Shown: piece after piece, positions 1 to 64,000 of the stretch
How positions within the stretch are numbered: position 1 is the first letter of the stretch
How the letters are laid out: each line of letters opens with the position of its first letter
Sequence record: OR539218.1
From: Escherichia phage vB-Eco-KMB26
Direction: 5' to 3' (one strand)
Length of the DNA stretch: 64,000 nucleotides
Notes under the pieces: model-generated
Told to the model about the DNA's origin: nothing
The model's input: only the letters and a program-made list of their open reading frames with translations
The model's database searches: none
Position numbers and translations under genes: made by a program

Positions 1-684
1 AAAATCGTGGGTAGAATCAGCTTCAAGAGCTACTACATAATTCGCATGTTCACCTTCAAATTTAGCAGCGCCTTGTTTACCTTTTGCCCAAAGCAGAAGT
101 TTATAATTTCCTGGTTGCATTTTCATATTTGCCATATTGATAATGAAATTAAATGTGTTTTCACCATCATAATCACCAAGAGTCAAAGAATATTTAACAC
201 GGGTCAGAGCAGAATCTTCTACTTTATTAAAACCGTTAATTACGATTTTACCTTCTTTTACTGTGATAGCAATTGTATCAATCTGCAGACCACGAGATAC
301 ACGCAACAGCTGTTGAAGGTCTTCAGCTTTAATTTCGGTAACAACAGATGCTACCGGGAATGGAATTGGTTTATTAGGAGCAACTACTGTACTCGGATCG
401 GCTGCTGGCCAAAAAATTGTTGAACGGGCATCAGCAATTTTAATATTTCCATCTTCTGACTGGGAAATTTCTGCATCATCATTAACTAGAGACAGAATAC
501 CGAGAAAACCGTTCAAATCGTAAATTGCTACATCAAAATCAATAACGTCAGAAATATTTGCTTCCGCATAAGTTGTACCATTAACTGCGCGAGTCATAAT
601 AAATTGACCTGATTTAAGCATAATACCAGAGTTAATAGTAGCGAAATTTTTAAGCAGAGCAGTAGTATCTTTAGACAGTTTCAT
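1..684 (-). CDS. 45: Sliding clamp gp45; all 228 codons present, stop codon lies just outside the window start
   Basis: Hand translation of the minus strand reads MKLSKDTTALLKNF...EADSTHDF, matching T4 gp45 as recalled. Confidence 0.88.
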   Translation of the reverse strand, partial: MKLSKDTTALLKNFATINSGIMLKSGQFIMTRAVNGTTYAEANISDVIDFDVAIYDLNGFLGILSLVNDDAEISQSEDGNIKIADARSTIFWPAADPSTVVAPNKPIPFPVASVVTEIKAEDLQQLLRVSRGLQIDTIAITVKEGKIVINGFNKVEDSALTRVKYSLTLGDYDGENTFNFIINMANMKMQPGNYKLLLWAKGKQGAAKFEGEHANYVVALEADSTHDF

Positions 685-713
685 GTAATTTCCTTCAATT
701 CAAATGAGATTTA

Positions 714-738
714 ATTTTATAACTAATTAAATAAAGCA
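714..738 (-). promoter_or_regulatory. Middle promoter for gene 45: MotA box TGCTTTA, 12-nt spacer, -10 TAAAAT
   Basis: Minus-strand motif read directly; lies between rpbA stop and gene 45 start. Confidence 0.6.
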
Positions 739-739
739 A

Positions 740-1129
740 TTAACGATTAAAATCAGCTGCGATTGTTTCGGCAACAATTTGAGCAGCAACAATCAGACGT
801 TCATCTGCATTGCCGCAATATTCATCTTCAAGGCGTTCACCACATGAAGTCATAATAAATTTAGCACCGGCGTTTAGGGATTCTGTAGTATGTTTGCGCA
901 TTAGTTCAATCCATTTATTACTTACTTCACGATCGATAGCTTCATAATACGCATGACGAGCAGGTGCAGATTTAATTTTGTTCTGAATAACTTCCATTGC
1001 GTTATCAGAAAGAGACAAAACCCATGCTCGACGAATTTTATTTTGGTTTTGTGGATTTGATTCAGAACGCACGTGTTTTGGCTGAATATCTTTTACATCA
1101 ACAGTATAATTCACAGTAATTTTAGTCAT
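740..1129 (-). CDS. rpbA: RNA polymerase-binding protein RpbA
   Basis: 129-aa ORF; size and position between 45.2 and 45 as in T4. Confidence 0.75.
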
Positions 1130-1138
1130 AATACACCT

Positions 1139-1327
1139 TTAGTCATAATAATCAGTAACAGTCCAAGCTTCATTTCTATTGGACATTATTTTTGTATATT
1201 CTGCTTTAAATGCATTCCTAAGCATAGATTCAGTAACTATATGCTCTTCATTGGAAAAATTATTTCTCAGAATATATCGTTTTATTTCAGGAATAGTTAA
1301 TAGATGCTGTCCAGTTGAATATTCCAT
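1139..1327 (-). CDS. gp45.2-like small protein
   Basis: 62-aa ORF at the T4 45.2 position; GGAGG RBS upstream. Confidence 0.6.
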   Translation of the reverse strand: MEYSTGQHLLTIPEIKRYILRNNFSNEEHIVTESMLRNAFKAEYTKIMSNRNEAWTVTDYYD

Positions 1328-1344
1328 GTTTTTCCTCCATAGAG

Positions 1345-1368
1345 ATTATACTCTAATAAATTAAAGCA
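1345..1368 (-). promoter_or_regulatory. Middle promoter: MotA box aTGCTTTA, 11-nt spacer, -10 TATAAT
   Basis: Motif read on minus strand directly upstream of the 45.2 start. Confidence 0.5.
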
Positions 1369-1382
1369 TAATCTCTTATAAA

Positions 1383-3065
1383 TTAAACCATTACAGTAAA
1401 TCGACCAACTTTCTTCATTTGAAGATGCTGACCGTATTCTTGTGGGTCATGGTCTTTATGCGAAATTATAAAAACATTAGTGTTTTTCATTGAATTTATA
1501 ATATTAGCTACACCTTTAATACCTTCGGCATCAAATGACCCATCAAACACTTCATCGAGTATTAATGTACTAATACTAACACCAGATACAATAGAAGCAA
1601 TATCACGCCAAGTAAATAAAAGAGCAATATCGATTCGTGCCTTTTCACCTTCACTAAATGAAGCATAACTAAAATCTTCGCGACCACGGGATTTAATTGT
1701 CTCATTAAATTCTTCATCTAATGTAAACACATAATCCGCTTCCATTATTTTAAGATAATGGTTAATCTGCTTATTAAATAATGGAATGTACTTTTTAATA
1801 ATAGCACCTTTAATACCAGAATCTTTGAGCATATCAGTCAAAATTCCTCGGTGGTATTTTTCCATTACTAAATTAGTTTTTGTCTTAACAATTTTATCAA
1901 GTTCTTCTTGAAGCAGTGCTATTTCATCAGCATGGTCAATAAACTCAGAAGATGCTTTTTCTATAGCCGCTTTAACCTTTTTAGCTTTATCTACTGCTGC
2001 GATCAGAGATTGCTTTTTATTGCGAATATCATTTGCCAACGACTGTTGGGTTTTAATATTATCTCGGTATTCATTAACAAGAACTTTTAAATTATCACGA
2101 TGTGTTGAAAGCTGTTCAAACGAATGCGTACATTCAGAAACTTTATCTTTAATTTTAGAAACAACTTTATCACCGGAACTCAATTGTGACAAACAGGTTG
2201 GACATAATCCACCTTCGTGATACATATTAATGACTTTATTATACGAGTCAATTTTTGATTTAATTAAAACTGCTTCTTGACCGATTTTATTAAATGCATC
2301 AGTCGGGTCTTCATCTAAAACAATATTAACTAATCTTTCATTAGCTTCTTCTATTTCCGATTTTAGCGTTCTAGCTTCTTTTGCCAAATCATCATACATA
2401 TTTTGAAGACGTGTAAGATTGTCACCTGTTAATTTTTTCTGGCGTTCAACGTTATCATTATATATTTTAATTTGTTGGATAATACTATCTTTTTTAACGT
2501 CAAGCACTTGGTTTTGTGAATTTAATTCACGTATTAGTGCTTTATTAAGCTTATCCATTTCAGCTAATGTTCCTACCTCAAGCAGGTCTTCCACAAGCTT
2601 TCTTCGCGCAGGGGTCGACAAACCCATGAAAGGGGTATACCCTGCTGTACCAAGGACAACAATCTGCTTGAAACTGGCATATGACATTCCGATAAGCTGT
2701 TCAAATTCTGCTTGGAAATCTTTACTGCTGGCAGATTCATTAAGACGTGTACCGTTAACGGTGATTTCAAAAACGTTCGGTTTTTGTCCTCTTTTGATAT
2801 AGTACTTTTTCTCATCATATTCCATCCACAGTTCAACTAAAAGTTCTTTCTTATTTGTGCTGTTTATTAATTGACCTTTCTTTACATCACGAAATGGCTT
2901 GCCAAAAAGCCCAAATGTGATGGCTTCTAACATAGTAGACTTACCACCGCCATTTCGTCCAGTAATAAGAGTTTTTTGAACCTTATCTAATTGAATGTCA
3001 ATAGGATTTCCACCTACTGACATTATATTTTGATACCTAACTCGGTTTAGTTTAAAATTCTTCAC
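1383..3065 (-). CDS. 46: Recombination endonuclease subunit gp46 (Rad50/SbcC-like ATPase)
   Basis: 560-aa ORF; Walker A GRNGGGKST; long coiled-coil middle; matches T4 gp46. Confidence 0.93.
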   Translation of the reverse strand: MKNFKLNRVRYQNIMSVGGNPIDIQLDKVQKTLITGRNGGGKSTMLEAITFGLFGKPFRDVKKGQLINSTNKKELLVELWMEYDEKKYYIKRGQKPNVFEITVNGTRLNESASSKDFQAEFEQLIGMSYASFKQIVVLGTAGYTPFMGLSTPARRKLVEDLLEVGTLAEMDKLNKALIRELNSQNQVLDVKKDSIIQQIKIYNDNVERQKKLTGDNLTRLQNMYDDLAKEARTLKSEIEEANERLVNIVLDEDPTDAFNKIGQEAVLIKSKIDSYNKVINMYHEGGLCPTCLSQLSSGDKVVSKIKDKVSECTHSFEQLSTHRDNLKVLVNEYRDNIKTQQSLANDIRNKKQSLIAAVDKAKKVKAAIEKASSEFIDHADEIALLQEELDKIVKTKTNLVMEKYHRGILTDMLKDSGIKGAIIKKYIPLFNKQINHYLKIMEADYVFTLDEEFNETIKSRGREDFSYASFSEGEKARIDIALLFTWRDIASIVSGVSISTLILDEVFDGSFDAEGIKGVANIINSMKNTNVFIISHKDHDPQEYGQHLQMKKVGRFTVMV

Positions 3066-3325
3066 AAAAGATTCCTTTTAATGTATCTTTTAGACCATTC
3101 TATCATATCATCATAATCTAAAAAGTATTCATCAAATTCAGCCATGCAAACAACGCCTTGTGCTGCTTTTGATGTGATATAAATTATTCCAACATATCTA
3201 GAATCTTCTTCGGTATAATCAATGTTTGCTATGAATTCATCATTAATGTCAAATGTCGAAAACTTCACAGTATGCATCCTTAATACAAGATACGGCCATA
3301 TCTCGTAATGATTTAGGTGTGTCAT
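3062..3325 (-). CDS. Small hypothetical protein at the 46.1 position; true start uncertain (internal Met at 3277 possible)
   Basis: 87-aa ORF overlapping gene 46 by 4 nt. Confidence 0.5.
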   Translation of the reverse strand: MTHLNHYEIWPYLVLRMHTVKFSTFDINDEFIANIDYTEEDSRYVGIIYITSKAAQGVVCMAEFDEYFLDYDDMIEWSKRYIKRNLL

Positions 3326-3512
3326 TATCTAAAATGTTGAAGTTAAAGGATACAGCCCAGTCAGTGCAGACCGTAACCTTTTTAATACAATTATCTTCAA
3401 CCTCTAGCGGTTCAAACCAATATTCAATAATTTCTTTATGCCCAATATCATCTTTTACTTCGCATTCAAAATGCTGACTCATCATAACATTTTTAAATTC
3501 ATCAAAAGTCAT
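3249..3512 (-). CDS. Small hypothetical protein at the 46.2 position
   Basis: 87-aa ORF; stop overlaps neighbouring ORF, start overlaps gene 47 stop. Confidence 0.55.
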   Translation of the reverse strand: MTFDEFKNVMMSQHFECEVKDDIGHKEIIEYWFEPLEVEDNCIKKVTVCTDWAVSFNFNILDNDTPKSLRDMAVSCIKDAYCEVFDI

Positions 3513-4528
3513 TGTGTTGCCTCTACATATAACTGATTTGCATATTGAATAAGTGCTTCACGGTCAGAATCAGTGATGTCTGGAATTGCATTAATGTATT
3601 CTTCCATCAACGTCTGAAGAGATTGAACTTCAACCTCTTCGCTGTCATCTGACTCGACAGAGTTATCAATCTTTGACACAACTCGTAACGAATGCACAAC
3701 TTTCTCTAGTTCAGATTCGAACTTCGTCAGATTTTTGTCTACTTCAGTTACTATAACACGTACTGATAGATTTGTAAAATCTTTATAGTCAATTTTTCCT
3801 TTAAATGGATAATGAATTCTACGATGCCAGGTAGTATTGTTTGGAATAAATTCCATTCGTTCTGTTTCTGTATCAAACATCCAGAACCCACGAGGGTCAT
3901 TCTCGTCACCTGCAGTTAGTGTCCATGGTGTCCCAATATATCTGACGTTAGCAGCCTCAGAAATAGTATGGAAGTGACCAGACCACACTTCTTTATAAGT
4001 CTTAAGGAAATCAGGTTCAAGACCGTGAGATTTCATTCCTTTATAAAAATAAAATCCATTCAGTTCCCAGTGACCAACACAAAAAGAAGCAGATGAAGTT
4101 TTGATATGCTCAAGAATTTCACCAGTATTTTCTTCACACATCCAAGGAATTAAATCAATTAAACATCCGTCAAAATCTACTGTAGTAGGCTTATCATATA
4201 CTTTAACATTAGGATATTTAGCCAAAAGCTCAGTAGAGGCATTTGGAGTTAAAGTATTTTTAAAGTGCATATCATGGTTTCCTACAATAGTATGTAGGGT
4301 AATACCAGCATCATCAAGCATTTGAACTATTTCACGGGCGAACTCCATAGTTTTGTGTGTGATTGCTTTTCGCACATCAAAAATATCACCGTATTGAATC
4401 CAGGTAGTAATTCCATTTTTCTTAGAATATTCTATTGCTTGTTTAATTCCATCCAACTGAATGGATTGAACCCACTCATCATCGGCTTTAACGCCTAAAT
4501 GCCAATCACCTAAATTTAAAATTTTCAT
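3509..4528 (-). CDS. 47: Recombination exonuclease subunit gp47 (Mre11/SbcD-like phosphoesterase)
   Basis: 339-aa ORF; motifs GDWHLG, GDIFD, GNHD; matches T4 gp47. Confidence 0.93.
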   Translation of the reverse strand: MKILNLGDWHLGVKADDEWVQSIQLDGIKQAIEYSKKNGITTWIQYGDIFDVRKAITHKTMEFAREIVQMLDDAGITLHTIVGNHDMHFKNTLTPNASTELLAKYPNVKVYDKPTTVDFDGCLIDLIPWMCEENTGEILEHIKTSSASFCVGHWELNGFYFYKGMKSHGLEPDFLKTYKEVWSGHFHTISEAANVRYIGTPWTLTAGDENDPRGFWMFDTETERMEFIPNNTTWHRRIHYPFKGKIDYKDFTNLSVRVIVTEVDKNLTKFESELEKVVHSLRVVSKIDNSVESDDSEEVEVQSLQTLMEEYINAIPDITDSDREALIQYANQLYVEATQ

Positions 4529-4665
4529 ATATCAAGAACCGTCATTGAAATGCAAAATAAAATTATTGAAATAAACCCATCTGGTGTGCTAAAGAAACCA
4601 ATCCAGCATGCTCTAGTGAATAGATAAAATGCAAGAAAAAGTATCACATATCCAAAAAATATCAT
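4525..4665 (-). CDS. Small hydrophobic protein (46 aa), translationally coupled to gene 47 by an ATGA overlap
   Basis: Hand translation MIFFGYVILFLAFYLF...MTVLDI; below the ORF-track size cutoff. Confidence 0.4.
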   Translation of the reverse strand: MIFFGYVILFLAFYLFTRACWIGFFSTPDGFISIILFCISMTVLDI

Positions 4666-4687
4666 TATATCAAACTCCGTATAAAGC

Positions 4688-4705
4688 TAAAGGGCCGAAG
4701 CCCTT
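4688..4705 (-). terminator. C(UUCG)G hairpin GGGCttcgGCCC just after a-gt stop
   Basis: Perfect stem with UUCG tetraloop on the minus strand followed by a U-rich tract. Confidence 0.6.
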
Positions 4706-5907
4706 TATTTTGTAATAATGTCAAACTGTTCTTTAAAGCAGAAGCTTGAATCTTGATGCTGATACAAAAATTCATATGCTTTTTCTCGCTCACGGTCATA
4801 AAGAGCTCGGTCAGATGACAGTTCTTTAATACGTTCAAACGTTGATTCCATATCATTTTCATCAAACCAAATGATACCGCTATCATGCGAGGTCAAAGGA
4901 GTATTATCAACACGGAATTTTAAATTTTCGCCAGTAGATTTCCAAAATACCGGAATTGTTCCACATGCACCAAGCTCGAGATGAGTATATTCTAAAGAAC
5001 GTTGCAGATATTTTTTATCCAACTTACTCAACTGATAACCAAATCCGGATTTACTCATGCGTTCAAGCATTTCGCTATTTACATAACGGTCAAGAATTTG
5101 CGTTGGCAAATTAGGAGCAATTTTAATTTGGTCTACTTGATGAAGACGATAATACTCGTATGGAATTCCTTTTTCTTTAATAGGAATGAACGCTGGAGAA
5201 CGTTCCAGACCTTCCATAATAGTACTTAGTCCTGCAGGTTTAAGATGTTTTTCATGAAAATCAAACATCTGATAAAAACCTTTCCATGTAGTCGTACGAC
5301 CAATCCAACGGTTGATATTCATGTTAATTTCAGAAACATCTTTCCAGTAGGTTGACCGAACCTTCGCAATATCCATAGGAGGCTGAAAGTTATATACTGT
5401 CGGTGCTTCTTCAATATCATCAAACAGAGAAACAGTTTCTGGATACCATTCTTTCATCAGAACTTTATTAAAATCACCATTATCAGAATGACTAAAAATA
5501 ACATCAGCTCGACGAACAGTTTCTTCTAATCCCAAATTTCGACGCAAAGAAAGAGAAGAATGGTCATGTTGATAAACTACAACACGAACAGAAGGTTTAA
5601 TGTTATCAATAATTTTTTTATAGTTATTAATAGTGTCTTCTTCAACCGAAGTAGCAGGAACTGAATTGATAATTAGAATATCACAATCATTTACCAGCTT
5701 AAGTGTTTTATCATATTCTTTTGCCAATAAAACCGGAATTGAAAATGATTTATAATCATGCGCGCAATTACGAGTAAATGATTTATCTTTAGCATAAACC
5801 AAAGTTACTTCATGACCATTTTTAATAAACCAATCACGTTGCTCGAGTGAGAATTTTGTTACACCACAACCTTCAAGACCTCGAGCCATAAAAATACATA
5901 CTTTCAT
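4705..5907 (-). CDS. a-gt: DNA alpha-glucosyltransferase
   Basis: 400-aa ORF near-identical to T4 alpha-glucosyltransferase as recalled. Confidence 0.93.
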   Translation of the reverse strand: MKVCIFMARGLEGCGVTKFSLEQRDWFIKNGHEVTLVYAKDKSFTRNCAHDYKSFSIPVLLAKEYDKTLKLVNDCDILIINSVPATSVEEDTINNYKKIIDNIKPSVRVVVYQHDHSSLSLRRNLGLEETVRRADVIFSHSDNGDFNKVLMKEWYPETVSLFDDIEEAPTVYNFQPPMDIAKVRSTYWKDVSEINMNINRWIGRTTTWKGFYQMFDFHEKHLKPAGLSTIMEGLERSPAFIPIKEKGIPYEYYRLHQVDQIKIAPNLPTQILDRYVNSEMLERMSKSGFGYQLSKLDKKYLQRSLEYTHLELGACGTIPVFWKSTGENLKFRVDNTPLTSHDSGIIWFDENDMESTFERIKELSSDRALYDREREKAYEFLYQHQDSSFCFKEQFDIITK

Positions 5908-5931
5908 TTAATATCCTCTTTGTTTTGGTTT

Positions 5932-5955
5932 ATTTTACCAAAAATTTATAAAGCA
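5932..5955 (-). promoter_or_regulatory. Middle promoter upstream of a-gt: MotA box TGCTTTA, 11-nt spacer, TAAAAT
   Basis: Motif read on minus strand about 25 nt upstream of the a-gt ATG. Confidence 0.5.
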
Positions 5956-5956
5956 A

Positions 5957-5976
5957 TATAGGAGCCGAAGCTCCTA
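5957..5976 (-). terminator. C(UUCG)G hairpin (ATAGGAGCttcgGCTCCTAT)
   Basis: 8-bp perfect stem with UUCG loop on minus strand. Confidence 0.5.
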
Positions 5977-6150
5977 TCCACATAATACGCCATACAGAGG
6001 CTCGTTAGAACTTTTAAATTTTATGCGCTTATATTTTATAGTTCCTTCTGCTTTAGCTTTATCATGAGACTCTTTAAAGCGTCTCATCATTTCCTCTTGA
6101 GAGGAACGAATTTTATTATAATCTATTTCAGAAGTCTGGGTGTTCATCTT

Positions 6151-6357
6151 TCACAGTTGCCACCATTTTTTGACTTGATAAGAATCAACCCACACTTTCA
6201 TATTAGGGTCTGCTCTTACAATAGGAGGATTAACTTCTTTAATTGAACTATCATGGTATTCTTTTTCAGAAATTTTCACACAAAGATGACCATTCAAAGA
6301 TTCAGTAAATCCTGCATTAATTTTAAGACGCTTGAATTTTACGTGTGTAAGCATCAA
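6151..6357 (-). CDS. Hypothetical small protein
   Basis: 68-aa ORF co-oriented with neighbours. Confidence 0.4.
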   Translation of the reverse strand: MMLTHVKFKRLKINAGFTESLNGHLCVKISEKEYHDSSIKEVNPPIVRADPNMKVWVDSYQVKKWWQL

Positions 6358-6640
6358 TCATATCCTCAATCTGCGATCTAGTAGTCTTCCAAAGAATACT
6401 GATGAGTTCATCGTTATATGGCTGTTTCAGAATATCCCGACTTTTCTTGATAGCATATTCGTATTGAGCAAAATTATTGTTTTCAGCTGCGATCTGAGCG
6501 TGCTTATAAAGACGATTCAGTTCGCGTTTGTTTTTAGACAATAACTTATTTGCTTTTCTTTCTGCTTCAAGACGGTTCTTTTCTTCAATAGAAGAAATAA
6601 GCTTTTCCACTTCATCATTAATTTCGGGTTTATCAGTCAT
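6323..6640 (-). CDS. Hypothetical protein
   Basis: 105-aa ORF, charged and helical. Confidence 0.5.
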   Translation of the reverse strand: MTDKPEINDEVEKLISSIEEKNRLEAERKANKLLSKNKRELNRLYKHAQIAAENNNFAQYEYAIKKSRDILKQPYNDELISILWKTTRSQIEDMIDAYTRKIQAS

Positions 6641-6641
6641 A

Positions 6642-6860
6642 TTATTTCTCTAATATAAAATAAAAATCATCATCTGTTAAATGATACCTGTAATTTAATT
6701 CTACACCATTAGATTTAAAAGCGGTATCATACGGATTTTCTGGATCAATATCAATGTCAAGAGCTAAAACTTCCCTGAGATACATTTTAAGTAAATAGGG
6801 AATAGCTTCAACTTCAGGTATTTCTTCCAAGAATCCGGAGAGGTTAATCGTTAGCCTCAT
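6642..6860 (-). CDS. Hypothetical small acidic protein
   Basis: 72-aa ORF abutting gene 55. Confidence 0.5.
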
Positions 6861-7401
6861 ATAAAAAATCCAAACTAGGAGAATCGTCTACAACACTTTT
6901 CTTTTCAGCCCCCGGTGTTCTATAGGTTGATTCTTCGTAATGCGTCATTTTATCGTAGATGTCTTGAATAAAAGTTTCATCTACTAACGCAACCATATCG
7001 TCGTCACGGCTGTCATAGACATTGTGAACGAAGTAACTGTATTTCTTTGCAACTTCCTTACGTTCTTTTTTAATACGCTGGACGAATGCATTAAAACAAG
7101 CTTGAGTTATATATGCATGTGGGTTTTTATATTTCGTTTCATCAAAATTATGAAGCCCCTTAATAGAAGCTTCTATACCATCTGCAATCATTTCTTGTTT
7201 CCAAGACTGGGTGTATCCTGAAAAGTTGAAACGTTTAGATAAGCCTTCTGCAATAAGCATAATGGCTAATCCGATAGTATCATTCTGACGAACTACTTTA
7301 TTTGGGTCTTTATTATTTGCTAATTCTGTTTTCCAATCAATAATAGCTTGTAAAAGCTCTTTATTGTTTACGTAATTATATTTAGGCTTAGTTTCTGACA
7401 T
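6844..7401 (-). CDS. 55: Late-transcription sigma factor gp55 (ORF track extends 2 codons further, to 7407)
   Basis: [23 protein letters not shown]... matches T4 gp55 (185 aa). Confidence 0.92.
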
Positions 7402-7479
7402 TTTCACCTCTTAGCTCAATTCATAGATCTATTATATCATAATATTTGAAGATCTATCTTAAAGCATAGAGGATATCAG

Positions 7480-7749
7480 TTATCTAAGTAAACAGTATGC
7501 TTGGAACACTTTCTCCATCATCTTTTTAAATTCATGAATATCTATATAATGACTAGTTAGATCAGCATGATATAAAAAGTCTAAAAACTTTTCATGTGTA
7601 CTAACATATTCACTTTCATTTAATTCAGAAACATGGCTTTCCCAATATCCAACACCAGTCTTATTTGGGAAAAATGAAATTTTCATGTATTGGTCAACAT
7701 AGAAAATGCCATAATTTTCAATAGTAATAGAAATATTAATAAATTTCAT
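7480..7749 (-). CDS. Hypothetical early protein
   Basis: 89-aa ORF. Confidence 0.45.
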   Translation of the reverse strand: MKFINISITIENYGIFYVDQYMKISFFPNKTGVGYWESHVSELNESEYVSTHEKFLDFLYHADLTSHYIDIHEFKKMMEKVFQAYCLLR

Positions 7750-7961
7750 ACATTCATCAACTTAGCCGCTTCAAGAGCTGCATCTAGTGAATCAAATTGG
7801 TCAACATATTCAATCAATTCGCCGTAATTGGCATATAACCACCATTGGCTAAATTCATACTCAAGGATGAATCCGTTTCCTTCAATTTGAGTTAAACCAA
7901 TGCCATTTGTATTTACTTCATATCCAGCAAGACGCAAATCGTTAATAAGAGCTTCGTTCAT
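7746..7961 (-). CDS. Hypothetical small acidic protein
   Basis: 71-aa ORF, 4-nt overlap with downstream gene. Confidence 0.5.
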   Translation of the reverse strand: MNEALINDLRLAGYEVNTNGIGLTQIEGNGFILEYEFSQWWLYANYGELIEYVDQFDSLDAALEAAKLMNV

Positions 7962-7963
7962 AA

Positions 7964-8290
7964 TTATACCTTAGTAATTTTCAGGTCTGCAAATTTTTTC
8001 TTGCGTTGATTTTTCATGCGACGAATAGTTTTATCGGAAATTTCATGCTTTTGATAAGCTTTAGATTCTACACCAAAAGCTTTAACATCAAATTCTGACA
8101 AGATATATTGAACCAACAATTCACGGACAGTATTGCGTCCAATCTTCTGATCATTCTGTTTCATCGTCTGATGAAGCTCTTTTTCCCATTTATCCAAAAT
8201 TTGAGGAGTTACAATATCGCCTTTTTCTAGCAAAGAAACTACTTTATCATATGCGTAAGAATTAATGACGTTTTTAATTTGAATAGTCAT
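7964..8290 (-). CDS. Hypothetical basic protein
   Basis: 108-aa ORF. Confidence 0.5.
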   Translation of the reverse strand: MTIQIKNVINSYAYDKVVSLLEKGDIVTPQILDKWEKELHQTMKQNDQKIGRNTVRELLVQYILSEFDVKAFGVESKAYQKHEISDKTIRRMKNQRKKKFADLKITKV

Positions 8291-8326
8291 ACATTATCCT
8301 CAATTACGTTAAAATTTTATTATCCA

Positions 8327-8345
8327 AAAAGGGCCGAAGCCCTTA
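8327..8345 (-). terminator. C(UUCG)G hairpin GGGCttcgGCCC
   Basis: Stem-loop read directly; 3' of ORF 8343-8543. Confidence 0.5.
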
Positions 8346-8543
8346 GCTAAACTTTTTGGCACCCTTCCAGCCTTCGTACATCATTGCGACTGACAATGAC
8401 AAAGCTCCTTCACATGCTGCATACTTATTATTCCAGAACCAATTTAGAAAAACTTCATCCTCAATACCATTGTGTTTCATGTTCTGGAAAAATTTGGCGC
8501 GTTCTTCAGCAATTCGCTGCGATAATTTAGATTCAGGATTCAT
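8343..8543 (-). CDS. Hypothetical small protein
   Basis: 66-aa ORF. Confidence 0.45.
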   Translation of the reverse strand: MNPESKLSQRIAEERAKFFQNMKHNGIEDEVFLNWFWNNKYAACEGALSLSVAMMYEGWKGAKKFS

Positions 8544-8675
8544 TTAAATTTCCCAATTACCATTTTCATCAATAAATTTAATCCAGTCATTTACTGACCA
8601 CTTAGTTGTATCGCCTTTTGGAGTAACATTTAAAGTATATAACCCCTGCTTAAAAAGCATTCGTTTGATATTCAT
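8544..8675 (-). CDS. Hypothetical small protein; start set at internal Met with GAGG RBS (ORF track extends to 8759)
   Basis: RBS GAGGAAAAT-ATG read on minus strand; avoids overlap with upstream ORF. Confidence 0.4.
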   Translation of the reverse strand: MNIKRMLFKQGLYTLNVTPKGDTTKWSVNDWIKFIDENGNWEI

Positions 8676-8682
8676 ATTTTCC

Positions 8683-8976
8683 TCAGCTATAACGATAACA
8701 CTCGTTTGATTTACGTTTAGCAACTCGTTGAGAAGTATTATAATCAAAATCATCGTCAATGTAAACTGATTTTTTCAACTTTCTTACTTCACCGCGTAAT
8801 TGACGATTTAACTCATCTTTAACTTCTGAATCAATACCTTTCATTCTACGCCATTTATCTGAGCGAAAAATGTTTTCAACCATATCTTTATGACTTACAC
8901 CATCAGGAGCTTTACGCTTTCCGAAATAGTCATAATCACGAACTTTCAAGTCTTTACGACGATACGTTTTACCCAT
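8683..8976 (-). CDS. Hypothetical basic protein; start at MGKTYRRK with one-base TAATG-type stop/start overlap to the upstream ORF (ORF track extends to 9015)
   Basis: Hand inspection of start context. Confidence 0.45.
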   Translation of the reverse strand: MGKTYRRKDLKVRDYDYFGKRKAPDGVSHKDMVENIFRSDKWRRMKGIDSEVKDELNRQLRGEVRKLKKSVYIDDDFDYNTSQRVAKRKSNECYRYS

Positions 8977-9151
8977 GGAGTTTAATTTCCTTAGCAACTG
9001 AACTAAATGCAGCACGATCGCAAATCATGCGTTTATGTAACTTGAGTATAATATAGCAAACTTCAAAACTATTTACATGAGTAACACGAACAGCATTACC
9101 ATTAATGAGATAATACTGTCCCTTTTTAATTTCTTTATCAACCATAACCAT
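8969..9151 (-). CDS. Hypothetical small protein directly downstream of an early promoter
   Basis: 60-aa ORF. Confidence 0.45.
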   Translation of the reverse strand: MVMVDKEIKKGQYYLINGNAVRVTHVNSFEVCYIILKLHKRMICDRAAFSSVAKEIKLHG

Positions 9152-9179
9152 ATCAATTCCTCAAAGGCAATTCATATGT

Positions 9180-9232
9180 TAATAATACCACAGTTTGAGC
9201 TCGTTGTAAACAACTTTGTGAAAATTATTTTA
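9180..9232 (-). promoter_or_regulatory. Early promoter (A/T-rich upstream element, -35 GTTTAC, -10 TATTAT)
   Basis: Minus-strand reading ...tttcacaaagttGTTTACaacgagctcaaactgtggTATTAT...; same architecture recurs across the window. Confidence 0.55.
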
Positions 9233-9309
9233 GGGAATGATAAGAAGGGAACGATAGCTTAGAATGGTAATATACAGAATGTGAGAAAGAAGGACCCAGA
9301 GGGCCCGTC

Positions 9310-9618
9310 TTAGTCTTCTATGATATCTCTATCATATCCAAGTGAAATGAGAGTTTCTTTGAAATGTTTAATGTTCTTTTGTCTAGAATCATTAATGAAA
9401 ATGACTGGATAACGAATGTTAAGAGATGTGAATCCAGCGCGTTTAGCAAGAGATACAATCAGTGGACGATCATACTCAATCTTACCGTTATTTGTAAGAA
9501 CTTTATAGAAAGTAAAAGGAGCATTGAGCTCCTTTAGAAGTTTTGTAACTGATTGACATCCAGGACAACGACCTACTTCATCTGGAATTCCATAGACTTC
9601 AATCTTATTTTGTTTCAC
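9310..9618 (-). CDS. nrdH: NrdH-like glutaredoxin/thioredoxin-fold protein (CPGC active site)
   Basis: 102-aa ORF with CPGC motif, adjacent to nrdG/nrdD. Confidence 0.75.
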   Translation of the reverse strand: MKQNKIEVYGIPDEVGRCPGCQSVTKLLKELNAPFTFYKVLTNNGKIEYDRPLIVSLAKRAGFTSLNIRYPVIFINDSRQKNIKHFKETLISLGYDRDIIED

Positions 9619-9620
9619 AA

Positions 9621-9833
9621 CTATTCCTTACTGAGAGCAGCATTCAGCTTATTAGTAATTTTATCCAGACGCTCATTGAACTCACTAGAAGATAGTCCTT
9701 TTTCTGGAGAAATCAAACTAATCACGAAAAATATAGCAATAAAAGGAATAAGGAAAATAGCTCCAACTGCCATAAACAGAAAGAATGTTACAGTTGTAAG
9801 AAAATCAGCTAAACCTTTACGAAATTTATACAT
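9621..9833 (-). CDS. Small membrane protein
   Basis: 70 aa with one strongly hydrophobic segment. Confidence 0.5.
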   Translation of the reverse strand: MYKFRKGLADFLTTVTFFLFMAVGAIFLIPFIAIFFVISLISPEKGLSSSEFNERLDKITNKLNAALSKE

Positions 9834-9948
9834 ATTTTACCCTTAATTGATTAACCAAGCATTGATAAGCACTAAACTATACTGCGAATAAAATTCTGGA
9901 CCAAAATGAAAAATCATATCATTTATAGTATCCATAATGTAATTCAAT

Positions 9949-10419
9949 TTAATCATGTGTCCACACCCCATCGGTATTTGACCAAAGTCGCTGATTATCT
10001 GATCCTCGCCACAGCTTTTTGGTCGGAAGATTTTTCTCATACTTCCCATCAATAATAACATCAACATATTTAAGCATTTCTAGCTGTTTAATATCTTCAA
10101 ACTTATATCCTGTCCACAACCAAATGCTTTTATTGGGATAAAGATTTTTAATAGTTTGAACCACAGAGTGAATCACGTCTCTGTTATCAGGATAAAGAGG
10201 GTCACCTCCGGTTATAGTTAATCCTTCTATATAATCATTATTCAAACATTCAATCAATTGTTCTAGTGTTTCACCAGTGAATGGAATACCATTTCTAGCA
10301 TTCCATGTTGATTTATTATAACACCCTTCGCATTTATGCAAACAACCTGTAACGAAAAGAACGACCCTGCAACCAGGGCCATTCACAAAATCGCAAGGAT
10401 AAAATCTATCATAATTCAT
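9949..10419 (-). CDS. nrdG: Anaerobic ribonucleotide reductase activating protein (radical SAM)
   Basis: 156 aa; CLHKCEGC cluster; matches T4 NrdG. Confidence 0.9.
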   Translation of the reverse strand: MNYDRFYPCDFVNGPGCRVVLFVTGCLHKCEGCYNKSTWNARNGIPFTGETLEQLIECLNNDYIEGLTITGGDPLYPDNRDVIHSVVQTIKNLYPNKSIWLWTGYKFEDIKQLEMLKYVDVIIDGKYEKNLPTKKLWRGSDNQRLWSNTDGVWTHD

Positions 10420-12233
10420 TGATGCTTAACCCTATGCATGATTTCTTTATTTTTGCCGAGATTAAATCCGCGTTCGTTCGGATTTCCCAAATAACCACAT
10501 GTTCTTCTTATTGTGTTCATCTTTTTAGGATCAGTTTCTCCACAAATAGAACAAACAAATCCGTTTTCAGTAGGAGTCATTTCATGGGTACTTCCACATG
10601 TAAAACATTTATCTACTGGCATATTAACACCAAAATAATCTAAATGTTGTGCAGCATAATCCCAGACAGCCTCAAGACCTTTTAGGTTATTTTTCATATC
10701 AGGAAGTTCAACATAAGAAATGTGACCACCTGTCGCAATGAAATGATATGGCGCTTCACGAGAAATTTTTTCAAACGGAGTAATATTTTCTTCTACTGAA
10801 ACGTGGAAACTATTAGTATACCAGCCTTTATCGGTAACATCTTTTACACTTCCATATTTTTCTGTATCAAGTTTACAGAAGCGATAACAAAGGTTTTCAG
10901 CAGGAGTCGAATATAAACTAAAAGCAAACCCAGTTCTTTCAGCCCACTGTTTAAGACGAGCATTCATTTTAGTTAAAATTTCTTGTCCAATATCACGACC
11001 AACAAGAATATTCAATTCATGAATACCAATGTATCCTAAAGACACTGAACTTCTACCGTTTTTAAATAACTCAATTATGTCGTCATCAGGTTTAAGACGA
11101 ACCCCGAATGCACCTTCTTGGTAAAGAATAGGAGCAACAGTCGCTTTAACTCCTTTTAAGGAACTAATTCTACACATCAAAGCTTCAAAACATAAATCCA
11201 TTCGCTCATTGAACAATTCAGTAAATTTCTGTTCATTGAACTGTGTTCCAATATAAGAATCCAACGCAATACGAGGAAGATTCAGTGTTACAACACCAAG
11301 ATTATTACGTCCATCAAGAATTTCATTACCGGTTGAATCTTTCCACGCACTCAAGAAACTGCGGCAACCCATTGGAGAAACAGGAATAGATGAGCCGGTG
11401 ATAGCTTTATTGTTCTTAGCTGAAATAATATCAGGATACATCCTTTTGCTTGCACACTCTAGAGCAAGCTGCTTAATATCATAGTTCGGATCGTCTTTAT
11501 AAAGATTAACACCTTCTTCAACGAACATAACAAGCTTAGGGAAAATAGGAGTTATCCCATCACGACCGAGACCTTTAATACGATTTTTCAGAATTGCTTT
11601 CTGAATCATTCGTTCAGTCCAGTCAGTTCCCGTACCAAATGTAATTGTTACAAAAGGAGTCTGTCCGTTTGAACTAAAGAGAGTATTTACTTCATATTCA
11701 TAAGCTTGGAATGCATCGTATACATCTTTTTCTGTTTTAGATTGAGCATAATTTAACGCATCAGCGATTTGCCATTTTTCTGCATCCTCAATATGTTTTG
11801 CATAGGTGCGTTTAACATAAGGAGAAAGTATTTTATCTACATTCGCAAAAGTCGTTCCGCCGTATTGGTGAGAAGCAACTTGCGCAGTAATTTGTGCCAT
11901 AATTGCAGTAGCAACGCCAATTGATTTAGGAGTTTCAATCTGTGCATTACCAAGCTTAAATCCGTTTTCAAGCATTCCTTTTAAATCTACTAAACAACAA
12001 TTAGTAAATGGAAGAGCAGGGGAATAATCAATATCATGGAAATGAATAATTCCGCTTTCATGCGCTTTCATAATAAAAGACGGGACCATATTTTTGGCAA
12101 TGTGTTTAGACACAATACCAGCCATAAGGTCCCGTTGAGTTGGAAAAACACGAGAATCTTTATTAGCATTCTCGTTTAAAAGGTCTTTATTAGTTTTATG
12201 AATCAATCCTTCAATTTCTTTTTCAATTGTCAT
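10416..12233 (-). CDS. nrdD: Anaerobic ribonucleoside-triphosphate reductase, uninterrupted (no intron)
   Basis: 605 aa; C-terminal Zn ribbon and glycyl-radical motif RRTCGYLG; matches spliced T4 NrdD. Confidence 0.93.
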   Translation of the reverse strand: MTIEKEIEGLIHKTNKDLLNENANKDSRVFPTQRDLMAGIVSKHIAKNMVPSFIMKAHESGIIHFHDIDYSPALPFTNCCLVDLKGMLENGFKLGNAQIETPKSIGVATAIMAQITAQVASHQYGGTTFANVDKILSPYVKRTYAKHIEDAEKWQIADALNYAQSKTEKDVYDAFQAYEYEVNTLFSSNGQTPFVTITFGTGTDWTERMIQKAILKNRIKGLGRDGITPIFPKLVMFVEEGVNLYKDDPNYDIKQLALECASKRMYPDIISAKNNKAITGSSIPVSPMGCRSFLSAWKDSTGNEILDGRNNLGVVTLNLPRIALDSYIGTQFNEQKFTELFNERMDLCFEALMCRISSLKGVKATVAPILYQEGAFGVRLKPDDDIIELFKNGRSSVSLGYIGIHELNILVGRDIGQEILTKMNARLKQWAERTGFAFSLYSTPAENLCYRFCKLDTEKYGSVKDVTDKGWYTNSFHVSVEENITPFEKISREAPYHFIATGGHISYVELPDMKNNLKGLEAVWDYAAQHLDYFGVNMPVDKCFTCGSTHEMTPTENGFVCSICGETDPKKMNTIRRTCGYLGNPNERGFNLGKNKEIMHRVKHQ

Positions 12234-12703
12234 TTTAAACTCTTTCTAAGCTGCTTCTTGAATGAAGCTATTAATTGTGTTTTGGTGTCAGATTCATTAT
12301 ATTCAAATCCTCTTTGAAGCATCTCGGCCATCATTTCCTCTTTTCCGAAACGAGAAAATTCCTTTGATTTATCTCCAACAAAGTTAGGGTGAATATTATT
12401 TTGGGTGTAATCGGATTTTAAATAAGTAAGTAAATTTTCTAACCATTCAAGATAATCAACACCTTGTCCCTTTAAGCCAGAACGATTAAATTTATGCTTC
12501 ATTTGACCTTCTGCGGCATTGCATAGATTACAAAGCAATCCACGTACCTTTCCTGCTTTTGGTCCATTTAATTCATGGTCATGATCAAGATGATTAGCTT
12601 GAACATCAGGATTTAGTTCTCGTTGGCAAATTAAGCATTTACCGTTTTGTGCATTATAAAATTTTTGTTTTTCTTCTTTGTATAATTTGCCAGTCAATAA
12701 CAT
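12230..12703 (-). CDS. 49: Endonuclease VII (Holliday junction resolvase)
   Basis: 157 aa; Cys-rich Zn site plus HDHE; matches T4 gp49. Confidence 0.9.
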   Translation of the reverse strand: MLLTGKLYKEEKQKFYNAQNGKCLICQRELNPDVQANHLDHDHELNGPKAGKVRGLLCNLCNAAEGQMKHKFNRSGLKGQGVDYLEWLENLLTYLKSDYTQNNIHPNFVGDKSKEFSRFGKEEMMAEMLQRGFEYNESDTKTQLIASFKKQLRKSLK

Positions 12704-12745
12704 AATAAAACCCTTACCTTAAATAGATAAGGGTATTTATTATTT

Positions 12746-12922
12746 TTAAGTATTGTAAAACATTCGATGCAATCGTTTATACTGTCGAATCATCTTTTTA
12801 GTAGGACGAGAATAGGTTCCTACGCAAGTGGTCATATGAGGGTCCGTAGAATGTCCTTTAATAAAAAGTTTCCAAACCTTACCGCCATTTAACTTTTCAG
12901 TATAAACCAATTCGGTTTTCAT
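12746..12922 (-). CDS. Small ORF (58 aa) whose C-terminus (IRQYKRLHRMFYNT) duplicates the pin C-terminus
   Basis: Hand translation; below ORF-track cutoff; shares a 45-bp imperfect direct repeat with the pin 3' end. Confidence 0.4.
   Translation of the reverse strand: MKTELVYTEKLNGGKVWKLFIKGHSTDPHMTTCVGTYSRPTKKMIRQYKRLHRMFYNT
12747..12791. repeat. Copy 1 of a 45-bp imperfect direct repeat (copy 2 at 12960-13004)
   Basis: taagtattgtaaaacattcgatgcaatcgtttatactgtcgaatc vs caagtattataaaacatttgatgcaatcgcttatattgccgaatc. Confidence 0.8.
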
Positions 12923-12958
12923 TAAAATGTCCTGTCAGAAAAAGAATTTTGAGTTTTT

Positions 12959-13444
12959 TCAAGTATTATAAAACATTTGATGCAATCGCTTATATTGCCG
13001 AATCTTTTGGTCAGAAAAAGAAATTTGAGTTTCAAGCCATTCAATGTACTCTGCGGCAGCTTGCATCAGGTTACCTTCATAGCCATCGTTATTTTCTTGT
13101 GCAGCTAATTTAGCTAATGCGTATGAAATACGTTCACCTTGAAAATCGGCTTTAGGCTTCTGAACAACTTGATTAGTTCGCTCTACAACTTCTTCAATTT
13201 CGCCATTTTCGACTGATTCAGTATTCCACAAGCACCAATACGTAATTGGCTTATCGTAGATGTTAATAATCTTTCCGTCGGAAAGTTCAATTTCAATAAT
13301 TCCAGTGTCAGGCTCTATATCATCTTCACATTCTTTTACAAGTTCACGAACTTTAAAGACAGTACCTGCACTAAGTTCCGGCCAGTAATTACATAGCCCT
13401 GTATCAACACGATTAATTCTAAACCACTTATCTACTGTAATCAT
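12959..13444 (-). CDS. pin: Protease inhibitor Pin-like protein
   Basis: 161 aa from the GGAG-preceded ATG (MITVDKW...); size and position match T4 pin. Confidence 0.7.
   Translation of the reverse strand: MITVDKWFRINRVDTGLCNYWPELSAGTVFKVRELVKECEDDIEPDTGIIEIELSDGKIINIYDKPITYWCLWNTESVENGEIEEVVERTNQVVQKPKADFQGERISYALAKLAAQENNDGYEGNLMQAAAEYIEWLETQISFSDQKIRQYKRLHQMFYNT
12960..13004. repeat. Copy 2 of the 45-bp direct repeat (inside pin 3' end)
   Basis: See copy 1. Confidence 0.8.
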
Positions 13445-13566
13445 GTCCCATCTCCATATCAATTAAGTCATTTATCGTTGGTTCATTATATACTGTTTCT
13501 TCATCAGTGTAAACCGGTTCTTCCGGCTCTGGCTCTACAGTTTCCCATCTAGCCGCCCACCAAGGT

Positions 13567-13737
13567 TTAACCCCGAAGCTTATTAAGTTCTTCATAATCA
13601 ATCCAGGATTCTAATCCTGATGGCAAATCAGATTCAATTTCCCAAAGAAGCTCTTCAATTTTCTGAAGACGATCTAGTTCTTCGGCTGGAATAGTAACCA
13701 TTGACGGAGCTCGTGATACATTAATATCGTAAATCAT
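13567..13737 (-). CDS. Small acidic ORF (56 aa)
   Basis: Hand translation MIYDINVSRAPS...LNKLRG; fills the gap between flanking genes. Confidence 0.35.
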   Translation of the reverse strand: MIYDINVSRAPSMVTIPAEELDRLQKIEELLWEIESDLPSGLESWIDYEELNKLRG

Positions 13738-13739
13738 AT

Positions 13740-13955
13740 TTACCCCAATTTAACCATACAATCGCCGTATTTCCACTTAGAAATAGACTTTTCACCATTA
13801 GAATAATAAACTTCGAGTTTAGCACGATTATTTTTAATTTGAATAACCTTGGCTGTCATCAAAGTTCCATACCCATAATAAACTGCAACTTCATCACCTA
13901 CATATACCGCGCTTCCGCGGTAATCATGAATATAGTCAGTTCCTTCGAGCATCAT
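13740..13955 (-). CDS. Hypothetical small protein
   Basis: 71-aa ORF, 4-nt overlap with nrdC. Confidence 0.5.
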   Translation of the reverse strand: MMLEGTDYIHDYRGSAVYVGDEVAVYYGYGTLMTAKVIQIKNNRAKLEVYYSNGEKSISKWKYGDCMVKLG

Positions 13956-14215
13956 TTAAAATATTCTCGCAGTTGGTCAAATCCACCAATATGACTTCCA
14001 TCAGGAGCAAATACCTGAGGCATTGTCAAGCCGATTTGAGTATCACGACCTAGTTTAGTCAGAAGCTCAGCGATTTTCTCATCATCAAAAACACCTTTTT
14101 CCGGCATAATGTTGATAAATTCAAACGGCTGTTTCTTCACAGTCAAAAGACGTTTTGCATTATCGCAATACACGCATTTATGAATGTTGCTATCATAACC
14201 ATATACTTTAAACAT
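13952..14215 (-). CDS. nrdC: Phage thioredoxin/glutaredoxin NrdC
   Basis: 87 aa; CVYC active site; matches T4 NrdC. Confidence 0.9.
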   Translation of the reverse strand: MFKVYGYDSNIHKCVYCDNAKRLLTVKKQPFEFINIMPEKGVFDDEKIAELLTKLGRDTQIGLTMPQVFAPDGSHIGGFDQLREYFK

Positions 14216-14216
14216 A

Positions 14217-14459
14217 TTATTCCTTAATTCCTAGTACTTGTTTAAAAGTCTCGTCGTAATCAAGACTTTGGCCCGTTTGTTCTTTATGTTTGTATATAAT
14301 ATCACTTACTTCTGATAGCATATTTTTATATGAACGAGTTAAAGCAGATTTAAGCACGCTGTATCTATCAGGAAATTTACCGTGTTCATTATAATAAGCT
14401 ATTGCTAATTCACGGACTGCCTTTTCAGCAGCCTCCATATATTCTTTACGCTTGGTCAT
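14217..14459 (-). CDS. Hypothetical protein (nrdC.1 position)
   Basis: 80-aa ORF. Confidence 0.55.
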
Positions 14460-14461
14460 TT

Positions 14462-14851
14462 TTAATCCAAAATATTATTAGGCATTGGTTGAACACTCAC
14501 AAGTTCTTTAAAGAACTCAGTAGAGTCAGGCAATTTAACCATTTCCGGAGCATGCTTACTGAATTTATGTTTACATTGACGGCATTTATATTCAAGCTCT
14601 GGTTTACGCCAGTTAATCAACTGAACTTGTTCAGTACCGCATTCAGGGCAATTAGGAACGTTTTTAGAAGCTCTTTCACGTCGTTCAACCATAGCCATAA
14701 TAGCATCCCATGCTGGAGGTTTAAAATCTAAATCGTCGCAGCCGTGAATCTTTCCACGCATTTCCATATCATCTTCCTCACCAGCCATAATAATTTTAAT
14801 TAAACTGGAATTACTTGAAGCTGCAATGTCTTCTAATAAACGCTTTTTCAT
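14462..14851 (-). CDS. Hypothetical protein with zinc-ribbon-like CPECG...CRQC motif
   Basis: 129-aa ORF; four Cys in CxxC...CxxC spacing. Confidence 0.55.
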
Positions 14852-15777
14852 TTCAATACCTCAATAGCATTACGTAAACCATTTGCTTTTGCATTAAGAG
14901 CTTTTAACAATTTGGTGTGTTCTGCAATTTGGGCTTCAACTTCAATCAAACGGGCATTGAGATATTCACGTTCTTCACTCAGATTATCAACCTTTTCTAC
15001 TTTAGGCTCTTTTACAACTGTCTTATATGTATTAGGGTTCTTCAGTTTAATTAGAATGCGTGAACTGTACAGCATTGAATCATTATCTTCGGTTTCGTCA
15101 TACATTTCCACTACGTCCATCATCTCCACCATCGTGCAGAGTTTATAAGACAACGAACGAATAATTTTGTTGTGCTTATTAATTTCTCTAGCTGTCATGG
15201 TGCCGAGATTACGTGAGTAATAATAAGGAACCTGGATATTAATTAATACTGATGAACCACCTGGCTTGTGTGTTACTTCATCAGCAATAACCCAATCCTT
15301 AACATGAACTGTATTTGTACGGTCATCGCCCGCGGTAAATAGTTTACGAGCATGCTTAAAAAGCATATTCACTTGGTCATTGAATTGACAAGCGAATTTA
15401 TCAGCAAATTTAGTTTCGGGAATGGTAGATAACCAATCAGCCAAATGGGTCTTTTTAACATCGTTAACAATAGTAAATTCAACCAAATCGGTTATAGATG
15501 TCGCAGTTTTAATGAATCTCGGCTTCATAAAGTTTTTAATGTTATCGCGAGCTACAGTAGAAGATAACATACGAGAACGTTTAAACCATTCAAGTAAATT
15601 GCCTAACGAATGAGAATAAGCGTTCTGAGTATCTTTACAGATATGATTTTCCTGGCCAACATACTGAAGGAAATCACGAAGAATATTATTGATTACTGCT
15701 CTGTGTCCTATCTGATAATCACGATGTTTAGTAATAAGACTGTCAAAATAATCAATATAATGTTTACGAGTTTTCAT
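14848..15777 (-). CDS. Hypothetical protein with C-terminal coiled coil; paralog family member 1
   Basis: 309 aa; MKTRKHYIDY start; heptad-rich C-terminal ~50 aa. Confidence 0.6.
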   Translation of the reverse strand: MKTRKHYIDYFDSLITKHRDYQIGHRAVINNILRDFLQYVGQENHICKDTQNAYSHSLGNLLEWFKRSRMLSSTVARDNIKNFMKPRFIKTATSITDLVEFTIVNDVKKTHLADWLSTIPETKFADKFACQFNDQVNMLFKHARKLFTAGDDRTNTVHVKDWVIADEVTHKPGGSSVLINIQVPYYYSRNLGTMTAREINKHNKIIRSLSYKLCTMVEMMDVVEMYDETEDNDSMLYSSRILIKLKNPNTYKTVVKEPKVEKVDNLSEEREYLNARLIEVEAQIAEHTKLLKALNAKANGLRNAIEVLK

Positions 15778-15829
15778 ATTCTTCTCACTTGGTTAATGGT
15801 TTATACTCCGAGCCATCCTTGGCTTTAAA

Positions 15830-16831
15830 TTACTTAATTAACTGTAAAGCTTGTTCAAGACGATCAAGACGATTAACGGATTCTTCCCAAATCTTTTTAG
15901 CCTGCTCATATTCTTTCTGCGCTTTATTAGAAATTTCTAGAACTTCTTTATAAGCTTTTTCTAGTGCAATAACTTCTGGACGAATTTCTACTGGTTCAGG
16001 CGAATCGTCAAGACATTCCATTAGTTCCTCAAGGGTAGTTTCTTCTTTAGGAGTATTCACAATTTCATCACATTTTTGTTGGTAAATTTCTTTATCAGTC
16101 GGTGAGTACGCACACTTTACTTCACGGAGACTAACTACAATTTTATATCCTTCCCAACCGCATATATTCTTAAAAGGATAAGTATGAATATTTTCTACTG
16201 TTTCCATACAAAGTAATGCGGTCTCTAACTGACGAGTTATATCGCTAGCAATTGAGAAAAATTTATTAATGTTCTTTTGATTAGCTTCTGGTGTAAAAAA
16301 TTCATAATTCACAAAAATAGCTGCTTTATTTTTATCAAGCTCATATTCTTTTATGATAATCATATCAGAAGCCCAAGGATGGATTTGACGATAATCACCA
16401 TAGCATAATTTAGAAGTTGATTTTAGAATTTGCTTCTTGAAAAGTCTAAAATTACTAATCCAACGACGAGTAAAAATATTCTCAGGGTCTTCTTTATTAT
16501 TAAGATGATAAGAATTAACATCACCGAACCAACTGTATCCTACTACATCTTTAGTTCGTTTAATTTCTTTCCCAAATTTACCAAGAATATCTTGATTAAC
16601 TAAATATGAAAGAAGACGAGAACCTTTAAAAGTTTCCTTAATATCATCTTTATATTCGCGACTAGAAATTTTATGAACTTCATGAATAAATTTGCTTGAA
16701 GAAACAATACTTGCATCAATATTATTGAGCCATTGATTGATAATGGAAATAACACTATTCTGACTAAACACAGGTTTAACTTTATCATCAATAACGCTAT
16801 TGAATGATTTGATATATTCGTTACGAGTCAT
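15830..16831 (-). CDS. Hypothetical protein with C-terminal coiled coil; paralog family member 2 (ORF track extends to 16882)
   Basis: Start at MTRNEYIKSF, preceded by GAGGAG RBS. Confidence 0.6.
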   Translation of the reverse strand: MTRNEYIKSFNSVIDDKVKPVFSQNSVISIINQWLNNIDASIVSSSKFIHEVHKISSREYKDDIKETFKGSRLLSYLVNQDILGKFGKEIKRTKDVVGYSWFGDVNSYHLNNKEDPENIFTRRWISNFRLFKKQILKSTSKLCYGDYRQIHPWASDMIIIKEYELDKNKAAIFVNYEFFTPEANQKNINKFFSIASDITRQLETALLCMETVENIHTYPFKNICGWEGYKIVVSLREVKCAYSPTDKEIYQQKCDEIVNTPKEETTLEELMECLDDSPEPVEIRPEVIALEKAYKEVLEISNKAQKEYEQAKKIWEESVNRLDRLEQALQLIK

Positions 16832-16859
16832 ATTAATCTCCTCAGTAGAAAGTAAGAAC

Positions 16860-16889
16860 ATTATACCACATCCTTGTGGCAAAGTAAAC
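16860..16889 (-). promoter_or_regulatory. Early promoter (-35 TTTAC, -10 TATAAT)
   Basis: Minus-strand agTTTACtttgccacaaggatgtggTATAAT upstream of the 16831 start. Confidence 0.5.
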
Positions 16890-17911
16890 TAGTTTAGTGC
16901 ATTTAGTGCATTGTTCAGTTTAGAACGTTGCTTCGTAAGATTTTTGACTTTTTCTTGAGCTTTTTCTAGCATCTTTTCAGCTTCTAGCACTTCATTAGTT
17001 GCTTTAACGAGTTCATCATCTACTGCCTTGATAGACTTCTCAATCGCATCCGCGTGCCATTTTTCAACAGGTTTAAGACTCGGATTTTCAATAGGAAGAA
17101 AATTCACTTTATTGAATTTCCATGCATCTTTATTACCTGAGCTATACATCCAAAATTTAGGATCGTTTGATGAGCAATTAGATAAATTTAAGTTATCTTG
17201 CACTTCCTGCTTTTTCTCTTGCGGGACTTCATCCTTTCTCAAAAAATCGTATTTAAATGAAACGATCATATCAAGTTCATACGTTGTTGTATGTTCCCAA
17301 TTTCGCTCAAAATGAGGTAAAATCTTAGACTGAACAGCGGCAACAACATCCATATACTTAAATGCTTCTGTCAACTGTGATTTAAGGCATTCACAAATTG
17401 AAAGAGAATTTTTTGTATTAGGTTTAAAGCTAATTCGTGCAGTTCTATTATTTTCTTTTAATGGTCTTACTTCCATCTGAAGAGTATAACCATCAAATTT
17501 CAGGTTCTTTAAGTTAATGTCAGAACCTTTTAATCGACTAGCCGTCGACAAAATTTGCTTTAATTGTTTACGGAATAGAGCAATAAATCTCCATTCAAGA
17601 CGGTAATGATTTGGATTAAAAAATCCTGTTGATAAATCAACCTTACTCTGACCAACGCCTTGAACAAATAGAGGATTTTTATAATCAATAGTTTTACAGA
17701 AATCGGTGAGCTGTTCGCGAGCAGTCATTTGCGTAATATATCCAGCTTTATCAAAATGTCGCAGCCATTCACTGCTATTCATATACTTAAAGTGATGAAT
17801 AACACGATTAACTTTATCAGGGTCTAAATTATTTTCACACAAAAATGTCATAACATCACGAGTATAGCTGGCATTACGAACCATATCTTCAATTTGAGAA
17901 CGAGTTTTCAT
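16889..17911 (-). CDS. Hypothetical protein with C-terminal coiled coil; paralog family member 3
   Basis: 340 aa; MKTRSQIEDM start. Confidence 0.6.
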   Translation of the reverse strand: MKTRSQIEDMVRNASYTRDVMTFLCENNLDPDKVNRVIHHFKYMNSSEWLRHFDKAGYITQMTAREQLTDFCKTIDYKNPLFVQGVGQSKVDLSTGFFNPNHYRLEWRFIALFRKQLKQILSTASRLKGSDINLKNLKFDGYTLQMEVRPLKENNRTARISFKPNTKNSLSICECLKSQLTEAFKYMDVVAAVQSKILPHFERNWEHTTTYELDMIVSFKYDFLRKDEVPQEKKQEVQDNLNLSNCSSNDPKFWMYSSGNKDAWKFNKVNFLPIENPSLKPVEKWHADAIEKSIKAVDDELVKATNEVLEAEKMLEKAQEKVKNLTKQRSKLNNALNALN

Positions 17912-17919
17912 GGTGTTCC

Positions 17920-18828
17920 TTAAGATTTAAGTAAATCAACGATTTTAATTAATTTTTCACGCTCAGATTTAGCTTTACTACTCAATCCAGATAGTCTGAA
18001 AATTTCATCATCATATTGCTGAATAGAAATATTTAGCTCTTCAATCTGCTTATTAAAATAAGCAATTTGTTCAGAATGTTTTTCATTACTGCGAACTGGT
18101 ACAGGTTTTGTAGGTAATTTAGTTGAACTGGATTCATCTGGGCGATAAATTAAAATGCAATTTGAACCAATCGGACATTTAGCACCAGACACATATTCTA
18201 ATGTTCCGGCTTCTTTTAAAACTTCAAAAGCTAAACAGAGATGATGCCCCATATTAACATAATCTGTAGAGCGAGCTCTGATGTAATAATCATCTCCACG
18301 AGTACTAAATTTAAAGCATTTAAGGTCTTCTGTATTATTGGTCTTAAAAATCATTTGTTTATCTAGACCTTTAGCTAATCGAGCGCCTAATGCTAATAAT
18401 CGTCGTTGATTTTCCCACAAATCCGCAATCATTTGGTCAAATGATAATTTCGGCATTAGTCTACCATAAAGGTCATATCCTTTATTATAATTGCGAAGGA
18501 TTTCACTCGCATTAATACGAGACAACGCTCCAATTTTATTAAGGGCTTTCATGATGCGATTAGATAAACCCATTCCAGATCCGTTTGTTCGTTGCAAATG
18601 TTTATCTAACCCAAACCCAATATCAACTTTAAATTTATCTAAAATTTCAGCATGAACATCTCTGTCAATAACATTCAAATCCAAAGTTGGGTTAAATCTA
18701 TGAAAAAATTTATCTGGCTCTCCACGACGAAGTACAGTCCATTCATTTAATTTTTTATTAACTAAAGATTTAATTACTGCATTGACATTATTAATTACTA
18801 CTGACATATTTTCCTCACTCAATTTCAA
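17920..18828 (-). CDS. Hypothetical protein with C-terminal coiled coil; paralog family member 4
   Basis: 302-aa ORF. Confidence 0.6.
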   Translation of the reverse strand: MKLSEENMSVVINNVNAVIKSLVNKKLNEWTVLRRGEPDKFFHRFNPTLDLNVIDRDVHAEILDKFKVDIGFGLDKHLQRTNGSGMGLSNRIMKALNKIGALSRINASEILRNYNKGYDLYGRLMPKLSFDQMIADLWENQRRLLALGARLAKGLDKQMIFKTNNTEDLKCFKFSTRGDDYYIRARSTDYVNMGHHLCLAFEVLKEAGTLEYVSGAKCPIGSNCILIYRPDESSSTKLPTKPVPVRSNEKHSEQIAYFNKQIEELNISIQQYDDEIFRLSGLSSKAKSEREKLIKIVDLLKS

Positions 18829-19222
18829 TTTTACTAAATATACAGAATAAGATGGAACAGACTATATAAGCACCACACACAGATTGAACTAATACCATTC
18901 CAAAGAACCAAACAATATTATCAAACAATGTCTGTTTTACGTCGAAAGGACGTAAACTTACAGTAATATTATCGCCTTTTTCTATTGATGAATACATCTC
19001 TGGTGAAATATATTCACTAAATCTATAACCGTCTTTGAGTTCATATACGGCAATAAACGATAAACTAGACCCCTTTCCTTGAGTTCCTGTAAGGGTATTA
19101 ACTACAGTAACATCATAATCTTTATAATGCATATAATCATTAATTGCGTAATAACCATATGCAATTGCTATACATAAACAACATATCAATAAATTCAATC
19201 TTTTAATTATCAACTGTTTCAT
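18815..19222 (-). CDS. Membrane protein with hydrophobic segments at both ends
   Basis: 135-aa ORF. Confidence 0.55.
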   Translation of the reverse strand: MKQLIIKRLNLLICCLCIAIAYGYYAINDYMHYKDYDVTVVNTLTGTQGKGSSLSFIAVYELKDGYRFSEYISPEMYSSIEKGDNITVSLRPFDVKQTLFDNIVWFFGMVLVQSVCGAYIVCSILFCIFSKIEIE

Positions 19223-19277
19223 AATAATCTCAATTAAAAGGGCTTAGAACCATTATACCATCCTTGGTATAAAGCGG

Positions 19278-19805
19278 TTATGCGAGTACCGTCTTTAACC
19301 GTTCTTCAAACTTCCGAAGAGTATTCTGGCGTTCAGCTCTTTGCTTTTTGTAAGTTTCAATACGCTCTGAAATGAGAGTGTATCGTTCATTTACTGATTC
19401 TTTCATAAAATCAGGAATTTCACGAGAAGCTTTAATCTCATCAAATTTATCAATAACAGCTTGCTCTTCAGCAATTAAGTTATCATACATCAAAATATCT
19501 TTCTTGATGAACTCAATATCTTCTTGAGTTACACGAGATAATTTAGATGCTTTATCCTTTTTGTACTGTTCGTTAGTATCACGAGACCAGTGTAATGTAC
19601 GATTTTTATTCGTATTCTTGTAAATTTCTACAATACCAATCTCATCGATAATAACGATCCAATTCCAACGAGATTTGTAAATTTGTCCTCCGTCAACCGT
19701 GATTTCACCTCCGATTGAGATGTCATTAAAGAACTTACTTTGTGCTTCAGATTTAAATTTACCATCGTTGTAATTTACCAGGTTGAAAATATCTTTAGCG
19801 TTCAT
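19278..19805 (-). CDS. Hypothetical protein
   Basis: 175-aa ORF; GGAGG RBS; early promoter upstream. Confidence 0.6.
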   Translation of the reverse strand: MNAKDIFNLVNYNDGKFKSEAQSKFFNDISIGGEITVDGGQIYKSRWNWIVIIDEIGIVEIYKNTNKNRTLHWSRDTNEQYKKDKASKLSRVTQEDIEFIKKDILMYDNLIAEEQAVIDKFDEIKASREIPDFMKESVNERYTLISERIETYKKQRAERQNTLRKFEERLKTVLA

Positions 19806-19824
19806 TTTGTGTTCCTCCGTAGTT

Positions 19825-19863
19825 GATAGTTGTATAGTACCACAGAGGAACAGTCTTGTAAAC
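19825..19863 (-). promoter_or_regulatory. Early promoter (-35 GTTTAC, -10 TACTAT, then ACAACTATC)
   Basis: Conserved gatagttgtatagtacc...gtaaac motif on plus strand. Confidence 0.55.
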
Positions 19864-19865
19864 CA

Positions 19866-20180
19866 CTAAAAGAAACTTCTTTCACAATTTTTTCCACTGA
19901 ACCATGCGCTTACCGCTTTCTTAGTCTCAGGAGCAGTGTTATCCATAAACCATTCAAAGGCAGCCTTTTTATGATTCTGGAGGGCTTCTCGGGCTTTAAT
20001 CTGCTCACGGTCTATTAACACTAACATATGAGCCTTTCTTGTCACCATGGGCTTCTTATGATTTTTTGAATACTCCCAGTCATTTGTCCATCGCATTGTC
20101 GTTGCGAACTTAAATACTGCTTCTTTAATTTTAGTTTCGTAAATTTCACGAGCCTTTGAGTATAACATCATTACCTCCAT
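19866..20180 (-). CDS. Hypothetical protein
   Basis: 104-aa ORF. Confidence 0.5.
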   Translation of the reverse strand: MEVMMLYSKAREIYETKIKEAVFKFATTMRWTNDWEYSKNHKKPMVTRKAHMLVLIDREQIKAREALQNHKKAAFEWFMDNTAPETKKAVSAWFSGKNCERSFF

Positions 20181-20270
20181 TCACCAGTTTAATTCTAGTC
20201 ATCTTTTTAATGGCAGTCCATATAATCTATTTCTGAACTGCCTTTTTGTCATAGAAGTCCTCTTATGAAT

Positions 20271-21239
20271 TTATTTCAGAAGAGTAACCTCAGCGATTTC
20301 TTGCCAACCGTTTTTGTCGGTCATAATAAAGTCAGCAAGATAAAGTGCAGTACGCAGTGAAACATTGCGTAAACGGTTAACATTGACTTTCATCCATGAT
20401 AATGCTTTATAAGTTTCTTCATCAGAAAGACCGCGCTTTTGCATCATGTCAGTTGAAAGAATAACATCTTCAACCCTGACCATAATTTCTTCATTAGTGT
20501 GAACACCCAAATCCAAATAAACCGAGCGGGACACTAATGCTTGTAAATGTGGAGCAAGTTTAGTACCACGGTCTAATTCGCGGTCAATGTCAACGTTTGT
20601 GATAAAAACAATCGTTCCTTTAAATTCAAACTCACGCTCAATGCCTTTTTCTTCTAAGTAAGAAGATGCGGTGCTCCAGCAGACTTTACGGGTCTCTCCA
20701 GTGTCCAGAGCAGCTTTCAGAAGATTAAGAATGTCCATATCAGAGAAAACATCCACATCATCAATCAAAAGGACAGAATTCTCTTCACGATTATTCCAAA
20801 GTTGTTCATAAAGACCGATACCGGAGATTTTACCGTTAATGCTTTTATATTCAATGTATCCATTATCATTTGCTTTATTCAAAGCTTTATCTAAAGAATA
20901 CGTTTTACCAATACCCGCCGCACCAGAGATAATTAATGAACGAATGTTTCCGTTAATAATACCATTCGTCATCATTCCCATAACATTAAATCTTTTATTA
21001 ATGCGGGTTTTCATATCTTCATATGATTCTTTAACTTCTTCAACTTTTACACCATCATATGAAATGTCTGATTTGTAAACCCAAACACCGCGACGCTTAC
21101 CGTCAATTTCAACAAAAACTTTACCATCTCCTTGTGCATCTACCGGAGCATTATCTGGGAACCATTCACCTAAGAGCTCAAAAGTTCCAGAGATTTCTTT
21201 ACCGAAGTAGATACCCTTATTGATAGTTACAGTTTTCAT
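20271..21239 (-). CDS. P-loop NTPase (ORF track extends to 21257)
   Basis: Walker A GAAGIGKT and Walker B LLIDDVD; start at MKTVTINKG after GGAG RBS. Confidence 0.65.
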   Translation of the reverse strand: MKTVTINKGIYFGKEISGTFELLGEWFPDNAPVDAQGDGKVFVEIDGKRRGVWVYKSDISYDGVKVEEVKESYEDMKTRINKRFNVMGMMTNGIINGNIRSLIISGAAGIGKTYSLDKALNKANDNGYIEYKSINGKISGIGLYEQLWNNREENSVLLIDDVDVFSDMDILNLLKAALDTGETRKVCWSTASSYLEEKGIEREFEFKGTIVFITNVDIDRELDRGTKLAPHLQALVSRSVYLDLGVHTNEEIMVRVEDVILSTDMMQKRGLSDEETYKALSWMKVNVNRLRNVSLRTALYLADFIMTDKNGWQEIAEVTLLK

Positions 21240-21265
21240 TTTATTCTCCAATCTCACATTTGTTT

Positions 21266-21305
21266 TGATAGGGTAATAGTATCACACTACTACCCTTCTG
21301 TAAAC
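21266..21305 (-). promoter_or_regulatory. Early promoter (-35 GTTTAC, -10 ATACTATTAC variant)
   Basis: Motif gatagggtaatagtatcac...gtaaac. Confidence 0.5.
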
Positions 21306-21308
21306 AAT

Positions 21309-21572
21309 TTATTTTAACGTTCGCCAAATTTTTACTGCTTCACGGCGAGATACTTCTACAGCTCCAAGTTCTACAGCTTTTTGGCGTCGGCGAGCGTGTA
21401 AGTCATAATGTTTAATGCGTTTATCTTGAAACCAAGAACGTTTCATTCCTATTGCTTCTGCCATTTCATGAAGCTCTTCAATATCTCCATCAGTGAACAT
21501 ATGACAATTTTTAGTTGGATGACCGCGAAGTTTCCATCCATGATTCATTAAAACATCTACGTAAACTGTCAT
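21309..21572 (-). CDS. Hypothetical protein
   Basis: 87-aa ORF. Confidence 0.5.
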   Translation of the reverse strand: MTVYVDVLMNHGWKLRGHPTKNCHMFTDGDIEELHEMAEAIGMKRSWFQDKRIKHYDLHARRRQKAVELGAVEVSRREAVKIWRTLK

Positions 21573-21718
21573 TGATTCTTCTCCAAATAAGTTTCGATAA
21601 TTTTCTGAGCGAGATAAACTGCATTATCTTCAGTTGCATCTTCTAAGAAACTTTCAAAACACTCTGAAATTTCTTCTGTATCAATCAACTTTTTTACTTC
21701 AATTGGTGTAATTTTCAT
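21569..21718 (-). CDS. Small acidic protein (ORF track extends to 21787, but the early promoter lies inside that extension)
   Basis: Start MKITPIEVKK chosen downstream of the promoter at 21747-21785. Confidence 0.45.
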   Translation of the reverse strand: MKITPIEVKKLIDTEEISECFESFLEDATEDNAVYLAQKIIETYLEKNQ

Positions 21719-21746
21719 TTTGTTTTTCCGTTTAAGTGTTTGTTTT

Positions 21747-21785
21747 GATAGTTGTATAGTACCATAAAGCTTTATGCTTGTAAAC
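21747..21785 (-). promoter_or_regulatory. Early promoter (-35 GTTTAC, -10 TACTAT)
   Basis: Motif gatagttgtatagtacc...gtaaac. Confidence 0.55.
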
Positions 21786-21815
21786 AATTTTGTGAAAAAT
21801 TTTTGAAATAAAAAA

Positions 21816-21833
21816 GGGAGCCCGAAGGCTCCC
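21816..21833 (-). terminator. C(UUCG)G-type hairpin GGGAGCCttcgGGCTCCC
   Basis: 7-bp GC-rich stem; adjacent A/T run. Confidence 0.55.
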
Positions 21834-21835
21834 TA

Positions 21836-22849
21836 TCATTTATAATAACTTCGGTGGTTTTCAAGATAAACCCTCTCAAGGAAGTCATCCCAAAAACCCA
21901 TGTCTACTTTTTGCTGCATACCGTTCTTAGAAGCTTCAGTAGATGCTGCTTCTACTTGATCGACCACATCTTCCAAAAACTCTTGAACCGTTTTAAATGG
22001 ATGTTTACCCAACTTCACGTCGAGAATAAATGGAGCATCTTGGAGTGGATAAACCAAGTCACCAGTTTTGTAAATTTCCAATAGTTGGAGTCCACCACGG
22101 CAAGCATGACTCAGAGCTTTCCAGTCAATACCTTCATTGGCTTCGGCCTTACGAGCACGTTCACCGTATTCAGCATCTAATTTGTTCAGTGACTGCTTAA
22201 GCTCAATAAGAGAAAGCGTTGTCTGATATTTACGACCCAACACTGTGTAGAACGTCTGTGGGCCTGTTTTCTCATGATTATGGAACACCCATTCACAGAA
22301 TTCGTTTTCTGGAAGACGATGCTTAATATCTTCAACTTTAGTACGACGCTGCTTAATAGAACCATCTTCTTGGTAATCAACCCATTGCTCAGGGATTTGA
22401 TTAACTACTTTCAATACATCACGTAATGCAGCCAAACGAGAACCCTTAACGCCGTATTTAGAAGCTTGCTTACGGACATATCCTAAATAGGATTTCATGT
22501 TAGTCGTATAAAAACGAGAACGGTTGTCTTGAATAAACTTCCACACATCAGGCAAATCAGATTTAACCACTAGTTCAGGTGGAGTGTGAAGCATATCTAA
22601 CGCTACAGTTTCACCATCTGCTGCTAATTTAAAGAAATATTTAAGACTGTATAGTTCATGGTCAATATCATCTTTAGTGTTTTTAGATGATGTGTTGTTA
22701 GTGTTTTTACTCATGTGCTCTTTAACATTTCCGATAAGAATATCACGAGCAGGAGGAACAAAGATTTCTTTAAAATCTACATCAGATTCTGGGGTAGAAG
22801 TTCCATAAAGATGACTACCAAAATAGCTTTTCATTACTGTTTTCATCAT
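21836..22849 (-). CDS. Predicted nucleotidyltransferase-fold protein
   Basis: 337 aa; N-terminal GSx10DVD motif (YFGSHLYGTSTPESDVDF) typical of pol-beta-superfamily NTases. Confidence 0.5.
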   Translation of the reverse strand: MMKTVMKSYFGSHLYGTSTPESDVDFKEIFVPPARDILIGNVKEHMSKNTNNTSSKNTKDDIDHELYSLKYFFKLAADGETVALDMLHTPPELVVKSDLPDVWKFIQDNRSRFYTTNMKSYLGYVRKQASKYGVKGSRLAALRDVLKVVNQIPEQWVDYQEDGSIKQRRTKVEDIKHRLPENEFCEWVFHNHEKTGPQTFYTVLGRKYQTTLSLIELKQSLNKLDAEYGERARKAEANEGIDWKALSHACRGGLQLLEIYKTGDLVYPLQDAPFILDVKLGKHPFKTVQEFLEDVVDQVEAASTEASKNGMQQKVDMGFWDDFLERVYLENHRSYYK

Positions 22850-23307
22850 TCAGCCTTATATTCAATAACAGGACATACTTTAGCTTTACGAGCTTTTAAA
22901 AATTCAACGATAATCGATTTCTTGGGTTGAATAGGAGGTAAACCTTTATACGCCCTATCAATATTTTCTACGTGTAAAGCATAATCCTTTTTCCATTTAT
23001 AATCTTTATATTTTTCACGCAGTTGTGCAGGAATAACAAATGAACCGATAATAAGTAAAACAAGCAAAATGGCAAGTATAAATGCTGATGGAATAAGAGT
23101 CCATAAACTACCAAAAATAAGCCATTTCTGTATGATTTCTGCGCAGATGATAGTTAGACCTACGAGTATAGTACATCCGAAAAAAGAAACGAAAAATGTA
23201 GGGATAACAATAGACCAAAAGTATGCGCACAGCGTCTTAGGTCGTTGCCATTCATCGTTAAACAATTTGAATAATTTATAGTGCCAAGAGTTTTCATTAA
23301 TAATCAT
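22846..23307 (-). CDS. Integral membrane protein
   Basis: 153 aa with about 3-4 hydrophobic helices. Confidence 0.55.
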   Translation of the reverse strand: MIINENSWHYKLFKLFNDEWQRPKTLCAYFWSIVIPTFFVSFFGCTILVGLTIICAEIIQKWLIFGSLWTLIPSAFILAILLVLLIIGSFVIPAQLREKYKDYKWKKDYALHVENIDRAYKGLPPIQPKKSIIVEFLKARKAKVCPVIEYKAE

Positions 23308-23309
23308 AA

Positions 23310-23831
23310 TTATCCTTTCATTGAAGGTGTAACAGTTGTTAAATACTTAATCATAGCTTCAGCTTCTGATTTTGATAATGAAATTTCTTCATTGTTTTGA
23401 CGAATAGAAATAAAATCCGGATGACGGTCACCACCAGCTTTTAAAACACACATATAAGTATCAGTTTCATCTTCAATATCTGAAATGATTGAAGCAGTTC
23501 CACATGAATGCGGTTTTTGATAAATCAATACAGCTTTTCTTCCGCCATTTGACTGTTCATAAACTTTTAATACATCAAACAAATCACTTCTTTTATCAAT
23601 AGCTAAAATGTTATTTTCATCTTCAATGTTAAATCCTTCGGATACTTCATAAAGTGTCACCCATAAATCGCCAATATCAATAACAGCGTTCACTTTTCCA
23701 TGACTTTCAAGAGCATGACAAATTTTCTTGATTTCGTCATAACTCATTTTAATAATATCATCTCCTTGAATAAGAAAGATGTCATTTTTAAATTCAACAC
23801 GAATTAAACCACTTCCACTTGAAATAAACAT
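23310..23831 (-). CDS. Hypothetical protein, paralog of 23838-24395
   Basis: 173 aa; C-terminus EAEAMIKYLTTVTPSMKG resembles EAIALKTYLDSVIPTMISK of the neighbour. Confidence 0.55.
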   Translation of the reverse strand: MFISSGSGLIRVEFKNDIFLIQGDDIIKMSYDEIKKICHALESHGKVNAVIDIGDLWVTLYEVSEGFNIEDENNILAIDKRSDLFDVLKVYEQSNGGRKAVLIYQKPHSCGTASIISDIEDETDTYMCVLKAGGDRHPDFISIRQNNEEISLSKSEAEAMIKYLTTVTPSMKG

Positions 23832-23837
23832 ATTTCC

Positions 23838-24395
23838 TCACTTTGAAATCATAGTTGGAATGACAGAATCGAGATAAGTCTTTAGCGCAATAGCTTCGTC
23901 TTTGGTAAATGTGACAATATACGATCGAAAATCATCAATTTGACGAATAGTTAAGACATCACCATCTTCATAGCATTTTGATACGTTTAAAACAGTTTCA
24001 TCATTCTGATTGCAAGCGTTAGTAATAATAGCATTGCAATTTTTGAGCCATTTTAAACTATGTTTTCTTTCATTAGAATAATAAAAATATTTAATCTTAT
24101 CTATAAAACTATCCCAATGGATAACTGATAAACACATTGACTCACTTTTAATATTAAATCCTGGGCATGAAGAATAAAAATGAATTTTGTGCTCATCATT
24201 GATGCTTACTATTTTATCAGTATAAGGATATTCAATTTGGGTTAAATGAATGATTTCACTAGGCGTAAAATATAGCATATCGTCTTCTTGTGTCAAACGA
24301 TACATATTATTTACTTTTTCTATAGCTAATTCACCAAAAAGCGGACTAACTTCTAATACTAATCGTTTCATATTGATTCTCTTCGACTCACCCAC
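23838..24395 (-). CDS. Hypothetical protein, paralog of 23310-23831; ORF-track start is GTG, alternative ATG at 24371
   Basis: 185-aa ORF. Confidence 0.5.
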   Translation of the reverse strand: MGESKRINMKRLVLEVSPLFGELAIEKVNNMYRLTQEDDMLYFTPSEIIHLTQIEYPYTDKIVSINDEHKIHFYSSCPGFNIKSESMCLSVIHWDSFIDKIKYFYYSNERKHSLKWLKNCNAIITNACNQNDETVLNVSKCYEDGDVLTIRQIDDFRSYIVTFTKDEAIALKTYLDSVIPTMISK

Positions 24396-24397
24396 AA

Positions 24398-24502
24398 TTA
24401 CATACTCCTTTGAATAATATCAATAATGTTGTTCACCAGATTATAAGTAAACATTGGATAATTATATTGAATCATCACATACACAACAAACAAAACTTTC
24501 AT
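24398..24502 (-). CDS. Micro-ORF (34 aa, hydrophobic) with strong AAGGAG RBS, ending 2 nt before the GTG start of the downstream gene
   Basis: Hand translation MKVLFVVYVMIQYNYPMFTYNLVNNIIDIIQRSM. Confidence 0.25.
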   Translation of the reverse strand: MKVLFVVYVMIQYNYPMFTYNLVNNIIDIIQRSM

Positions 24503-24518
24503 TCTCTTCTCCTTGGCA

Positions 24519-24552
24519 GTTGACAAGATTACTATATCATAATCTTGTCAAC
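24519..24552. repeat. Perfect 13-bp inverted repeat GTTGACAAGATTA-(8 nt)-TAATCTTGTCAAC
   Basis: Read directly; each arm contains TTGACA. Confidence 0.85.
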
Positions 24553-24562
24553 TTGTAAACCA

Positions 24563-24736
24563 TTAAATGACGTTTTCAATAAAATTCTGAAGCTTTGTGT
24601 GAGCATCAACCATGATTTTCATTTCTTCTTTGGCGAAAGCTGTACCTCTTTCCCGAGAAGAACACTCATAGTCAGAAACTGCATTAGCATATTCTTCAAT
24701 TAGTTTCATTAAAAACATCTGCTTTTCAGTTTTCAT
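24563..24736 (-). CDS. Small ORF (57 aa)
   Basis: Hand translation MKTEKQMFLMKLIEEYANAV...; below ORF-track cutoff. Confidence 0.35.
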   Translation of the reverse strand: MKTEKQMFLMKLIEEYANAVSDYECSSRERGTAFAKEEMKIMVDAHTKLQNFIENVI

Positions 24737-24920
24737 TATTCCACCTAATCATTTCAAGATATTGAACTAACTTAGCTTTGGATTTATCCAAATCCTTTTT
24801 AGCTGCTTCTATACCGTCGTATGAATATCCTTCACAATGCTCAACTGCTAATTGGTATGAATCTATTTCAATATCACGTGCTAATTTAATGATTTTTTCA
24901 AACTGTTCACGTGTTAGCAT
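24726..24920 (-). CDS. Hypothetical small protein
   Basis: 64-aa ORF. Confidence 0.5.
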   Translation of the reverse strand: MLTREQFEKIIKLARDIEIDSYQLAVEHCEGYSYDGIEAAKKDLDKSKAKLVQYLEMIRWNNEN

Positions 24921-24922
24921 AA

Positions 24923-25126
24923 TTAAACTCTCGTATTATGATCGATAATTTCATCAAGAAACATATCTAACGCTTCTAAAGCATTATCAACTTTAGCTTC
25001 AAATTTTTCAATACCTTTATTTGCAATGCCTGCCGAAAACCAAGCAAAGTCACTAAGTTCCTCATCTGCTTTGCGAATTAAAGCTACCAATTCTTTAATT
25101 TTATCTGCTTGTTCAATTCTAGTCAT
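24923..25126 (-). CDS. Hypothetical small protein; start MTRIEQAD overlaps the upstream stop (TAATG); ORF track extends to 25162
   Basis: Start context inspected by hand. Confidence 0.45.
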   Translation of the reverse strand: MTRIEQADKIKELVALIRKADEELSDFAWFSAGIANKGIEKFEAKVDNALEALDMFLDEIIDHNTRV

Positions 25127-25314
25127 TATTCCACCACATATGAAAGAGAGAATATTGCACACGCCATATGAGTTGCAGCTTCATCACACATATCATAACG
25201 TTTCTTAAGAAGTTCTACAAGTTCTTCACTAGTAACTTCATCCATGTCGACGAAAAAATCACCATTAATGATGACGTAGATATTTCCTTCTTGATTAAGT
25301 GCTTCAATTTTCAT
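25126..25314 (-). CDS. Hypothetical small acidic protein; start MKIEALN after GAGGAG RBS (ORF track extends to 25359)
   Basis: RBS and early promoter upstream. Confidence 0.5.
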
Positions 25315-25333
25315 GATGTTCTCCTCTTTATCC

Positions 25334-25372
25334 GATAGTTGTATAGTACCACAGCTCAAACGGAAAGTAAAC
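25334..25372 (-). promoter_or_regulatory. Early promoter (-35 GTTTAC, -10 TACTAT)
   Basis: Motif gatagttgtatagtacc...gtaaac. Confidence 0.55.
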
Positions 25373-25388
25373 CGGTAAAATGAAAAAA

Positions 25389-25404
25389 GTCTCCCGAAGG
25401 AGAC
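25389..25404 (-). terminator. C(UUCG)G-type hairpin GTCTCCttcgGGAGAC
   Basis: 6-bp stem with UUCG loop downstream of the rI.-1-position gene. Confidence 0.5.
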
Positions 25405-25409
25405 TAATG

Positions 25410-25796
25410 TTATTCGAGGGAAAGAAGATACTTACTTTGGTAAAACATTCCAGTAATATCATCTATCGTGCTTTGAATGGCTGGAGGCATTTCTTTATAA
25501 ATGCTGTTAGATTGGTCTAGTATGCGATCAATCATTTTAATTGTGTCGGTAGGAAGTTTACTGGCATCTGGAATTGAAGGCGTGTATTTTCTACCAGAAT
25601 ACCCCAAATATTGCTCACCAAATTTATCAATCAAATCTGGCAACTCGGAGAAAATAAAATCGTATGCTTTGTGTCTAGCATAACTTTTAGTTTCAAAATG
25701 TGCAGAATGAAAATAAGCTTGTGCAGCCATTAATAAACCTAAGTATTCATCTGCCTTTGAAGGTTTTCCACTTTGTGAAAAGTCGCTGAATTTCAT
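25410..25796 (-). CDS. Hypothetical protein at the rI.-1 position
   Basis: 128-aa ORF immediately downstream of rI. Confidence 0.55.
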
Positions 25797-26086
25797 TCAG
25801 TCTCCAATTTAATGTTCATAATTCTAGCGTATGATTGTGCCATCTCCGCGCCTCGCTCTATACATTCAAAATCGGAAGAGCACGGGTCATTTTTATAAGT
25901 CGTTCGCATAAAACTATAGAACTGTTCAGATGATTCTACGCTTTTATTTTCAAAAAGCATATAAACGTGTCTAATACCAGATTCCATAAATTTATCAAAA
26001 TGAGGATCGACATTCGCTTCAATTGGTGGAGATAAAGCAAATGCTAATCCTAGCATGGCAAATAGTGCCGTTGCTTTTAAGGCCAT
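25793..26086 (-). CDS. rI: Lysis-inhibition regulator rI (periplasmic, signal-anchored)
   Basis: 97 aa; MALKATALFAMLGL... matches T4 RI. Confidence 0.88.
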   Translation of the reverse strand: MALKATALFAMLGLAFALSPPIEANVDPHFDKFMESGIRHVYMLFENKSVESSEQFYSFMRTTYKNDPCSSDFECIERGAEMAQSYARIMNIKLETE

Positions 26087-26098
26087 AAAGGCCTCCTA

Positions 26099-26311
26099 TC
26101 ATTTTTGTCCTGTATTTACTTTATGCCGATGCACGGCCTTAACTTTATCAAGGTATTTTTCAAAATTTCGCAATCTAGTATAGTCTGCCGGAGATTGGTT
26201 GAGTGATACTTCTCGACGCAAAGCTGAAATGATATTTCCAACTTCCCTACGAATTTCATCTAATTGAAGCACAGTAAGATTGCGAAGTTGCTTTTCAGTT
26301 AATTGTAGCAT
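26099..26311 (-). CDS. Hypothetical protein at the rI.1 position
   Basis: 70-aa ORF. Confidence 0.55.
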
Positions 26312-26336
26312 ATATACCCCTTTAGTTAGATAAACC

Positions 26337-26344
26337 TATTTATA
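26337..26344 (-). promoter_or_regulatory. Late promoter -10 element TATAAATA
   Basis: Exact TATAAATA on minus strand about 25 nt upstream of the 26311 start. Confidence 0.45.
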
Positions 26345-26353
26345 ACTTTTGCA

Positions 26354-26935
26354 CTAACCGAGCTTTTTAGTTAATTCATTCCAATGCTTTCTACACAAAG
26401 AAACATAAATTTCATCACCAATACAGATTTGATTACCTTCTTTAACTGGTGTTCCATCTTCCATTAATCGAGCTGTCATAATAGCTTTTTTACCACAATG
26501 ACAAACTGCCTTTAGTTCAATAAGTTTATCTGCAATCGCCAAAAGTTCTTTAGAACCTTCAAATAATTTTCCAGCGAAATCAGTCCTTAGCCCATAAGCC
26601 ATAACAGGAACATTATATGTATCAACAATTCGACTTAATTGATGCACCTGTTCAGTTTTTAAAAACTGAGCTTCATCTACAAATACACAATGAATATCTT
26701 TTTGTGCTTCAGCCCATTTATAGAACTCAAAAATATCCATATCATCCGTAATAATATTCGCTTCCTGCTTAATTCCAATGCGAGAAACGACTTCACAGAC
26801 AGAATCGCGAGTATCAATAGCAGGCTTAAGAACTAATACACCCATTCCGCGTTCTTTATAATTATGTGCAGCAGTCAAAAGAGAAGCAGATTTTCCAGCA
26901 TTCATTGCTGCGTAAGTAAAAATTAAACTCGCCAT
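26354..26935 (-). CDS. tk: Thymidine kinase
   Basis: 193 aa; P-loop AAMNAGKS; C-terminal Zn-binding Cys pairs; matches T4 Tk. Confidence 0.92.
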   Translation of the reverse strand: MASLIFTYAAMNAGKSASLLTAAHNYKERGMGVLVLKPAIDTRDSVCEVVSRIGIKQEANIITDDMDIFEFYKWAEAQKDIHCVFVDEAQFLKTEQVHQLSRIVDTYNVPVMAYGLRTDFAGKLFEGSKELLAIADKLIELKAVCHCGKKAIMTARLMEDGTPVKEGNQICIGDEIYVSLCRKHWNELTKKLG

Positions 26936-26944
26936 ATCACCTTC

Positions 26945-27130
26945 TTAAAGCATATTCACATAAGCTATTAATTCGTTTTCTTTCTTATCAAACCGATCAG
27001 CAAATTCTTCTTGCTGTTCGGGAGATAGCGGGCCGTATTCATCATAAAAGGTGTTTGCTTCTGTATGCTCATCTAGAAGTTCATGGATAAGCTCAAACAA
27101 TTTATCTTTTTGTTCTTTACTCAGACTCAT
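26945..27130 (-). CDS. Hypothetical small acidic protein (tk.1 position)
   Basis: 61-aa ORF. Confidence 0.5.
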   Translation of the reverse strand: MSLSKEQKDKLFELIHELLDEHTEANTFYDEYGPLSPEQQEEFADRFDKKENELIAYVNML

Positions 27131-27300
27131 ATATTAATTTCCAGGAGTTTTAAAATAATTCGCTTTTGCTTAAATATTTCCATAGTTAAATGACCAGTAT
27201 CTTTTTGACCGATTCCAATGGCAAAACCTTTATTAACAGCGAGTTCAATTAAATTATCAAGCTCACGTAACACTTCATACTGTAACTCAAAACTATTCAT
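27127..27300 (-). CDS. Small ORF (57 aa) coupled by ATGA overlap to the downstream gene
   Basis: Hand translation MNSFELQYEVLREL...; below ORF-track cutoff. Confidence 0.4.
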   Translation of the reverse strand: MNSFELQYEVLRELDNLIELAVNKGFAIGIGQKDTGHLTMEIFKQKRIILKLLEINI

Positions 27301-27509
27301 TTCGGTTTACCTTCTTTAACGAAATCTGGATAAGGATAAAATCCCGAATAAAATCCTTCACCTTTATGATTGATGCATCCTTTATTAGAACAATAGCACC
27401 AATAATCGAAATCACAAGCCATTTCATCGTTGCATAAAGCAAAAACAACTGGCCATTTACACTTTTCACAATGGGCATTTTTAAGAATACTAGTTTGGCT
27501 CATAACCAT
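27297..27509 (-). CDS. Cys-rich small protein (probable Zn-binding)
   Basis: 70 aa with 8 Cys/His in CxxC-like spacing. Confidence 0.5.
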   Translation of the reverse strand: MVMSQTSILKNAHCEKCKWPVVFALCNDEMACDFDYWCYCSNKGCINHKGEGFYSGFYPYPDFVKEGKPK

Positions 27510-27727
27510 GTAACCTTTAAGCAGTATTCTTCTACATGCTGTTTACGACCTTTCTTATCAATAAAGGTATATTCAACGAATGTTCCAATGTAGTCTTTAT
27601 CTACATCATGCGGACTATTAATTGGACATTTAGTACGGCAAATGCGTTCCCATTGACGAATAATTACTGCCTTATTCTTTGGGTCATATGGATGTGGATA
27701 ATGTATATTCATAATAACGGTTCCCAA
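27500..27727 (-). CDS. Hypothetical small protein
   Basis: 75-aa ORF. Confidence 0.5.
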   Translation of the reverse strand: MGTVIMNIHYPHPYDPKNKAVIIRQWERICRTKCPINSPHDVDKDYIGTFVEYTFIDKKGRKQHVEEYCLKVTWL

Positions 27728-28176
27728 TCAACAATCACAATTTCTAATTTAGAGGAATATGTATCTAAAATCCCCTCAATAATATCCCAGTTCCCTTTAC
27801 CTATGCCTGCACCAATCCTAGGCATATAGATTGTAGGTTTAATCAGTTTATTTTCACCAAACTCATTTAATTCTAACATACAATTCATTAAAGCGGAATA
27901 CTCAAAATTTGGCCCTGGTTGAAATTGAGTATAAAGGTTGAAGCAATACGCTTTATGAGTCCTAAAGTATTTTTCATAGACTGAGTAAGAACCGAGTTTA
28001 GTTACATCACCCCATTCAGTCTGTAATTTATCAGCTTCCAAAATTTTAGGGAAAGCTTTGGTTAATTGACCCGCTACGCCTGAACCCATAGTATGAAAAC
28101 AATTGCATCCATGCGCAATATTTTTACCTTCAGCGAAAAGGGCGACAATATCGCCCTTGATATATTTTACAATCAT
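27709..28176 (-). CDS. Macro-domain-like protein (predicted ADP-ribose binding/hydrolase fold)
   Basis: 155 aa; GDIVAL...HGCNC...MGSGVAGQL and IGAGIGKG resemble macro-domain GDIT...NAAN...GGGVxGAI and glycine-rich loop. Confidence 0.45.
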   Translation of the reverse strand: MIVKYIKGDIVALFAEGKNIAHGCNCFHTMGSGVAGQLTKAFPKILEADKLQTEWGDVTKLGSYSVYEKYFRTHKAYCFNLYTQFQPGPNFEYSALMNCMLELNEFGENKLIKPTIYMPRIGAGIGKGNWDIIEGILDTYSSKLEIVIVDWEPLL

Positions 28177-28514
28177 CTAGTACTCAATCCTCGATTATAA
28201 GAATCTACCAAACGGTCAACCATTGAATGACAAGCGGCTTTATCTTTCTCCTCCGCAACTGAACATTCTAAGGTATTCCACTTTTTAGCATATCGTTTTA
28301 ATAATGTATCGTTTTTGTATCTGCTTGATTTATCTCTTTCTCCGTCTTTATATGCATATATTAATTTCTGCGCAAATTCAGCTTGGCATGCTTTATTTTT
28401 CCCACAATAATCTGCCGCAGTGCGATTTACATATTCTCTAATTTCAGTATATGATGTATCTGCTAACGCAGAAAATGAAATTAATCCTATACATAAAACC
28501 AAAATTTTAGTCAT
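28173..28514 (-). CDS. Secreted/periplasmic small protein
   Basis: 113 aa; N-terminal MTKILVLCIGLISFSALA followed by DTSY; 4 Cys. Confidence 0.5.
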   Translation of the reverse strand: MTKILVLCIGLISFSALADTSYTEIREYVNRTAADYCGKNKACQAEFAQKLIYAYKDGERDKSSRYKNDTLLKRYAKKWNTLECSVAEEKDKAACHSMVDRLVDSYNRGLSTR

Positions 28515-29052
28515 TTACTATTTCCAAAAGTTTATTATTTTTAAGGTAATTAGCCTTTTCTAGGACTTCAGAAGCATATTTAGAACCTGCTTTAACATTC
28601 CATCCCGAATTATAAGATGATATTGCTTTTCTTATATCGCCCTTATGTATATTTAACCAATAAGAAAGTTCAATGTACGCCCAGGAAGCTGAATTGGATC
28701 GTTTATTCAACATTCTTTTTATTTCAGCATCGGTCATATTATAACCAAGTTCCTTAACTCTTGCTCGCATAGTAGGCAAATAATTTTGGAACATTCCATA
28801 AGCGTGATGCTTTGGTTTAGATTTTAAATTAACTCCGCCAGAGCTTTCTTGCCATAAAATAGCAGCCATTATATGACCTAATCCGCTCTTGTGGATATTT
28901 TTGTGTGTTTTATATTTTCCATCCTTAGAAAACTGTTCCCCGAATTGATACGCGTAACGCATGTTATCGAGTTGGACATTACTGAAAGTATGCTCGGAGC
29001 TATGTGCCATCATAGAAATGGCCAATAGACCAGCGAGTAGTGCTTTTCTCAT
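28507..29052 (-). CDS. Secreted lytic-transglycosylase-like (SLT-domain) protein
   Basis: 181 aa; signal peptide; catalytic-type WQESSGG, GMFQ and SYNSG motifs. Confidence 0.55.
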   Translation of the reverse strand: MRKALLAGLLAISMMAHSSEHTFSNVQLDNMRYAYQFGEQFSKDGKYKTHKNIHKSGLGHIMAAILWQESSGGVNLKSKPKHHAYGMFQNYLPTMRARVKELGYNMTDAEIKRMLNKRSNSASWAYIELSYWLNIHKGDIRKAISSYNSGWNVKAGSKYASEVLEKANYLKNNKLLEIVND

Positions 29053-29059
29053 GTTTACC

Positions 29060-29521
29060 TCATTGAGTTTTAATTACTGCTTTAGAAGCCTTTCCTGGTA
29101 AACGACGACTGTTGATAATTGCCATCCTACATTGAAGTGACGGGTCTTTGAACTTCTCATTAGGTTTACAAACTGTAAATCCAAGCCAAAGATTTCCATC
29201 TGTAATTTCTAAACGTCCAGGACGATATTCAACTCCATCAATAAAATCCTCATCAATGTCAGGACGCGGAGGCATACTCAGGAATTCATTAACTTCTAAA
29301 ACATGGTCTTTTATTTTATGGAATAATTCAAAAACATATGTCTCATCAATCTCCCGTTGAATTGCACGATCAAGAAGATGTTGAGAATATTTTAGATGAA
29401 ACGATGAGACCCCTGCTGCTTTTGATGCCTCACGAATCTCATTGTTAATTTGACGAAACTCCGACTCAAAGTGACGACGAAGCTTATTTCGACGGATAAA
29501 AACTTCTGTATTGATAGTCAT
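29060..29521 (-). CDS. regB: Sequence-specific mRNA endoribonuclease RegB
   Basis: 153 aa; MTINTEVFIRRNKLRRHF... matches T4 RegB. Confidence 0.92.
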   Translation of the reverse strand: MTINTEVFIRRNKLRRHFESEFRQINNEIREASKAAGVSSFHLKYSQHLLDRAIQREIDETYVFELFHKIKDHVLEVNEFLSMPPRPDIDEDFIDGVEYRPGRLEITDGNLWLGFTVCKPNEKFKDPSLQCRMAIINSRRLPGKASKAVIKTQ

Positions 29522-29539
29522 GTTGTTCTCCTCTTAACT

Positions 29540-29578
29540 GATAGAAAAATTATACCACAGTCAAGAGGAAAAGTAAAC
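29540..29578 (-). promoter_or_regulatory. Early promoter upstream of regB (-35 GTTTAC, -10 TATAAT)
   Basis: Minus strand aactGTTTACttttcctcttgactgtggTATAAT. Confidence 0.6.
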
Positions 29579-29580
29579 AG

Positions 29581-29859
29581 TTATTCTTTAAATCTAATCA
29601 ATTTATTCATAGACTTTGAAACTTCTGCACGAACCTCATGTAGATTTTTGAGCTGTTCAAGACGCTGCGTATAGTAAGCAATTTCATCTTCTTCGAGACA
29701 GTCCTGTGAATCTTCTTTAAGATACCGTGCATAGTCCTGGAAAGCGTTACGGACTACTTCCTGGAAGTCATCAAGACTTTGAATTTTCTTAGGAGCAGCA
29801 GACACACGACGAGGGGCAGTATAATACTCATAACCAAACCCTGCGCTTAATTGAGCCAT
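29581..29859 (-). CDS. Hypothetical protein (vs.3 position); start MAQLSAGF by TAATG overlap; ORF track extends to 29901
   Basis: Start context inspected by hand. Confidence 0.5.
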
Positions 29860-30125
29860 TAGTATTTTTCCTCTGGTTGGAACACAGCACGACAAGCCCA
29901 CATACTGGCTTCTTTGAGTTTCGTTTTAGCAATAGCTAACTGATCGAGGCTTTCAGCATAATTCTTCGCGAGTTCAAAGTCTTCGCAATTATCTAGTGCT
30001 TCCCAGAATTCATCATATAAAGCATCAAAGATAAGTCCTAAACGAACTTCAGCGTCTTTAATAGCATTTACTTTACCGATTTTTTCGTCGGTATGTGGCT
30101 TATAACCTTTAATATCTTCAATCAT
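29859..30125 (-). CDS. Hypothetical small acidic protein at the vs.4 position (T4 vs.4 is the anti-CBASS protein Acb2; identity here not verified); ORF track extends to 30161
   Basis: Start MIEDIKGYK after GAGGA RBS. Confidence 0.45.
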
Positions 30126-30339
30126 ATTTGACTTCCTCACCAGTACATAAATCGTATTCAACTAAACGAATAGGTTCATGAATGCCATATCCCTGAACAG
30201 AAATTTCTGTCGTAGGATAAATTCCACTAATATCACCCATATTCCACGCTTCATTAAATTGCTGTTCGCCTGAATTACTAAACCACTCGGCGAAAGCATT
30301 TAGCACATCTTCAGAACCTTCAATAATTATCTTTGCCAT
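30118..30339 (-). CDS. Hypothetical small acidic protein
   Basis: 73-aa ORF. Confidence 0.5.
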   Translation of the reverse strand: MAKIIIEGSEDVLNAFAEWFSNSGEQQFNEAWNMGDISGIYPTTEISVQGYGIHEPIRLVEYDLCTGEEVKYD

Positions 30340-30701
30340 TACAAACTCTCGGTGAAGGTACGAGCGATAACGTCGCGCTGCTGTTCCGGAGTCAGAGAGT
30401 TAAAGCGAACTGCATAACCGGATACACGGATGGTCAGCTGCGGATATTTTTCCGGATGCTTAACTGCATCTTCCAGAGTTTCACGACGCAGAACGTTTAC
30501 GTTCAGGTGTTGACCACCTTCAATTTTAACTGTAGGCTGTTGCTCAATTTCAATTTCACGGGCATGCAAACCATAGAAAATTTCTGGGTCTACAAAAGAG
30601 TCCTCTTTAAAGGTTTTAGAGACAATAATTCGTGCTTGAATACCATCTTCAAAATAAATAGTACCTTTATGTGTGCCTTCAAGAATTTGATATGCTTTCA
30701 T
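30339..30701 (-). CDS. Autonomous glycyl radical cofactor (GrcA/YfiD-like; T4 Y06I-type)
   Basis: 120 aa; C-terminal glycyl radical motif RVSGYAVRF. Confidence 0.8.
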
Positions 30702-30707
30702 ATAACC

Positions 30708-31088
30708 TCAATTAGAAAATAAATTTATCCAAGATTGTTCTTTAATTAAAAATGGCTCAGAATCATATGCCATTAAACTCTGTGTGATTAGTCCTTTAAA
30801 AGGCCCATCAATAAATTCCATGGTAAAATATGGAATTTTATTCATTAGCCGTGCATTAGGAGCCGTGCACAAAACTCTGCATCCTTTGAATACGCCTTTT
30901 TGTAATTTGTATTGCTTGGGACAAAATTCGCTCAAAATGTTATTTTTTGCCAAAATTTCAAAATGATTCACCAATTTATTTTTAATAGTTTTTGGCGAAA
31001 AATAAAGATATTCGAAAAGCTGAGTGTCTGTCATCATTGCATTCCGATTACGAAAAACTGTGGACGAGTAATACCACCAATGCAACAT
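30708..31088 (-). CDS. Hypothetical protein
   Basis: 126-aa ORF. Confidence 0.5.
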   Translation of the reverse strand: MLHWWYYSSTVFRNRNAMMTDTQLFEYLYFSPKTIKNKLVNHFEILAKNNILSEFCPKQYKLQKGVFKGCRVLCTAPNARLMNKIPYFTMEFIDGPFKGLITQSLMAYDSEPFLIKEQSWINLFSN

Positions 31089-31573
31089 TTAATATTACAG
31101 CAGCAGTGTACAGTGTCAATATGGACACTATAAATCTTATCCATATCAGGAGATTTGACAGGCTCATCAATTATATACAAAATTCGCGAAAGTGATAAAC
31201 CTCTGAACTTGCTTCCTTTATTACCAATAAAACTGCGCACAGAATCAGTAAATAAACGAAAACGTATATCATCATTAGAATAACGCGAAAATTCCTTTTT
31301 AATATTATCTGCGGAAATTTTAGCGTAAGCTGAAGTATTAGAAAGAACAATAACTGTTCCACCGTCATACAACCAATTAGCGGCAAAATTAGTTACTGCA
31401 GTTGATTTACCAGATTGACGCCCACCATCTAGTCGAAGTGTACAATACTGTTTAAGTAAGTCTTCAAATGGCGGGATATATTCGTTTTTACAAATTTCTT
31501 CTACTCTAGCATCAGAATGGTGTGTAAAAGCATTCATCAGGGATAGATAAGGACCAGTTAAAAATGTTCTCAT
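31034..31573 (-). CDS. P-loop NTPase-like protein
   Basis: 179 aa; Walker A GGRQSGKST; Walker B-like ILYIIDE. Confidence 0.55.
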   Translation of the reverse strand: MRTFLTGPYLSLMNAFTHHSDARVEEICKNEYIPPFEDLLKQYCTLRLDGGRQSGKSTAVTNFAANWLYDGGTVIVLSNTSAYAKISADNIKKEFSRYSNDDIRFRLFTDSVRSFIGNKGSKFRGLSLSRILYIIDEPVKSPDMDKIYSVHIDTVHCCCNIKCCIGGITRPQFFVIGMQ

Positions 31574-31719
31574 TTTTGTTCTCTCTAGGTTTGGGCCATT
31601 CCATGGCGCATGAATTGTCCATTTCTGTATTTACCCATTACCGCACTTGGGCTCGACCTTATTACAGGTTGGCGGGAATCCCTCACAGAATCATGAGGTC
31701 CAGGTTATTCCCATGTTAT

Positions 31720-32136
31720 TTAAATGTAAATATTTTTGCCGTAATACTTATACCAGTGTGGCTTCATTAAAATTTTTTCATCGAGTCGTTGTTGACTCAA
31801 CTTAATAGCTGATTTGCATGGATTATAATCATTTTTCCATTCTACTGGAATATCGCTGATGTCAGGAACTTCAGTATCTTTTATACTGAACCCGCGTTTT
31901 AAGCATTCCGTTATAATGTCCGATTGACGCTTTCGCAAAAATTCTAACTTATCGTAAAAGAAAGTAACATGACCAGAACCTAAAATAAATTTAGAAGATA
32001 TTTTAAAATCTTTAACGCGCTTACCGTTTGCCACATGCTTACGAACTATACCAAAAACACGCGGCAATTCACGGTATTCTGCGATTAAATGTTGATCAGC
32101 AAGTTCAGATACTAAAGTCAAATTAATACGAGTCAT
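31720..32136 (-). CDS. denV: Endonuclease V (pyrimidine-dimer DNA glycosylase)
   Basis: 138 aa; [17 protein letters not shown]... matches T4 DenV. Confidence 0.92.
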
Positions 32137-32154
32137 TTTATCCCTCCAAGTAAC

Positions 32155-32191
32155 TGTGAATATACTATCACAATTCTAGGAGAAAGTAAAC
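32155..32191 (-). promoter_or_regulatory. Early promoter upstream of denV (-35 GTTTAC, -10 TAGTAT)
   Basis: Minus strand GTTTACtttctcctagaattgtgaTAGTAT. Confidence 0.5.
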
Positions 32192-32195
32192 AACT

Positions 32196-32726
<531 letters not shown>

Positions 32727-33182
32727 TTAAAAGAGGCTGTTCATTATTCGGTAAAGTGAAGGACCCATCACATATTGCCACTGAGTACGAGGAATAAGAG
32801 CAAAAGCATCCATCTCTGGAATCATAACGCCATCTTTATTTTCAAAATAAGACTCGCAATGGCAATTTCTAAACATCTCATGCTCTACTGGAATCGTATA
32901 ATAAAATAACTGTAAGTCTTTATTACTAGAATATTTAAATACACCTAGGTCTTCTAGAAGGTCTGGATTATAATTGCTAAAACCGGTCTCTTCTAAGCAT
33001 TCTCTTTTTGCAGCTTCCAGTGCATTCAAATCAGAACTTTCTACGCGGCCCTTTGGAATATCCCAGCGATGTGCCATCATTCCAGGCTTACGAGAACCAG
33101 TAACCCGACCCATAAATAAATCTTTATCTTCTGTCATAAAGATAATACCAGCTGATAGTGTTTTCATTTTAATTTCCTGCAT
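32727..33182 (-). CDS. nudE: Nudix hydrolase NudE (alternative ATGA-coupled start at 33167)
   Basis: 151 aa; Nudix box GRVESSDLNALEAAKRECLEETG. Confidence 0.85.
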   Translation of the reverse strand: MQEIKMKTLSAGIIFMTEDKDLFMGRVTGSRKPGMMAHRWDIPKGRVESSDLNALEAAKRECLEETGFSNYNPDLLEDLGVFKYSSNKDLQLFYYTIPVEHEMFRNCHCESYFENKDGVMIPEMDAFALIPRTQWQYVMGPSLYRIMNSLF

Positions 33183-33652
33183 TCAGTGATAAAGTTATTT
33201 AAATTTTGAGTATATTTCTTTTCATCAAAAATCTTTTGTTGTCTGCGTAAACGCCATGGCATTTCAATGAACATACGCCATATTCCTGATAATACTGCTG
33301 CTGTAAAAATATTAACAAGTATAGTTAAAAGAACCCAATCTCCTATTCTGTCCATTGGATTTTTTATAAAAAAGTAAAATACGAACGATGATATAGGAAG
33401 ACTAATGATATACCACAGAAGAACCTTCTTATCTGTGAACCAATCAGCATTCGTTAACTTAGCGCGACCGTTTTGAATACATACGAACTTATCATCTGTT
33501 ACAGTAAATGGCTTAGCTGCTTGATATCCCATTCTAAACTCCCTAATCAACAAATTTTTCATATCTTCGGAACAACCATTCCAGTCAACTCTATCAACTG
33601 AAATGCCATCGTCCCCATCATCTAAATCATACCAGCGAGTTTTTAAAATCAT
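33164..33652 (-). CDS. Small membrane protein, C-terminal FITECRKLK; tandem paralog 1 of 3
   Basis: 162 aa; two hydrophobic helices then basic tail. Confidence 0.55.
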   Translation of the reverse strand: MILKTRWYDLDDGDDGISVDRVDWNGCSEDMKNLLIREFRMGYQAAKPFTVTDDKFVCIQNGRAKLTNADWFTDKKVLLWYIISLPISSFVFYFFIKNPMDRIGDWVLLTILVNIFTAAVLSGIWRMFIEMPWRLRRQQKIFDEKKYTQNLNNFITECRKLK

Positions 33653-34011
33653 TTAATTTTCCTACAATCACTCACAAACTCTTCCATTGATTCTTTTTCA
33701 ATATAAGACATATAGCTATTATATTCCTTTAATTGTATTTTGTAATCCTTTTTTCTTTGCCAATTTATTTTAAAATTATCATAATGAAAATATAACATGG
33801 TACCAAAGAATGAAAATAATGAAATCGCTATAGTAAAACGAAGTTCACTCCAAACCTCTGTTATAATTACTGTGCCGTCGATATTTAAAATAAAACAGTC
33901 AATTAACAATCCAATAAGACTACCCGCAAGAGCTGTAAATACTGATACAGCAAGAATTAATAGTGCCTCAGGAAACGAATATTTGACTTTATTTAGTTTT
34001 GGCTTTTGCAT
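33649..34011 (-). CDS. Small membrane protein, C-terminal FVSDCRKIK; tandem paralog 2 of 3
   Basis: 120 aa; two hydrophobic helices. Confidence 0.55.
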   Translation of the reverse strand: MQKPKLNKVKYSFPEALLILAVSVFTALAGSLIGLLIDCFILNIDGTVIITEVWSELRFTIAISLFSFFGTMLYFHYDNFKINWQRKKDYKIQLKEYNSYMSYIEKESMEEFVSDCRKIK

Positions 34012-34406
34012 CGTGATTCCTTAACAAATTTCATAATTTCATCAAATTCATACATATCTAGCTTAAGCTGGTGTTCCTTTTTAATCTTTTTACACTGAGC
34101 TTTCCAATCACGTACACGTTTACGATAATGTCTTCCTTGATACCAGTATCCTACCCAATTTACGGGTACTAATAAAAGTGGAACTATTAATGGAAGAATT
34201 AGCATTAACACAAGTATTTCGCCAGAATCAATATCAGTCATAACATCTAAAACACCTCCAATAATCAATAGAATTACAAATGATATGAGTATAACAGGAC
34301 CTATTAACACATCAGTAGAAATTATCTGACGCTTTGGTTCATACTTCACAGGTTTACTTGGAAGGTATAGTGATGGTTTTGACATATTCTCTACATTCCT
34401 TAACAA
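33993..34406 (-). CDS. Small membrane protein, C-terminal FVKESRCK; tandem paralog 3 of 3
   Basis: 137 aa; two hydrophobic helices. Confidence 0.55.
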   Translation of the reverse strand: MLRNVENMSKPSLYLPSKPVKYEPKRQIISTDVLIGPVILISFVILLIIGGVLDVMTDIDSGEILVLMLILPLIVPLLLVPVNWVGYWYQGRHYRKRVRDWKAQCKKIKKEHQLKLDMYEFDEIMKFVKESRCKSQN

Positions 34407-34968
34407 ATTTTTCTAGTAATAAATCACTTTCAAAATTGGGATTTTCTACAAATTTATCAAAAAGATCATCAACAATAGTTAAGATATTCTTTTTACTAAG
34501 AATACGTTTATTTTCATGCTTCGTTTCAGAATCAACTATAAGAGTAAAGAAATATTTCTTGCCCTGAAATTTTACAGTAGTATCAATATAAAATAAATTT
34601 GACTTTTGTAAATTACGTTTAAACCATGCGTCACTTAAACTATAAACACCGAGATAATCAAAATCGTCGTTTAAATAACAAACCGTCCATTCAGGAGAAA
34701 TGAAATCAGTAAATTCAACATCAAAATCACACGTCAATGAATGAATTGATTCAATACTGTTAATGAGTATTCCAGGACGTATTAAAGACTTTTTACCTCT
34801 AGAAAATCTTCCGGAAAGGCTTTCATCAGTTTCATATGAAGACCCCCAATAGTAATTACGTCCTTCTGCCATGCGTTTAAGAGCATTTAGTAATTGGTCT
34901 GGAACATCAACCTGTCTTTGGAACTCTTCAAACATTGAATTGAAATCACTTTGCATTTTCATTTTCAT
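34354..34968 (-). CDS. Hypothetical protein
   Basis: 204-aa ORF. Confidence 0.55.
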   Translation of the reverse strand: MKMKMQSDFNSMFEEFQRQVDVPDQLLNALKRMAEGRNYYWGSSYETDESLSGRFSRGKKSLIRPGILINSIESIHSLTCDFDVEFTDFISPEWTVCYLNDDFDYLGVYSLSDAWFKRNLQKSNLFYIDTTVKFQGKKYFFTLIVDSETKHENKRILSKKNILTIVDDLFDKFVENPNFESDLLLEKFVKECREYVKTITIPSK

Positions 34969-34987
34969 TCCTATTTACTCCAAGTAT

Positions 34988-35005
34988 AAGGGGCCGAAGC
35001 CCCTT
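34988..35005 (-). terminator. C(UUCG)G hairpin GGGGCttcgGCCCC
   Basis: Stem-loop read directly, 3' of ORF 35010-35603. Confidence 0.55.
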
Positions 35006-35009
35006 ATCA

Positions 35010-35603
35010 TTATTTCAGAGAATTAATGTATTCCTGAACATCGGCAGAGGTAGTTTCAACCCCAGAAATATTACCGTTAAAGGTTTCAACTCGAGCAAGG
35101 GTATCTTCAATATCAACCTTAGTCAGTGCTGCAATTTCAACTACATCATCGGCAGTACTAATTCCAAGGGCATTTGCTGCACGAGTTTCACGGATATATT
35201 CCAATTTAACCGCAAGTTCTTGACGAGCATCATCTAACTCAACTACTTTCTTGGCGATTTCAATTCGCATTTCAGCATAACCGTCAGCCTTAGTAGTCAA
35301 CTGCTCAGCTGTTCGACGATATAGTAAACCGAGTTTAGCATGCATTGTTACATCTTGGCCTTCGGAAAGAAGTTTACGAATTTCACGCTCTTTTGATTCG
35401 GCCTGTCGATTCTTTTCGATAACAAGTTCACGAATACGTTTTTCTTCGTTAATAGATTTAACAGAAGCAGTTTTTAGATCTTTAATTTTATCAAGTAGTT
35501 TTGCTGCTGCAGCAGTATACTGTTCTTCGACAGATAGATTTTTAGCCATAGCAGAACCAAGTTTAGTGCGAATAAACTCAACAATTTTCTTCAGTGTGTT
35601 CAT
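35010..35603 (-). CDS. Coiled-coil protein (possibly PspA/ESCRT-III-like; speculative)
   Basis: 197 aa, largely heptad-patterned. Confidence 0.5.
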
Positions 35604-35646
35604 AGTATTTCCTTAGGTTAATTGAGATTTAAAATCCATGAGAGTA

Positions 35647-35823
35647 TTATACTCCGGATAGTTTGTAAACTATTTCAACATCGCCTTTTGCTGCTTTATA
35701 ACCTTCAGCCCAAGATACAACCGAGTTTTTATCCGAAGATTCAAATTCTGGCATTGGGCTTTCGCCAATGTTCACGCAGTATGTTTCTTCATTTTCGTCG
35801 AACCAAATAATTAAAGTAGTCAT
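35647..35823 (-). CDS. Small acidic ORF (58 aa) with GGAG RBS
   Basis: Hand translation MTTLIIWFDENEETYCVNIG...; promoter-like element upstream. Confidence 0.4.
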   Translation of the reverse strand: MTTLIIWFDENEETYCVNIGESPMPEFESSDKNSVVSWAEGYKAAKGDVEIVYKLSGV

Positions 35824-35854
35824 TTATTTCTCCGTTTTCTGTATTTGTTTTGAT

Positions 35855-35892
35855 AAGTCTATAATAACACCGTCCTTGGCGTTTGTACACAA
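35855..35892 (-). promoter_or_regulatory. Early-promoter-like element (-35 GTGTAC variant, -10 TATTAT)
   Basis: gataagtctataataacac...gtacac on plus strand. Confidence 0.35.
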
Positions 35893-36156
35893 TTATTTCA
35901 TATTATTGAAATATTCTTCTGCGATTTCATCGTTATCATGGTAAACTTTAGAAGACAGTTTAACATAACCTTCAGCAGTGAACATGTTAATCACAACCTT
36001 TACAGTATACCACTGACCATCTTCATTACCCATTACTGCATAGGTTTCAAACATCGGATGGTCAGGACCGATAACTTTAATATCATTCACTGTACGACCG
36101 AAATCTTCTGAAACACATTTCATAAAGAAGTTGAACAGTTCGCCGTAATTATCCAT
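35893..36156 (-). CDS. Hypothetical small acidic protein (ORF track extends to 36168)
   Basis: Start MDNYGELF after GGAG RBS. Confidence 0.5.
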   Translation of the reverse strand: MDNYGELFNFFMKCVSEDFGRTVNDIKVIGPDHPMFETYAVMGNEDGQWYTVKVVINMFTAEGYVKLSSKVYHDNDEIAEEYFNNMK

Positions 36157-36186
36157 TTCATTCTCCAAGTTGTTTTTGTATCAGTA

Positions 36187-36278
36187 GTTGATAGTTGTAT
36201 AGTACCATGGAAGAACAGGGATGTAAACAGTTGTTGATAGTTGTATAGTACCATGGAAGAACAGGGATGTAAACAGTT
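36187..36278 (-). repeat. Exact tandem duplication (2 x 46 bp), each copy a complete early promoter
   Basis: gttgatagttgtatagtaccatggaagaacagggatgtaaacagtt occurs twice back-to-back (36187-36232, 36233-36278). Confidence 0.9.
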
Positions 36279-36408
36279 TTGTGAAAAAATTTTTTAAAAA
36301 GTTTTAGGGAATTCTAGGGCAGGGAGGGGCAATTAAAAGATAGGATAATATATTATAAAGGGTAGAAACTAAATGATGTCTAGAGAGGCCCGGAAAGGCC
36401 TAGATACC

Positions 36409-36435
36409 AAAAAGCCCCAACCTTTTGGTCGGGGC
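36409..36435 (-). terminator. Intrinsic terminator GCCCCGACC-aaaa-GGTTGGGGC + U5, downstream of the IP-like gene; near-identical to hairpin at 36964-36990
   Basis: 9-bp stem and T-run read on minus strand. Confidence 0.65.
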
Positions 36436-36443
36436 TAAGAATG

Positions 36444-36917
36444 TTATTTGATTTGTTTAGCAGACCAAATGCGGTCTTTAATAATTTTTTGGATGTCTTC
36501 AACATACTCAAGAGAGTGAACATGTGGGTTATCTTTGAAACTATAAGCACGAGCTAGCTTTTGGCCTTCAGTTTTGATTACTAAAAGCTCTTTAAGGATA
36601 GCTTCATATTTGGAGATAATTCCTTTAACAATATTTTTCTCTTGTGTGACTTTAGGATCTGCTTTAGGAGCAGGTTTACCTGAAGCCTTTGCAAAAGCAG
36701 CTCCAGTAGCAACTAAACTTTTCCAAGCCATACTAACTGCATTCCCTGTAAATCCTTCGGCTTTCATATCACGAGCAAATTGGAATCGTGATTCATCGGA
36801 AGCATCTTTATAGGAATATTTACCCGCGGCAATGGCAGCTTTTGCAACAGCTTGAATTTCAGTGCTAGATGCTTCATTTAACACCGCTTCATTTAAAAAT
36901 TGAGTATATGATTTCAT
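36444..36917 (-). CDS. Internal-protein-like gene with N-terminal capsid-targeting-like sequence MKSYTQFLNEA
   Basis: 157 aa; start resembles the T4 IP targeting sequence MKTYQEFIAE; late promoter directly upstream. Confidence 0.55.
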   Translation of the reverse strand: MKSYTQFLNEAVLNEASSTEIQAVAKAAIAAGKYSYKDASDESRFQFARDMKAEGFTGNAVSMAWKSLVATGAAFAKASGKPAPKADPKVTQEKNIVKGIISKYEAILKELLVIKTEGQKLARAYSFKDNPHVHSLEYVEDIQKIIKDRIWSAKQIK

Positions 36918-36954
36918 CTTATTTCCTGTTTTAATTCGGGGTTTTAATATACTT

Positions 36955-36962
36955 ATTTATAC
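36955..36962 (-). promoter_or_regulatory. Late promoter TATAAATA upstream of the IP-like gene
   Basis: Exact minus-strand TATAAATA about 38 nt before the ATG. Confidence 0.55.
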
Positions 36963-36963
36963 T

Positions 36964-36990
36964 AAAAAGCCCCAACCTTTCGGTCGGGGC
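36964..36990 (-). terminator. Intrinsic terminator GCCCCGACC-gaaa-GGTTGGGGC + U5 at the 3' end of the tRNA/stable-RNA transcription unit
   Basis: Second copy of the 36409-36435 hairpin. Confidence 0.65.
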
Positions 36991-37042
36991 TAAGCCTTGC
37001 GGCAACCTTGTCGGGGTTCCACCTGCTAAGGCAAGTGTTTGT

Positions 37043-37134
37043 ACGAAACGCCGGGATTCGAACCCGGTTATTAAGCAGTTGACGCTACTCAATATTTTTA
37101 AAAGGCCATATCTCGACCATATCCGAACGTTCCG
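37043..37134 (-). ncRNA. tRNA-like stable RNA candidate (acceptor-like stem plus canonical T-arm; no standard cloverleaf found)
   Basis: T-arm CCGGG-TTCGAAT-CCCGG and 7-bp terminal pairing; could not fold a standard D/anticodon arm by hand. Confidence 0.3.
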
Positions 37135-37307
37135 TCAAAAACGCTACTCGGCTTACGGCAAAGATATTTCCTCGAATCGATAATTCGGTGCGCCGTTTCT
37201 GCTGTGATATAAGGGGACATTAACAAAACATAAAGATTTATTAATACCAGTCCTTAAACAGGGAACATCAGTCCGACGACTTGCCGGTAGCGACCCGGCT
37301 TCTTGTC

Positions 37308-37383
37308 TGGTCGAGGCAGTAGGGATCGAACCTACGACCCAGGACTTAGAAGGTCCTTGCTCTTCCTTCTGAGCTATGCCTCG
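37308..37383 (-). tRNA. tRNA-Arg (anticodon UCU), CCA encoded
   Basis: Hand-folded cloverleaf: 7-bp acceptor, anticodon loop cuUCUaa, T-loop TTCGATC. Confidence 0.85.
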
Positions 37384-37387
37384 TATT

Positions 37388-37462
37388 TGGCGGACGTGAT
37401 AGGATTCGAACCTATAACCAATCGCTTAACAGGCGATCGCTCTGCCATTGAGCTACACATCC
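37388..37462 (-). tRNA. tRNA-Asn (anticodon GUU), CCA encoded
   Basis: Hand-folded cloverleaf; anticodon loop cuGUUaa. Confidence 0.8.
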
Positions 37463-37466
37463 AAAT

Positions 37467-37553
37467 TGGTGGGGAGTGGTGGAGTCGAACCACCCGAGTC
37501 GCAATGACAATGAATTTACAGTCCACACCGCTACCTCTACGGGATAACTCCCC
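37467..37553 (-). tRNA. tRNA-Tyr (anticodon GUA), long variable arm, CCA encoded
   Basis: Anticodon loop cuGUAaa; 87 nt; perfect acceptor stem. Confidence 0.7.
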
Positions 37554-37562
37554 AAATTAATT

Positions 37563-37637
37563 TGGTGGCCCTGGGTGGAATTGAACCACCATCTGGCGAT
37601 TATGAGTCGCTTGCTTGAACCTTCCAGCTACAGGGCC
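37563..37637 (-). tRNA. tRNA with CAU anticodon (most likely the AUA-reading tRNA-Ile by position; Met not excluded)
   Basis: Perfect 7-bp acceptor; anticodon loop cuCAUaa; position matches T4 tRNA-Ile. Confidence 0.7.
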
Positions 37638-37638
37638 T

Positions 37639-37714
37639 TGGTGCTGATTGACGGAATCGAACCGCCGACCTTCTCATTACAAGTGAGTTGCTCTACCTAC
37701 TGAGCTAAATCAGC
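37639..37714 (-). tRNA. tRNA-Thr (anticodon UGU)
   Basis: Hand-folded; anticodon loop cuUGUaa. Confidence 0.85.
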
Positions 37715-37719
37715 AAAAC

Positions 37720-37809
37720 TGGCGGAGGCGATAGGATTTGAACCTATGAGTCGCCGGAGCGACTGCCGGTTTTCAAGACCGGTGCATTAAACCACTCTGC
37801 CACGCCTCC
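37720..37809 (-). tRNA. tRNA-Ser (anticodon UGA), long variable arm
   Basis: 90 nt; anticodon stem CCGGU/ACCGG; loop cuUGAaa. Confidence 0.85.
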
Positions 37810-37811
37810 AG

Positions 37812-37885
37812 TCTCCGTGGCAGGATTTGAACCTACGACATTCTGCTCCCAAAGCAGACGCTCTACCAAACTGAGCTACACGGAG
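37812..37885 (-). tRNA. tRNA-Pro (anticodon UGG), no encoded CCA; abuts tRNA-Ser
   Basis: Hand-folded; anticodon loop uuUGGga. Confidence 0.85.
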
Positions 37886-37895
37886 TAAATTAAAT

Positions 37896-37969
<74 letters not shown>

Positions 37970-37974
37970 AAATT

Positions 37975-38061
37975 TGGTGCGAGAAGTGGGACTCGAACCC
38001 ACAAGGAAATCATTCCGCAGCATTTTAAGTGCTGTGCCTTTACCAATTTGGCCATTCTCGC
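37975..38061 (-). tRNA. tRNA-Leu (anticodon UAA), long variable arm
   Basis: 87 nt; anticodon stem CAGCA/UGCUG; loop cuUAAaa. Confidence 0.85.
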
Positions 38062-38062
38062 G

Positions 38063-38135
38063 CTGGGAATAAAGGACTCGAACCTTTGCATCCTGGAATC
38101 AAAATCCAGTGCCTTACCAACTTGGCTAATTCCCA
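38063..38135 (-). tRNA. tRNA-Gln (anticodon UUG), no encoded CCA; abuts tRNA-Leu
   Basis: Hand-folded; anticodon stem CUGGA/UCCAG; loop uuUUGau. Confidence 0.85.
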
Positions 38136-38204
38136 ATTATTAACAAAGGCTCTTAAGCAAGAACCCTTGATGATAGAGGGTATTAATCAGTGCGATATGA
38201 GTTA

Positions 38205-38229
38205 ATAATAACAAATAATTCTTAAAGCA
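38205..38229 (-). promoter_or_regulatory. Middle promoter for the tRNA cluster: MotA box TGCTTTA, 12-nt spacer, TATTAT
   Basis: Motif read on minus strand about 70 nt upstream of tRNA-Gln. Confidence 0.45.
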
Positions 38230-38232
38230 TAT

Positions 38233-38520
38233 TTACCATTTATAATAATACATATTTACGATGCATTCAAGACCCAAAGGATTCTTGAAAATATCATATT
38301 CAAGAGGACCTTTTTCTGTTTCAATAAAGAAATCAAAATTTACTGTATTAAATTTACGTTCTTCCTTCACTAATTTAACTTGAGAAGATGAACGGTCAAT
38401 GTAAACCTTTTCAACTTCAAAACATGTTAAAATGCCATAATCATCAATCAAGGCTTTAGCTGCTTCTTGATCATATTTATATCCATTTTCAATGGATGAT
38501 ACTTTCGCATAAAGAATCAT
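38233..38520 (-). CDS. Hypothetical protein (variable ipI-type locus)
   Basis: 95-aa ORF. Confidence 0.5.
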   Translation of the reverse strand: MILYAKVSSIENGYKYDQEAAKALIDDYGILTCFEVEKVYIDRSSSQVKLVKEERKFNTVNFDFFIETEKGPLEYDIFKNPLGLECIVNMYYYKW

Positions 38521-38522
38521 TA

Positions 38523-38921
38523 TCAGCCTTCATCAACAATAGTGTGAGTATTAGCATTTACGATTTGCCACCAATCAAAGCGATTAGAATCCATCGGTTT
38601 GTTTTCATTTTCTTTGATAATGTCACGGAGTTCATCTTCAGAGAATGCTTTAGCAATTAAATCGGTATACCCACCACGGGGATAATAATTATCACCTGCA
38701 AACAAAAGGAAATTTACCTTCCCGGAAGCAACATATGCTTCCTTAGGATACTTGTTTCCTGCGTGGTCAACCACTTCAATATAACGGTAAGGAATATCGG
38801 TTCTTTCAACCCATTGCCATGCCGCCGCAGGGGAATCGAAAGCATCTACACCTAAACGATTATCTTCATCTTTAGACGGATTATTTTCGTAATCCGCATA
38901 TACATAATATTCAACGTTCAT
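38523..38921 (-). CDS. Hypothetical acidic protein (variable ipI-type locus)
   Basis: 132-aa ORF; ATGA overlap with upstream ORF. Confidence 0.5.
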   Translation of the reverse strand: MNVEYYVYADYENNPSKDEDNRLGVDAFDSPAAAWQWVERTDIPYRYIEVVDHAGNKYPKEAYVASGKVNFLLFAGDNYYPRGGYTDLIAKAFSEDELRDIIKENENKPMDSNRFDWWQIVNANTHTIVDEG

Positions 38922-39106
38922 TATTCACCTTTAGAAATTTTATCCATAACAATAGCAATTAAACCAATTAAAAATGCTACTACAAGTGAAAAAACATTTT
39001 CTGCCGTAGTCAATAATCCGCATATAAATCCAACAAACATTGAAAAACTGAAAGCGGAAGCAGAAATTGCAATAGCAACATTTCGAATTAATTCACAACG
39101 TTTCAT
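38921..39106 (-). CDS. Small membrane protein
   Basis: 61 aa, almost entirely hydrophobic; own early promoter upstream. Confidence 0.5.
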   Translation of the reverse strand: MKRCELIRNVAIAISASAFSFSMFVGFICGLLTTAENVFSLVVAFLIGLIAIVMDKISKGE

Positions 39107-39127
39107 TTTATTCTCCTCAGTAGTAGA

Positions 39128-39164
39128 TAGGGTAATAGTATCACTACCCTATCTAAAAGTAAAC
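39128..39164 (-). promoter_or_regulatory. Early promoter (-35 GTTTAC, -10 ATACTATTAC variant)
   Basis: gatagggtaatagtatcac...gtaaac. Confidence 0.5.
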
Positions 39165-39398
39165 TTATTTTTTACGAAAAATTGATTTATTTTCTGCTGC
39201 CCATTTTTCAATAACTGCAGCAGGACCAGTAACAACAATTTTATCACCGTAATCTTCTGCGGCGAGTTGACCGAAATTATCTAATGCATCACGAAGAACT
39301 CCATGAGGCATTTCACCCATTTTATCTTTCTTGCCAGTGTAAATAAACTCAACTTTTACATCAGCAGTTTCAGCAATAAATTCTTGGTAAGTTTTCAT
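39165..39398 (-). CDS. Internal protein (IP-type) with exact capsid-targeting sequence MKTYQEFIAE (ORF track extends to 39410)
   Basis: N-terminal 10 aa identical to the T4 IP targeting sequence as recalled. Confidence 0.65.
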   Translation of the reverse strand: MKTYQEFIAETADVKVEFIYTGKKDKMGEMPHGVLRDALDNFGQLAAEDYGDKIVVTGPAAVIEKWAAENKSIFRKK

Positions 39399-39424
39399 TT
39401 TGATTTCCATTTGGTTTTGTTTTG

Positions 39425-39462
39425 ATAGGGTAATAGTATCACAACTAAAACCCTATGTAAAC
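39425..39462 (-). promoter_or_regulatory. Early promoter (-35 GTTTAC, -10 ATACTATTAC variant)
   Basis: gatagggtaatagtatcac...gtaaac. Confidence 0.5.
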
Positions 39463-39474
39463 AACTTTGTGAAA

Positions 39475-39732
39475 TTATTTTAAATCTTCTAATCGTTTCT
39501 TCATCTTAGAGCCATTTTTAGCAATTTCTCCTGCATCGGAGCATAATGCTAAAAGTGCTTTAACTTTAGTTTGGTCTCCTTTAAAAGATGAAGGATCGAC
39601 CGCAGCAGCAAGTTCTTTAATACGAGAGAAAAGACGCTCAGCTTCAGCTAAAGCCATTCCAAGCTTTACTTCCATACCGTGGGAAGATTCAGTAATAGTA
39701 GTTTTTGTAGCAAACTCTTTGAAAGTTTTCAT
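39475..39732 (-). CDS. Internal-protein-like protein with targeting-like N-terminus MKTFKEFATK
   Basis: 85 aa; N-terminus resembles MKTYQEFIAE. Confidence 0.55.
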   Translation of the reverse strand: MKTFKEFATKTTITESSHGMEVKLGMALAEAERLFSRIKELAAAVDPSSFKGDQTKVKALLALCSDAGEIAKNGSKMKKRLEDLK

Positions 39733-39755
39733 TTTTATTTTCCTAATTAATTTTG

Positions 39756-39793
39756 ATGTGGTAATAGTATCACTACCTCATCAGTATGTAAAC
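39756..39793 (-). promoter_or_regulatory. Early promoter (-35 GTTTAC, -10 ATACTATTAC variant)
   Basis: gtggtaatagtatcac...gtaaac. Confidence 0.5.
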
Positions 39794-39805
39794 AACTTTG
39801 TGAAA

Positions 39806-40490
<685 letters not shown>

Positions 40491-40491
<1 letters not shown>

Positions 40492-41216
40492 TATAGTACC
40501 TTTAGTGTATTTTTAATTTTAGAAAAAAGTTCTTCAAGAGAACCATCGTTTGTAATTACTAAATCGCCATCACGAATTGGCAATCCAGCTTCTGTAATAT
40601 GTGTATCATTGGATTTTTGACCAGGACGAACTACATGAATTACTGTAGCACCCATCGCCCTAGCCGCATCCATTTCATGATCTTGACGGGTATCAGGAAC
40701 GATATAATAATCATAACCTGAGTTAAATTTATCAAGATAATCTAAAGCAAATAATTTTACCCAGTACATGCGGTCGAAGTTATTAACAATCAAATCCGTA
40801 CCTAGGGCTTGCATCAGACGACGGACTGACCATTGATCTTCAATATTATTTATAACGTCAATAATCTTGTTAAATGCTACGGAATTAACTGATTCTTGTC
40901 CTTCGTCATCAAAAACAAACACACCTTTAATTGGGCTTTTACCATTAAGATAGCAAAATGCTTGTTCCATAATCGTGATTACTTCTAATTTAGTTAGATT
41001 TAAATTAGTCTCACGATCATAGTCAATTCCTTCAAACTCTTTACGAGTTAAGCAAGGATAGTCGGTATTTGCAGCAAATACTCCCCATGCATAAGCCAAT
41101 GCATCCTTAATAGGACCAGCAAGTTGGTATTTAACTGCAGAATAATTGCTCATGATAAAATCAGCAGTAGTATCTTTTCCACTACGCTTTACACCGCTTA
41201 AAAAGATTAGTTTCAT
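40491..41216 (-). CDS. 1: Deoxynucleoside monophosphate kinase gp1
   Basis: 241 aa; P-loop GVKRSGKDT. Confidence 0.9.
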
Positions 41217-41265
41217 ATGTTTCTCCTCAAATTTAGTTAAGATTATAACACATGAAACTGAAGCA

Positions 41266-41796
41266 TTAAACTTCTGCTATAATTTTACCATCTTTTTCTA
41301 CTTGAAAATAGGTGTAAGGAATCGTTGCTGTACATACTAAAGCCGGGTCTGAATCTTCCGTGTAGCTAAATTCTACTTCAGATAGGTCAGAAACCCAAGG
41401 CTTATAAAAATTTATTGACATCACGATTTCAGTTTTACTATTATCTAAAATGTAAAGCGTAATGTATTCAGGACCTGTTTTTTGGGCAGTATTTTCGCCT
41501 GTAAGATAGTTACTAGTTCCTAGCATCCATTCATACATTCCTATCCACGACTTAAGCTCTTCGTCAACTATAAATCTCACGATGAGTGGATCGTACTCAA
41601 ATGTAACACCTGGACGTTGTGCTCGACCAAGTCCAAACGGCCCAGTCACGGTATCAGTAACAGGTATTCTAATTCCTGGAATAGGAACTGACTGAGCATT
41701 TAAAGTAAAAGCAGATGTAGTATTACTATGTGGTATTGATACTACAAAGTTAGTTGTATTTGCTTGGTTAAAAATTTGTTGCAGAGCTTGCGACAT
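41266..41796 (-). CDS. 3: Tail completion/sheath stabiliser gp3 (ORF track extends to 41880)
   Basis: 176 aa from MSQALQQIF; position between genes 1 and 2. Confidence 0.7.
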   Translation of the reverse strand: MSQALQQIFNQANTTNFVVSIPHSNTTSAFTLNAQSVPIPGIRIPVTDTVTGPFGLGRAQRPGVTFEYDPLIVRFIVDEELKSWIGMYEWMLGTSNYLTGENTAQKTGPEYITLYILDNSKTEIVMSINFYKPWVSDLSEVEFSYTEDSDPALVCTATIPYTYFQVEKDGKIIAEV

Positions 41797-41904
41797 ATAT
41801 TCCTCATAATGCTTTATAACTGTTGGTGGTATAATGGGTCTAAGTCCCTTCCATTCAATTCCATTTAGAACAAACAACAAAAAAGAATGGAAGATAATAG
41901 AGAA

Positions 41905-42729
41905 TTAGATATTTGACCAGACTTTGTTTGCAGAGAAACGTTTTCCTTTTGAAACGAACTGCTGAAGCGGCATTAATACAACGTTCGCCCAGTCTTTCGG
42001 GGCGATTTCAACAAGGCTACCCATAACATTACCAGGTATATATGCCTTAATCATTTGGTCTGCACCCCTAAATCCTTTCACTTGACTCCAATCAATTTTT
42101 AATTTCGTTTTATTAGTAATAGTAGGTGTATTTGCATATTGCTTTAAAAGCTCTTCTAGGAATTGCTGACGAGCTTTAGGTGGAATATAGTGCAAGTTCA
42201 ATCCGTACATTAAATTATGCTTACCTAAACCAAGGTAAATTATCAAAGGAAATTTATCCCAGTAAGGAAGAGTTTCCTTGTGTTTAGCATCATAAGCAAA
42301 AGCATATATTCGTCCCGGCTGCGGGCGAACAACTTTATGTCCTTTTACTTGCTTAATAGTTTCAGCAAACCACTTTCTGGTTTTATTATTAATTGCTGCG
42401 CCTTCATTACGAATTTTATCGCGCAATGTTTGTCTGAATGAATTTATCATAAGCAGTTGTCTTTCTTGCTTATTGAGTTTATTCATTGGTTTTGATTCAA
42501 GCTTTTGAATCTTTTCAGCCGTTTTAATTCCTGAAGCATATTTTGACATTGCTGAAGTAAACGTAGAGTATTTGATTCCTCTTTCTTCAGCAAATTGCTT
42601 TCCTGTCATTCCTTTTGCTTTGGCCTTTTTATATTCAAGACCTATCTGAATCCATTTCTTTTCGTTTAATGATTGCTTAACCTTTGGAACTTGGGGAGTG
42701 CTTTCATTAATTATTTGAAAAATAGCCAT
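41905..42729 (-). CDS. 2: DNA end-protector protein gp2
   Basis: 274 aa; size and position match T4 gp2. Confidence 0.85.
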
Positions 42730-43181
42730 TATGCCCCCTTAAAGCCAAGAGCTCGTAATCCATCTTCTGTCAGAATTCTAAATTTTATTCCACGCTTTTC
42801 AGCTAAAGCTTGCGCTGCTTTCCATTTGTCGGTATTAACAGAATATGTATAAATTTCATTCATAAATCTTTTCTTCGCTGCGGTTGTTAGATGTGCTGGT
42901 TTAACTGGTGGTTGTGTTTCTTTTTTAGGTTTTATTTCAATAAAAAATTCTTGTCCAGAAGAATCTTTCATCCAAATATCCATGAAGTATCTACGTTTTT
43001 TCCCTTCTGCATTACAAAAATAAGGAATTACTGCTGTTTCACTACCCCATGCAATAATTTCTGGATTTTTATCTAACCATTCAAAAAAGAATTTTTCCCA
43101 ATTTGATCTATACGTAATTTTTTTAGGGTCACCTCTATACTTTGATATATTTTTAGGAACCCATTTTCCAGAATATGCCAT
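42729..43181 (-). CDS. 4: Head completion protein gp4
   Basis: 150 aa; [21 protein letters not shown]...; ATGA-coupled to gene 2. Confidence 0.85.
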
Positions 43182-43192
43182 TGGATTCTCCT

Positions 43193-43200
43193 TATAAATA
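43193..43200 (+). promoter_or_regulatory. Late promoter TATAAATA for gene 53 and downstream baseplate genes
   Basis: Exact TATAAATA about 28 nt upstream of the gene 53 ATG. Confidence 0.7.
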
Positions 43201-43207
43201 GATAATA

Positions 43208-43215
43208 TATTTATA
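43208..43215 (-). promoter_or_regulatory. Divergent late promoter TATAAATA for the gene 4-2-3 unit
   Basis: Exact TATAAATA on minus strand, back-to-back with the plus-strand promoter. Confidence 0.6.
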
Positions 43216-43228
43216 AACAGGAGGGCCC

Positions 43229-43819
43229 ATGCTCTTTACATTTTTTGATCCGATTGAATATGCGGCCAAAACGGTGAATAAAAACGCGCCGACTATTCCT
43301 ATGACAGATATTTTTAGAAACTATAAAGACTATTTTAAACGCGCTCTTGCGGGATACCGCTTACGTACTTATTATATCAAAGGTTCACCACGCCCGGAAG
43401 AATTAGCAAATACTATATATGGAAATCCACAGTTGTATTGGGTTTTATTGATGTGTAATGATAATTATGACCCGTATTATGGATGGATTACTTCACAAGA
43501 AGCAGCTTATCAAGCATCTATACAAAAATACAAAAATGTAGGTGGAGACCAAATAGTATATCATGTGAATGAGAACGGTGAAAAATTTTATAATTTAATA
43601 TCATACGATGATAATCCATATGTTTGGTATGATAAAGGTGATAAAGCTAGAAAATATCCTCAATATGAAGGAGCACTTGCTGCTGTTAATACGTATGAAG
43701 ATGCTGTTCTTGAAAATGAAAAACTTCGTCAAATAAAAATAATAGCAAAATCAGACATTAATTCATTTATGAACGACCTTATACGTATAATGGAGAAATC
43801 TTATGGAAATGATAAGTAA
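43229..43819 (+). CDS. 53: Baseplate wedge protein gp53
   Basis: 196 aa; GGAGG RBS; position before gene 5. Confidence 0.85.
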   Translation: MLFTFFDPIEYAAKTVNKNAPTIPMTDIFRNYKDYFKRALAGYRLRTYYIKGSPRPEELANTIYGNPQLYWVLLMCNDNYDPYYGWITSQEAAYQASIQKYKNVGGDQIVYHVNENGEKFYNLISYDDNPYVWYDKGDKARKYPQYEGALAAVNTYEDAVLENEKLRQIKIIAKSDINSFMNDLIRIMEKSYGNDK

Positions 43820-45530
43820 TAACCTTAATTGGTTTGTTGGTGTTGTTGAAGATAGAATGGACCCATTAAAATTAGGTCGTGTTCGTGTTCGTGTGGTTGG
43901 TCTGCATCCACCTCAAAGAGCACAAGGCGATGTAATGGGTATTCCAACTGAAAAATTACCATGGATGTCAGTTATTCAACCTATAACTTCTGCAGCAATG
44001 TCTGGAATTGGAGGTTCTGTTACTGGACCGGTAGAAGGAACTAGAGTTTATGGTCATTTTTTAGACAAATGGAAAACTAACGGAATTGTCCTTGGCACGT
44101 ATGGTGGAATAGTTCGCGAAAAACCGAATAGACTTGAAGGATTTTCTGACCCAACTGGGCAATATCCTAGACGTTTAGGAAATGATACTAATGTATTAAA
44201 CCAAGGCGGAGAAGTAGGATATGATTCGTCTTCTAACATTATCCAAGATAGTAACTTAGACACTGCAATAAATCCCGATGATAGACCACTATCAGAGATT
44301 CCAACCGATGATAATCCAAATATGTCAATGGCTGACATGCTTCGCCGTGATGAAGGATTAAGACTAAAAGTTTATTGGGATACTGAAGGATATCCGACAA
44401 TTGGTATTGGTCATCTTATCATGAAGCAGCCAGTTCGTGATATGGCTCAAATTAATAAAGTTTTATCAAAACAAGTTGGTCGTGAAATTACTGGAAACCC
44501 AGGTTCTATTACGATGGAAGAGGCGACGACTTTATTTGAACGTGATTTGGCTGATATGCAACGGGACATTAAATCACATTCTAAAGTAGGACCAGTCTGG
44601 CAAGCTGTCAACCGTTCTCGTCAAATGGCGTTAGAAAATATGGCATTTCAAATGGGTGTTGGCGGTGTAGCTAAATTTAACACAATGTTAACTGCTATGT
44701 TAGCCGGAGATTGGGAAAAAGCATATAAAGCCGGTCGTGATTCATTGTGGTATCAACAAACAAAAGGCCGTGCATCCCGTGTTACCATGATTATTCTTAC
44801 GGGGAATTTGGAATCATATGGTGTTGAAGTGAAAACCCCAGCTAGGTCTCTATCAGCAATGGCTGCTACTGTAGCTAAATCTTCTGACCCGGCTGACCCT
44901 CCTATTCCAAATGACTCGAGAATTTTATTCAAAGAACCAGTTTCTTCATATAAAGGTGAATATCCTTATGTGCATACAATGGAAACTGAAAGCGGACATA
45001 TTCAGGAATTTGATGATACTCCTGGGCAAGAACGATACAGATTAGTTCATCCGACTGGAACTTATGAAGAAGTATCACCGTCAGGAAGAAGAACAAGAAA
45101 AACTGTCGATAATTTGTATGATATAACCAACGCTGATGGTAATTTTTTGGTAGCCGGTGATAAAAAGACTAACGTCGGTGGATCAGAAATTTATTACAAC
45201 ATGGATAATCGTCTTCACCAAATAGATGGAAGCAATACAATATTTGTACGTGGCGATGAAACTAAGACAGTTGAAGGCAATGGAACTATCCTAGTTAAAG
45301 GTAATGTTACTATTGTAGTTGAAGGTAATGCTGACATTACAGTTAAAGGAGATGCTACCACTTTAGTTGAAGGAAATCAAACTAACACAGTAAATGGAAA
45401 TCTTTCTTGGAAAGTTGCTGGGACAGTTGATTGGGACGTTGGTGGTGATTGGACAGAAAAAATGGCATCTATGAGTTCTATTTCATCTGGTCAATACACA
45501 ATTGATGGATCGAGGATTGACATTGGCTAA
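43803..45530 (+). CDS. 5: Baseplate central spike / tail lysozyme gp5
   Basis: 575 aa; internal lysozyme domain (DEGLRLKVYWDTEGYPTIGIGH); C-terminal VxGxxxx beta-helix repeats. Confidence 0.95.
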   Translation: MEMISNNLNWFVGVVEDRMDPLKLGRVRVRVVGLHPPQRAQGDVMGIPTEKLPWMSVIQPITSAAMSGIGGSVTGPVEGTRVYGHFLDKWKTNGIVLGTYGGIVREKPNRLEGFSDPTGQYPRRLGNDTNVLNQGGEVGYDSSSNIIQDSNLDTAINPDDRPLSEIPTDDNPNMSMADMLRRDEGLRLKVYWDTEGYPTIGIGHLIMKQPVRDMAQINKVLSKQVGREITGNPGSITMEEATTLFERDLADMQRDIKSHSKVGPVWQAVNRSRQMALENMAFQMGVGGVAKFNTMLTAMLAGDWEKAYKAGRDSLWYQQTKGRASRVTMIILTGNLESYGVEVKTPARSLSAMAATVAKSSDPADPPIPNDSRILFKEPVSSYKGEYPYVHTMETESGHIQEFDDTPGQERYRLVHPTGTYEEVSPSGRRTRKTVDNLYDITNADGNFLVAGDKKTNVGGSEIYYNMDNRLHQIDGSNTIFVRGDETKTVEGNGTILVKGNVTIVVEGNADITVKGDATTLVEGNQTNTVNGNLSWKVAGTVDWDVGGDWTEKMASMSSISSGQYTIDGSRIDIG

Positions 45531-45564
45531 TATACTTCCAATGAGCGCTGATTTAGGAGAATCC

Positions 45565-46059
45565 ATGGAAGGTTCTTCTATCGACGTCACCTTTACCGCT
45601 CAATTAGAAACAGGTGAAACGTTAGTATCTATAAATATAACTAGTTACGAAGAAACTCCTGGGGTTTTAGTAGAAGAAAATCGCTTATACGGAACATATG
45701 AATCTGTGTTTGGATTTGGAAATGACGCGTTGAAATATCGTTTAGGCGATGAATTTAAAACTGCTGCTTCATGGGAAGAACTTCCTACTGATTCTGATAC
45801 TCAGTTGTATTTATGGAAAGCTCCTCAAAACCTCCAGAAGACATTCACTTACGAAGTAACATTAATATATGACTACCAAGAACAAAGTGAATCTGGAGGT
45901 TCTGGCAGTAATTCTAGGTCATCTTCTGATACTACTGAACCGACAGATCCTCCTGCTCCAGTAAGAAAAACTCTCGTTAAAAATTATACTAAAACTATAG
46001 TTGGAAATTGGAGTCGTTGGGCTAATAAATTAAGAAGCTATGTGTATGAGAGGTCATAG
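45565..46059 (+). CDS. gp5.1-like protein (ORF track begins at 45502)
   Basis: Start MEGSSIDV after AGGAGA RBS; Ser/Thr-rich. Confidence 0.55.
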
Positions 46060-46353
46060 ATGTCAGGATTAAGTTATGATAAATGTGTTACTGCTGGTCA
46101 TGAAGCGTGGCCTCCAACAGTTGTGAATGCTACACAAAGTAAAGTATTCACTGGAGGAATTGCTGTTCTCGTAGCAGGTGATCCAATTACAGAACATACA
46201 GAAATTAAAAAGCCATATGAAACACATGGCGGAGTGACACAACCCAGAACTTCTAAGGTATATGTCACTGGAAAGAAAGCTGTTCAAATGGCTGATCCAA
46301 TATCATGCGGTGATACTGTGGCTCAGGCATCATCTAAAGTATTCATTAAATAG
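46060..46353 (+). CDS. 5.4: PAAR-repeat spike-tip protein gp5.4
   Basis: 97 aa; matches T4 gp5.4. Confidence 0.85.
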
Positions 46354-46361
46354 GATTTAAA

Positions 46362-48344
46362 ATGGCAAATACCCCTGTAAATTATCAATTAACAAGAACA
46401 GCAAATGCTATTCCCGAGATATTCGTCGGGGGTACATTTGCTGAAATAAAACAAAACCTCATTGAATGGCTTAATGGCCAAAATGAATTTTTGGATTATG
46501 ATTTTGAAGGCTCAAGATTAAACGTTCTGTGTGACCTTTTAGCTTATAATACATTGTACATTCAACAGTTTGGTAATGCTGCTGTGTATGAAAGCTTTAT
46601 GCGTACTGCTAACTTACGAAGTTCAGTTGTTCAAGCTGCACAAGATAACGGATATTTACCTACTTCAAAATCCGCTGCGCAGACCGAAATTATGTTAACA
46701 TGCACCGACGCATTGAATAGGAATTACATTACTATTCCTCGCGGAACTCGCTTTTTAGCATATGCAAAAGATACTTCTGTTAATCCATATAACTTCGTTT
46801 CTACCGAAGACGTTATTGCTATTCGTGATAAAAATAACCAATATTTTCCGCGTTTAAAATTGGCCCAGGGACGTATAGTAAGAACTGAAATCATTTATGA
46901 TAAATTAACACCTATTATCATTTATGATAAAAATATTGATAGAAACCAGGTTAAATTATACGTTGATGGAGCAGAATGGATTAACTGGACAAGAAAGTCA
47001 ATGGTTCATGCTGGTTCTACATCGACAATTTACTACATGCGTGAAACTATTGATGGAAATACTGAATTCTATTTTGGTGAAGGTGAAATTTCTGTTAATG
47101 CTTCTGAAGGAGCTTTGACCGCTAATTATATCGGAGGTCTTAAACCTACTCAGAACTCTACGATTGTTATTGAGTACATCAGTACTAATGGTGCTGACGC
47201 GAACGGAGCAGTCGGATTTTCATACGCAGATACATTAACAAATATAACTGTCATCAATATTAATGAAAATCCAAACGATGACCCAGATTTTGTTGGGGCA
47301 GATGGCGGCGGTGATCCAGAAGATATTGAGCGTATCCGCGAATTGGGTACTATTAAACGCGAAACCCAGCAACGCTGCGTAACTGCGACTGACTATGATA
47401 CATTCGTTTCAGAGAGATTTGGTTCTATTATTCAAGCAGTTCAGACTTTCACTGATTCTACTAAACCTGGTTATGCATTTATTGCTGCTAAACCTAAATC
47501 AGGTCTGTATTTAACTACTGTACAGCGTGAAGATATTAAAAATTATCTCAAAGACTATAATTTAGCTCCTATTACGCCATCAATTATTTCTCCTAATTAT
47601 CTTTTTATTAAGACTAATTTAAAAGTCACATATGCTTTAAATAAGCTGCAAGAATCCGAACAGTGGCTCGAAGGTCAAATAATTGATAAAATTGATCGTT
47701 ATTATACCGAAGACGTAGAAATTTTTAATTCATCTTTCGCTAAATCTAAGATGTTGACATATGTAGATGATGCAGATCATTCTGTCATTGGTTCATCAGC
47801 GACTATTCAAATGGTTCGTGAAGTACAAAACTTCTATAAAACACCTGAAGCAGGTATTAAATACAATAATCAAATAAAAGATCGTTCTATGGAATCTAAT
47901 ACGTTTTCATTTAATTCTGGACGAAAGGTTGTAAATCCTGATACTGGTTTAGAAGAAGATGTATTATATGATGTTCGTATAGTATCAACAGACCGAGATT
48001 CTAAAGGAATTGGTAAAGTTATTATTGGTCCATTTGCTTCTGGCGATGTTACAGAAAATGAAAACATTCAGCCATATACAGGCAATGATTTTAATAAATT
48101 AGCAAATTCTGATGGACGCGACAAATACTATGTTATCGGTGAAATAAATTATCCGGCTGACATGATTTATTGGAATATCGCTAAAATTAATTTAACATCT
48201 GAAAAATTTGAGGTTCAGACTATTGAATTATATTCTGACCCAACCGATGATGTTATCTTTACCCGTGATGGTTCACTGATTGTATTTGAAAATGATTTAC
48301 GTCCGCAATACTTAACTATCGATTTGGAGCCTATATCACAATGA
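46362..48344 (+). CDS. 6: Baseplate wedge protein gp6
   Basis: 660 aa; size and order match T4. Confidence 0.9.
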   Translation: MANTPVNYQLTRTANAIPEIFVGGTFAEIKQNLIEWLNGQNEFLDYDFEGSRLNVLCDLLAYNTLYIQQFGNAAVYESFMRTANLRSSVVQAAQDNGYLPTSKSAAQTEIMLTCTDALNRNYITIPRGTRFLAYAKDTSVNPYNFVSTEDVIAIRDKNNQYFPRLKLAQGRIVRTEIIYDKLTPIIIYDKNIDRNQVKLYVDGAEWINWTRKSMVHAGSTSTIYYMRETIDGNTEFYFGEGEISVNASEGALTANYIGGLKPTQNSTIVIEYISTNGADANGAVGFSYADTLTNITVININENPNDDPDFVGADGGGDPEDIERIRELGTIKRETQQRCVTATDYDTFVSERFGSIIQAVQTFTDSTKPGYAFIAAKPKSGLYLTTVQREDIKNYLKDYNLAPITPSIISPNYLFIKTNLKVTYALNKLQESEQWLEGQIIDKIDRYYTEDVEIFNSSFAKSKMLTYVDDADHSVIGSSATIQMVREVQNFYKTPEAGIKYNNQIKDRSMESNTFSFNSGRKVVNPDTGLEEDVLYDVRIVSTDRDSKGIGKVIIGPFASGDVTENENIQPYTGNDFNKLANSDGRDKYYVIGEINYPADMIYWNIAKINLTSEKFEVQTIELYSDPTDDVIFTRDGSLIVFENDLRPQYLTIDLEPISQ

Positions 48345-51300
48345 CAGTAAAAGCACCTTCAGTCACTAGTCTCAGAATTTCCAAGTTATCCGCAAATCAG
48401 GTGCAAGTACGCTGGGATGACGTTGGTGCTAATTTCTACTATTTTGTAGAAATCGCTGAGACAAAAACGAACTCGGGGGAAAATCTCCCGAGTAATCAAT
48501 ACAGATGGATTAACTTAGGATATACTGCAAATAACAGCTTCTTTTTTGATGATGCTGACCCATTGACATCATACATTATCAGAGTAGCTACAGCTGCGCA
48601 AGATTTTGAGCAGTCTGATTGGATTTATACCGAAGAGTTTGAAACTTTTGCTACAAATGCTTATACATTTCAAAACATGATTGAAATGCAATTAGCCAAT
48701 AAATTCATTCAGGAAAAATTTACTCTTAATAATTCTGATTATGTTAATTTTAACAATGACACTATAATGGCTGCATTGATGAATGAATCATTTCAATTCA
48801 GCCCATCGTATGTTGATGTTTCATCAATAAGTAATTTTATTATTGGTGAAAATGAGTATCATGAAATACAAGGTTCCATTCAGCAAGTATGTAAGGATAT
48901 TAACCGAGTTTATTTGATGGAATCAGAAGGGATTCTATATCTTTTTGAGCGCTATCAACCCGTAGTTAAAGTATCTAATGATAAAGGACAAACCTGGAAA
49001 GCTGTGAAGCTCTTCAATGACCGTGTAGGATATCCTTTATCTAAGACAGTATATTACCAATCTGCGAACACAACATACGTTCTAGGATACGACAAGATCT
49101 TCTATGGCCGTAAATCAACTGATGTTAGATGGTCAGCTGATGATGTCAGATTTAGTTCACAGGATATAACATTCGCTAAACTTGGCGACCAATTACATCT
49201 AGGATTTGATGTAGAAATTTTTGCCACTTATGCGACTTTACCAGCGAATGTATATCGTATAGCTGAAGCCATTACTTGTACGGATGATTATATCTATGTT
49301 GTTGCCAGAGATAAAGTTAGATATATAAAAACGAGCAATGCACCTATAGATTCTGATCCATTATCTCCAACATATTCGGAAAGGCTATTTGAATCTGATA
49401 CAATGACTATAACTGGAAATCCTAAAGCAGTATGCTATAAAATGGATTCTATTGGTGATAAAGTTTTTGCTCTTATTATCGGTGAAGTTGAAACATTAAA
49501 TGCTAATCCTAGAACGTCAAAAATAATTGATTCTACTGATAAAGGAATATATGTTTTAAATCATGACACAAAAACGTGGAAAAGAGTTTTTGGCAACACT
49601 GAAGAAGAAAGAAGACGTATTCAACCTGGGTATGCGAATATGTCAACTGATGGTAAATTAGTTTCTCTATCTTCGAGTAATTTTAAATTTTTAAATGATA
49701 ACGTTGTTAATGACCCTGAAACTGTAGCAAAATATCAGTTAATCGGTGCCGTTAAATATGAATTTCCTCGTGAATGGTTAGCTGATAAGCATTATCATAT
49801 GATGGCATTTATAGCGGATGAAAAATCTGATTGGGAGACTTTTACTCCTCAACCAATGAAATACTACGCAGAACCGTTCTTTAATTGGTCTAAAAAATCT
49901 AACACACGCTGTTGGATAAACAACTCTAATAGAGCTGTAGTAGTTTATGCTGATTTAAAATACACTAAAGTTATAGAAAATATTCCGGAAACATCACCAG
50001 ATAGATTAGTTCATGAATACTGGGATGATGGTGATTGTACGATAGTAATGCCAAATGTTAAATTCACGGGATTTAAAAAATATGCGTCTGGGATGCTTTT
50101 TTATAAATCTTCTGGTGAAATAATTTCTTACTATGATTTTAACTATCGTGTGAGAGATACAGTAGAAATTATTTGGAAGCCGACTGGAGTATTTTTAAAA
50201 GCATTTTTACAAAACCAAGAGCATGAGACTCCTTGGTCACCAGAAGAAGAGCATGGATTAGCTGATCCTGATTTAAGACCATTAATTGGCACAATGATGC
50301 CTGATTCTTATTTGTTGCAGGATTCGAATTTTGAGGCATTTTGCGAAGCATATATTCAGTATCTTTCTGATGGATATGGAACTCAGTATAACAATTTACG
50401 AAATTTAATTCGTAACCAATATCCACGAGAAGAGCATGCGTGGGAATATTTGTGGTCAGAGATATATAAAAGAAACATTTATTTAAATGCTGATAAACGT
50501 GATGCTGTTGCGAGATTCTTTGAATCACGTAGCTATGATTTTTATTCTACTAAAGGAATTGAAGCATCATACAAATTTCTTTTTAAAGTTCTTTATAATG
50601 AAGAAGTTGAAATTGAAATTGAATCTGGGGCTGGTACTGAATATGACATAATCGTTCAATCTGATTCTTTGACTGAAGATTTAGTAGGACAAACGATTTA
50701 TACAGCCACAGGAAGATGTAATGTTACTTATATAGAAAGAAGTTATTCTAATGGTAAATTGCAATGGACCGTGACTATACATAATCTTTTGGGGCGTTTA
50801 ATAGCAGGGCAAGAAGTTAAAGCAGAAAGACTTCCTAGTTTTGAAGGCGAAATTATTCGTGGGGTTAAAGGAAAGGATTTGCTTCAAAATAATATAGACT
50901 ATATTAATAGAAGTCGATCATATTATGTAATGAAAATTAAATCCAATTTACCTTCTTCTCGTTGGAAATCTGACGTTATTCGTTTTGTTCATCCAGTAGG
51001 ATTTGGATTTATAGCAATCACGCTTTTAACTATGTTTATTAATGTCGGTTTAACTCTTAAACACACAGAGACAATAATTAATAAATATAAAAACTACAAA
51101 TGGGATTCTGGATTGCCTACTGAATATGCTGATAGAGTAGCTAAATTAACTCCAACCGGTGAAATTGAGCATGATTCAGTAACAGGCGAAGCAATTTATG
51201 AGCCTGGCCCAATGGCTGGTGTAGAATATCCTCTTCCTGATGACTATAATGCTGAAAATAATAATTCAATATTTCAAGGTCAATTGCCGTCTGAACGACG

Positions 51301-51439
51301 TAAATTAATGAGTCCTTTATTTGATGCATCTGGAACAACATTTGCGCAATTTAGAGATTTAGTTAATAAACGTCTAAAAGATAATATAGGAAATCCAAGA
51401 GACCCTGAAAATCCAACACAGGTTAAAATAGATGAATGA
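48341..51439 (+). CDS. 7: Baseplate wedge initiator gp7
   Basis: 1032 aa; size and order match T4. Confidence 0.9.
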   Translation: MTVKAPSVTSLRISKLSANQVQVRWDDVGANFYYFVEIAETKTNSGENLPSNQYRWINLGYTANNSFFFDDADPLTSYIIRVATAAQDFEQSDWIYTEEFETFATNAYTFQNMIEMQLANKFIQEKFTLNNSDYVNFNNDTIMAALMNESFQFSPSYVDVSSISNFIIGENEYHEIQGSIQQVCKDINRVYLMESEGILYLFERYQPVVKVSNDKGQTWKAVKLFNDRVGYPLSKTVYYQSANTTYVLGYDKIFYGRKSTDVRWSADDVRFSSQDITFAKLGDQLHLGFDVEIFATYATLPANVYRIAEAITCTDDYIYVVARDKVRYIKTSNAPIDSDPLSPTYSERLFESDTMTITGNPKAVCYKMDSIGDKVFALIIGEVETLNANPRTSKIIDSTDKGIYVLNHDTKTWKRVFGNTEEERRRIQPGYANMSTDGKLVSLSSSNFKFLNDNVVNDPETVAKYQLIGAVKYEFPREWLADKHYHMMAFIADEKSDWETFTPQPMKYYAEPFFNWSKKSNTRCWINNSNRAVVVYADLKYTKVIENIPETSPDRLVHEYWDDGDCTIVMPNVKFTGFKKYASGMLFYKSSGEIISYYDFNYRVRDTVEIIWKPTGVFLKAFLQNQEHETPWSPEEEHGLADPDLRPLIGTMMPDSYLLQDSNFEAFCEAYIQYLSDGYGTQYNNLRNLIRNQYPREEHAWEYLWSEIYKRNIYLNADKRDAVARFFESRSYDFYSTKGIEASYKFLFKVLYNEEVEIEIESGAGTEYDIIVQSDSLTEDLVGQTIYTATGRCNVTYIERSYSNGKLQWTVTIHNLLGRLIAGQEVKAERLPSFEGEIIRGVKGKDLLQNNIDYINRSRSYYVMKIKSNLPSSRWKSDVIRFVHPVGFGFIAITLLTMFINVGLTLKHTETIINKYKNYKWDSGLPTEYADRVAKLTPTGEIEHDSVTGEAIYEPGPMAGVEYPLPDDYNAENNNSIFQGQLPSERRKLMSPLFDASGTTFAQFRDLVNKRLKDNIGNPRDPENPTQVKIDE

Positions 51440-52436
51440 TTCAAGTGTTATCTATCGTGCGATAGTTACTTCAAAATTTAGAACAGAAAAAATGTTGAAT
51501 TTTTATAATTCAATTGGAAGTGGTCCGGATAAAAACACTATCTTTATCACATTTGGAAGATCAGAACCGTGGTCATCAAATGAAAATGAGGTGGGCTTTG
51601 CCCCACCTTATCCAACCGATTCTGTATTAGGCGTAACTGACATGTGGACGCATATGATGGGAACAGTAAAGGTTCTTCCATCAATGCTTGACGCAGTTAT
51701 TCCTCGTCGAGATTGGGGAGATACTAGATATCCGGATCCATACACATTTAGAATTAACGATATTGTAGTGTGTAACTCAGCTCCTTACAACGCTACTGAA
51801 TCAGGCGCAGGCTGGTTAGTATATCGTTGTTTAGATGTTCCTGATACTGGAATGTGTTCAATTGCATCTTTAACTGATAAGGATGAATGCCTTAAATTAG
51901 GCGGAAAATGGACACCTTCTGTTAGGTCAATGACTCCTCCTGAAGGTCGAGGAGATGCTGAAGGAACAATTGAACCTGGGGACGGGTATGTATGGGAATA
52001 TCTTTTTGAGATTCCACCCGATGTATCTATAAATAGATGCACGAATGAATATATTGTGGTTCCTTGGCCTGAGGAATTAAAAGAAGACCCGACTAGATGG
52101 GGATATGAAGATAATCTCACTTGGCAACAAGATGATTTTGGATTAATTTACCGGGTTAAGGCAAATACTATCCGTTTTAAAGCATATTTAGATTCAGTTT
52201 ATTTTCCTGATGCTGCATTGCCAGGAAATAAAGGATTTAGACAAATATCAATAATCACGAATCCTCTTGAAGCTAAAGCTCATCCAAATGACCCAAACGT
52301 TAAAGCTGAAAAGGATTATTATGATCCAGAAGATTTAATGAGGCATTCGGGCGAAATGATTTATATGGAAAATAGGCCACCTATTATCATGGCAATGGAT
52401 CAGACAGAAGAAATCAATATTCTGTTTACATTTTAA
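51432..52436 (+). CDS. 8: Baseplate wedge protein gp8
   Basis: 334 aa. Confidence 0.9.
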   Translation: MNDSSVIYRAIVTSKFRTEKMLNFYNSIGSGPDKNTIFITFGRSEPWSSNENEVGFAPPYPTDSVLGVTDMWTHMMGTVKVLPSMLDAVIPRRDWGDTRYPDPYTFRINDIVVCNSAPYNATESGAGWLVYRCLDVPDTGMCSIASLTDKDECLKLGGKWTPSVRSMTPPEGRGDAEGTIEPGDGYVWEYLFEIPPDVSINRCTNEYIVVPWPEELKEDPTRWGYEDNLTWQQDDFGLIYRVKANTIRFKAYLDSVYFPDAALPGNKGFRQISIITNPLEAKAHPNDPNVKAEKDYYDPEDLMRHSGEMIYMENRPPIIMAMDQTEEINILFTF

Positions 52437-52442
52437 ATTAAG

Positions 52443-52465
52443 GGAGCCCATGGGCTCCCTTTTTC
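52443..52465 (+). terminator. Intrinsic terminator GGGAGCCcatgGGCTCCC + T5 after gene 8
   Basis: 7-bp perfect GC-rich stem followed by TTTTT. Confidence 0.7.
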
Positions 52466-52467
52466 TT

Positions 52468-52475
52468 TATAAATA
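52468..52475 (+). promoter_or_regulatory. Late promoter TATAAATA for gene 9
   Basis: Exact TATAAATA 25 nt upstream of the gene 9 ATG. Confidence 0.7.
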
Positions 52476-52499
52476 CTATAAACTCATAAGGAAACCGCT

Positions 52500-53366
52500 A
52501 TGTTCATTCAAGAACCAAAGAAATTGATTGATACCGGCGAAATTGGTAACGCTTCTACTGGTGATATCTTATTCGACGGTGGTAATAAAATTAATAGTGA
52601 TTTTAACGCAATTTATAATGCGTTTGGCGATCAGCGTAAAATGGCAGTAGCAAATGGCACTGGAGCAGATGGTCAAATTATCCATGCTACTGGATATTAT
52701 CAAAAGCACTCTATCGCGGAGTACGCAACTCCAGTGAAAGTTGGCACTAGACATGATATTGATACCTCTACTGTAGGTGTTAAAGTTATTATTGAAAGAG
52801 GAGAACTTGGCGATTGTGTTGAATTCATTAACTCTAATGGATCAATATCAGTTACTAATCCTTTAACGATTCAGGCTATTGATTCAATTAAAGGCGTTTC
52901 AGGTAATTTAGTAGTAACTAGCCCATATAGTAAAGTAACTTTACGCTGTATTTCATCTGATAATTCTACATCGGTTTGGAATTATTCTATTGAAAGTATG
53001 TTTGGACAAAAGGAATCACCAGCTGAAGGTACATGGAATATTTCTACATCCGGATCAGTTGATATTCCACTATTTCATCGCACTGAATACAATATGGCTA
53101 AATTGCTAGTTACGTGCCAATCAGTAGATGGAAGAAAAATTAAAACAGCAGAAATAAATATTCTTGTGGATACTGTTAATTCAGAAGTTATTTCTTCTGA
53201 GTATGCTGTCATGAGAGTTGGAAATGAAACAGAAGAAGACGAGATTGCTAATATTGCATTTAGTATTAAAACCAACTATGTAACGGCGACTATAAGTTCT
53301 TCTACCGTTGGCATGAGAGCAGCAGTTAAAGTTATCGCTACGCAGAAAATCGGGGTGGCTCAATAA
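52500..53366 (+). CDS. 9: Baseplate protein gp9 (long tail fibre socket)
   Basis: 288 aa. Confidence 0.9.
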   Translation: MFIQEPKKLIDTGEIGNASTGDILFDGGNKINSDFNAIYNAFGDQRKMAVANGTGADGQIIHATGYYQKHSIAEYATPVKVGTRHDIDTSTVGVKVIIERGELGDCVEFINSNGSISVTNPLTIQAIDSIKGVSGNLVVTSPYSKVTLRCISSDNSTSVWNYSIESMFGQKESPAEGTWNISTSGSVDIPLFHRTEYNMAKLLVTCQSVDGRKIKTAEINILVDTVNSEVISSEYAVMRVGNETEEDEIANIAFSIKTNYVTATISSSTVGMRAAVKVIATQKIGVAQ

Positions 53367-55171
53367 TGAAACAAAATATTAATATCGGTAATGTTGTTGA
53401 TGATGGTACCGGTGACTACCTGCGTAAAGGTGGTATAAAAATAAATGAAAACTTTGATGAACTTTATTATGAACTTGGCGATGGAGATGTTCCATATTCA
53501 GCCGGTGCCTGGAAAACTTATAATGCTTCATCTGGTCAAACATTAAAAGCTAAGTGGGGAAAATCATACGCTATTAATACCTCTTCTGGAAGAGTAACTT
53601 TACAACTTCCTAAAGGAACTGTTAATGATTATAATAAAGTAATTAGAGCTAGGGATGTATTTGCAACATGGAACATTAATCCAGTTACTTTAGTAGCTGC
53701 TTCTGGAGATACAATTAAAGGGTCGTCATCATCGGTTGAAATTAATACTCAATTTAGTGATTTAGAGCTCGTTTATTGCGCTCCAGGACGTTGGGAGTAT
53801 GTCAAAAACAAACAAATTGACAAAATTATTAGTTCAGATATTAGTAATGTAGCACGTAAAGAATTTTTAGTCGAAGTTCAAGGACAAACGGACTTTTTAG
53901 ATGTTTTCCGCGGAACTAGCTATAATGTTAATAACATCCGAGTAAAACACCGTGGTAATGAATTATATTACGGCGATGTATTTAGTGAAAACAGTGACTT
54001 TGGCTCTCCTGGGGAAAATGAAGGAGAATTGATTCCTCTTGATGGATTTAATATTAGGTTAAGACAGCCTTGTAATATTGGTGACACTGTTCAAATTGAA
54101 ACATTTATGGATGGTATATCACAATGGAGAAGTTCATATACAAGACGCCAAATAAAAGTATTAGATTCAAAATTAACGTCAAAAACTTCTTTAGAAGGAA
54201 GTATTTACGTTACTGATTTATCAACAATGAAATCAATTCCATTCTCTGCATTTGGATTAATTCCTGGAGAACCTATTAATCCTAATTCTCTTGAAGTTCG
54301 TTTTAATGGAATTTTACAACAACAAGCTGGAACAGCAGGATATCCTCTGTTTTTGTGTGAAGGTGCTAACTCAGATACGCAAGCAGGATGTATATCTCTT
54401 GGTGGTGAATGGAAAGAATCGAACACAGATTATTCTATAGAATATGAAGATGGAAAACCTGTCAGTCTTTTATTTGATAGAAAATTTGAATCAGGTGATA
54501 TAATCGTTATAACATGGTTTAATAATGATTTAGGAACTCTTTTAGAAAAAGATGACATTATTGAATTAACTGATGACCGTTATGTTAGTAAAGGATCATC
54601 TACCGAAGTTACTGGTGATGTAGCCTTAACAGATTTTGATAAAATCGGTTGGCCAAATGTTGAAAAAGTTGATTCTTATACTAGAACGTATAATTCAATA
54701 TCATCTATTTTCGATAGCATTTATCCTGTAGGTTCAATTTATGAAAATGCTATAAATCCAAATAATCCGGTGACTTATATGGGATTTGGTTCATGGAAAT
54801 TATTTGGTAAAGGACAAGTTTTAGTAGGATGGAATGATGATGTTACGGATCCAAACTTTGCTTTAAACAATAATGATTTAGATTCTAGCGGAAATCCTTC
54901 ACATACTGCCGGTGGAACAGTTGGAACAACATCGGTGACACTTGAGAACGCAAATCTTCCTGCGACTAAAACTGATGAAAAAGTTTTAATTGAAGATGAA
55001 AACGGATCAGTTATTATTGGAGGTTGTCAATATGACCCAGACGAAACTGGTCCTATATATACAAAATATCGTGAAGACTACGCAACAACAAACTCTTCAC
55101 ATACTCCTCCTACTAATATTAGTAATATTCAACCGTCTATTACTGTATACCGTTGGATAAGGATTGCATAA
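53366..55171 (+). CDS. 10: Baseplate wedge protein gp10
   Basis: 601 aa; TAATG coupling with genes 9 and 11. Confidence 0.9.
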
Positions 55172-55830
55172 TGAGTTTACTTAATAATAAAGCGGGAGTT
55201 ATTTCCCGCTTAGCAGATTTTCTTGGTTTTAGAACTAAGAAAAATGATATTTCGGTTATGAATAATCAGCCAGTAGGCGCTGTAACAATTTCACAAATAG
55301 CAAAAGGTTTTTATGACCCGAATGTAGAATCTGCTATCAATGATGTTAGAAATATGGCAGAGCAACCGGTTGGAGCTGTATTAGTTAATATAAGCGGCGT
55401 ATCTCCTACTGGCGTGCAACAAACCGACTATTGGTCATTTGAAGGAACTGTTACTGATACTTCAGTCAAATCAGGTGACCCAGTTATTGTTAACATGTTT
55501 GGTATTCCAGTTAAAGCTACTAATGGAATGACTTCAATTGAATTTACTAGTGCCGTTAGAATAGCTCTACAGGAAATGGTTGTAAAATTTATTGCAATTG
55601 ATTCATTTGAAGACCATCCTACCATAGGAAATAAAATACAAGTTAAGTATTTAGATAACCAAGAACATATCTTAGAACAATACTCTGATAAAGGAATTAC
55701 TTTCAAACAGGAAATAATTTCTCCTTCTAAACCTGGGTATGGAACTTGGCAATTATTAGGTGCGCAAACTGTTACGCTAGATAGTCACACACAACCTACA
55801 GTATTTTATTATTTTGAGAGAGTAGCATGA
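55171..55830 (+). CDS. 11: Baseplate wedge protein gp11 (ORF track begins at 55153)
   Basis: 219 aa from MSLLNNKAG. Confidence 0.88.
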
Positions 55831-57377
55831 GTAACAATACATATCAGCACGTATCAAATGAATCAAAATATGTTAAATTCGATCCTACTGGATCGAATTT
55901 TCCTGGCACTGTTACGACAGTACAGTCTGCATTATCAAAAATAAGTAATATCGGCGTAAATGGTATTCCTGATGCAACTATGGAAGTTAAAGGAATAGCA
56001 ATGATTGCGTCAGAGCAAGAGGTTTTAGATGGAACTAATAATTCTAAAATCGTTACACCAGCTACATTAGCAACAAGATTATTGTATCCAAATGCTACTG
56101 AAACTAAATATGGTTTAACGCGTTATTCAACAAATGAAGAAACATTAAAAGGCTCAGATAATAATTCATCAATAACACCACAAAAACTGAAATACCACAC
56201 TGACGATGTGTTCAAAAATAGATATTCGTCTGAGTCATCAAACGGGGTTATTAAAATATCATCTACACCTGCAGCTTTGGCTGGAGTTGATGATACTACT
56301 GCGATGACTCCGCTAAAAACCCAAAAACTTGCAATAAAATTAATTTCGCAAATAGCTCCTTCAGAAGACACTGCAACAGAATCGGTGAGAGGAGTAGTTC
56401 AATTATCTACTGTTGCACAAATTCGTCAAGGAACTCTCCGCGAAGGATATGCAATTTCCCCGTATACCTTTATGAATTCTGTTGCAACACATGAATATAA
56501 GGGTGTTATACGCCTAGGAACGCAGACTGAAATTAATAATAATTTGGGTGGTGTTGCAGTAACAGGTGAAACACTAAATGGTCGAGGAGCTACCGGTTCT
56601 ATGCGTGGAGTAGTTAAATTAACGACGCAAGCCGGTATTGCCCCTGAAGGTGATAGCTCTGGAGCATTAGCATGGAACGCAGATGTAATTAATACTCGTG
56701 GTGGACAAACTATTAATGGTTCTTTAAATTTAGACCATCTTACAGCAAATGGAATTTGGTCACGCGGTGGAATGTGGAAAAATGGCGATCAACCTGTTGC
56801 CACTGAAAGATATGCGTCCGAACGAGTTCCGGTTGGAACTATTATGATGTTTGCGGGTGATTCAGCACCTCCAGGTTGGATTATGTGTCATGGTGGAACC
56901 GTGTCAGGTGACCAATTTCCTGATTATAGAAACGTAGTTGGAACAAGATTTGGTGGCGATTGGAATAATCCTGGCGTTCCTGATATGCGGGGTCTTTTCG
57001 TCAGAGGAGCCGGCACAGGCGGTCATATTTTAAATCAACGTGGACAAGATGGCTATGGAAAGGATAGACTGGGCGTAGGATGTGACGGAATGCATGTTGG
57101 TGGTGTTCAGGCACAACAAATGTCATACCATAAACATGCTGGTGGTTGGGGTGAATATAACAGAAGTGAAGGCCCATTTGGCGCGTCAGTTTATCAAGGA
57201 TATCTTGGAACTAGAAAATATTCCGACTGGGATAATGCTTCATACTTCACTAATGATGGATTTGAATTAGGTGGACCGAGAGATGCTCATGGTACACTTA
57301 ATCGTGAAGGATTAATTGGTTATGAAACTAGACCATGGAATATATCATTAAACTATATTATTAAAGTTCATTACTAA
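55827..57377 (+). CDS. 12: Short tail fibre gp12
   Basis: 516 aa (T4 is 527 aa as recalled); conserved N-terminus. Confidence 0.9.
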
Positions 57378-57386
57378 GGATTACAA

Positions 57387-58844
57387 ATGATTGAATTAAA
57401 AGAGTTACCTTTTGTTGATAGCGTTCCTGACGAAGGTCAGGAACGTATTTCATGGATTAAAAATGGTGAAGAAATATTAGGAGCTAGTACTAAGTATGGA
57501 AATGATGGATCAATGAATAGACCAATTGTTTCCGTGTTTAAAAACGTCGAAGTTCTTGATGAAAATGTGGGAATTCTTAAAACTGCCATTGAAACATCAC
57601 AGAAAGATATTAAAACAATTCAAGGAGTTTTAGATGTATCAGGAGATATAGAAGCACTATCGCAGATCAGTGTTAATAAAAATGACATATCGAATTTAAA
57701 GACACTTACCAGTGAACACACTGATATATTAACTGGAACTAATAATACAGTTGACAAAATTATTGCTGATATAGGTCCATTTAATGATGAAGAAAACTCT
57801 GTTTATAGAACAATTAGAAATGATTTATTGTGGATTAAACAGGAATTAGGACAATATTCTGGCCAAGACATTAACGGTCTTCCTGTTGTTGGTAATGCTA
57901 GCACAGGAATGAAACACAGAATAATAACAAACAGTACATTATTATCTTCACAGGGCATTCGTTTAAGCGAATTAGAAAATAAATTTACTGAATCTGACGT
58001 AGGATCATTAACTGTTGAAGTTGGTAAATTACGTGATGAACTTGGTAATAAACCAGTAGATTTTGGGCCAAATATTTATAATAGATTAAACACCATAGAT
58101 GATAAACAAACTTTAATAATTTCTGATATAGCAGAAATTAAATCTTCTATTGGATACCCAGAAAATGTTTCTATAATAACAGAAATTAATAATAACAAAA
58201 GTAGCATTGAAGCTATTAATAATGAATTAAATCAGAGTGAAGGTGTTAAACAGCGCTTAACGGCTATTGAAACTTCTATAGGTTCAGATGATATTCCTTC
58301 TAGTATTAAAGGAAAAATTAAAAATCACACAACTTCTATTGAGTCTTTAAACGGAATTGTTGGTGAAAACACTTCGTCTGGTTTAAGAGCGAATGTTTCG
58401 TGGTTAAATCAAATTGTTGGAACTGACTCCAGCGGAGGACAACCGTCTCCTTCTGGATCTCTATTAAATAAAGTTTCAGTGCTTGAAGGAGAAGTTTCAG
58501 TTTTAAACAATAATGTTCAAAATATACAAGTTGAAATAGGAAATAATAGAACAGGAATTAAAGGTCAAGTTATTGAACTTACTTCACTTATAAATGGAAA
58601 TAATCCTGACGGATCAACTGTTGAAGAACGAGGATTAACTAATTCTATAAAAACGAATGAAACCAACATTGCGGCAGTCACACATGAAGTAAATACAGCT
58701 AAAGACAATATATCCTCTTTACAGAGCAGCGTTCAAGCTCTACAAGAAGCAGGTTATATTCCTGAAGCTCCAAAAGATGGCCAAGCTTACGTTCGTAAAG
58801 ACGGCGAATGGGTACTACTTTCTACCTTTTTATCACCAGCATAA
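57387..58844 (+). CDS. wac: Fibritin (whisker) Wac
   Basis: 485 aa; coiled-coil; C-terminal foldon [27 protein letters not shown]. Confidence 0.93.
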
Positions 58845-58847
58845 CAT

Positions 58848-58863
58848 GGGGCCGCAAGGCCCC
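58848..58863 (+). other. Stem-loop GGGGCCgcaaGGCCCC after wac (no T-run; stability/processing element or weak terminator)
   Basis: 6-bp perfect stem with GCAA loop. Confidence 0.4.
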
Positions 58864-58875
58864 AAAGGATTTTAA

Positions 58876-60577
<1,702 letters not shown>

Positions 60578-60618
60578 TAAATATTATAAACTAATTAAAG
60601 CCCAGATTAGGAGAAATC

Positions 60619-63759
<3,141 letters not shown>

Positions 63760-63787
63760 TATTAAAGCATATTAAAGAGGATTAAAA

Positions 63788-64000
63788 ATGACTTTATTAT
63801 CTCCGGGCATTGAGCTCAAAGAAACTACGGTTCAAAGCACCGTGGTTAATAACTCTACTGGTACAGCAGCTTTGGCCGGTAAATTCCAGTGGGGTCCTGC
63901 TTTTCAGATTAAACAGGTTACAAACGAAGTAGATTTAGTTAATACTTTTGGTCAACCTACAGCTGAAACTGCTGACTATTTTATGTCTGCAATGAATTTC
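63788..64000 (+). CDS. 18: Tail sheath protein gp18, N-terminal 71 codons (runs off window end)
   Basis: Hand translation MTLLSPGIELKETTVQSTVVNNSTG...; AAGAGG RBS. Confidence 0.9.
   Translation, partial: MTLLSPGIELKETTVQSTVVNNSTGTAALAGKFQWGPAFQIKQVTNEVDLVNTFGQPTAETADYFMSAMNF

Follow-up and report, generated by a model that had tools for sequence, protein, structure and literature searches.

The protein of 155 amino acids encoded on the minus strand at 27709..28176 of the window (the whole 64,000 nucleotide stretch of Escherichia phage vB-Eco-KMB26 analysed here, OR539218.1) contains one macro domain and is, judged by sequence and gene order, the Tequatrovirus orthologue of bacteriophage T4 tk.4 (adfM). 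We consider it probable that Tk.4 is an early-expressed, orphan antitoxin-like enzyme of DarTG2 counter-defence, which would hydrolyse thymidine ADP-ribose by Gln-type chemistry similar to that of SCO6735. The recognition of a macro domain in this gene is correct and was already known, the gene being annotated in T4 and later renamed adfM. The only point added here to the known biology is the Gln-type character of the T4-type AdfM family; the window otherwise adds none.

The tk.4 gene begins with ATG and belongs to a tightly packed, co-directional cluster on the minus strand. Its start overlaps the stop codon of vs in an ATGA read directly from the sequence (28173..28176, minus), and its own stop overlaps the start of tk.3 in another ATGA (27709..27712, minus), which is seen both in the sequence and in the annotation of the identical PYPS2T record. 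The ATGA arrangement, or a short overlap, between vs and tk.4 is also found in T4, ECO07P1, JK45 and LC53, and this ATGA overlap probably couples the translation of tk.4 to that of vs. The neighbours identified with Pfam are thymidine kinase, DUF7438, a phage zinc-binding protein, DUF7202 (tk.3), an SLT transglycosylase (vs.1) and the RegB endoribonuclease. The upstream neighbour vs has no Pfam match, its name comes from the annotation of matching records. A scan for promoters found 16 sites where 19.5 were expected from shuffled sequences. The sequence TTTACT-17-TATAAT upstream of regB (29577..29549) is a consensus match alone and was not taken as evidence of a promoter.

The window protein is identical to T4 Tk.4 (NP_049723) at 155 of 155 residues, and the six nucleotide differences between the two genes are all synonymous. 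The gene is also placed as in T4, between vs and tk.3 on the same strand and with the same start and stop overlaps. The original prediction left in doubt whether T4 has an annotated equivalent; the equivalent is T4 tk.4 itself, which RefSeq describes with the remark 'contains A1pp phosphatase motif'. A match of tk.4 orthologues to the SMART A1pp (macro) domain was published in 2006 (PMC1524935), and the gene is already named 'macro domain protein' in many GenBank records. The window phage is distinct from T4, a 24-kb stretch being 99.5% identical to the Yersinia phages PYps15T and PYps14T, and the 2-kb region around tk.4 is 100% identical in several Tequatrovirus genomes. Homologues of Tk.4 are found by tblastn in 2750 phage records, which include Straboviridae, Vequintavirus, Felixounavirus and others, and Tequatrovirus and Winklervirus share the gene order regB-vs.1-vs-tk.4-tk. 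P0072 and P0118, two homologues with the label of a bacterial MAG, were inspected for a DarT-like toxin gene beside them; both lie in T4-like phage contigs with Rnl1, a Dda-like helicase, Pnkp and dCMP deaminase, and so these two sequences gave no context of a bacterial ancestor.

Several product names in the PYPS2T record (MH809535), in the equivalent of window positions 24000-32000, look like mis-transfers. There tk.3 is labelled 'ABC transporter ATP-binding protein' and vs 'valyl-tRNA synthetase', while vs.1, which has an SLT domain, and the three genes GP231-GP233, past vs.6 at the outer end of this region, are labelled 'endoribonuclease'. A 2026 preprint on T2 names tk.4 'putative thymidine kinase'. 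Caution is needed in annotation, as the labels 'phosphatase', 'thymidine kinase' and 'ADP-ribose binding module' are still in use for this gene.

The macro family (PF01661) matches Tk.4 at 27.7 bits, above its gathering cut-off of 22, over residues 22-132 of the protein and positions 2-113 of the 118 in the profile. Tk.4 also matches PHROG 335 at 1e-65. A profile built from an alignment of 46 diverse homologues finds the solved macro domains BT1257 (4e-18), Poa1p (9e-15), SCO6735 (1e-14), TARG1 (3e-14) and DarG (3e-13 and 2e-11), and coronavirus Mac1 at just 2e-3. The AlphaFold2 model made with the same alignment as input (pLDDT 95.4, pTM 0.90) has the three-layer alpha/beta/alpha macro fold, and its top Foldseek matches are TARG1, Poa1p, BT1257 and DarG with TM-scores of 0.71-0.81. 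The nearest neighbours of Tk.4 in both sequence and structure are therefore TARG1, DarG, Poa1p and BT1257 and not MacroD or the viral Mac1, and these profile matches and the predicted structure assign Tk.4 to the TARG1/ALC1-like class of macro domains. The macro domain originally proposed from the spacing of motifs is thus borne out by structure prediction and profiles alike, and a non-macro fold was not seen in either.

The four motifs on which that proposal was based are present in the translation of the window at residues 8-13 (GDIVAL), 22-26 (HGCNC), 30-38 (MGSGVAGQL) and 121-128 (IGAGIGKG). Residue equivalences were taken from profile-HMM alignments, and conservation was counted over 119 Tk.4 homologues. 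A six-sequence MAFFT alignment of Tk.4, BT1257, SCO6735, Poa1p, TARG1 and PhiKZ gp104 was discarded, it misaligned the central strand. The proposed binding residues N25, G31-x-G33 of loop 1 and G122-x-G124 of loop 2 align with those of macro domains. The HGCNC motif (codons at 28099..28113, minus) aligns with HVCND of SCO6735 and HSCNC of Poa1p; N25 (118/119 homologues) is the conserved macro Asn and is equivalent to N27 of SCO6735 and N23 of PhiKZ AdfM, while H22 (114/119) and G23 (118/119) correspond to SCO6735 H24 and V25. The glycine-rich loop 1, M30-A35 (MGSGVA, 28072..28089, minus), aligns with MGAGIA of TARG1 and is predicted to bind the ADP-ribose phosphates; G33 and A35 are invariant among the 119 homologues and G31 is kept in 106. 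Loop 2, P119-G128 (PRIGAGIGKG, 27793..27822, minus), is predicted to bind the diphosphate and aligns with PRIGCGLDRL of TARG1 and PRIGCGLAGG of SCO6735, with G124 at the position of SCO6735 G128. P119, I121, G122 and G124 are each found in all 119 homologues.

Between the two loops is the motif N80-L-Y-T-Q84 (27925..27939, minus), which aligns with LITKK of TARG1 and NMIGQ of BT1257 and SCO6735. Gln84 occupies the position of the catalytic Lys in TARG1 (K84) and DarG (K80) and is equivalent to Gln85 of SCO6735. Every one of the 119 homologues has Gln at this position and none has Lys; Y82 is likewise invariant and N80 is present in 118. At the position of the second catalytic residue of TARG1, D125, Tk.4 has G126 and the homologues have Gly or Ala. 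The catalytic Lys of TARG1 and DarG and the Asp125 of TARG1 are thus absent from Tk.4 and from the 119 homologues. The equivalence of SCO6735 Gln85 with DarG Lys80 and TARG1 Lys84 was established by structural superposition (PMC9411070) and is taken from that work. The motif reading of the original prediction therefore stands for the ADP-ribose-binding elements; the class is that of TARG1 and DarG, not the canonical MacroD type with NAAN and GGG motifs, and the catalytic Lys of TARG1 and DarG is missing.

In SCO6735 the substitutions Q85A and Q85E abolish activity, N27S leaves almost none and G128E reduces it (PMC9411070). Tk.4 has equivalents of all these mutated residues in Q84, N25 and G124. 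SCO6735 removes the thymidine-ADPr made by DarT and shields cells from this toxin (PMC9411070). On these alignments the T4-type AdfM family is throughout of the Gln type, as SCO6735 is, and no simple copy of the DarG antitoxin macrodomain.

SCO6735 of Streptomyces coelicolor (PDB 5E3B) and BT1257 of Bacteroides (2AFC/2FG1) are TARG1-like proteins of the Gln type with about 25-29% identity to Tk.4. Both are encoded on bacterial chromosomes, and Tk.4 by an early gene of a phage. Their motif is NMIGQHG where Tk.4 has NLYTQFxPG, and in comparison with the Tk.4 family they have an insertion of 5-6 residues after the Gln, giving a longer mobile loop that contains Lys89/Lys94. This loop has been linked to DNA processivity by the authors of the SCO6735 study (PMC9411070). 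The loop after the Gln in Tk.4 is QFQPGPNFEY, which has no Lys.

DarG (PDB 5M31/5M3E/5M3I/7OMU) is a protein of about 330-400 amino acids with a C-terminal DarT-binding domain and Lys80, and its gene lies beside darT. In contrast, Tk.4 has 155 amino acids and Gln84 and is the product of an orphan gene. The NCBIfam DarG model NF048014 matches Tk.4 at 30.3 bits against a cut-off of 250, over positions 2-146 of 338, which is the macro part only; the PADLOC DarG model matches over positions 2-145 of 329. No darT toxin gene is found beside tk.4, where the neighbours are vs, vs.1, regB, tk.3, the zinc-binding protein and tk. By its length, domain content and gene setting, Tk.4 is not a DarG.

Human TARG1/OARD1 (PDB 4J5S) is the top Foldseek match to Tk.4 (E=8e-10, TM 0.73-0.80), both are single-domain proteins of the same size. 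TARG1 cleaves thymine- and uracil-linked ADPr (PMC13036486). It has a Lys84/Asp125 dyad where Tk.4 has Gln84 and Gly126. The substrate of yeast Poa1p is a small molecule produced in tRNA splicing. At the position of Tk.4 Gln84 this protein (PDB 6LFQ) has Ser, and it contains a large insertion before loop 2.

The PhiKZ protein gp104 is a stand-alone phage macrodomain that targets DarTG2 and shares the name AdfM with Tk.4 (Cell Rep 2026, PMC13309987). It removes ADP-ribose in vitro, with reduced activity in the N23A mutant, and is imported into the phage nucleus (PMC13309987). An hhalign comparison with Tk.4 gives a probability of 96% at 22% identity, the two are distant relatives; loops 1 and 2 are aligned with confidence, and around the Lys/Gln strand there is a gap and low confidence. 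The P-T-K-D motif suggests that PhiKZ AdfM is of the Lys type, like DarG. PhiKZ gp104 has PTK and T4 Tk.4 has YTQ, hence the two seem to differ at the catalytic position. The name AdfM was given independently by two groups to PhiKZ gp104 and T4 Tk.4, a clash of nomenclature. The Cell Reports paper states that no macrodomain Adf had previously been reported (PMC13309987), and the accessible portions of this paper and of the T4 preprint (bioRxiv 10.1101/2025.11.20.689424) do not cite one another.

ADP-ribosylation of DNA by DarT is a widespread anti-phage defence, DarT2 modifies thymidine in TNTC motifs of single-stranded DNA. T4 lacking both adfA and adfN is still resistant to DarTG2, and a further factor was predicted (PMC11825919). 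Transposon-insertion sequencing of T4 (HIDEN-SEQ) on bacteria with defence systems gave tk.4 as the sole significant hit under DarTG2, and a clean tk.4 knockout was sensitised to this system; the authors of that preprint likened tk.4 to the DarG macrodomain and renamed it adfM (bioRxiv 10.1101/2025.11.20.689424). This result fits the earlier prediction of a further anti-DarTG2 factor (PMC11825919). The idea that a phage macro domain could reverse ADP-ribosylation by defence enzymes, put forward from the sequence alone, agrees with these published genetics of the identical T4 protein, and from this identity the window phage would be expected to require tk.4, as T4 does, to form plaques on hosts that express DarTG2. 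Enzymatic removal of ADP-ribose by Tk.4 is described in the preprint as something that just 'seems likely' (bioRxiv 10.1101/2025.11.20.689424).

We infer that Tk.4 itself carries out the hydrolysis and that its chemistry is of the Gln type. During infection host DarT2 would ADP-ribosylate TNTC thymidines of the single-stranded phage DNA and so block replication. The two glycine loops and Asn25 of Tk.4 would hold the ADP-ribose, and the enzyme would hydrolyse the bond between thymine N3 and the ribose, restoring normal DNA. Because Gln84 replaces the Lys, a mechanism of the SCO6735 type appears most likely rather than the lysine mechanism of DarG and TARG1; Gln84, locked by an Asn, would position the distal ribose, and a water held by the backbone would act as the proton donor.

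The notion that Tk.4 is mainly a stoichiometric inhibitor, which binds DarT2 or shields its ssDNA target and does not hydrolyse, draws on the catalytically inactive mutants SCO6735 Q85A, DarG K80A and TARG1 K84A, all of which inhibit DarT in vitro by interaction, SCO6735 most strongly (PMC9411070). Tk.4, however, has no counterpart of the C-terminal DarT-binding domain of DarG, and N25, Q84, G122 and G124 show no or almost no variation among 119 homologues from phages of many hosts. Such invariance of the active site argues for selection on catalysis and not on the binding of one toxin, and inhibition as the main role appears quite improbable. We give hardly any credence to Tk.4 as an enzyme of small molecules, be it an ADP-ribose-1''-phosphate phosphatase like Poa1p or an O-acetyl-ADP-ribose deacetylase. 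To our knowledge T4 RNA repair (Rnl1/Pnkp) generates no Appr-1''p, which counts against the phosphatase, and the position of the invariant Gln of the Tk.4 family is occupied by Ser in Poa1p. Of the functional residues mutated in Poa1p (His23 and Ser30, in PDB 6LFS and 6LFT), His23 is conserved as H22, and Ser30 corresponds to Thr29, which is kept in just 74 of the 119 homologues. What speaks for a phosphatase is the similarity of fold and the database label, but this label was transferred from the old domain name A1pp (SMART, PMC1524935) and is not based on an assay. The sole phenotype found for tk.4 is, moreover, specific to DarTG2 (bioRxiv 10.1101/2025.11.20.689424).

It also seems very unlikely that antagonism of DarT2 is a side activity and that the main substrate is ADP-ribosylated protein or RNA, such as Glu/Asp-ADPr, uracil-ADPr RNA or the products of Alt, ModA and ModB. 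T4 does encode three ADP-ribosyltransferases, but these modify arginine. We know of no cleavage of the arginine-ADPr linkage by the TARG1-like macro class. The class is nevertheless promiscuous, as TARG1 and SCO6735 cleave ADPr linked to Glu and Asp of proteins (PMC9411070) and TARG1, DarG and SCO6735 cleave uracil-ADPr on RNA (PMC13036486). Against a main role on protein or RNA, tk.4 is dispensable on plain K-12 and important only in the presence of DarTG2 (bioRxiv 10.1101/2025.11.20.689424). Another study describes T-even phages as still sensitive to the mRNA ADP-ribosyltransferase CmdTAC (PMC11618068), and this sensitivity would mean that Tk.4 does not neutralise adenine-ADPr RNA.

Counter-defence by hydrolysis of thymidine ADP-ribose is therefore the reading we prefer. 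A bolder form of it, which we think rather unlikely, makes Tk.4/AdfM a broad-spectrum Gln-type eraser of pyrimidine-ADP-ribose that evolved separately from the Lys-type PhiKZ AdfM and, besides thymidine modified by DarT2 in DNA, also clears U-ADPr RNA or other ADP-ribose adducts made by as yet uncharacterised transferases of host defence. If this were true, the Lys-independent chemistry might be faster, or insensitive to the limits of DarG. T-even phages stack their counters, with AdfA, with AdfN against DarTG1 and with Tk.4/AdfM against DarTG2. The Gln-type hypothesis for T4 AdfM is concrete and cheap to probe with Q84 mutants.

The tk.4 mRNA contains a GC-rich hairpin at codons 7-13 (28138..28158, minus), with the sequence AAGGGCGAU-AUU-GUCGCCCUU followed by a run of U. 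The stem has 8-9 bp and the minimum free energy is -13.4 kcal/mol, compared with -3.9 +/- 1.8 after synonymous-codon resampling, in which 0 of 2000 sequences were as stable. Read on the plus strand, it resembles a terminator. The hairpin is identical in nucleotide sequence in JK45, ECO07P1 and pSe_SNUABM_01, and it is kept in Serratia phage LC53 with one compensatory change from G-C to A-U (p about 0.02); it is missing from more distant tk.4 orthologues that have a different peptide here. Attenuation, antisense termination and mRNA stability are candidate roles for the hairpin. In ECO07P1, the Tk.4 protein of which is just 58% identical overall to that of the window, positions 1462-1540 are the same DNA as window positions 28215-28138, the identity runs from the end of vs to tk.4 codon 13 and is followed by abrupt divergence. 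The break suggests a junction of mosaic recombination, located at the hairpin or immediately behind it.

On the minus-strand mRNA the 3' end of vs (28188-28215) is predicted to form a stem with the Shine-Dalgarno sequence GAGGA and the AUG of tk.4 (28174-28192). The window, T4 and ECO07P1 share one sequence at this place and all have the stem, but JK45 and LC53 lack it, so it is probably not a conserved regulatory element. In cells infected with T2 the tk.4 transcript was found by RIL-seq to pair with the host sRNA ArcZ and other sRNAs, and Tk.4 protein was unchanged in an arcZ mutant during T2 infection (bioRxiv 10.64898/2026.06.19.733364).

The resemblance to T4 stops directly downstream of tk.3, at 26945-27509 (minus), where T4 has tk.2 and tk.1, and it resumes at tk. 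The window has three open reading frames here, a Cys-rich Phage_zn_bind protein of 70 amino acids (PF23895), a protein of 57 amino acids with no family and a DUF7438 protein of 61 amino acids, which are unrelated to tk.1 and tk.2. The comparison of the two genomes shows this segment as a cassette exchanged between phages that are closely related. Ten contiguous tRNA genes are present at 37308-38135 (minus), those for Arg, Asn, Tyr, Met(cat)/Ile, Thr, Ser, Pro, Gly, Leu and Gln. In T4 there are eight tRNA genes, and segB, a gene for a homing endonuclease, separates tRNA-Arg from tRNA-Ile; in the window tRNA-Asn(gtt) and tRNA-Tyr(gta) occupy this segB slot.

Follow-up and report, generated by a model that had tools for sequence, protein, structure and literature searches.

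In the T4-type Escherichia phage vB-Eco-KMB26, two neighbouring early genes, vs.1 and vs, appear to be co-transcribed, and probably coupled in translation, and to encode two exported proteins, of which Vs.1 would be an accessory periplasmic lytic transglycosylase (LT) and Vs its partner. We lean towards this reading with a confidence a little above even. A further claim is put forward tentatively, at something short of even confidence: that vs.1-vs is a conserved two-protein periplasmic cell-wall module, and that Vs is an exported, disulfide-bonded LT accessory and not, or not only, the "tau" modifier of valyl-tRNA synthetase (ValRS). The window, by which we mean the whole stretch of 64,000 nucleotides analysed here (record OR539218.1), carries both as named T4 genes that were already known; what is newly added is their adjacency together with the export-like features of the Vs family.

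Identity and genomic setting of the two genes

Both ORFs reported in a preliminary description of this DNA are present on the minus strand:

28507..29052, minus strand: vs.1 coding sequence, 181 aa, a single-domain SLT/GH23 lytic-transglycosylase-like protein, predicted to be exported
28173..28514, minus strand: vs coding sequence, 113 aa, annotated "valyl-tRNA synthetase modifier"; its product is predicted to be exported and to form four helices, and has four conserved Cys

The longer ORF is T4 vs.1, its product being 100% identical to T4 Vs.1. The shorter one is T4 vs, and its product is 97% identical to a 115-aa homologue of the same length as T4 Vs and matches PHROG 1256 (E 5e-40). The order and annotation of both ORFs match T4, with vs lying between vs.1 and tk.4 here as there. 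Matches to the Vs.1 protein occur in 2013 phage records, and besides T4, hundreds of records carry the legacy vs annotation. An SLT-like character had already been described for vs.1 in 2006 (PMC1524935).

The assignment of the pair to the early region agrees with T4, where the transcripts of both genes are classed as early; more precisely, both belong to the class "early RNA, middle protein", and both proteins have been detected by proteomics (PMC9697503 supplement). By contrast, the pair had been placed across the genome from the lysis genes, and this argument fails because the endolysin gene e (32196-32690, same strand) and the antiholin gene rI (25793-26086) are only 3.1 and 2.1 kb away, respectively. 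The holin gene t was not found within the window, and the gp5 gene starts at 43803. Published work on lysis timing and BSPM4 ORF52 proved to be unrelated.

Vs.1 as a predicted lytic transglycosylase

The three SLT-type motifs attributed to the longer ORF are all present, with their key residues invariant in an alignment of 32 homologues spanning 40-100% identity:

28834..28854, minus strand: LT motif I, WQESSGG, residues 67-73; W67, E69, and G73 invariant, S70 and S71 at least 90% conserved (32 homologues)
28846-28848, minus strand: codon of the predicted catalytic Glu69, which is followed by Ser70; in the model, Glu69 lies at the C-terminal end of helix 59-70
28786..28797, minus strand: LT motif II, GMFQ, residues 86-89, a variant of G-L-M-Q; G86, F88, and Q89 invariant
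28603..28617, minus strand: LT motif III, SYNSG, residues 146-150, a variant of A-Y-N-x-G; Y147, N148, and G150 invariant, S146 at least 90% conserved

E69, G86, F88, Q89, Y147, N148, and G150 are thus shared by every homologue aligned. The HMM search and the check for an SLT fold that the preliminary description had called for both came out in its favour. Against Pfam, residues 61-154 match PF01464 (SLT) with an E value of 1.4e-5 and 25.1 bits, above the gathering score of 21.3. A search of PDB sequences with a Vs.1 profile returned a weak g-type lysozyme match only (E 0.3), so that a fold search was needed. The AF2 model (pLDDT 88.9) has the all-helical, goose-lysozyme-like fold, and its best Foldseek matches are MltD, Slt, and a GH23 chitinase. 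The absence of a second catalytic carboxylate sets LTs apart from hydrolytic g-type lysozymes; at the sequence level, no Asp or Glu is conserved between E69 and G86 in the 32-homologue alignment. From these features we infer the LT chemistry of Vs.1.

Export features of both proteins

Signal peptides were called by simple n/h/c rules, which look for a positively charged n-region, a hydrophobic h-region, and small residues at positions -3 and -1. By these rules, the signal peptide claimed for the longer ORF has the expected features, and the signal-like N-terminus noted in the 113-aa ORF is likewise borne out:

28999..29052, minus strand: predicted Sec signal peptide of Vs.1, residues 1-18, MRKALLAGLLAISMMAHS, with cleavage after AHS and before SEH (n/h/c heuristic)
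28461..28514, minus strand: predicted signal peptide of Vs, residues 1-18, MTKILVLCIGLISFSALA, with cleavage after ALA and before DTS (n/h/c heuristic)

The predicted mature Vs.1 begins at residue 19 with SEHTFSNVQLDNMR. Its homologues from five distant lineages, among them Aeromonas, Acinetobacter, Felixounavirus, and Kuttervirus phages, fit the same rules, and N-terminal hydrophobicity is retained in all homologues despite sequence divergence. In the Vs.1 model, the first 20 residues, with a pLDDT of about 55, precede the domain whose fold is predicted with confidence.

The predicted mature N-terminus of Vs in the window is DTSYTEIR. In all 45 distinct full-length proteins of the Vs family, a positively charged n-region is followed by 13 or more uncharged residues in a row and by small residues at -3/-1, and four of the 45 carry a lipobox, LSGC. 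The Vs of the window was also considered as a lipoprotein in its own right, and this was rejected, since its VLC does not qualify as a lipobox and its Cys8 is a non-conserved residue. Vs carrying an N-terminal His tag (listed as 115 aa) ended in inclusion bodies (PMC8076793). Taken from sequence features, export of Vs and Vs.1 to the periplasm is our working assignment, and both are treated below as probable periplasmic proteins.

Cysteines and structure of Vs

The mature part of Vs is marked by two pairs of cysteines and, in part of the family, by a C-terminal helix motif:

28386..28406, minus strand: first Cys pair of Vs, Cys37/Cys43, CX5C, at the turn between helices 1 and 2; kept in every full-length homologue
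28230..28265, minus strand: second Cys pair of Vs, Cys84/Cys95, CX10C, at the turn between helices 3 and 4; kept in all full-length homologues, with a spacing of 8-10 residues
28185..28226, minus strand: C-terminal helix motif of Vs, SMVDRLVDSYNRGL, residues 97-110; nearly unchanged in class I Vs

Four Cys had been counted in this protein; there are in fact five, namely the four conserved ones of the mature part (37, 43, 84, and 95) and the non-conserved Cys8 within the signal peptide. One natural in-frame deletion takes out Cys37 and Cys43 together. The Cys are conserved with variable spacing and a conserved His is absent, and disulfides therefore fit Vs better than a cytoplasmic fold; mature Vs presumably contains two of them. 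In class I Vs, which otherwise share just 46% identity, 11 of the 14 positions of the C-terminal motif never vary and the remaining three are conserved to 90% or more; class II Vs lack the motif.

The AF2 model of Vs shows four helices, with a poor pLDDT of 61. With this model, a Foldseek search of the PDB returned nothing at E <1 and retrieved neither Spackle nor RI; no significant match was found in Pfam or NCBIfam, and an HMM search of the representative library with the T4-type profile yielded seven clusters and no homologues beyond this small set. The idea that Vs is a paralogue of the neighbouring periplasmic antiholin RI was rejected, as BLASTP detected no similarity.

Junction and conservation of the pair

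Three further features bear on the joint expression of the two genes:

28507..28514, minus strand: overlap of 8 nt between the vs start and the vs.1 stop, ATGACTAA, read from the sequence
29058..29061, minus strand: Shine-Dalgarno sequence of vs.1, GAGG, spaced 5 nt from the downstream ATG and sharing bases with the regB stop codon, read from the sequence
29549..29577, minus strand: promoter-like TTTACT-17-TATAAT with an extended TG, upstream of regB, a consensus match only

The promoter-like site is likely to be an early promoter for regB-vs.1-vs-tk.4, and the 8-nt overlap suggests translational coupling of vs.1 and vs. This arrangement is widespread: at 55 loci from several genera (48 of 49 Vs.1-seeded IMG/VR loci and 7 GenBank loci), a Vs-family ORF starts between -8 and +3 nt from the vs.1 stop. 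Seen from the other side, vs.1 lies directly upstream in 34/34 Vs-seeded loci. These were gathered by three narrower scans, the alignment of 21 Vs sequences being devoid of a conserved stretch; the Acinetobacter Vs homologue was picked up by hhalign (E 2e-6) and tblastn. Among the loci scanned, Vs.1 stands without a nearby Vs in three lineages, and Vs without Vs.1 was never seen.

The two partners diverge at different rates. Between the Vs classes, identity is 26% for Vs as against 60% for Vs.1, so that Vs changes much faster. Likewise, between Salmonella and E. coli phages, Vs is about 25% identical, with the class I motif missing, and Vs.1 is 73% identical. A covariation test found no column of the mature Vs.1 alignment that tracks class I versus class II Vs, so that a co-adapted contact surface between the two proteins is not supported by covariation. 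Any direct contact of Vs with Vs.1 is hypothetical.

Proposed role in the cell wall

In the mechanism that we propose, Vs.1 would be translated from early mRNA and leave the cytoplasm through the host Sec machinery, giving a mature protein of about 18.8 kDa. In the periplasm it would act as a predicted family-1 (SLT/GH23) LT, with Glu69 protonating the MurNAc-beta-1,4-GlcNAc bond and the strand end closing to a 1,6-anhydroMurNAc, and it would thereby loosen or reshape the sacculus of a cell that is already infected. Its function would be an accessory one, the main lysis step belonging to endolysin E and holin T. Mature Vs, of about 11 kDa (11.0 computed), would be a helical periplasmic protein stabilised by two disulfides and, in some lineages, anchored by a lipid. 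It would serve the envelope pathway of Vs.1, most likely by supporting the enzyme as a positive accessory or by targeting it. The preliminary description had considered a periplasmic role in entry, superinfection, or cell-wall remodelling: a cell-wall role is the most reasonable reading, whereas a role in the entry of the same virion is impossible, because the protein is made after infection and exported by host Sec.

If vs.1-vs is such a module, one of three situations would apply to the older assignment: a 50-year-old gene-to-function assignment may point to the wrong ORF; the association with ValRS may be due to a non-exported fraction of Vs or to mixing once the cells have lysed; or a second, cytoplasmic job may have been gained by class I Vs via its near-invariant C-terminal helix. 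T4 would then possess, besides E and gp5, a third peptidoglycan-cleaving enzyme, exported by Sec, encoded by a gene conserved in about 2000 phage genomes, Felixounavirus and Kuttervirus included. The export-like features of vs are hard to reconcile with the textbook view that its product acts on a tRNA synthetase in the cytoplasm, and the outcome would be either the correction of an old annotation that has spread to hundreds of genomes or the discovery of a dual-location protein.

Fitness data and alternative readings

A transposon screen of T4 by HIDEN-SEQ, available as a preprint, found vs and vs.1 both non-essential (10.1101/2025.11.20.689424). In LB, insertion counts were 26.6 for vs and 22.6 for vs.1 as against 179-767 in the adjacent regB, tk.4, tk.3, and vs.3. 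In M9, the log2 fold change was -2.19 for vs (adjusted p 0), the strongest minimal-medium fitness defect in this genome-wide screen, and -0.87 for vs.1 (p 0.0055); on the wild host CFE299, vs.1 reached -1.20 (adjusted p 0.015) and vs -1.04 (10.1101/2025.11.20.689424). The two genes thus show fitness defects of a similar kind, although the vs.1 phenotype could be a polar effect on vs.

These data bear directly on the possibility that the annotation stands, with Vs being the cytoplasmic tau peptide that modifies host ValRS, its gene adjoining vs.1 only because early genes of T4 are densely packed, and Vs.1 being an unrelated periplasmic enzyme. We consider this unlikely, but it is a serious contender. 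The gene bears the vs name in T4 and in hundreds of records, and studies by McClain, Marchin and Neidhardt in 1975, Mueller and Marchin in 1977, and Marchin in 1980 reportedly tied the vs locus to host ValRS and showed an interplay of vs and valS in vivo. The impairment of the vs knockout is specific to minimal medium, in which growth is limited by the supply of amino acids (Data S8), and it counts against the two-protein module insofar as it also fits a role in amino-acid charging. The weaker effect of vs.1 in M9 (-0.87 vs -2.19) would follow from partial polarity on vs, and the near-unchanged C-terminal motif of class I Vs is what would be expected for binding to a highly conserved host protein. 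On the other hand, a ValRS modifier should be cytoplasmic, and the prediction for Vs is otherwise: N-termini resembling signal peptides occur in 45/45 full-length proteins, four of them with a lipobox, and the four Cys are conserved family-wide, with variable spacing and no conserved His. In addition, Vs was never found apart from vs.1 in the loci scanned. The ValRS enzymes of Salmonella and E. coli are nearly identical, and yet the Vs proteins of their phages share only about 25% identity, compared with 73% for Vs.1. Lastly, no evidence was found in the literature consulted of a vs mutation mapped to this ORF by sequencing.

The accessory-enzyme reading of Vs.1 also has to be weighed against a more specialised one, in which Vs.1 serves mainly lysis or its timing by pre-weakening the sacculus for endolysin E and the spanins, for example in slow-growing, highly crosslinked cells or after lysis inhibition. 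This we regard as rather doubtful. It draws on the location of vs.1 between rI (2.1 kb) and e (3.1 kb), on the Felixounavirus homologue, which adjoins rIIA/rIIB at about 1.2 kb from a spanin gene, and on the larger fitness cost in minimal medium and on the wild host. However, expression is early to middle and not late, both genes are dispensable, and no lysis phenotype has been reported. Furthermore, T4 plaque yield is unchanged when LD-crosslinks, which inhibit LTs, are overproduced (PMC11390936), a result that also speaks against the accessory-LT reading favoured here.

Vs could instead be a periplasmic inhibitor or immunity protein, directed against Vs.1 or against a different muramidase, for instance the gp5 lysozyme of a superinfecting phage. 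Known pairs of this kind are Spackle with gp5, Tsi3 with Tse3, and Ivy or PliG with lysozymes and LTs; for Vs we find such a role improbable. Insertions in vs.1 are as depleted in LB as those in vs (22.6 vs 26.6, with adjacent genes at 179 or more), although they should remove the enzyme and probably Vs too, and the loss of a toxic enzyme should be neutral or helpful. Ivy, MliC, and PliG have beta-rich folds, whereas Vs is predicted to be all-helical; Foldseek with the poor Vs model gave no Spackle match, and three lineages have Vs.1 homologues without Vs. Finally, that Vs.1 is the remnant of an LT domain that has lost catalysis and only binds peptidoglycan is very hard to credit: its Pfam score is modestly above the cut-off (25.1 vs 21.3) and its LT activity is a prediction, but homologues down to 40% identity all keep the catalytic Glu-Ser and the two substrate-binding motifs unchanged, which would not be expected of a dead enzyme.

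Comparison with known systems

The family-1 LTs (Slt70, MltC, MltD, MltE/EmtA, and MltF) are the obvious reference for Vs.1, which differs from them in being phage-encoded and made early, in consisting of a bare domain of 163 residues without a lipid anchor, LysM, or superhelical module, in carrying GMFQ and not GLMQ as motif II, and in sharing only 13-21% identity with LTs of solved structure. Small secreted LTs are also found in transport systems, as exemplified by IpgF/IagB, VirB1, P19, and EtgA of the T3SS, the last being activated by the rod protein EscI. In contrast to the setting of EtgA-type enzymes, we know of no trans-envelope machine that assembles early in T4 infection. As judged with a poor model, Vs has no detectable similarity to EscI or to any solved protein, and its role as a partner is putative. 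T7 gp16, phiKZ gp144, phi6 P5, lambda R, and T4 gp5 and E act either from the virion at entry or via a holin at the end of infection. Unlike these enzymes, Vs.1 has its own predicted Sec signal and is non-structural and early, and it is separate from E and gp5.

Among small T4 proteins, Spackle (gene 61.3) resembles Vs in being an early protein with a signal peptide, a helical prediction, and a non-essential gene, and the Vs gene adjoins a muramidase-like gene. However, in profile searches and in a fold search with the poor Vs model, no similarity to Vs was detected for Spackle, Ivy, MliC, PliC, or PliG, and the transposon data are unlike those expected for a simple inhibitor of a toxic Vs.1. 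The last comparison is with the tau modifier itself, which is assigned to the same gene as Vs and is said to be a peptide of about 10 kDa, close to the 11.0 kDa of mature Vs. Modification of ValRS by tau requires a cytoplasmic protein, whereas the Vs family is predicted to be exported, disulfide-bonded, and locked to an LT gene.

Identity and neighbourhood of vs.1 and vs

The window derives from a T4-type phage (Tequatrovirus), and the 2-kb region around vs.1 and vs matches 656 phage records, with 99.5% identity to Yersinia phage PYPS2T. The 181-aa product of 28507-29052 (minus strand) is 100% identical to T4 ORF 61.4, or vs.1, and the 113-aa product of 28173-28514 (minus strand) is T4 vs, annotated as 'valyl tRNA synthetase modifier'. 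T4 Vs has 115 aa; a homologue of that length is 97% identical to the window Vs, the difference being a 2-residue indel within the signal peptide. The feature singled out in the preliminary description, whose coordinates, SLT motifs and hydrophobic N-termini all agree with ours, is real but already known: both genes have names in T4, and the domain similarity has been published. The surrounding genes are as follows.

32196-32690, minus strand: e (endolysin)
31720-32136, minus strand: denV
denV-regB interval, minus strand: vs.8 to vs.3
29060-29521, minus strand: regB
28507-29052, minus strand: vs.1
28173-28514, minus strand: vs
27709-28176, minus strand: tk.4 (macro domain, Pfam Macro)
tk.4-tk interval, minus strand: tk.3 to tk.1
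26354-26935, minus strand: tk
26099-26311, minus strand: rI.1
25793-26086, minus strand: rI (antiholin)
start at 43803: gp5 (tail lysozyme)

The pair had been placed on the opposite side of the genome from the lysis genes, which is wrong: e lies 3.1 kb upstream on the same strand and rI 2.1 kb downstream. No holin gene t was found within the 64-kb window. The order regB-vs.1-vs-tk.4 is kept in Tequatro-, Mosig-, Kagamiyama-, Gapriver-, Dhaka- and Marfavirus.

Several local details can be added. The start of tk.4 (27709-28176, minus strand) and the vs stop share 4 nt; tk.4 was recently named AdfM and protects T4 from the DarTG2 defence system (bioRxiv 10.1101/2025.11.20.689424). The genes denV and e are directly adjacent (31720-32690, minus strand), the internal-protein genes ipII and ipIII, found between them in the T4 reference, being absent there. 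The genes at the vs.5 (30118-30339, minus strand) and vs.8 (31034-31573, minus strand) positions encode 73 and 179 aa, versus 58 and 219 aa in the T4 reference. Two annotation errors are propagated in GenBank and UniRef: Vs is often named 'valyl-tRNA synthetase', the enzyme itself, and some Vs.1 homologues are named 'Endoribonuclease RegB' after the upstream neighbour.

Vs.1 as a probable lytic transglycosylase

An HMM search matched Vs.1 to Pfam SLT at 25.1 bits, above the curated cut-off of 21.3. In its AlphaFold2 model, built from a 32-sequence alignment (pLDDT 88.9, pTM 0.83), a low-confidence N-terminal helix, corresponding to the signal peptide, precedes a compact helical domain. Across the 32 homologues (40-100% identity), the motif residues of family-1 lytic transglycosylases, E69, G86-x-F88-Q89 and Y147-N148-x-G150, are invariant, as is Y159, and S70 is at least 90% conserved. 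Since the same alignment contains no conserved acidic residue between E69 and G86, Vs.1 at the sequence level resembles lytic transglycosylases (LTs) rather than the hydrolytic goose-type lysozymes. The LT-like character first proposed was borne out by all sequence and fold tests for SLT/GH23 family 1, and LT chemistry is predicted from sequence and model. This similarity is not new: it was reported for vs.1 in six T4-like phages by Nolan et al. 2006 (PMC1524935), who cite earlier PSI-BLAST matches, and some GenBank records name vs.1 'SLT domain-containing protein'. Vs.1 is very probably an exported, catalytically competent family-1 LT, a dispensable accessory that works on the infected cell's sacculus.

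Predicted export and the cysteines of Vs

The N-termini, MRKALLAGLLAISMMAHS/SEH in Vs.1 and MTKILVLCIGLISFSALA/DTS in Vs, each show a basic n-region and then a hydrophobic core, with small residues at positions -3 and -1. These features are kept in distant Vs.1 homologues from Aeromonas, Acinetobacter, Klebsiella, Felixounavirus and Kuttervirus phages, and a signal-peptide-like N-terminus is present in 45/45 distinct full-length Vs family members collected, the segment itself being poorly conserved in sequence. Both proteins thus look exported by prediction, and for Vs we regard export as likely. Vs with an N-terminal His tag (listed as 115 aa) was insoluble on cytoplasmic expression (PMC8076793).

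Vs had been described as having four cysteines; four are indeed conserved in the mature part (37, 43, 84 and 95 in the window), with a fifth, non-conserved, in the signal peptide. The four are kept in all full-length members with spacings CX5-6C and CX8-10C, and no histidine is conserved among these members. The Vs model places helices at 20-37/41-59 and 70-84/89-110, forming two hairpins; cysteine conservation, variable spacing and the lack of a conserved histidine fit two disulfides at the hairpin turns.

Natural variants were also seen among the fetched loci of related phages (L-numbers). An in-frame deletion in Vs of Dhakavirus vB_EcoM_005 (L009) removes the first cysteine pair together, and one IMG/VR phage contig has Vs truncated to 65 aa, vs.1 being intact in both; damaged Vs alleles lie at L009:1402-1659, L029:3041-3298 and L047:3049-3246.

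Pairing of vs.1 and vs across phages

A first word-indexed homologue search with Vs gave six clusters. Confinement of Vs to close T4 relatives was considered and then overturned by an Acinetobacter T4-like phage, in which the ORF abutting the vs.1 homologue encodes a signal peptide along with cysteines at 36, 42, 82 and 91 and is aligned by hhalign with the Vs profile (probability 89%, E 2e-6). With this homologue, tblastn retrieved an additional 368 phage records, among them those of Salmonella, Klebsiella, Providencia, Serratia and Aeromonas phages.

When IMG/VR loci were seeded by the Vs.1 profile and their ORFs scanned with iterated HMMs, the start of a Vs-family ORF fell within -8 to +3 nt of the vs.1 stop in 48/49 loci, and the same held for seven GenBank loci of other genera. 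The exception, L062, matched only weakly (32% identity), and its ORFs fit neither profile. In one Klebsiella phage the Vs homologue lies 1.2 kb downstream. Reciprocally, vs.1 was immediately upstream in 34/34 Vs-seeded loci, many of whose contigs overlap the Vs.1-seeded set. Vs.1 homologues without a nearby Vs occur in Aeromonas phiAS4, Felixounavirus REP10 and Kuttervirus SenALZ1. As Vs is never found without Vs.1 and Vs.1 is sometimes found alone, the dependence is one-way in this sample.

Vs.1 homologues lacking an adjacent Vs in Felixounavirus, Kuttervirus and a Klebsiella phage (L004:2501-3049, L012:1953-2570, L013:1809-2450) have 2, 4 and 2 cysteines beyond the signal peptide, whereas none is present in T4-type Vs.1. 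In Felixounavirus, the copy lies just after rIIA/rIIB, about 1.2 kb from a spanin gene.

Two classes of Vs

Class I Vs, T4 included, carries a nearly invariant C-terminal SMVDRLVDSYNRGL motif, which is absent from class II.

28185-28226, minus strand: class I SMVDRLVDSYNRGL motif of Vs, compared across loci L005-L061

Between classes, Vs averages 26% identity and Vs.1 of the same genome pairs 60%; between Salmonella S16-type phages and T4 the values are 25% and 73%. No column of mature Vs.1 tracks Vs class, and covariation therefore offers nothing in favour of direct contact between Vs and Vs.1. The Vs structure model is poor (pLDDT 61), and no structural neighbour of it was found.

A canonical LSGC lipobox (ALSGC, Cys16) is present in four Vs homologues, all class II (L044:3049-3375, L045:2495-2821, L048:3049-3375, L059:3049-3375); in this lineage Vs is predicted to be a lipoprotein rather than a soluble periplasmic protein.

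Expression, mutant phenotypes and the function of Vs

T4 vs.1 and vs are early transcripts, and both proteins have been detected and classed as 'middle' (PMC9697503 supplement). Upstream of regB, at 29549-29577, the sequence TTTACT-17-TATAAT with TG resembles a promoter, as a consensus match only. In the HIDEN-SEQ transposon screen of T4, both genes were non-essential, with insertions at 30/32 TA sites in vs and 46/52 in vs.1; mean insertion counts in liquid LB were 26.6 and 22.6, respectively, against 179 for regB, 290 for tk.4, 652 for vs.3 and 767 for tk.3 (bioRxiv 10.1101/2025.11.20.689424). On M9-glucose, vs was depleted more than any other gene (log2FC -2.19, adjusted p 0), vs.1 shifted the same way (-0.87, p 0.0055, adjusted 0.155), and a clean vs knockout formed poor plaques on M9; in wild strain CFE299, vs.1 was significantly depleted (-1.20, adjusted p 0.015), with a similar, non-significant change for vs (-1.04) (same source). 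In these data vs.1 and vs thus behave alike and unlike their neighbours, and vs.1 insertions may be polar on vs.

The exported pairing clashes with the annotation of Vs as a protein that modifies valyl-tRNA synthetase (ValRS). The old ValRS literature includes work in which vs and valS interact genetically in vivo, and the minimal-medium phenotype of vs fits a role in amino-acid charging as well as one in the envelope. That Vs works with Vs.1 has about an even chance of being right. If it does, Vs is more probably a positive accessory than an inhibitor; the transposon data, in which losing vs.1 is not neutral, disfavour an inhibitory role. The conservation of this predicted exported pair, together with its conflict with the ValRS annotation, makes a modest lead that is cheaply testable.

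Comparison with known systems

Judged from sequence searches and its model (pLDDT 61), Vs appears to fall outside the known inhibitor families. Vs.1 is neither a virion component nor holin-dependent, unlike T7 gp16, phiKZ gp144, phi6 P5 and lambda R, and it differs in the same way from T4 gp5 and E. In size and architecture, its closest counterparts are the small 'specialised' secreted LTs of the EtgA type, and EtgA itself requires a small partner protein.

Follow-up and report, generated by a model that had tools for sequence, protein, structure and literature searches.

A T4-type phage GrcA gene whose 3' half appears to have been overwritten from the host grcA gene

The closest described relatives of the phage gene analyzed here are the spare-part proteins of pyruvate formate-lyase (PFL). 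According to one account (PMC8683613, citing Wagner et al. 2001), Escherichia coli YfiD and the phage T4 protein Y06I receive a glycyl radical from the PFL activase (PFL-AE) and restore PFL that has been cleaved by oxygen; the original prediction for this locus had stated the same, and this literature agrees with it. In YfiD, residues 1-60 are disordered and help in binding to cleaved PFL and in activation, and residues 61-127 are structured and insert into the active site of PFL (Andorfer et al. 2021, PMC8683613). Spare parts of this kind are known for formate-lyases only, according to a 2026 review.

We analyzed a 64-kb stretch of DNA from Escherichia phage vB-Eco-KMB26 (record OR539218.1), which is called the window below. 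The original prediction had proposed a GrcA/YfiD-like cofactor with the motif RVSGYAVRF at positions 30339-30701, and this claim was borne out by the open reading frame (ORF), by the Pfam match and by 98% identity to the T4 protein Vs.6. The features of the locus are the following:

30339..30701, minus strand: vs.6, a grcA-like gene for an autonomous glycyl radical cofactor (from the ORF, Pfam and the T4 ortholog)
30402..30428, minus strand: glycyl radical fingerprint RVSGYAVRF (from sequence and alignment)
30522..30701, minus strand: vs.6 codons 1-60, the phage-lineage N-terminal half (from GC content, alignment and profile)
30357..30521, minus strand: vs.6 codons 61-115, a putatively host-derived tract encoding the structured radical domain (from DNA identity)
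30339..30356, minus strand: the last five codons of vs.6 and its stop (TTC ACC GAG AGT TTG TAA), with phage-type synonymous states
30118..30339, minus strand: vs.5 homolog, 73 aa, phrog_1986 (from the ORF and T4 annotation)

The vs.6 ORF fills exactly the first of these intervals (363 nt from ATG to TAA) and encodes a protein of 120 aa that contains no cysteines. The motif RVSGYAVRF corresponds to residues 92-100, of which residues 92-98 (RVSGYAV) constitute the PFL-type fingerprint. The Pfam Gly_radical model (PF01228) matches residues 60-101 with 67 bits and E=2.5e-18, the cut-off of this model being 22.2 bits. Alignment with E. coli GrcA and PflB confirmed the presence of the radical glycine, which is residue 95 of Vs.6 (codon GGT at 30417-30419) and is aligned with Gly102 of the former and Gly734 of the latter. 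Vs.6 is a small stand-alone Gly_radical domain protein that lacks the barrel of the glycyl radical enzymes. Its T4 counterpart (AF158101, 63557-63919; AAD42676.1; UniProt P13316, GRCA_BPT4), formerly named Y06I (Wagner et al. 2001), is also 120 aa long, is encoded at the same locus between regB and denV, carries the same RVSGYAVRF and shares 118 of 120 residues with the window protein. The two proteins differ by the substitutions Q54P and R73H, and codon 68 is GTA in the window versus GTT in T4.

The stop codon of vs.6 overlaps the ATG of the next gene, the vs.5 homolog, by one base (TAATG). The gene order is that of phage T4, with tk.4, vs, vs.1, regB and vs.3-vs.5 downstream of vs.6 and vs.7, vs.8, denV, e (lysozyme) and nudE upstream of it. 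Several smaller details of this region may be mentioned. The vs.7 and vs.8 ORFs overlap (30708-31088 and 31034-31573) and their start codons are uncertain, and the vs.8-like ORF is shorter here than the 660-nt vs.8 of T4. The denV gene (31720-32136) adjoins the lysozyme gene e (32196-32690), with a gap at 32137-32195; the internal head protein genes ipII and ipIII, which lie between denV and e in T4, are absent from this position here, as they are in phage DalCa. A promoter and terminator scan of positions 28000-32300 was uninformative, yielding 17 promoter-like sites versus 15.7 expected.

Judged from these sequence comparisons, the window gene is the ortholog of T4 vs.6, a phage-encoded GrcA that represents a diverged grcA homolog, old and conserved throughout the T4-like phages. 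As such it is a known gene, and it has been biochemically characterized in T4; what the present analysis adds is the putative conversion tract, identical to the host, and the occurrence of nrdD-grcA-nrdG synteny elsewhere among phages, both of which are described below. We found no description of this DNA-level mosaic or of the synteny in the searchable literature; key subscription papers lie outside that search, so a prior description is possible.

The exact window protein is on record on 167 contigs. The gene was identified in 756 phage records at the megablast level and in 1586 at the protein level, and the observation is therefore not a matter of chance. Among the phage records searched by megablast, none is 100% identical to the window allele at the DNA level, and the best reaches 99.7%. 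Among the carriers are T4-like genera, T5-like phages and jumbo phages, along with others. The hosts recorded for the 1586 phage records all belong to Enterobacterales, Aeromonas or Vibrio, which are PFL-bearing facultative anaerobes.

The best PDB matches of Vs.6 are YfiD (6owr, E=9e-42) and residues 697-759 of PFL (E=5e-26), and a Foldseek search with its AF2 model returned YfiD (E=7e-7) and PFL (rmsd 0.7 A over 42 columns). The best-scoring protein family is the NCBIfam GrcA equivalog TIGR04365, yet the score of 154.9 bits is below the cut-off of 170 bits (E. coli GrcA scores 233.9) because the N-terminal half has diverged. The T4 protein is still named GrcA by NCBI and UniProt. Otherwise, the database labelling of this phage gene is poor: its GenBank labels comprise hypothetical protein, pyruvate formate-lyase, 2-ketobutyrate formate-lyase, acetyltransferase, ribonucleotide reductase subunit and GrcA, and its PHROGs family, phrog_1209, is given as 'unknown function'.

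Compared with E. coli GrcA/YfiD (P68066; NMR structure 6OWR), the two halves of Vs.6 behave differently. The last 60 residues are the same at 60 of 60 positions, whereas the phage N-terminal half is 7 residues shorter and shares 18 of 60 residues. Unlike E. coli grcA, vs.6 is embedded in the AT-rich DNA of a lytic phage and is translationally overlapped with a phage ORF. Residues 697-759 of E. coli PflB (1H16, 2PFL) agree with Vs.6 at 49 of 63 positions, including one entire block of 21 residues; unlike PflB, the phage protein stands alone, with no ten-stranded barrel.

We consider it highly probable that Vs.6 is a T4-type GrcA that serves the host PFL, with its C-terminal half overwritten by host grcA, and that it is not a spare part for the anaerobic ribonucleotide reductase NrdD. 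The host radical-SAM activase PflA (PFL-AE) would take a hydrogen from Gly95 in the RVSGYAV loop, and the 60-residue C-terminal radical domain would replace the piece that host PFL loses upon oxygen cleavage at Gly734; the conversion of pyruvate to acetyl-CoA and formate would be restored. In vitro work on the 98%-identical T4 protein has shown this mechanism of PFL rescue, and we infer it for the window allele. Because the phage shuts off host gene expression, no new host GrcA or PFL would be made, and the phage copy of GrcA would keep the fermentative energy (ATP) supply going in the micro-oxic gut, which is a presumed benefit. The suggestion that the phage carries a 'self-contained anaerobic toolkit' is not supported, since both the enzyme served (PFL) and the activase shown to act (PFL-AE) are host proteins.

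The same suggestion had described vs.6 as lying alongside the genes of the phage anaerobic ribonucleotide reductase (RNR). Both of these genes are indeed present in the window:

10416..12233, minus strand: nrdD, anaerobic ribonucleotide reductase, 605 aa (PF13597, NRDD, E=2.7e-171)
9949..10419, minus strand: nrdG, the radical-SAM activase of NrdD, 156 aa (Fer4_12, E=7e-49, and Radical_SAM)

They are located 18-20 kb from vs.6, beside endonuclease VII, so that their presence stands and the word 'alongside' is a loose one. The nrdD gene of the window is a single uninterrupted ORF of 605 codons, and no group I intron was detected by Rfam in the whole window. The T4 nrdD gene (sunY) contains a group I intron with I-TevII.

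A first alternative assigns Vs.6 to the phage anaerobic RNR, either as a protein in which NrdG installs the radical or as a replacement for the oxygen-cleaved C-terminus of NrdD. The Gly_radical domain recognized by Pfam is common to Vs.6 and to the window NrdD, and each of the two has an oxygen-sensitive glycyl radical site. From this shared domain, a role in nucleotide metabolism was also guessed by Nolan et al. (2006, PMC1524935), in whose comparison vs.6 is among only 11 ORFs of unknown function conserved in all T4-like genomes. However, the radical site of the window NrdD reads RRTCGYLG and is preceded by a CxxC...CxxC zinc ribbon, whereas Vs.6 has RVSGYAV, no zinc ribbon and no cysteine at all. 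BLASTP of Vs.6 against the window NrdD revealed no similarity outside the generic domain model, the best hit (E=6.4) falling outside the glycine loop. The R-x-C/S-G-Y-L-G loop, the Cys4 ribbon and the similarity to NrdD that mark the radical domain of a class III RNR are thus all missing from Vs.6. Further points against this assignment are the radical domain that agrees with host GrcA at 60/60 and with host PflB at 49/63 positions and appears to have been repeatedly re-copied from host grcA (see below), as well as the 18 kb between vs.6 and the nrd genes. To our knowledge, E. coli PflA and NrdG are also not interchangeable, as neither replaces the other. Finally, PFL-AE and PFL are the reported partners of T4 Y06I (PMC8683613). 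The proposed role as a repair part for NrdD is therefore unlikely for Vs.6, with its PFL-type motif.

An argument for some relation to the RNR comes from other phage lineages. In Salmonella jumbo phage 7t3 (L175:2177-4824), nrdD and nrdG immediately flank a grcA-like gene, and the stop and start codons overlap; RaK2-like contigs (L118:52-1545) have the order nrdD-grcA-(ORF)-nrdG, and a 235-kb phage contig (L133:6-1090) has nrdG-grcA followed by a glutaredoxin-like ORF. The jumbo phages with the nrdD-grcA-nrdG arrangement are about 350 kb in size, and in the RaK2-like phage the radical loop of NrdD reads RRVSGYLG. No nrdD or nrdG was found within 600 nt of the gene in T5-like or other T4-like loci. 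The nrdD-grcA-nrdG synteny speaks for radical systems that are sensitive to oxygen being selected or expressed together, and does not make NrdD rescue likely. From the nrd linkage in these lineages, co-selection as an anaerobic module is plausible, and the synteny in the jumbo and 235-kb phages hints at an RNR link beyond what PFL rescue alone explains. As an account of Vs.6 itself, we regard membership in the anaerobic RNR as improbable.

The second alternative concerns the N-terminal half, and holds that Vs.6 is a modulator or decoy that competes for PFL-AE or docks on PFL and thereby re-tunes pyruvate flux or formate production. This half is specific to phages and conserved among them, and its codons 1-60 are AT-rich (GC 0.34). 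AF2 predicts four beta strands in it with pLDDT 85-88, whereas YfiD reportedly has a disordered N-half that controls its binding to cleaved PFL (PMC8683613), and Vs.6 scores under the GrcA equivalog cut-off. Nevertheless, the phage N-half is still homologous to its bacterial counterpart. A profile built from 67 bacterial GrcA N-halves matched the N-half of the window protein alone with 17.4 bits and E=2e-7 per comparison, and motifs conserved in bacterial GrcA N-halves are kept in the alignment. By this profile match the phage N-half is only remotely homologous to the bacterial one, and the possibility that it is a foreign fused domain can be ruled out, since this half on its own already matches the bacterial profile. 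In the Foldseek search with the AF2 model, the N-terminal sheet yielded, beyond YfiD and PFL, only weak KOW/Spt5-like matches with E of about 0.15, which we do not consider meaningful. An inhibitor would also have no need of an intact radical loop identical to that of the host, and T4 Y06I is reported (PMC8683613) to restore rather than inhibit cleaved PFL. The decoy function is accordingly a quite improbable one.

We now turn to the DNA of the C-terminal half, which carries the evidence for overwriting from host grcA. Codons 61-115 (165 nt, 30357-30521) match extant E. coli grcA alleles without a single mismatch, being 100% identical to grcA of NZ_CP033850. Megablast aligned the 3' 185 nt of vs.6 with grcA of all 5426 complete E. 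coli genomes at 97.3% identity, and the mismatches within these 185 nt occur only in the last five codons and are all synonymous. Over the same 165 nt, the tract differs from grcA of Citrobacter at 14 positions, of K. pneumoniae at 21 and of Salmonella at 28, and from E. coli pflB at 33, while the tract peptides are nearly the same across all compared grcA genes. GC content is 0.49 in the tract versus 0.34 in the 5' half. When a Karamvirus homolog stands for the phage and E. coli for the host, the ratio of phage-like to host-like informative sites is 59:8 in codons 1-60 versus 0:38 in codons 61-115 (Fisher p=5e-21). At synonymous sites, the window tract does not differ from E. coli (0 of 42; dS 0), whereas Salmonella, with a near-identical tract peptide, differs at 24.5 of 42. 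The 5' breakpoint of the tract falls where the disordered part of YfiD gives way to the structured part. Taken together, this pattern indicates that vs.6 is an old phage grcA whose 3' half was probably overwritten from the host by homologous recombination (gene conversion).

Several other origins of the tract were considered and rejected. The pflB gene is ruled out as the donor by its 33 mismatches versus 0 for grcA. Assembly contamination is ruled out, as T4 itself and hundreds of independent genomes also contain the tract, and phage DNA flanks it on either side. Transfer from phage to host is ruled out because the divergence of the tract from other enterobacteria follows the host phylogeny, and it is also countered by the host-like GC content of the tract and its presence in all 5426 E. 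coli genomes. In a control megablast of the whole window against the same 5426 genomes, the tract was the only match to the chromosome, together with a weaker match to the pflB paralog, and positions 1-20000 and 45001-64000 gave no match. The other match in this control was the tRNA-Tyr region (about 37464-37556), 88% identical to sequences on some E. coli plasmids. This region belongs to a group of 10 tRNA genes at 37308-38135 on the minus strand (Arg, Asn, Tyr, Met, Thr, Ser, Pro, Gly, Leu and Gln); T4 has 8 tRNA genes, and the set here thus differs.

The tract is not equally host-like in all T4-like phages. In T4, it has 2 mismatches per 165 nt to E. coli grcA (dS 0.024), and the Mosigvirus tracts have 4-5 mismatches to E. 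coli (dS 0.10-0.13). Between the window allele and Mosigvirus, dS is 0.37-0.42 in the 5' half versus 0.10-0.13 in the tract. The tracts of Karamvirus, Slopekvirus and Pseudotevenvirus have 26-48 mismatches to every host tested, that of Karamvirus being AT-rich with low GC, and these three look unconverted by sequence.

A counterpart with a different donor was identified in the Klebsiella phage vB_KpnM-JEC (Jiaodavirus). Its tract has a GC content of 0.54 and 8 mismatches to K. pneumoniae grcA versus 21 to E. coli, with about 14 Klebsiella-specific synonymous states and the Klebsiella-type residues LLDAVEH. The two residues that are specific to the host (E/K vs L/E) also differ between E. coli GrcA and E. 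coli PflB. The breakpoint test gave 57:9 versus 3:35 (p=7e-16) with the same 5' breakpoint as in the E. coli phages, and the tract dS is 0.21 between JEC and K. pneumoniae, compared with 0.62 between JEC and E. coli and 0.62 between E. coli and K. pneumoniae. The K. pneumoniae grcA reference was taken from a K. pneumoniae chromosome labelled as a plasmid in PLSDB, and no K. pneumoniae grcA was present among the 80 grcA loci of the genome scan or the best 120 protein homologs. More generally, the PLSDB 'plasmids' include whole or partial chromosomes (CP125156.1, LR134122.1), for example a 5.37-Mb K. pneumoniae record, and the grcA of K. aerogenes NCTC10006 in LR134122.1 is frameshifted, probably by a sequencing error.

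The Klebsiella-derived tract in Jiaodavirus with the same 5' breakpoint implies that the process happened at least twice and with different hosts; at least two host-specific conversion events are thus well supported by the DNA comparisons. The tract alleles are of the E. coli type in Tequatrovirus and Mosigvirus and of the Klebsiella type in Jiaodavirus. Within the E. coli phages, the host-like tract ends at codon 118 in T4 and at codon 115 in the window allele, and its 3' end is mosaic at six sites. The window allele, with GTA at codon 68, and the common phage allele, with GTT, each match a different extant E. coli allele at 100% identity; as evidence of recurrence this is weak, since it involves one site only. 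Both the shared polymorphic site and the variable 3' tract ends in Tequatrovirus could also result from point mutation or from recombination between phages, and ongoing recurrence of the conversion is plausible. We find it reasonably probable that virulent T4-type phages repeatedly overwrite the radical half of their grcA with the allele of the current host, so that the spare part stays letter-identical.

That the host-identical half goes back instead to one recent uptake of the entire host gene, or was kept by strong purifying selection, is very improbable: the C-terminal domain is almost invariant as protein in all homologs, and one event followed by recombination between phages could explain Tequatrovirus and Mosigvirus, but protein constraint cannot keep 42 synonymous sites identical, of which 24.5 differ in Salmonella, the 5' half is common to T4-like genera that lack a host-like tract and cannot be aligned to E. 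coli DNA, phage DNA is present on both flanks, and a Klebsiella phage has a Klebsiella-type tract in the same position.

Viral contigs of about 150 kb from human-associated metagenomes (L110-L115, L122) encode GrcA homologs of 130-137 aa. Pasteurellaceae-type residues (NPDKY, VITRTF) are present at their C-terminus, and in the N-half they come much nearer to bacterial GrcA, with profile E of about 1e-16. These homologs suggest that tracking of the host type may extend beyond Enterobacteriaceae.

Gene conversion of the older phage gene would fit the known recombination behavior of these phages. T4-type recombination acts on short homologies, and marker rescue between phage and plasmid is routine. 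The protein-constrained 3' half stays about 75-85% identical to host grcA, so that fragments of degraded host DNA could pair with the 3' half of the phage gene, and the diverged 5' half and the phage-specific last codons would delimit the heteroduplex.

A related case is provided by the photosynthesis genes of cyanophages, such as psbA, which are likewise auxiliary metabolic genes of T4-like phages with patches of host sequence; the psbA patches are attributed to intragenic recombination with the host gene. Unlike in cyanophages, the carrier here is a classical virulent coliphage that degrades host DNA, and the tract is a single block that matches the structured domain and is identical to alleles of living hosts.

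The coincidence of the breakpoint with the disordered/structured boundary of YfiD makes this gene a natural experiment on the role of the N-terminal half, and the nrdD-grcA-nrdG operons of the jumbo phages make cross-talk between activases concretely testable. There is also a bearing on practice, as grcA has been chosen as a qPCR marker for Straboviridae (2026 typing study, PMC12845203), and half of this marker gene is indistinguishable from E. coli DNA. If our reading of the tract is true, vs.6 is a directly visible case of recent gene conversion from host to lytic coliphage, in which a phage that destroys host DNA would still gain host sequence by homologous recombination, recently enough to match the alleles of living E. 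coli.

Follow-up and report, generated by a model that had tools for sequence, protein, structure and literature searches.

Mullaney and Black reportedly described in 1996 a capsid-targeting sequence in phage T4, the N-terminal MKTYQEFIAE found on the internal proteins IPI, IPII, and IPIII. The proteins encoded by genes e.2 to e.5 resemble this system in that a short conserved terminal peptide is found on accessory proteins that are otherwise unrelated and rapidly exchanged and whose genes share one variable genome region, and the capsid-targeting sequence offers the best parallel to the idea of "one address tag, many bodies." Whereas the capsid-targeting sequence lies at the N terminus of soluble virion proteins and undergoes cleavage by the prohead protease, the e.2 to e.5 tag is C-terminal, sits in part on membrane proteins, and has no capsid link; the only leader of the MKTYQEFIAE type in the window (by which we mean the whole 64-kb stretch of DNA analyzed) is found at 39165–39398. 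The resemblance of "EFIAE" to the motif is too short to have meaning, and the related idea that [I/V]-x-E before the Cys approximates a site for the prohead protease gp21 was dropped, since it is membrane and cytoplasmic proteins that carry the motif.

A second precedent is the modular shuffling of T4-type variable regions mediated by promoter-early stem-loops (PeSLs; PMC2839356, PMC4122927). Like PeSL cassettes, the locus described here has repeated short boundary sequences where insertions, deletions, and replacements break. In contrast to PeSLs, which consist of an intergenic terminator and promoter, the e.5 to nudE junctions overlap by 4 to 32 nt and lack intergenic DNA and stem-loops; no terminator- or promoter-like sites were found at the junctions, and the repeat is coding sequence plus ribosome-binding site, conserved as protein. 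PeSL-like hairpins occur further upstream, at 36413–36436 and 36968–36991.

In gross design, e.2 to e.4 resemble two kinds of small hairpin protein. T4 Imm (83 aa, two membrane helices), which comes from the same phage, is likewise an early hairpin protein of small size in the inner membrane, but it has no long basic tail or motif, and its gene lies in another part of the genome. Class II holins (small, two membrane helices, N-in/C-in, charged C terminus) share the architecture, and e.2 to e.4 lie near the endolysin gene e; unlike these holins, e.2 to e.4 belong to an early-type cluster and have long, conserved tails that are shared with soluble proteins. T4 lysis depends on holin T, t mutants failing to lyse, and e.2 to e.4 matched none of the holin families in Pfam, PHROGs, or NCBIfam. 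To our knowledge, about half of all T4 genes still have no assigned function. The region from e to the tRNA genes is one of the variable "accessory" zones of the genome, and T4 e.2 to e.4 are already catalogued, between e/nudE and e.6, as "conserved hypothetical, predicted membrane protein" ORFs.

Gene identity, membrane segments, and topology

The window is T4-like coliphage DNA, 100% identical to phage MLP2, and retains the order e.6–e.5–e.4–e.3–e.2–nudE–e of the T4 and MLP2 annotation. PHROGs profiles, each covered over its whole length, and synteny identify three ORFs as orthologs of T4 e.2 (33164–33652, minus strand, 162 aa; PHROG 2203, E = 3e-78), e.3 (33649–34011, minus strand, 120 aa; PHROG 2330, E = 2e-58), and e.4 (33993–34385, minus strand, 130 aa; PHROG 2604, E = 1.5e-70). 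The original prediction, made from the sequence, had described them as adjacent overlapping ORFs of 162, 120, and 137 aa. All three lie where it placed them, and the overlaps are confirmed (4 nt, ATGA, shared by e.3 and e.2; 19 nt by e.4 and e.3), but the length of the third requires a start at an in-frame upstream TTG (34406), whereas the T4 and MLP2 annotation starts e.4 at ATG 34385 (393 nt, 130 aa), which is preceded by AAGGAA at a distance of 10 nt. The window e.3 protein is 82% identical to that of T4, and Tequatrovirus relatives are ≈77 to 100% identical; e.2 is intact at 162 aa, whereas the T4 reference sequence carries −1 and +1 frameshifts 78 nt apart that leave a 102-aa ORF. Upstream, e.5 (34354–34968, minus strand) encodes a soluble alpha/beta protein of 204 aa (PHROG 2607, E = 9e-110). 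At the other end, nudE (32727–33167, minus strand; Nudix hydrolase, Pfam NUDIX, E = 3e-13) is the last gene of the overlapping run e.5–e.4–e.3–e.2–nudE, its ATG overlapping the e.2 stop (AAATGA). Given these overlaps, coupled translation of the run is presumed. A promoter scan returned no more sites than shuffled sequence (24 versus 23) and thus gives no evidence on the timing of expression. A PspA-like nature of e.6, suspected from its sequence, was unsupported by Pfam.

As predicted, each of the three proteins has two hydrophobic segments, and these are membrane-grade: on the summed Hessa scale, e.2, e.3, and e.4 each contain two segments of at most 2.3 kcal, whereas the minima of the soluble neighbors e.5, nudE, e, and e.6 are at least 7.8, and just 6 of the 66 window ORFs of at least 100 aa have a minimum below 3. 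Kyte–Doolittle profiles resolve two separate peaks in e.2 and e.4 but the first peak only in e.3. From hydropathy, the helices are assigned to residues 78 to 96 (33365–33421) and 107 to 125 (33278–33334) of e.2, residues 19 to 37 (33901–33957) and 57 to 75 (33787–33843) of e.3, and residues 28 to 46 (34248–34304) and 57 to 75 (34161–34217) of e.4, all encoded on the minus strand. An AlphaFold2 model of e.2, of low confidence (pLDDT 52), has helices at 68 to 96 and 103 to 160. The helices are preceded by a predicted cytoplasmic N-domain of 75 aa in e.2, by a basic N terminus, MQKPKL, in e.3, and by MSKPSL in e.4; they are followed by a basic tail ending NLNNFITECRKLK in e.2, a 43-aa tail ending MEEFVSDCRKIK in e.3, and a 50-aa basic tail ending IMKFVKESRCKSQN in e.4. 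The description of e.3 also draws on ortholog alignments, and that of e.4 on Mosigvirus and Gaprivervirus orthologs. The tails are indeed basic, with 10 (e.2), 10 (e.3), and 14 (e.4) Lys or Arg among the last 45 residues. K/R-rich parts are found at both ends of e.3 and e.4 and in the C-tail of e.2, and the loop between the helices contains no K/R and three D/E in e.3 and e.4 and two of each in e.2. By the positive-inside rule, an acidic mini-loop combined with K/R-rich ends points to an N-in/C-in topology, which implies that e.2, e.3, and e.4 are inner-membrane hairpins with both ends in the cytoplasm and a 7- to 13-residue acidic loop outside. The soluble e.5 has no hydrophobic segment; its AlphaFold2 model (pTM 0.66) places a helix at 183 to 198, and its fold relatives are all uncharacterized Straboviridae proteins.

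The original prediction also proposed that e.2 to e.4 are superinfection-exclusion, immunity, or envelope-sensor-modulating factors of the inner membrane, like T4 Imm, a role on which the data speak neither way and which we regard as improbable. Imm shares their small size and two membrane helices, and CRISPRi-ART knock-down of T4 e.2 to e.5 left fitness unaffected (PMC11879866, supplement), such dispensability in the laboratory being usual for accessory factors; by the same result, no obligatory complex forms under laboratory conditions. Within Tequatrovirus, the tails and N-ends are better conserved than the helices and loop (fraction of invariant columns in tail versus membrane helices: 0.85 versus 0.33–0.57 in e.2, 0.72 versus 0.50–0.57 in e.3, and 0.88 versus 0.54–0.62 in e.4), and the e.3 loop has an RSNV indel among close relatives. 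This variability could reflect an arms race, but relaxed constraint on an anchor would also make the helices more variable, and the strongest constraint falls on the cytoplasmic tails rather than on periplasmic loops of just 7 to 13 residues. Moreover, the same tail is found on soluble cytoplasmic proteins, and there is no significant similarity to Imm: BLASTP gives E = 26, and the e.3 profile reaches 7.9 to 11 bits over the membrane helices only, a score equaled by 7 of 1000 composition-preserving shuffles and hence architecture-level noise. Defense and other family libraries were likewise empty, with nothing meaningful for e.2 to e.5 in Pfam, NCBIfam, or PADLOC, function-less families in PHROGs, and no match in a PDB sequence search. 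Gene-name searches of the literature for a function of e.2 to e.4 returned only screen tables.

The C-terminal motif and its dual coding

The three C-terminal sequences quoted in the original prediction are all present, FITECRKLK in e.2 (33167–33193), FVSDCRKIK in e.3 (33652–33678), and the variant FVKESRCK in e.4 (F-V-K-E-S-R-C at 34008–34028). The motif core is hydrophobic(−3)-x-x-F-[IV]-x-x-C-R, which is wider than first reported, and the next gene upstream, e.5, ends in ...KFVKECREYVK... and is a fourth carrier that had been overlooked (F-V-K-E-C-R at 34390–34407; LLLEKFVKECREYVK lies inside the last helix). All four motifs are encoded on the minus strand. A six-frame search of the window with F[IVLM]x[ED]C[RK] gave four matches, the C termini of e.2, e.3, and e.5 and one 27-codon non-gene, and the looser F[IVLM]xxC[RK] ends no other real gene in T4 outside 50 to 64 kb, a stretch that the window covers; the shared C-terminal sequences are not a product of chance. 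The orthologs of e.2, e.3, and e.5 retain the motif in six genera, and it persists down to ≈20 to 25% identity in Mosigvirus, Dhakavirus, Gaprivervirus, Kanagawavirus, and Carettavirus. Among ten e.2 relatives of 19 to 36% identity, F154, C158, and R159 account for three of only 10 invariant columns. The outcome that the original prediction had named as refuting it, segments unfit for the membrane and a motif lost from orthologs, was not observed.

As a feature of the membrane trio, the motif is thus shared as predicted but is not specific to membrane proteins. In related genera, at least four further mutually unalignable proteins end in it, all encoded between e.6 and nudE, and the alignment of e.5 with Dhakavirus orf131 is confined to the last 18 columns. 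Membrane-anchored carriers comprise e.2, e.3, e.4, and phiE142 gp148, and soluble ones comprise e.5, orf131, and the 92- to 99-aa and 195/234-aa proteins of Kanagawavirus. In the AlphaFold2 models of e.2 and e.5, the motif falls within a helix; for e.2, the model does no more than indicate a helical tail. The acidic residue at +3 is absent from all four Kanagawavirus carriers (Q, N, Q or M, and G), which represent one lineage; elsewhere it is E or D in every carrier of the other five genera, except for a doubtful Dhakavirus protein with FLEYCR. Both e.4 and the e.3-like protein of Kanagawavirus have V, I, or S in place of the Cys, so that the motif is degenerate at this position and e.4, the core of which is truly F-V-K-E-[S/I/V]-R, may not be a true carrier. 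We found no earlier description of the shared tail motif or of its dual coding in the literature.

The claim that the three genes are paralogs divides accordingly. For e.3 and e.4, common descent is moderately supported: HHalign aligns 42 tail columns, that is, the whole tail, with a score of 31.9, as compared to 18.7 ± 4.4 for architecture-preserving within-segment shuffles (0/60 reach 31.9) and 16.3 for the reversed sequence; a search of 453 ORFs with the e.3 profile returns e.4 proteins as the top non-family matches (E = 2e-4 to 6e-2); and the two share the N terminus MxKPxL. The claim does not extend to e.2, for which only an 18-column motif aligns with e.3 or e.4 and which has the 75-aa N-domain to itself. 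Pairwise BLASTP among e.2, e.3, and e.4 recovers a 14-aa motif only, and PHROGs places them in three separate families.

The motif codons also carry the translation signals of the next gene. Across carriers, an ATGA-type overlap is preceded either by AAGGAA, GAGGAA, or AAAGGA in the x-E (or x-G) codons or by AGGAAA in the R-K codons. In the window, AGG AAA in the e.2 motif (33173–33178) is the Shine–Dalgarno sequence for nudE, AGG AAA in the e.3 motif (33658–33663) is that for e.2 (ATG 33650–33652), AAG GAA in the e.4 motif (34017–34022) is that for e.3 (ATG 34009–34011), and AAG GAA in the e.5 motif (34396–34401) lies upstream of the e.4 ATG (34383–34385). Two elements of the original motif must be reread in this light. 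The RK[IL]K ending is real, but RK[IL]K-stop is an AGGAAA Shine–Dalgarno sequence, a spacer, and an AAATGA start/stop overlap; the e.4 variant exists, but in part as an overlap artifact, with its Cys TGC made up of the TG of the e.3 ATG and the next base. Use of the same bases for the Shine–Dalgarno sequence and start of the next gene thus accounts for the variability of "x-E," for the "RK[IL]K" ending, and for the shifted position of the Cys in e.4.

These coincidences raise the question of whether the entire motif is a mere by-product of overlapping translation signals (U-rich leader, Shine–Dalgarno sequence, spacer, and start) read in frame, with a functionless peptide. A Shine–Dalgarno sequence does sit inside the motif at most junctions (AAG GAA = K-E, GAG GAA = E-E, AAA GGA = K-G, and AGG AAA = R-K), the "x" is K exactly where it sits, "K-stop" is AAATGA, the e.4 Cys arises from the e.3 ATG, and the acidic +3 residue can be replaced by G, M, Q, or N. 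At many junctions, F-I/V is in U-rich codons just 5′ of the Shine–Dalgarno sequence, and RNA-level selection could therefore contribute to that half of the motif. However, F, C, and R remain constant while the Cys codon is TGT or TGC and the Arg codon is AGG, AGA, CGT, CGC, or CGA, including the GC-rich TGC CGT, which places selection on the protein. The spacing of the core to the Shine–Dalgarno sequence or start ranges from overlapping to >20 to 30 nt upstream (Dhakavirus orf131 and the Kanagawavirus 195/234-aa protein); in these two and in the Kanagawavirus 92- to 99-aa proteins, the whole core precedes the Shine–Dalgarno sequence. In addition, T4 has many further pairs of overlapping genes that do not give this peptide, with no other C-terminal matches in the genome. 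We consider it improbable that translation signals account for the whole motif.

Rearrangements at the gene junctions

Natural deletions, fusions, and replacements in this gene block break at or beside the motif. A 16-nt exact direct repeat, ATTCCTTAACAAATTT, the minus strand of which encodes KFVKE plus the Shine–Dalgarno sequence, is found at 34016–34031 and again at the e.5/e.4 junction, 34395–34410 (repeat search, family D8), and the two copies bracket e.4; most other motif copies within a genome share only ≈6 to 10 nt. Dhakavirus lacks e.4, and its junction is chimeric and looks like a crossover between the two Gaprivervirus junctions. In phiE142, only the last ≈25 codons of e.3 are left. 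One chimera (P0096) fuses e.4(1–31) to e.2(87–162), and another (P0121) joins a foreign body to the last 21 aa of e.2, an exact combination that is absent from the phage collection searched. The bodies of e.5 and orf131, though non-homologous, fill one and the same slot and bear the same tail, the genes after e.3 differ between genera, and none of e.2, e.3, and e.4 is present intact in every natural phage. An exhaustive search with the e.2 profile gave 15 clusters, all e.2-like or chimeras with no informative extra domain; a 2100-aa match (P0114) was left aside.

Taken by themselves, the e.4-flanking repeat, the crossover-like Dhakavirus junction, the e.3 remnant, the two chimeras, the e.5/orf131 replacement, and the genus-specific genes after e.3 would suit 3′ ends that serve mainly as recombination linkers for the exchange, duplication, and deletion of T-even accessory cassettes, with a peptide that is tolerated rather than selected, and PeSLs are an established case of boundary-mediated shuffling in T4-type variable regions (PMC2839356, PMC4122927). 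We nonetheless judge this explanation unlikely, if less so than a pure by-product of translation signals. Comparison between genera shows nucleotide divergence with the amino acids preserved, whereas a DNA-homology element needs the reverse; within one genome, the shared stretch reaches 16 nt only in the e.5/e.4 pair; and it is left unexplained why the ten residues invariant in the e.2 family include F, C, and R. Probably, the linker role is genuine but follows from the motif rather than accounting for its existence.

Candidate roles of the shared helix

The best reading of these data, which we hold tentatively, is that membrane-anchored accessory proteins share a cytoplasmic helix for docking or assembly. 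The two membrane helices would serve mainly as an anchor, with the functional, constrained parts in the cytoplasm, namely, the N-terminal peptide (or the 75-aa domain in e.2) and the basic helical tail. The tail would end in a short amphipathic helix with the core hydrophobic(−3)-[E/N]-x-F-[I/V]-x-x-C-R, the non-polar face of which is predicted to comprise positions −3, 0, +1, and +4. We infer a docking or assembly element because the same helix is found on soluble e.5 and, in related phages, on a number of unrelated proteins with genes between e.6 and nudE; as a candidate binding interface, it would either engage a partner common to all carriers or draw the carriers into a bundle at the membrane. 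The motif codons are in dual use along a run presumably translated in a coupled way, and as a side effect similar DNA is found at every junction, where whole genes are gained, lost, fused, or swapped.

The single conserved Cys, which stands beside a conserved Arg in three to five co-expressed proteins per genome, could also be taken as chemically active, as a joint metal, redox, or covalently modified site built on the E-C-R triad, and a neighboring tandem family in other genera likewise ends in a conserved Cys. We find this highly improbable, given that V, I, or S takes the place of the Cys in e.4 and in the Kanagawavirus e.3-like protein and that the preceding Glu is dispensable; the Cys also lies on the non-polar face of the helix, and this location and the substitutions alike suit a role in packing.

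A bolder version of the docking or assembly helix is possible rather than probable. Here, the F-[I/V]-x-x-C-R helix would be a dedicated C-terminal address tag, the equivalent at the cytoplasmic membrane of the capsid-targeting sequence, that brings changing, unrelated accessory proteins to one phage or host target or to a membrane assembly. Being fused to the ribosome-binding site of the following gene, the tag would double as a splice point for effector swapping, allowing T-even phages to exchange ready-to-express cassettes.

For motif hunters, "RK[IL]K" and the e.4 Cys offer a caution, both being translation-signal sequence read in frame. If the tail has no partner, the finding shrinks to ordinary annotated T4 ORFs. 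The locus also illustrates how a single short stretch can come under selection at three levels simultaneously, as peptide, ribosome-binding site, and recombination joint, and if three to five proteins per genome with unrelated bodies share one conserved cytoplasmic helix, the binding target of the tail could assign a common pathway to the whole block.

Gene content and membrane topology of the e.2-e.4 region

On the minus strand, the region reads denV (31720-32136), the e lysozyme gene (32196-32690) and nudE (32727-33167), next the three flagged ORFs, and then ORFs of 204 and 197 aa; by the gene names of the annotated T4 record, these ORFs are e.2 (33164-33652), e.3 (33649-34011), e.4 (33993-34385), e.5 (34354-34968) and e.6. 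Direct reading bears out the coordinates, lengths and peptide strings of the original prediction, except that e.4, although present, starts at ATG 34385 (giving 130 aa, like its counterparts in T4 and Escherichia phage MLP2) rather than at the in-frame TTG 34406 further upstream. MLP2 is 100% identical to the window over 33100-34500 and is annotated with the same e.2-e.6 frames, and hundreds of Tequatrovirus genomes are at least 90% identical over this interval. The e.2, e.3 and e.4 genes are already known and catalogued. Proteins e.2, e.3, e.4 and e.5 match PHROGs 2203, 2330, 2604 and 2607 over their full length, all families without known function, and searches of Pfam, NCBIfam, PADLOC and PDB sequences gave no meaningful match for any of the four. 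Pfam families for e.2, e.5 and e.4 apparently exist already, in that a large protein collection carries the tags PF26896 on e.2, PF26876 on e.5 and PF26873 on the e.4 part of a fusion protein, accessions absent from the Pfam copy searched. GenBank/nr labels on e.3 and e.4 orthologues vary ("sulfurtransferase," "putative sulfurtransferase," "DNA primase") and look like propagated annotation errors; neither protein matches a sulfurtransferase or primase family in Pfam, NCBIfam or PHROGs. A genome-wide knock-down screen of T4 labels e.2-e.5 "conserved hypothetical (predicted membrane) protein," with prior essentiality "unknown" and a knock-down outcome of "not fit," meaning no fitness effect in T4 (PMC11879866, supplementary files 8 and 15). 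The e.2-e.5 genes go unmentioned in a transposon-sequencing preprint on T4.

Several local differences from T4 accompany this gene order. The T4 reference e.2 (3478-3975 of our T4 locus L001, T4 67477-67974), compared with window 33150-33670, lacks one nucleotide of an A-run and gains one 78 nt further downstream; these -1 and +1 frameshifts are why the annotated T4 e.2 is only 102 aa long. They leave the motif-bearing 3' end intact and are either a true lesion of the laboratory strain or an error of early sequencing. In the window denV adjoins e (32137-32195), without the ipII and ipIII internal-protein genes that intervene in T4 (65356-66502); the capsid-targeting leader MKTYQEFIAE occurs on a single internal-protein-like gene, at 39165-39398 (minus). 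Upstream of denV, a 179-aa ORF (31034-31573, minus) occupies the slot of T4 vs.8 and weakly resembles P-loop/AAA-like proteins (Pfam AAA_14, E = 0.002, not reaching the family cut-off).

The two hydrophobic helices claimed for each protein are recovered on the Hessa scale, where e.2, e.3 and e.4 each contain two membrane-grade segments of ≤2.3 kcal (summed over 19 residues), against minima of at least 7.8 in four soluble neighbours; Kyte-Doolittle analysis resolves both segments in e.2 and e.4 and only the first in e.3. The inter-helix loops span 7-13 residues and in e.3 and e.4 contain no K/R and three D/E, whereas the N-termini of e.3 and e.4 and the C-tails of all three are K/R-rich, a charge distribution that by the positive-inside rule predicts N-in/C-in hairpins. 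The AlphaFold2 model of e.2 is of low confidence (pLDDT 52), with one helix at 68-96 and another at 103-160 that runs from membrane through tail to motif. Within Tequatrovirus, the cytoplasmic ends of all three proteins are conserved above the helices and loop: the fraction of invariant columns is 0.85 in the tail and 0.33-0.57 in the membrane helices of e.2, 0.72 and 0.50-0.57 in e.3, and 0.88 and 0.54-0.62 in e.4, and the e.3 loop carries an RSNV indel among relatives. This pattern fits helices that anchor cytoplasmic functional ends; diversifying pressure on the membrane part could produce it equally well.

A C-terminal motif embedded in translation signals

The shared C-terminal motif is genuine, broader than first described, and kept in orthologues across genera. 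Across six frames of the 64-kb window, the pattern F[IVLM]x[ED]C[RK] has four matches, three of them the C-termini of e.2, e.3 and e.5 and one in a 27-codon non-gene; e.5, a soluble alpha/beta protein ending ...LLLEKFVKECREYVK..., is thus a fourth carrier. With the looser F[IVLM]xxC[RK], no other real gene ends with a match across T4 (scanned in all but 50-64 kb, the stretch covered by the window), and T4 gene 30.3 has one internal, presumably chance, match. Corresponding endings are found in Mosigvirus JK36 (e.5 FIMECREY, e.4 FVKEIRCKSLNS, e.3 FIKECRK), Dhakavirus (orf131, the protein in the e.5 slot, FIAECREY; e.3 FIKECKS; an e.2-like protein FIEECRK) and Gaprivervirus VR25 (FIKECREY; e.4-like FIKEVRNGTA; e.3 FIKECKS). 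They also terminate other bodies: a different 101-aa membrane protein of Carettavirus phiE142 (…LENFIKECRGK) and, in Kanagawavirus-like genomes, soluble proteins of 92-99 aa (…FIKQCRRNQNVS) and 195/234 aa (…FVDQCRANIK…) and an e.3-like membrane protein (…FIKNVRRK). The genes of all carriers map to the interval from e.6 to nudE. An exhaustive e.2 profile search of 1.8 billion representative proteins returned only 15 clusters, with distant full-length members ending in FIKECRK, FIKGCRK, FIKMCRNS, FITECRNLR or FIKGCRNGHN; among ten e.2 relatives of 19-36% identity, the motif F, C and R are three of 10 invariant columns. The consensus, hydrophobic(-3)-[E/N](-2)-x-F(0)-[I/V](+1)-x-x-C(+4)-R(+5), would place positions -3, 0, +1 and +4 on one non-polar helix face, and AlphaFold2 puts the motif within a helix in both e.2 and e.5.

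The motif codons double as start signals for the next gene. The minus-strand end of e.3, TGT AGG AAA ATT AAA TGA, supplies the e.2 Shine-Dalgarno sequence (AGGAAA) and ATG (within AAATGA), and that of e.2, TGC AGG AAA TTA AAA TGA, is arranged likewise for nudE. At the e.5 end, TTT GTT AAG GAA TGT AGA GAA TAT G, AAGGAA precedes the e.4 ATG; at the e.4 end, TTT GTT AAG GAA TCA CGA TGC, it serves e.3, whose ATG provides the TG of the Cys codon TGC, completed by the next base. This dual use explains the variable x-E positions, where x is K (AAG) wherever the Shine-Dalgarno sequence occupies these codons; the additional [IL]K, two residues needed in Tequatrovirus e.2 and e.3, where that sequence falls on the R-K codons; and the displaced Cys of e.4, whose variant string is present as described but whose real core is F-V-K-E-[S/I/V]-R. 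The motif might then be a pure by-product of overlapping translation signals, but three observations argue against this: F, C and R stay constant while the codons vary (TGT/TGC; AGG, AGA, CGT, CGC, CGA); the whole core precedes the Shine-Dalgarno sequence, at distances of up to ~30 nt, in Dhakavirus orf131 and two soluble Kanagawavirus carriers; and none of the many other overlapping gene pairs of T4, over the T4 scan and the window, ends in the motif peptide. Our conclusion from these sequence comparisons is that protein-level selection acts on F, I/V, C and R, and that the ribosome-binding site of the downstream gene largely shapes x-E and all residues that follow R.

Relationships among carriers and rearrangement of their junctions

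The original prediction of three tandem paralogs holds only in part, probably for e.3 and e.4. BLASTP aligns e.2 with e.3 over just the 14-residue motif (E = 0.005, single comparison) and finds no significant match for the remaining pairs. HHalign, with family alignments spanning four to six genera, gives an e.3-e.4 alignment that extends along the entire tail (42 columns, probability 62%, score 31.9), against 18.7 ± 4.4 when columns are shuffled inside each segment, namely N-terminus, helix 1, loop, helix 2 or tail (0/60 reach 31.9) and 16.3 for the reversed alignment. Run against 453 local ORFs, the e.3 profile gives e.4 proteins the highest rank outside its own family, and the N-termini are similar (MQKPKL..KVKYS and MSKPSL..KPVKYE), making e.3/e.4 a probable duplicate pair. 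The e.2 alignment is restricted to motif columns (score 35.5 versus 12.7 ± 2.6); e.2 has its own conserved N-domain, W..LDDG..GI..VDW..C, followed by GYQP, and e.5 and orf131 align over the last 18 columns only. The picture suggested is of one tag attached to several unrelated bodies, beside the e.3/e.4 pair.

A 16-nt exact direct repeat, ATTCCTTAACAAATTT, encoding KFVKE and a Shine-Dalgarno sequence, flanks e.4 (34016-34031 and 34395-34410). In Dhakavirus JS98 and vB_EcoM_005, e.4 is absent and orf131 ends in ...EYAKEVQNGTA or ...EYAKEVRNV, which looks like a crossover between the Gaprivervirus junctions flanking e.4 (...EYAKGVQN... and ...FIKEVRNGTA). Only the last ~25 codons of e.3 are left in phiE142, including the motif and the next gene's start signals. 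The e.2 profile search returned two chimeras: P0096, an e.4(1-31)::e.2(87-162) fusion of one phage lineage (vB_EcoM-UFV05; also H90 and UFV11), with e.3 deleted and the join inside the first membrane helices, and P0121, a metagenomic 83-aa protein joining an unrelated soluble N-part to the last 21 residues of e.2. Given these losses, remnants and fusions and the frameshifted T4 e.2, phages in nature can do without any one of e.2, e.3 and e.4, and the junctions act as joints. That the conserved 3' ends serve as a recombination linker is probably a real consequence of the motif, but leaves amino-acid conservation over diverged DNA unexplained.

The gene after e.3 varies by genus. Directly after e.3, Mosig-, Dhaka-, Gapriver-, Kanagawa- and Carettavirus carry three to six tandem small soluble ORFs of 65-105 aa (L003 2857-3651, L004 2851-3639, L005 2782-3363, L014 4351-5601 and L018 966-2589, loci from other genera), all ending G-W-V-S-S-S-x-x-C-stop (for example GAWVSSSALC, GGWVSSSSEC and WVSSSYEC), most with the next gene's ribosome-binding site directly after (TAAGGAA...ATG). 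These ORFs form a second tandem family whose members share a conserved Cys-terminal motif; it is absent from the window at the post-e.3 position.

T4's interchangeable internal proteins share an N-terminal capsid-targeting sequence. PeSL boundary cassettes mediate shuffling in T4-type variable regions (PMC2839356, PMC4122927). By analogy, these two are the nearest concepts, with similar logic and different defining features: the window motif is C-terminal, unlike the former, and, unlike the latter, coding and joined to a ribosome-binding site. Elsewhere in the window, near-identical GC-rich stem-loops 555 nt apart (36413-36436 and 36968-36991, minus; AGCCCCGACC-GAAA/AAAA-GGTTGGGGCT, then a T-run), with sigma-70-like hexamers just downstream (36273-36245 and 36227-36199), look like PeSL terminator/promoter cassettes; a separate GGGGCC-GAAG-style hairpin lies between e.6 and e.5 (34986-35007).

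Candidate functions of the shared tail

Superinfection exclusion or immunity, as first proposed for these proteins, finds neither support nor refutation here; none of the three shows homology to T4 Imm. A holin-like role fits the architecture, but the proteins match no holin family and T4 lysis depends on holin T. Some carriers have V, I or S in place of the motif Cys, which speaks for a packing rather than a chemical role. At motif position +3, all four Kanagawavirus carriers lack an acidic residue (Q, N, Q or M, G), whereas every carrier of five other genera has E or D, save a doubtful Dhakavirus FLEYCR protein; this co-change is weakly suggestive of a common interface, since it occurs in a single lineage. 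Coupled translation of e.5-e.4-e.3-e.2-nudE is likely, because the five genes overlap by 4-32 nt and a hairpin is found only upstream of e.5; such coupling is typical for subunits made together. From sequence, the most likely reading is that e.2, e.3 and e.4 are membrane-anchored cytoplasmic tails whose terminal amphipathic helix would act as a putative shared docking/assembly element, which may engage a single shared partner or hold the co-translated carriers together as a bundle.

Follow-up and report, generated by a model that had tools for sequence, protein, structure and literature searches.

The early promoters of bacteriophage T4 are of the UP/-35/TGn/-10 type (PMC2988021), with GTTTAC at positions -36 to -31 and an A-rich stretch at -40 to -44 and beyond (PMC1524935), and UP elements occur at them (PMC2988021, PMC1524935). 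One such promoter, near 70.7 kb of the T4 genome (NC_000866), is present once, upstream of the gene e.8, and reads TTTTTTCACAAAACTGTTTACATCCtTGTTCTTCCATGGTACTATACAACTATCAACTACTG, one base off the unit that we describe below. Natural pairs of co-directional sigma-70 promoters that drive a single gene, without another gene in between, are known from Escherichia coli; they are usually unlike in sequence, separately regulated and conserved, and when the start sites are >35 bp apart a fitted kinetic model gives one to two times the output of a single promoter, never more (PMC8830795). T4 itself readily makes tandem duplications, usually at 2–10 bp of exact microhomology, and its segmental amplifications (dmd-tifA, genes 16-18, rII) are head-to-tail, 0.5 to several kb long, include the gene, comprise many copies and can lead to higher expression of a small early gene (PMC9391042). 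In the PeSL cassettes of T4-like phages, a repeated early-promoter motif lies near a stem-loop terminator in a variable region, and ORFs are exchanged or deleted between the dispersed copies (PMC2839356, PMC4122927). A cassette combines a stem-loop terminator with an early promoter that comes directly after it; it recurs through the variable regions and borders indels that distinguish close relatives. The locus described here differs from the cassettes in that one promoter core has been duplicated on the spot, leaving no sequence between its two copies.

We analysed a stretch of 64,000 nucleotides, referred to as the window, which is a Tequatrovirus (T4-like) genome. A sequence-only reading of it had claimed an exact, spacer-free 46-bp tandem duplication at 36187–36300, and direct string comparison bore out the duplication, in that 36187–36232 and 36233–36278 are identical 46-nt units arranged head-to-tail with zero spacer and zero mismatch. 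Tandem Repeats Finder also called the repeat (36182–36278, period 46, 2.1 copies, 98% matches), and with a score of 187 it is the top tandem repeat of the 64-kb window and its sole long exact one. The exact periodicity extends over 92 nt and breaks at 36186 (a) versus 36232 (t) and at 36279 (t) versus 36233 (g), so that the duplicated segment is defined to the base and no exact microhomology is present at the junction. An exact repeat of 46 nt cannot be due to chance. The start that had been proposed for the repeat is correct; the end at 36300 overruns it into the A/T-rich upstream element at 36279–36305. No Rfam covariance-model match overlapped 36187–36305 at E ≤ 1. The features of the locus are:

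36413 to 36436, minus strand: intrinsic terminator that ends the upstream 157-aa gene, annotated as a terminator in relatives
36279 to 36305, minus strand: A/T-rich UP-type element AAAACTTTTTAAAAAATTTTTTCACAA, at -41 to -67 of the distal copy only
36233 to 36278, minus strand: distal (upstream) copy P2, the e.8 early-promoter core from -40 to +6, with GTTTAC at 36274-36269, TG at 36253-36252 and TACTAT at 36250-36245, directly next to the native UP element
36232 to 36233, no strand: duplication junction, with no exact microhomology; 4 of 5 bases agree between CAGTa (36182-36186) and CAGTt (36228-36232)
36187 to 36232, minus strand: proximal (downstream) copy P1, with GTTTAC at 36228-36223 and TACTAT at 36204-36199, in the native downstream context; the other copy replaces its UP element
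36238, minus strand: predicted distal start site, an A 7 nt past TACTAT by promoter geometry, giving an 82-nt leader that spans the whole proximal copy
36192, minus strand: predicted proximal start site, by promoter geometry, giving the native 36-nt leader
36158 to 36208, minus strand: 16-codon upstream ORF (uORF) MVLYNYQLLIQKQLGE, only in distal-promoter transcripts, without a Shine-Dalgarno sequence, ending one base ahead of the e.8 AUG
36163 to 36166, minus strand: e.8 Shine-Dalgarno sequence GGAG, invariant in a 13-sequence alignment
35893 to 36156, minus strand: e.8 coding sequence, 87 aa (PF26879 Phage_T4_Y07A; phrog_2678), the first gene behind the duplicated promoter

On the minus strand the repeated unit reads AACTGTTTACATCCCTGTTCTTCCATGGTACTATACAACTATCAAC and is laid out as GTTTAC, 14 nt of any sequence, aTGg and TACTAT, which is the T4 early-promoter pattern; under the published numbering, with GTTTAC at -36 to -31, the unit runs from -40 to +6 (PMC1524935). 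The window contains 15 matches to the pattern where 0.51 would be expected, and every one is on the minus strand; in a generic sigma-70 scan, each copy came out as TTTACA-17-TACTAT plus an upstream TG. Both copies carry the exact GTTTAC (-36 to -31) and an ATGG-TACTAT extended -10 with TAnnnT, with 14 nt from GTTTAC to the tetramer and a 17-bp spacer counted from TTTACA. The two scans thus confirm the proposal that each copy holds the -35 and -10 of the early-promoter class seen across the window. Both copies lie on the e.8 strand, 36–82 nt 5' of the e.8 ATG and downstream of a terminator, in a position orthologous to the T4 e.8 promoter, and an identical sequence in the ASO78A record carries a T4 early-promoter annotation (1 mismatch). 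Judged by these motifs and by its position, the element belongs to the T4 early-promoter class and is the orthologue of T4's e.8 promoter, with which it shares the sequence, the UP/GTTTAC/TGn/-10 architecture, the gene served and the strand. In contrast to T4 and the relatives examined, which have one copy, the window has the -40 to +6 core twice, the second core being without an UP element.

Since the duplication stops at -40, the A/T-rich block at 36279–36305 serves the distal copy only, and the proximal copy has lost the UP element; the -41 to -60 region of the proximal copy is the -10/+1 region of the distal one. Over these positions the A+T content is 90% for the distal and 65% for the proximal copy (hand count). 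We then scored both copies with a weight matrix derived from the remaining 13 early promoters of the window, a small set whose comparison values are leave-in, so that the scores are qualitative only: the cores scored alike (35.4 for both), whereas the UP regions (-66 to -41) scored +8.5 for the distal and -7.5 for the proximal copy, as compared to a mean of 8.3 for the 13 other promoters, the lowest of which is still above the proximal copy. The TTTTTCACAA part of the UP-type element is invariant in all 12 aligned relatives. By its motifs, the distal copy has every sequence-defined feature of a T4 early promoter, and the proximal copy lacks the UP element among them; the distal copy, with its native UP element, should be the stronger of the two. 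The description of the repeat as two back-to-back promoters therefore holds for the core elements and fails for the UP element, which the distal copy alone has kept.

A 1.35-kb query around the site matched 640 phage records at up to 99.9% identity, and 22 kb of the window matched the closest relatives at 99.6%. In the best 60 of 531 matching phage records, a 191-nt query from the window spans 144–147 nt, and over 361 nt the sole difference between ASO78A and the window is one 46-nt gap. In an alignment, twelve relatives (T4 and eleven other genomes or metagenome contigs) each show one copy, and GTTTAC, TGGTACTAT, the start region and TTTTTCACAA do not vary among them; a scan of related loci found exactly one core and no junction in 23 of 23. 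Six loci (L028–L033), some of them from records already scanned, were left out of the core scan; the spacing from the upstream gene to e.8 is 229–242 nt in five of the six, like that of single-copy loci, and the sixth (L030) has a different, shorter upstream gene that makes its spacing uninformative. The e.8, gp5 and e.4-like proteins are widespread (1305, 184 and 124 blocks, respectively), and all places returned were single-copy. Searches across the junction were negative for a 48-mer in 50,697 phage records, for a 31-mer in IMG/VR and for a 23-mer in GTDB genomes; the lone metagenome match to the junction 23-mer (L002) is a chance match with unrelated flanks. By direct BLAST the window is collinear with its closest relatives, an apparent 4.7-kb length difference being an effect of how pieces were joined, and the 46-bp duplication is the only sizeable indel. 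As far as these comparisons reach, the duplication is specific to the window genome and appears to have arisen after its split from relatives that are 99.6–99.9% identical locally. The earlier suggestion that it is recent is upheld in the sense that it is lineage-specific, because T4 and every relative examined are single-copy and none of the collections searched contains the junction.

In phage Lutter, the second annotated 'promoter' overlies the Shine-Dalgarno region and does not represent another copy. In IMG/VR, strict early-promoter core pairs 35–65 bp apart gave 0 matches, and a relaxed TGR pair pattern gave 3 (L014, L015 and L016), none of which is a T4-type promoter pair; L015 and L016 look like coding sequence. 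L014 (IMGVR_UViG_3300020205_001863, positions 823–901) is an unrelated viral contig with a 49-bp tandem repeat that has 1 mismatch and the motif GTTTAC...TGATACACT; the repeat lies ~80 nt upstream of a 566-aa ORF that, from its sequence alone, resembles a giant-virus-type major capsid protein.

We consider it likely that the window carries a genuine, lineage-specific 46-bp duplication of the e.8 sigma-70 promoter core, with two non-equivalent copies and a gain in output of less than two-fold. The head-to-tail arrangement without intervening sequence is that of documented T4 microhomology duplications; the exact homology at the ends of the 46-bp unit is 0 bp, against the 2–10 bp of the T4 cases (PMC9391042). 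What is present by the blunt junction is an imperfect match of 4 of 5 bases (CAGTa/CAGTt), with the mismatch at the base adjoining the junction, and slipped or illegitimate recombination at this imperfect repeat is the probable source of the duplication. As a conjecture, a slipped 3' end at CAGTt could have re-paired at CAGTa and been extended with a terminal mismatch, which would give the observed product. In comparison to the T4 amplifications, the window duplication is of 46 bp, concerns the promoter only and has two copies. Its effect on the phage is probably nil or mildly beneficial. It can probably be lost again; the instability proposed for it is plausible.

Genomes of the T4 type are circularly permuted and give circular assemblies, and an untrimmed overlap of k-1 = 46 nt (k = 47) from a re-opened circle or from merged contigs would also leave two copies in a row with no need for microhomology. 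Such an artefact of assembly or finishing is in keeping with the perfect identity of the copies, the blunt junction and the occurrence of the duplication in no other genome searched; moreover, the window is collinear with the T4 map, so that the record may have been re-oriented after assembly, and the site is in A/T-rich intergenic DNA, where coverage dips and contigs tend to end. However, of the 46-nt positions in the window, only 0.4% enclose the whole promoter core and only 2–5% are wholly non-coding, which is where an overlap placed at random would seldom fall and where selection would filter a real duplication of 46 bp, a length that is not a multiple of 3. The assembly is otherwise clean, with no other long exact tandem repeat in 64 kb, few indels and no frameshifting one in comparison with the closest relative, whose tk is split while that of the window is intact, and the commonest assembler settings are not known to leave an overlap of 46 nt. 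We consider an artefact unlikely; if the repeat is one, its only value is the correction of a genome record, and in either case knowledge of T4 transcription is unchanged. A genuine duplication, the reading that we prefer, implies that promoter-only micro-duplications occur in T4-type phages beside the known gene amplifications. It also constitutes a natural experiment, in which the same strong T4 early-promoter core occurs with and without an UP element, 46 bp apart in one genome, and which is usable for studying the contribution of the UP element, Alt dependence and tandem-promoter interference in vivo. The duplication is then a minor, strain-specific and probably recent regulatory mutation of a well-known promoter, and no new kind of element.

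A T4-type early promoter is expected to fire as soon as infection begins, with host RNA polymerase that is unmodified or Alt-modified. Promoter geometry places the start sites at ~36238 and ~36192, 46 bp apart; our literature searches for 5'-end data on the e.8 promoter region in T4 start-site maps and for T4 tandem-promoter duplications returned nothing usable. The footprint of RNA polymerase in the open complex is approximately -55 to +20, and at 46-bp spacing two such footprints overlap; the two sites are therefore predicted to compete or interfere. Polymerase bound at the proximal core would cover the distal -10 and start site, and polymerase bound at the distal core would cover the proximal -35. 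Among E. coli tandem promoters, the predicted 46 bp falls in the class (>35 bp apart) in which the downstream polymerase blocks elongation from the upstream promoter (PMC8830795); unlike the natural E. coli pairs, the window pair is identical in sequence, unconserved and very recent. Because of the interference at this spacing and the missing UP element at the proximal copy, the gain is expected to be well under two-fold, with early transcription of e.8 and of the co-transcribed downstream genes between 1x and 2x that of one promoter. The claim that the repeat doubles promoter dosage is thus over-simple, as two-fold is the upper bound rather than the expectation (PMC8830795).

The longer transcript differs also in its leader. 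An AUG that is normally untranscribed now lies inside the 82-nt leader and opens the 16-codon uORF, which is probably not translated because it is without a Shine-Dalgarno sequence. In the minimum-free-energy fold of this leader, GUUCUUCC pairs with the Shine-Dalgarno region, and such partial pairing may offset any gain; the fold is not more stable than those of shuffled sequences (z = -0.12), and we claim no regulatory RNA structure. These points bear on whether a real duplication has any functional effect. If one site dominates, e.8 expression could be unchanged or slightly lower and the duplication a neutral hitch-hiker awaiting loss; the dominant site would then most likely be the distal copy with its UP element, its bound polymerase covering the proximal -35. 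The UP-region score of the proximal copy, far under those of all other early promoters, the overlap of the predicted footprints and the pairing of the long leader with the Shine-Dalgarno region are as this reading predicts, and interference only lowers output relative to two independent promoters (PMC8830795). On the other hand, the -35, TGn and -10 that the proximal copy keeps are of consensus quality, and such elements are enough for a strong sigma-70 promoter (PMC2988021); the leader structure is no stabler than its shuffled controls. We regard the absence of any effect as possible but the lesser prospect, and retain a gain of less than two-fold from two unequal copies as our preferred reading.

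The gene behind the repeat, which the sequence-only reading had named by its coordinates 35893–36156, is real and is the homologue of T4 e.8. Very many assemblies encode the identical protein, and only 5 clusters of homologues were found. A local Pfam scan gave only a sub-threshold match, the PHROGs entry is of unknown function, no relative was found in PDB, and our literature search on e.8 found nothing usable; the AlphaFold model (pLDDT 57) is too poor for a fold search. A 152-aa 'e.8' of vB_EcoM_IME537 (P0001) is an annotation over-extended by 65 residues through the single-copy promoter and its UP element, an error in that record. Around the site, genes are encoded on the minus strand, and 10 tRNA genes form a cluster just upstream. 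The variable early region in which e.8 lies has many genes for host takeover and counter-defence, among the latter the known Acb1/57B and IPI.

This location would suit an adaptive cis-regulatory amplification, selected as more e.8 or downstream product helps on a particular host, comparable to the T4 tifA amplification versus toxIN. The duplicated segment (-40 to +6) encloses the promoter core almost exactly, and tandem amplification is a known route by which T4 overcomes problems of dosage (PMC9391042). However, e.8 is without a Pfam-scan match or a PDB relative and has a low-confidence model only, there are two copies only with no recurrence among relatives (best 60 of 531 records), and a tolerated 46-bp duplication must be non-coding anyway, with 8–16% of such positions including the promoter core. 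We find an adaptive origin doubtful. Its specific form, a selected mutation that raises very early e.8 expression to overcome something in the isolation host and forms a minimal counterpart, of 46 bp, to the kilobase-scale tifA amplification, strikes us as quite improbable; if true, it would flag e.8 as dosage-sensitive and would point to its function.

The terminator at 36413–36436 is predicted to isolate the e.8 promoter from upstream transcription. It lies ~110 nt upstream of the promoter, and the likeness of the locus to the PeSL cassettes is one of context only; a second copy at 36959–36994 flanks the 157-aa ORF. The two intrinsic terminator copies (36404–36439 and 36959–36994, minus strand) are 94% identical and enclose the ORF at 36444–36917 (phrog_2280, unknown function). 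T4 has one terminator and no ORF at this spot, and its positions 4826–4860 of L003 align to both window copies; relatives have other ORFs there, of 187, 153, 94 or 221 aa, GIY-YIG. The 157-aa ORF looks like a PeSL-like cassette, putatively inserted or exchanged by recombination at the repeated terminator.

Other early promoters of the window also occur in close succession. On the minus strand of 39122–39821, early promoters at 39164, 39462 and 39793 (298 and 331 nt apart) are each followed by a small ORF; the two upstream-most promoters share 86% identity over 71 nt, and the starts of the ORFs resemble each other as well (repeat families D1 and D6). Judged by this similarity, the segment is an apparent older promoter-plus-gene tandem array, at a place where relatives carry small genes including IPI. 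A distance of 109 nt separates two different early-promoter matches on the minus strand (32162–32191 and 32271–32300), of which the upstream one is within the 3' end of the lysozyme gene e; non-identical tandem early promoters therefore occur naturally in the window genome.

A 152-aa homologue of Acb1/57B (PF23474 anti-CBASS family in relatives) is encoded at 39806–40264 (minus strand), and its neighbouring genes are widespread. No exact match to this product was found among 153 billion recorded gene positions, and on that search it is a strain-specific variant, as it appears. The tRNA cluster at 37308–38135 (minus strand) has ten genes versus eight in T4, the extras being tRNA-Asn and tRNA-Tyr, and is without the internal segB homing-endonuclease gene; the 'tRNA-Met (cat)' called by ARAGORN is tRNA-Ile(CAT) in the annotations of relatives and T4. 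Thymidine kinase is intact in the window (193 aa; ORF 26354–26935), and at the site corresponding to 26485 the closest relative, PYps15T, has one extra T in a T-run and its tk is annotated in two pieces, probably through a sequencing error or as a pseudogene in that relative. Finally, an imperfect 24/48-nt tandem repeat (71–81% matches) at 45269–45401 (plus strand) lies inside gene 5 and agrees with the 8-residue motif that recurs in the C-terminal beta-helix of gp5.
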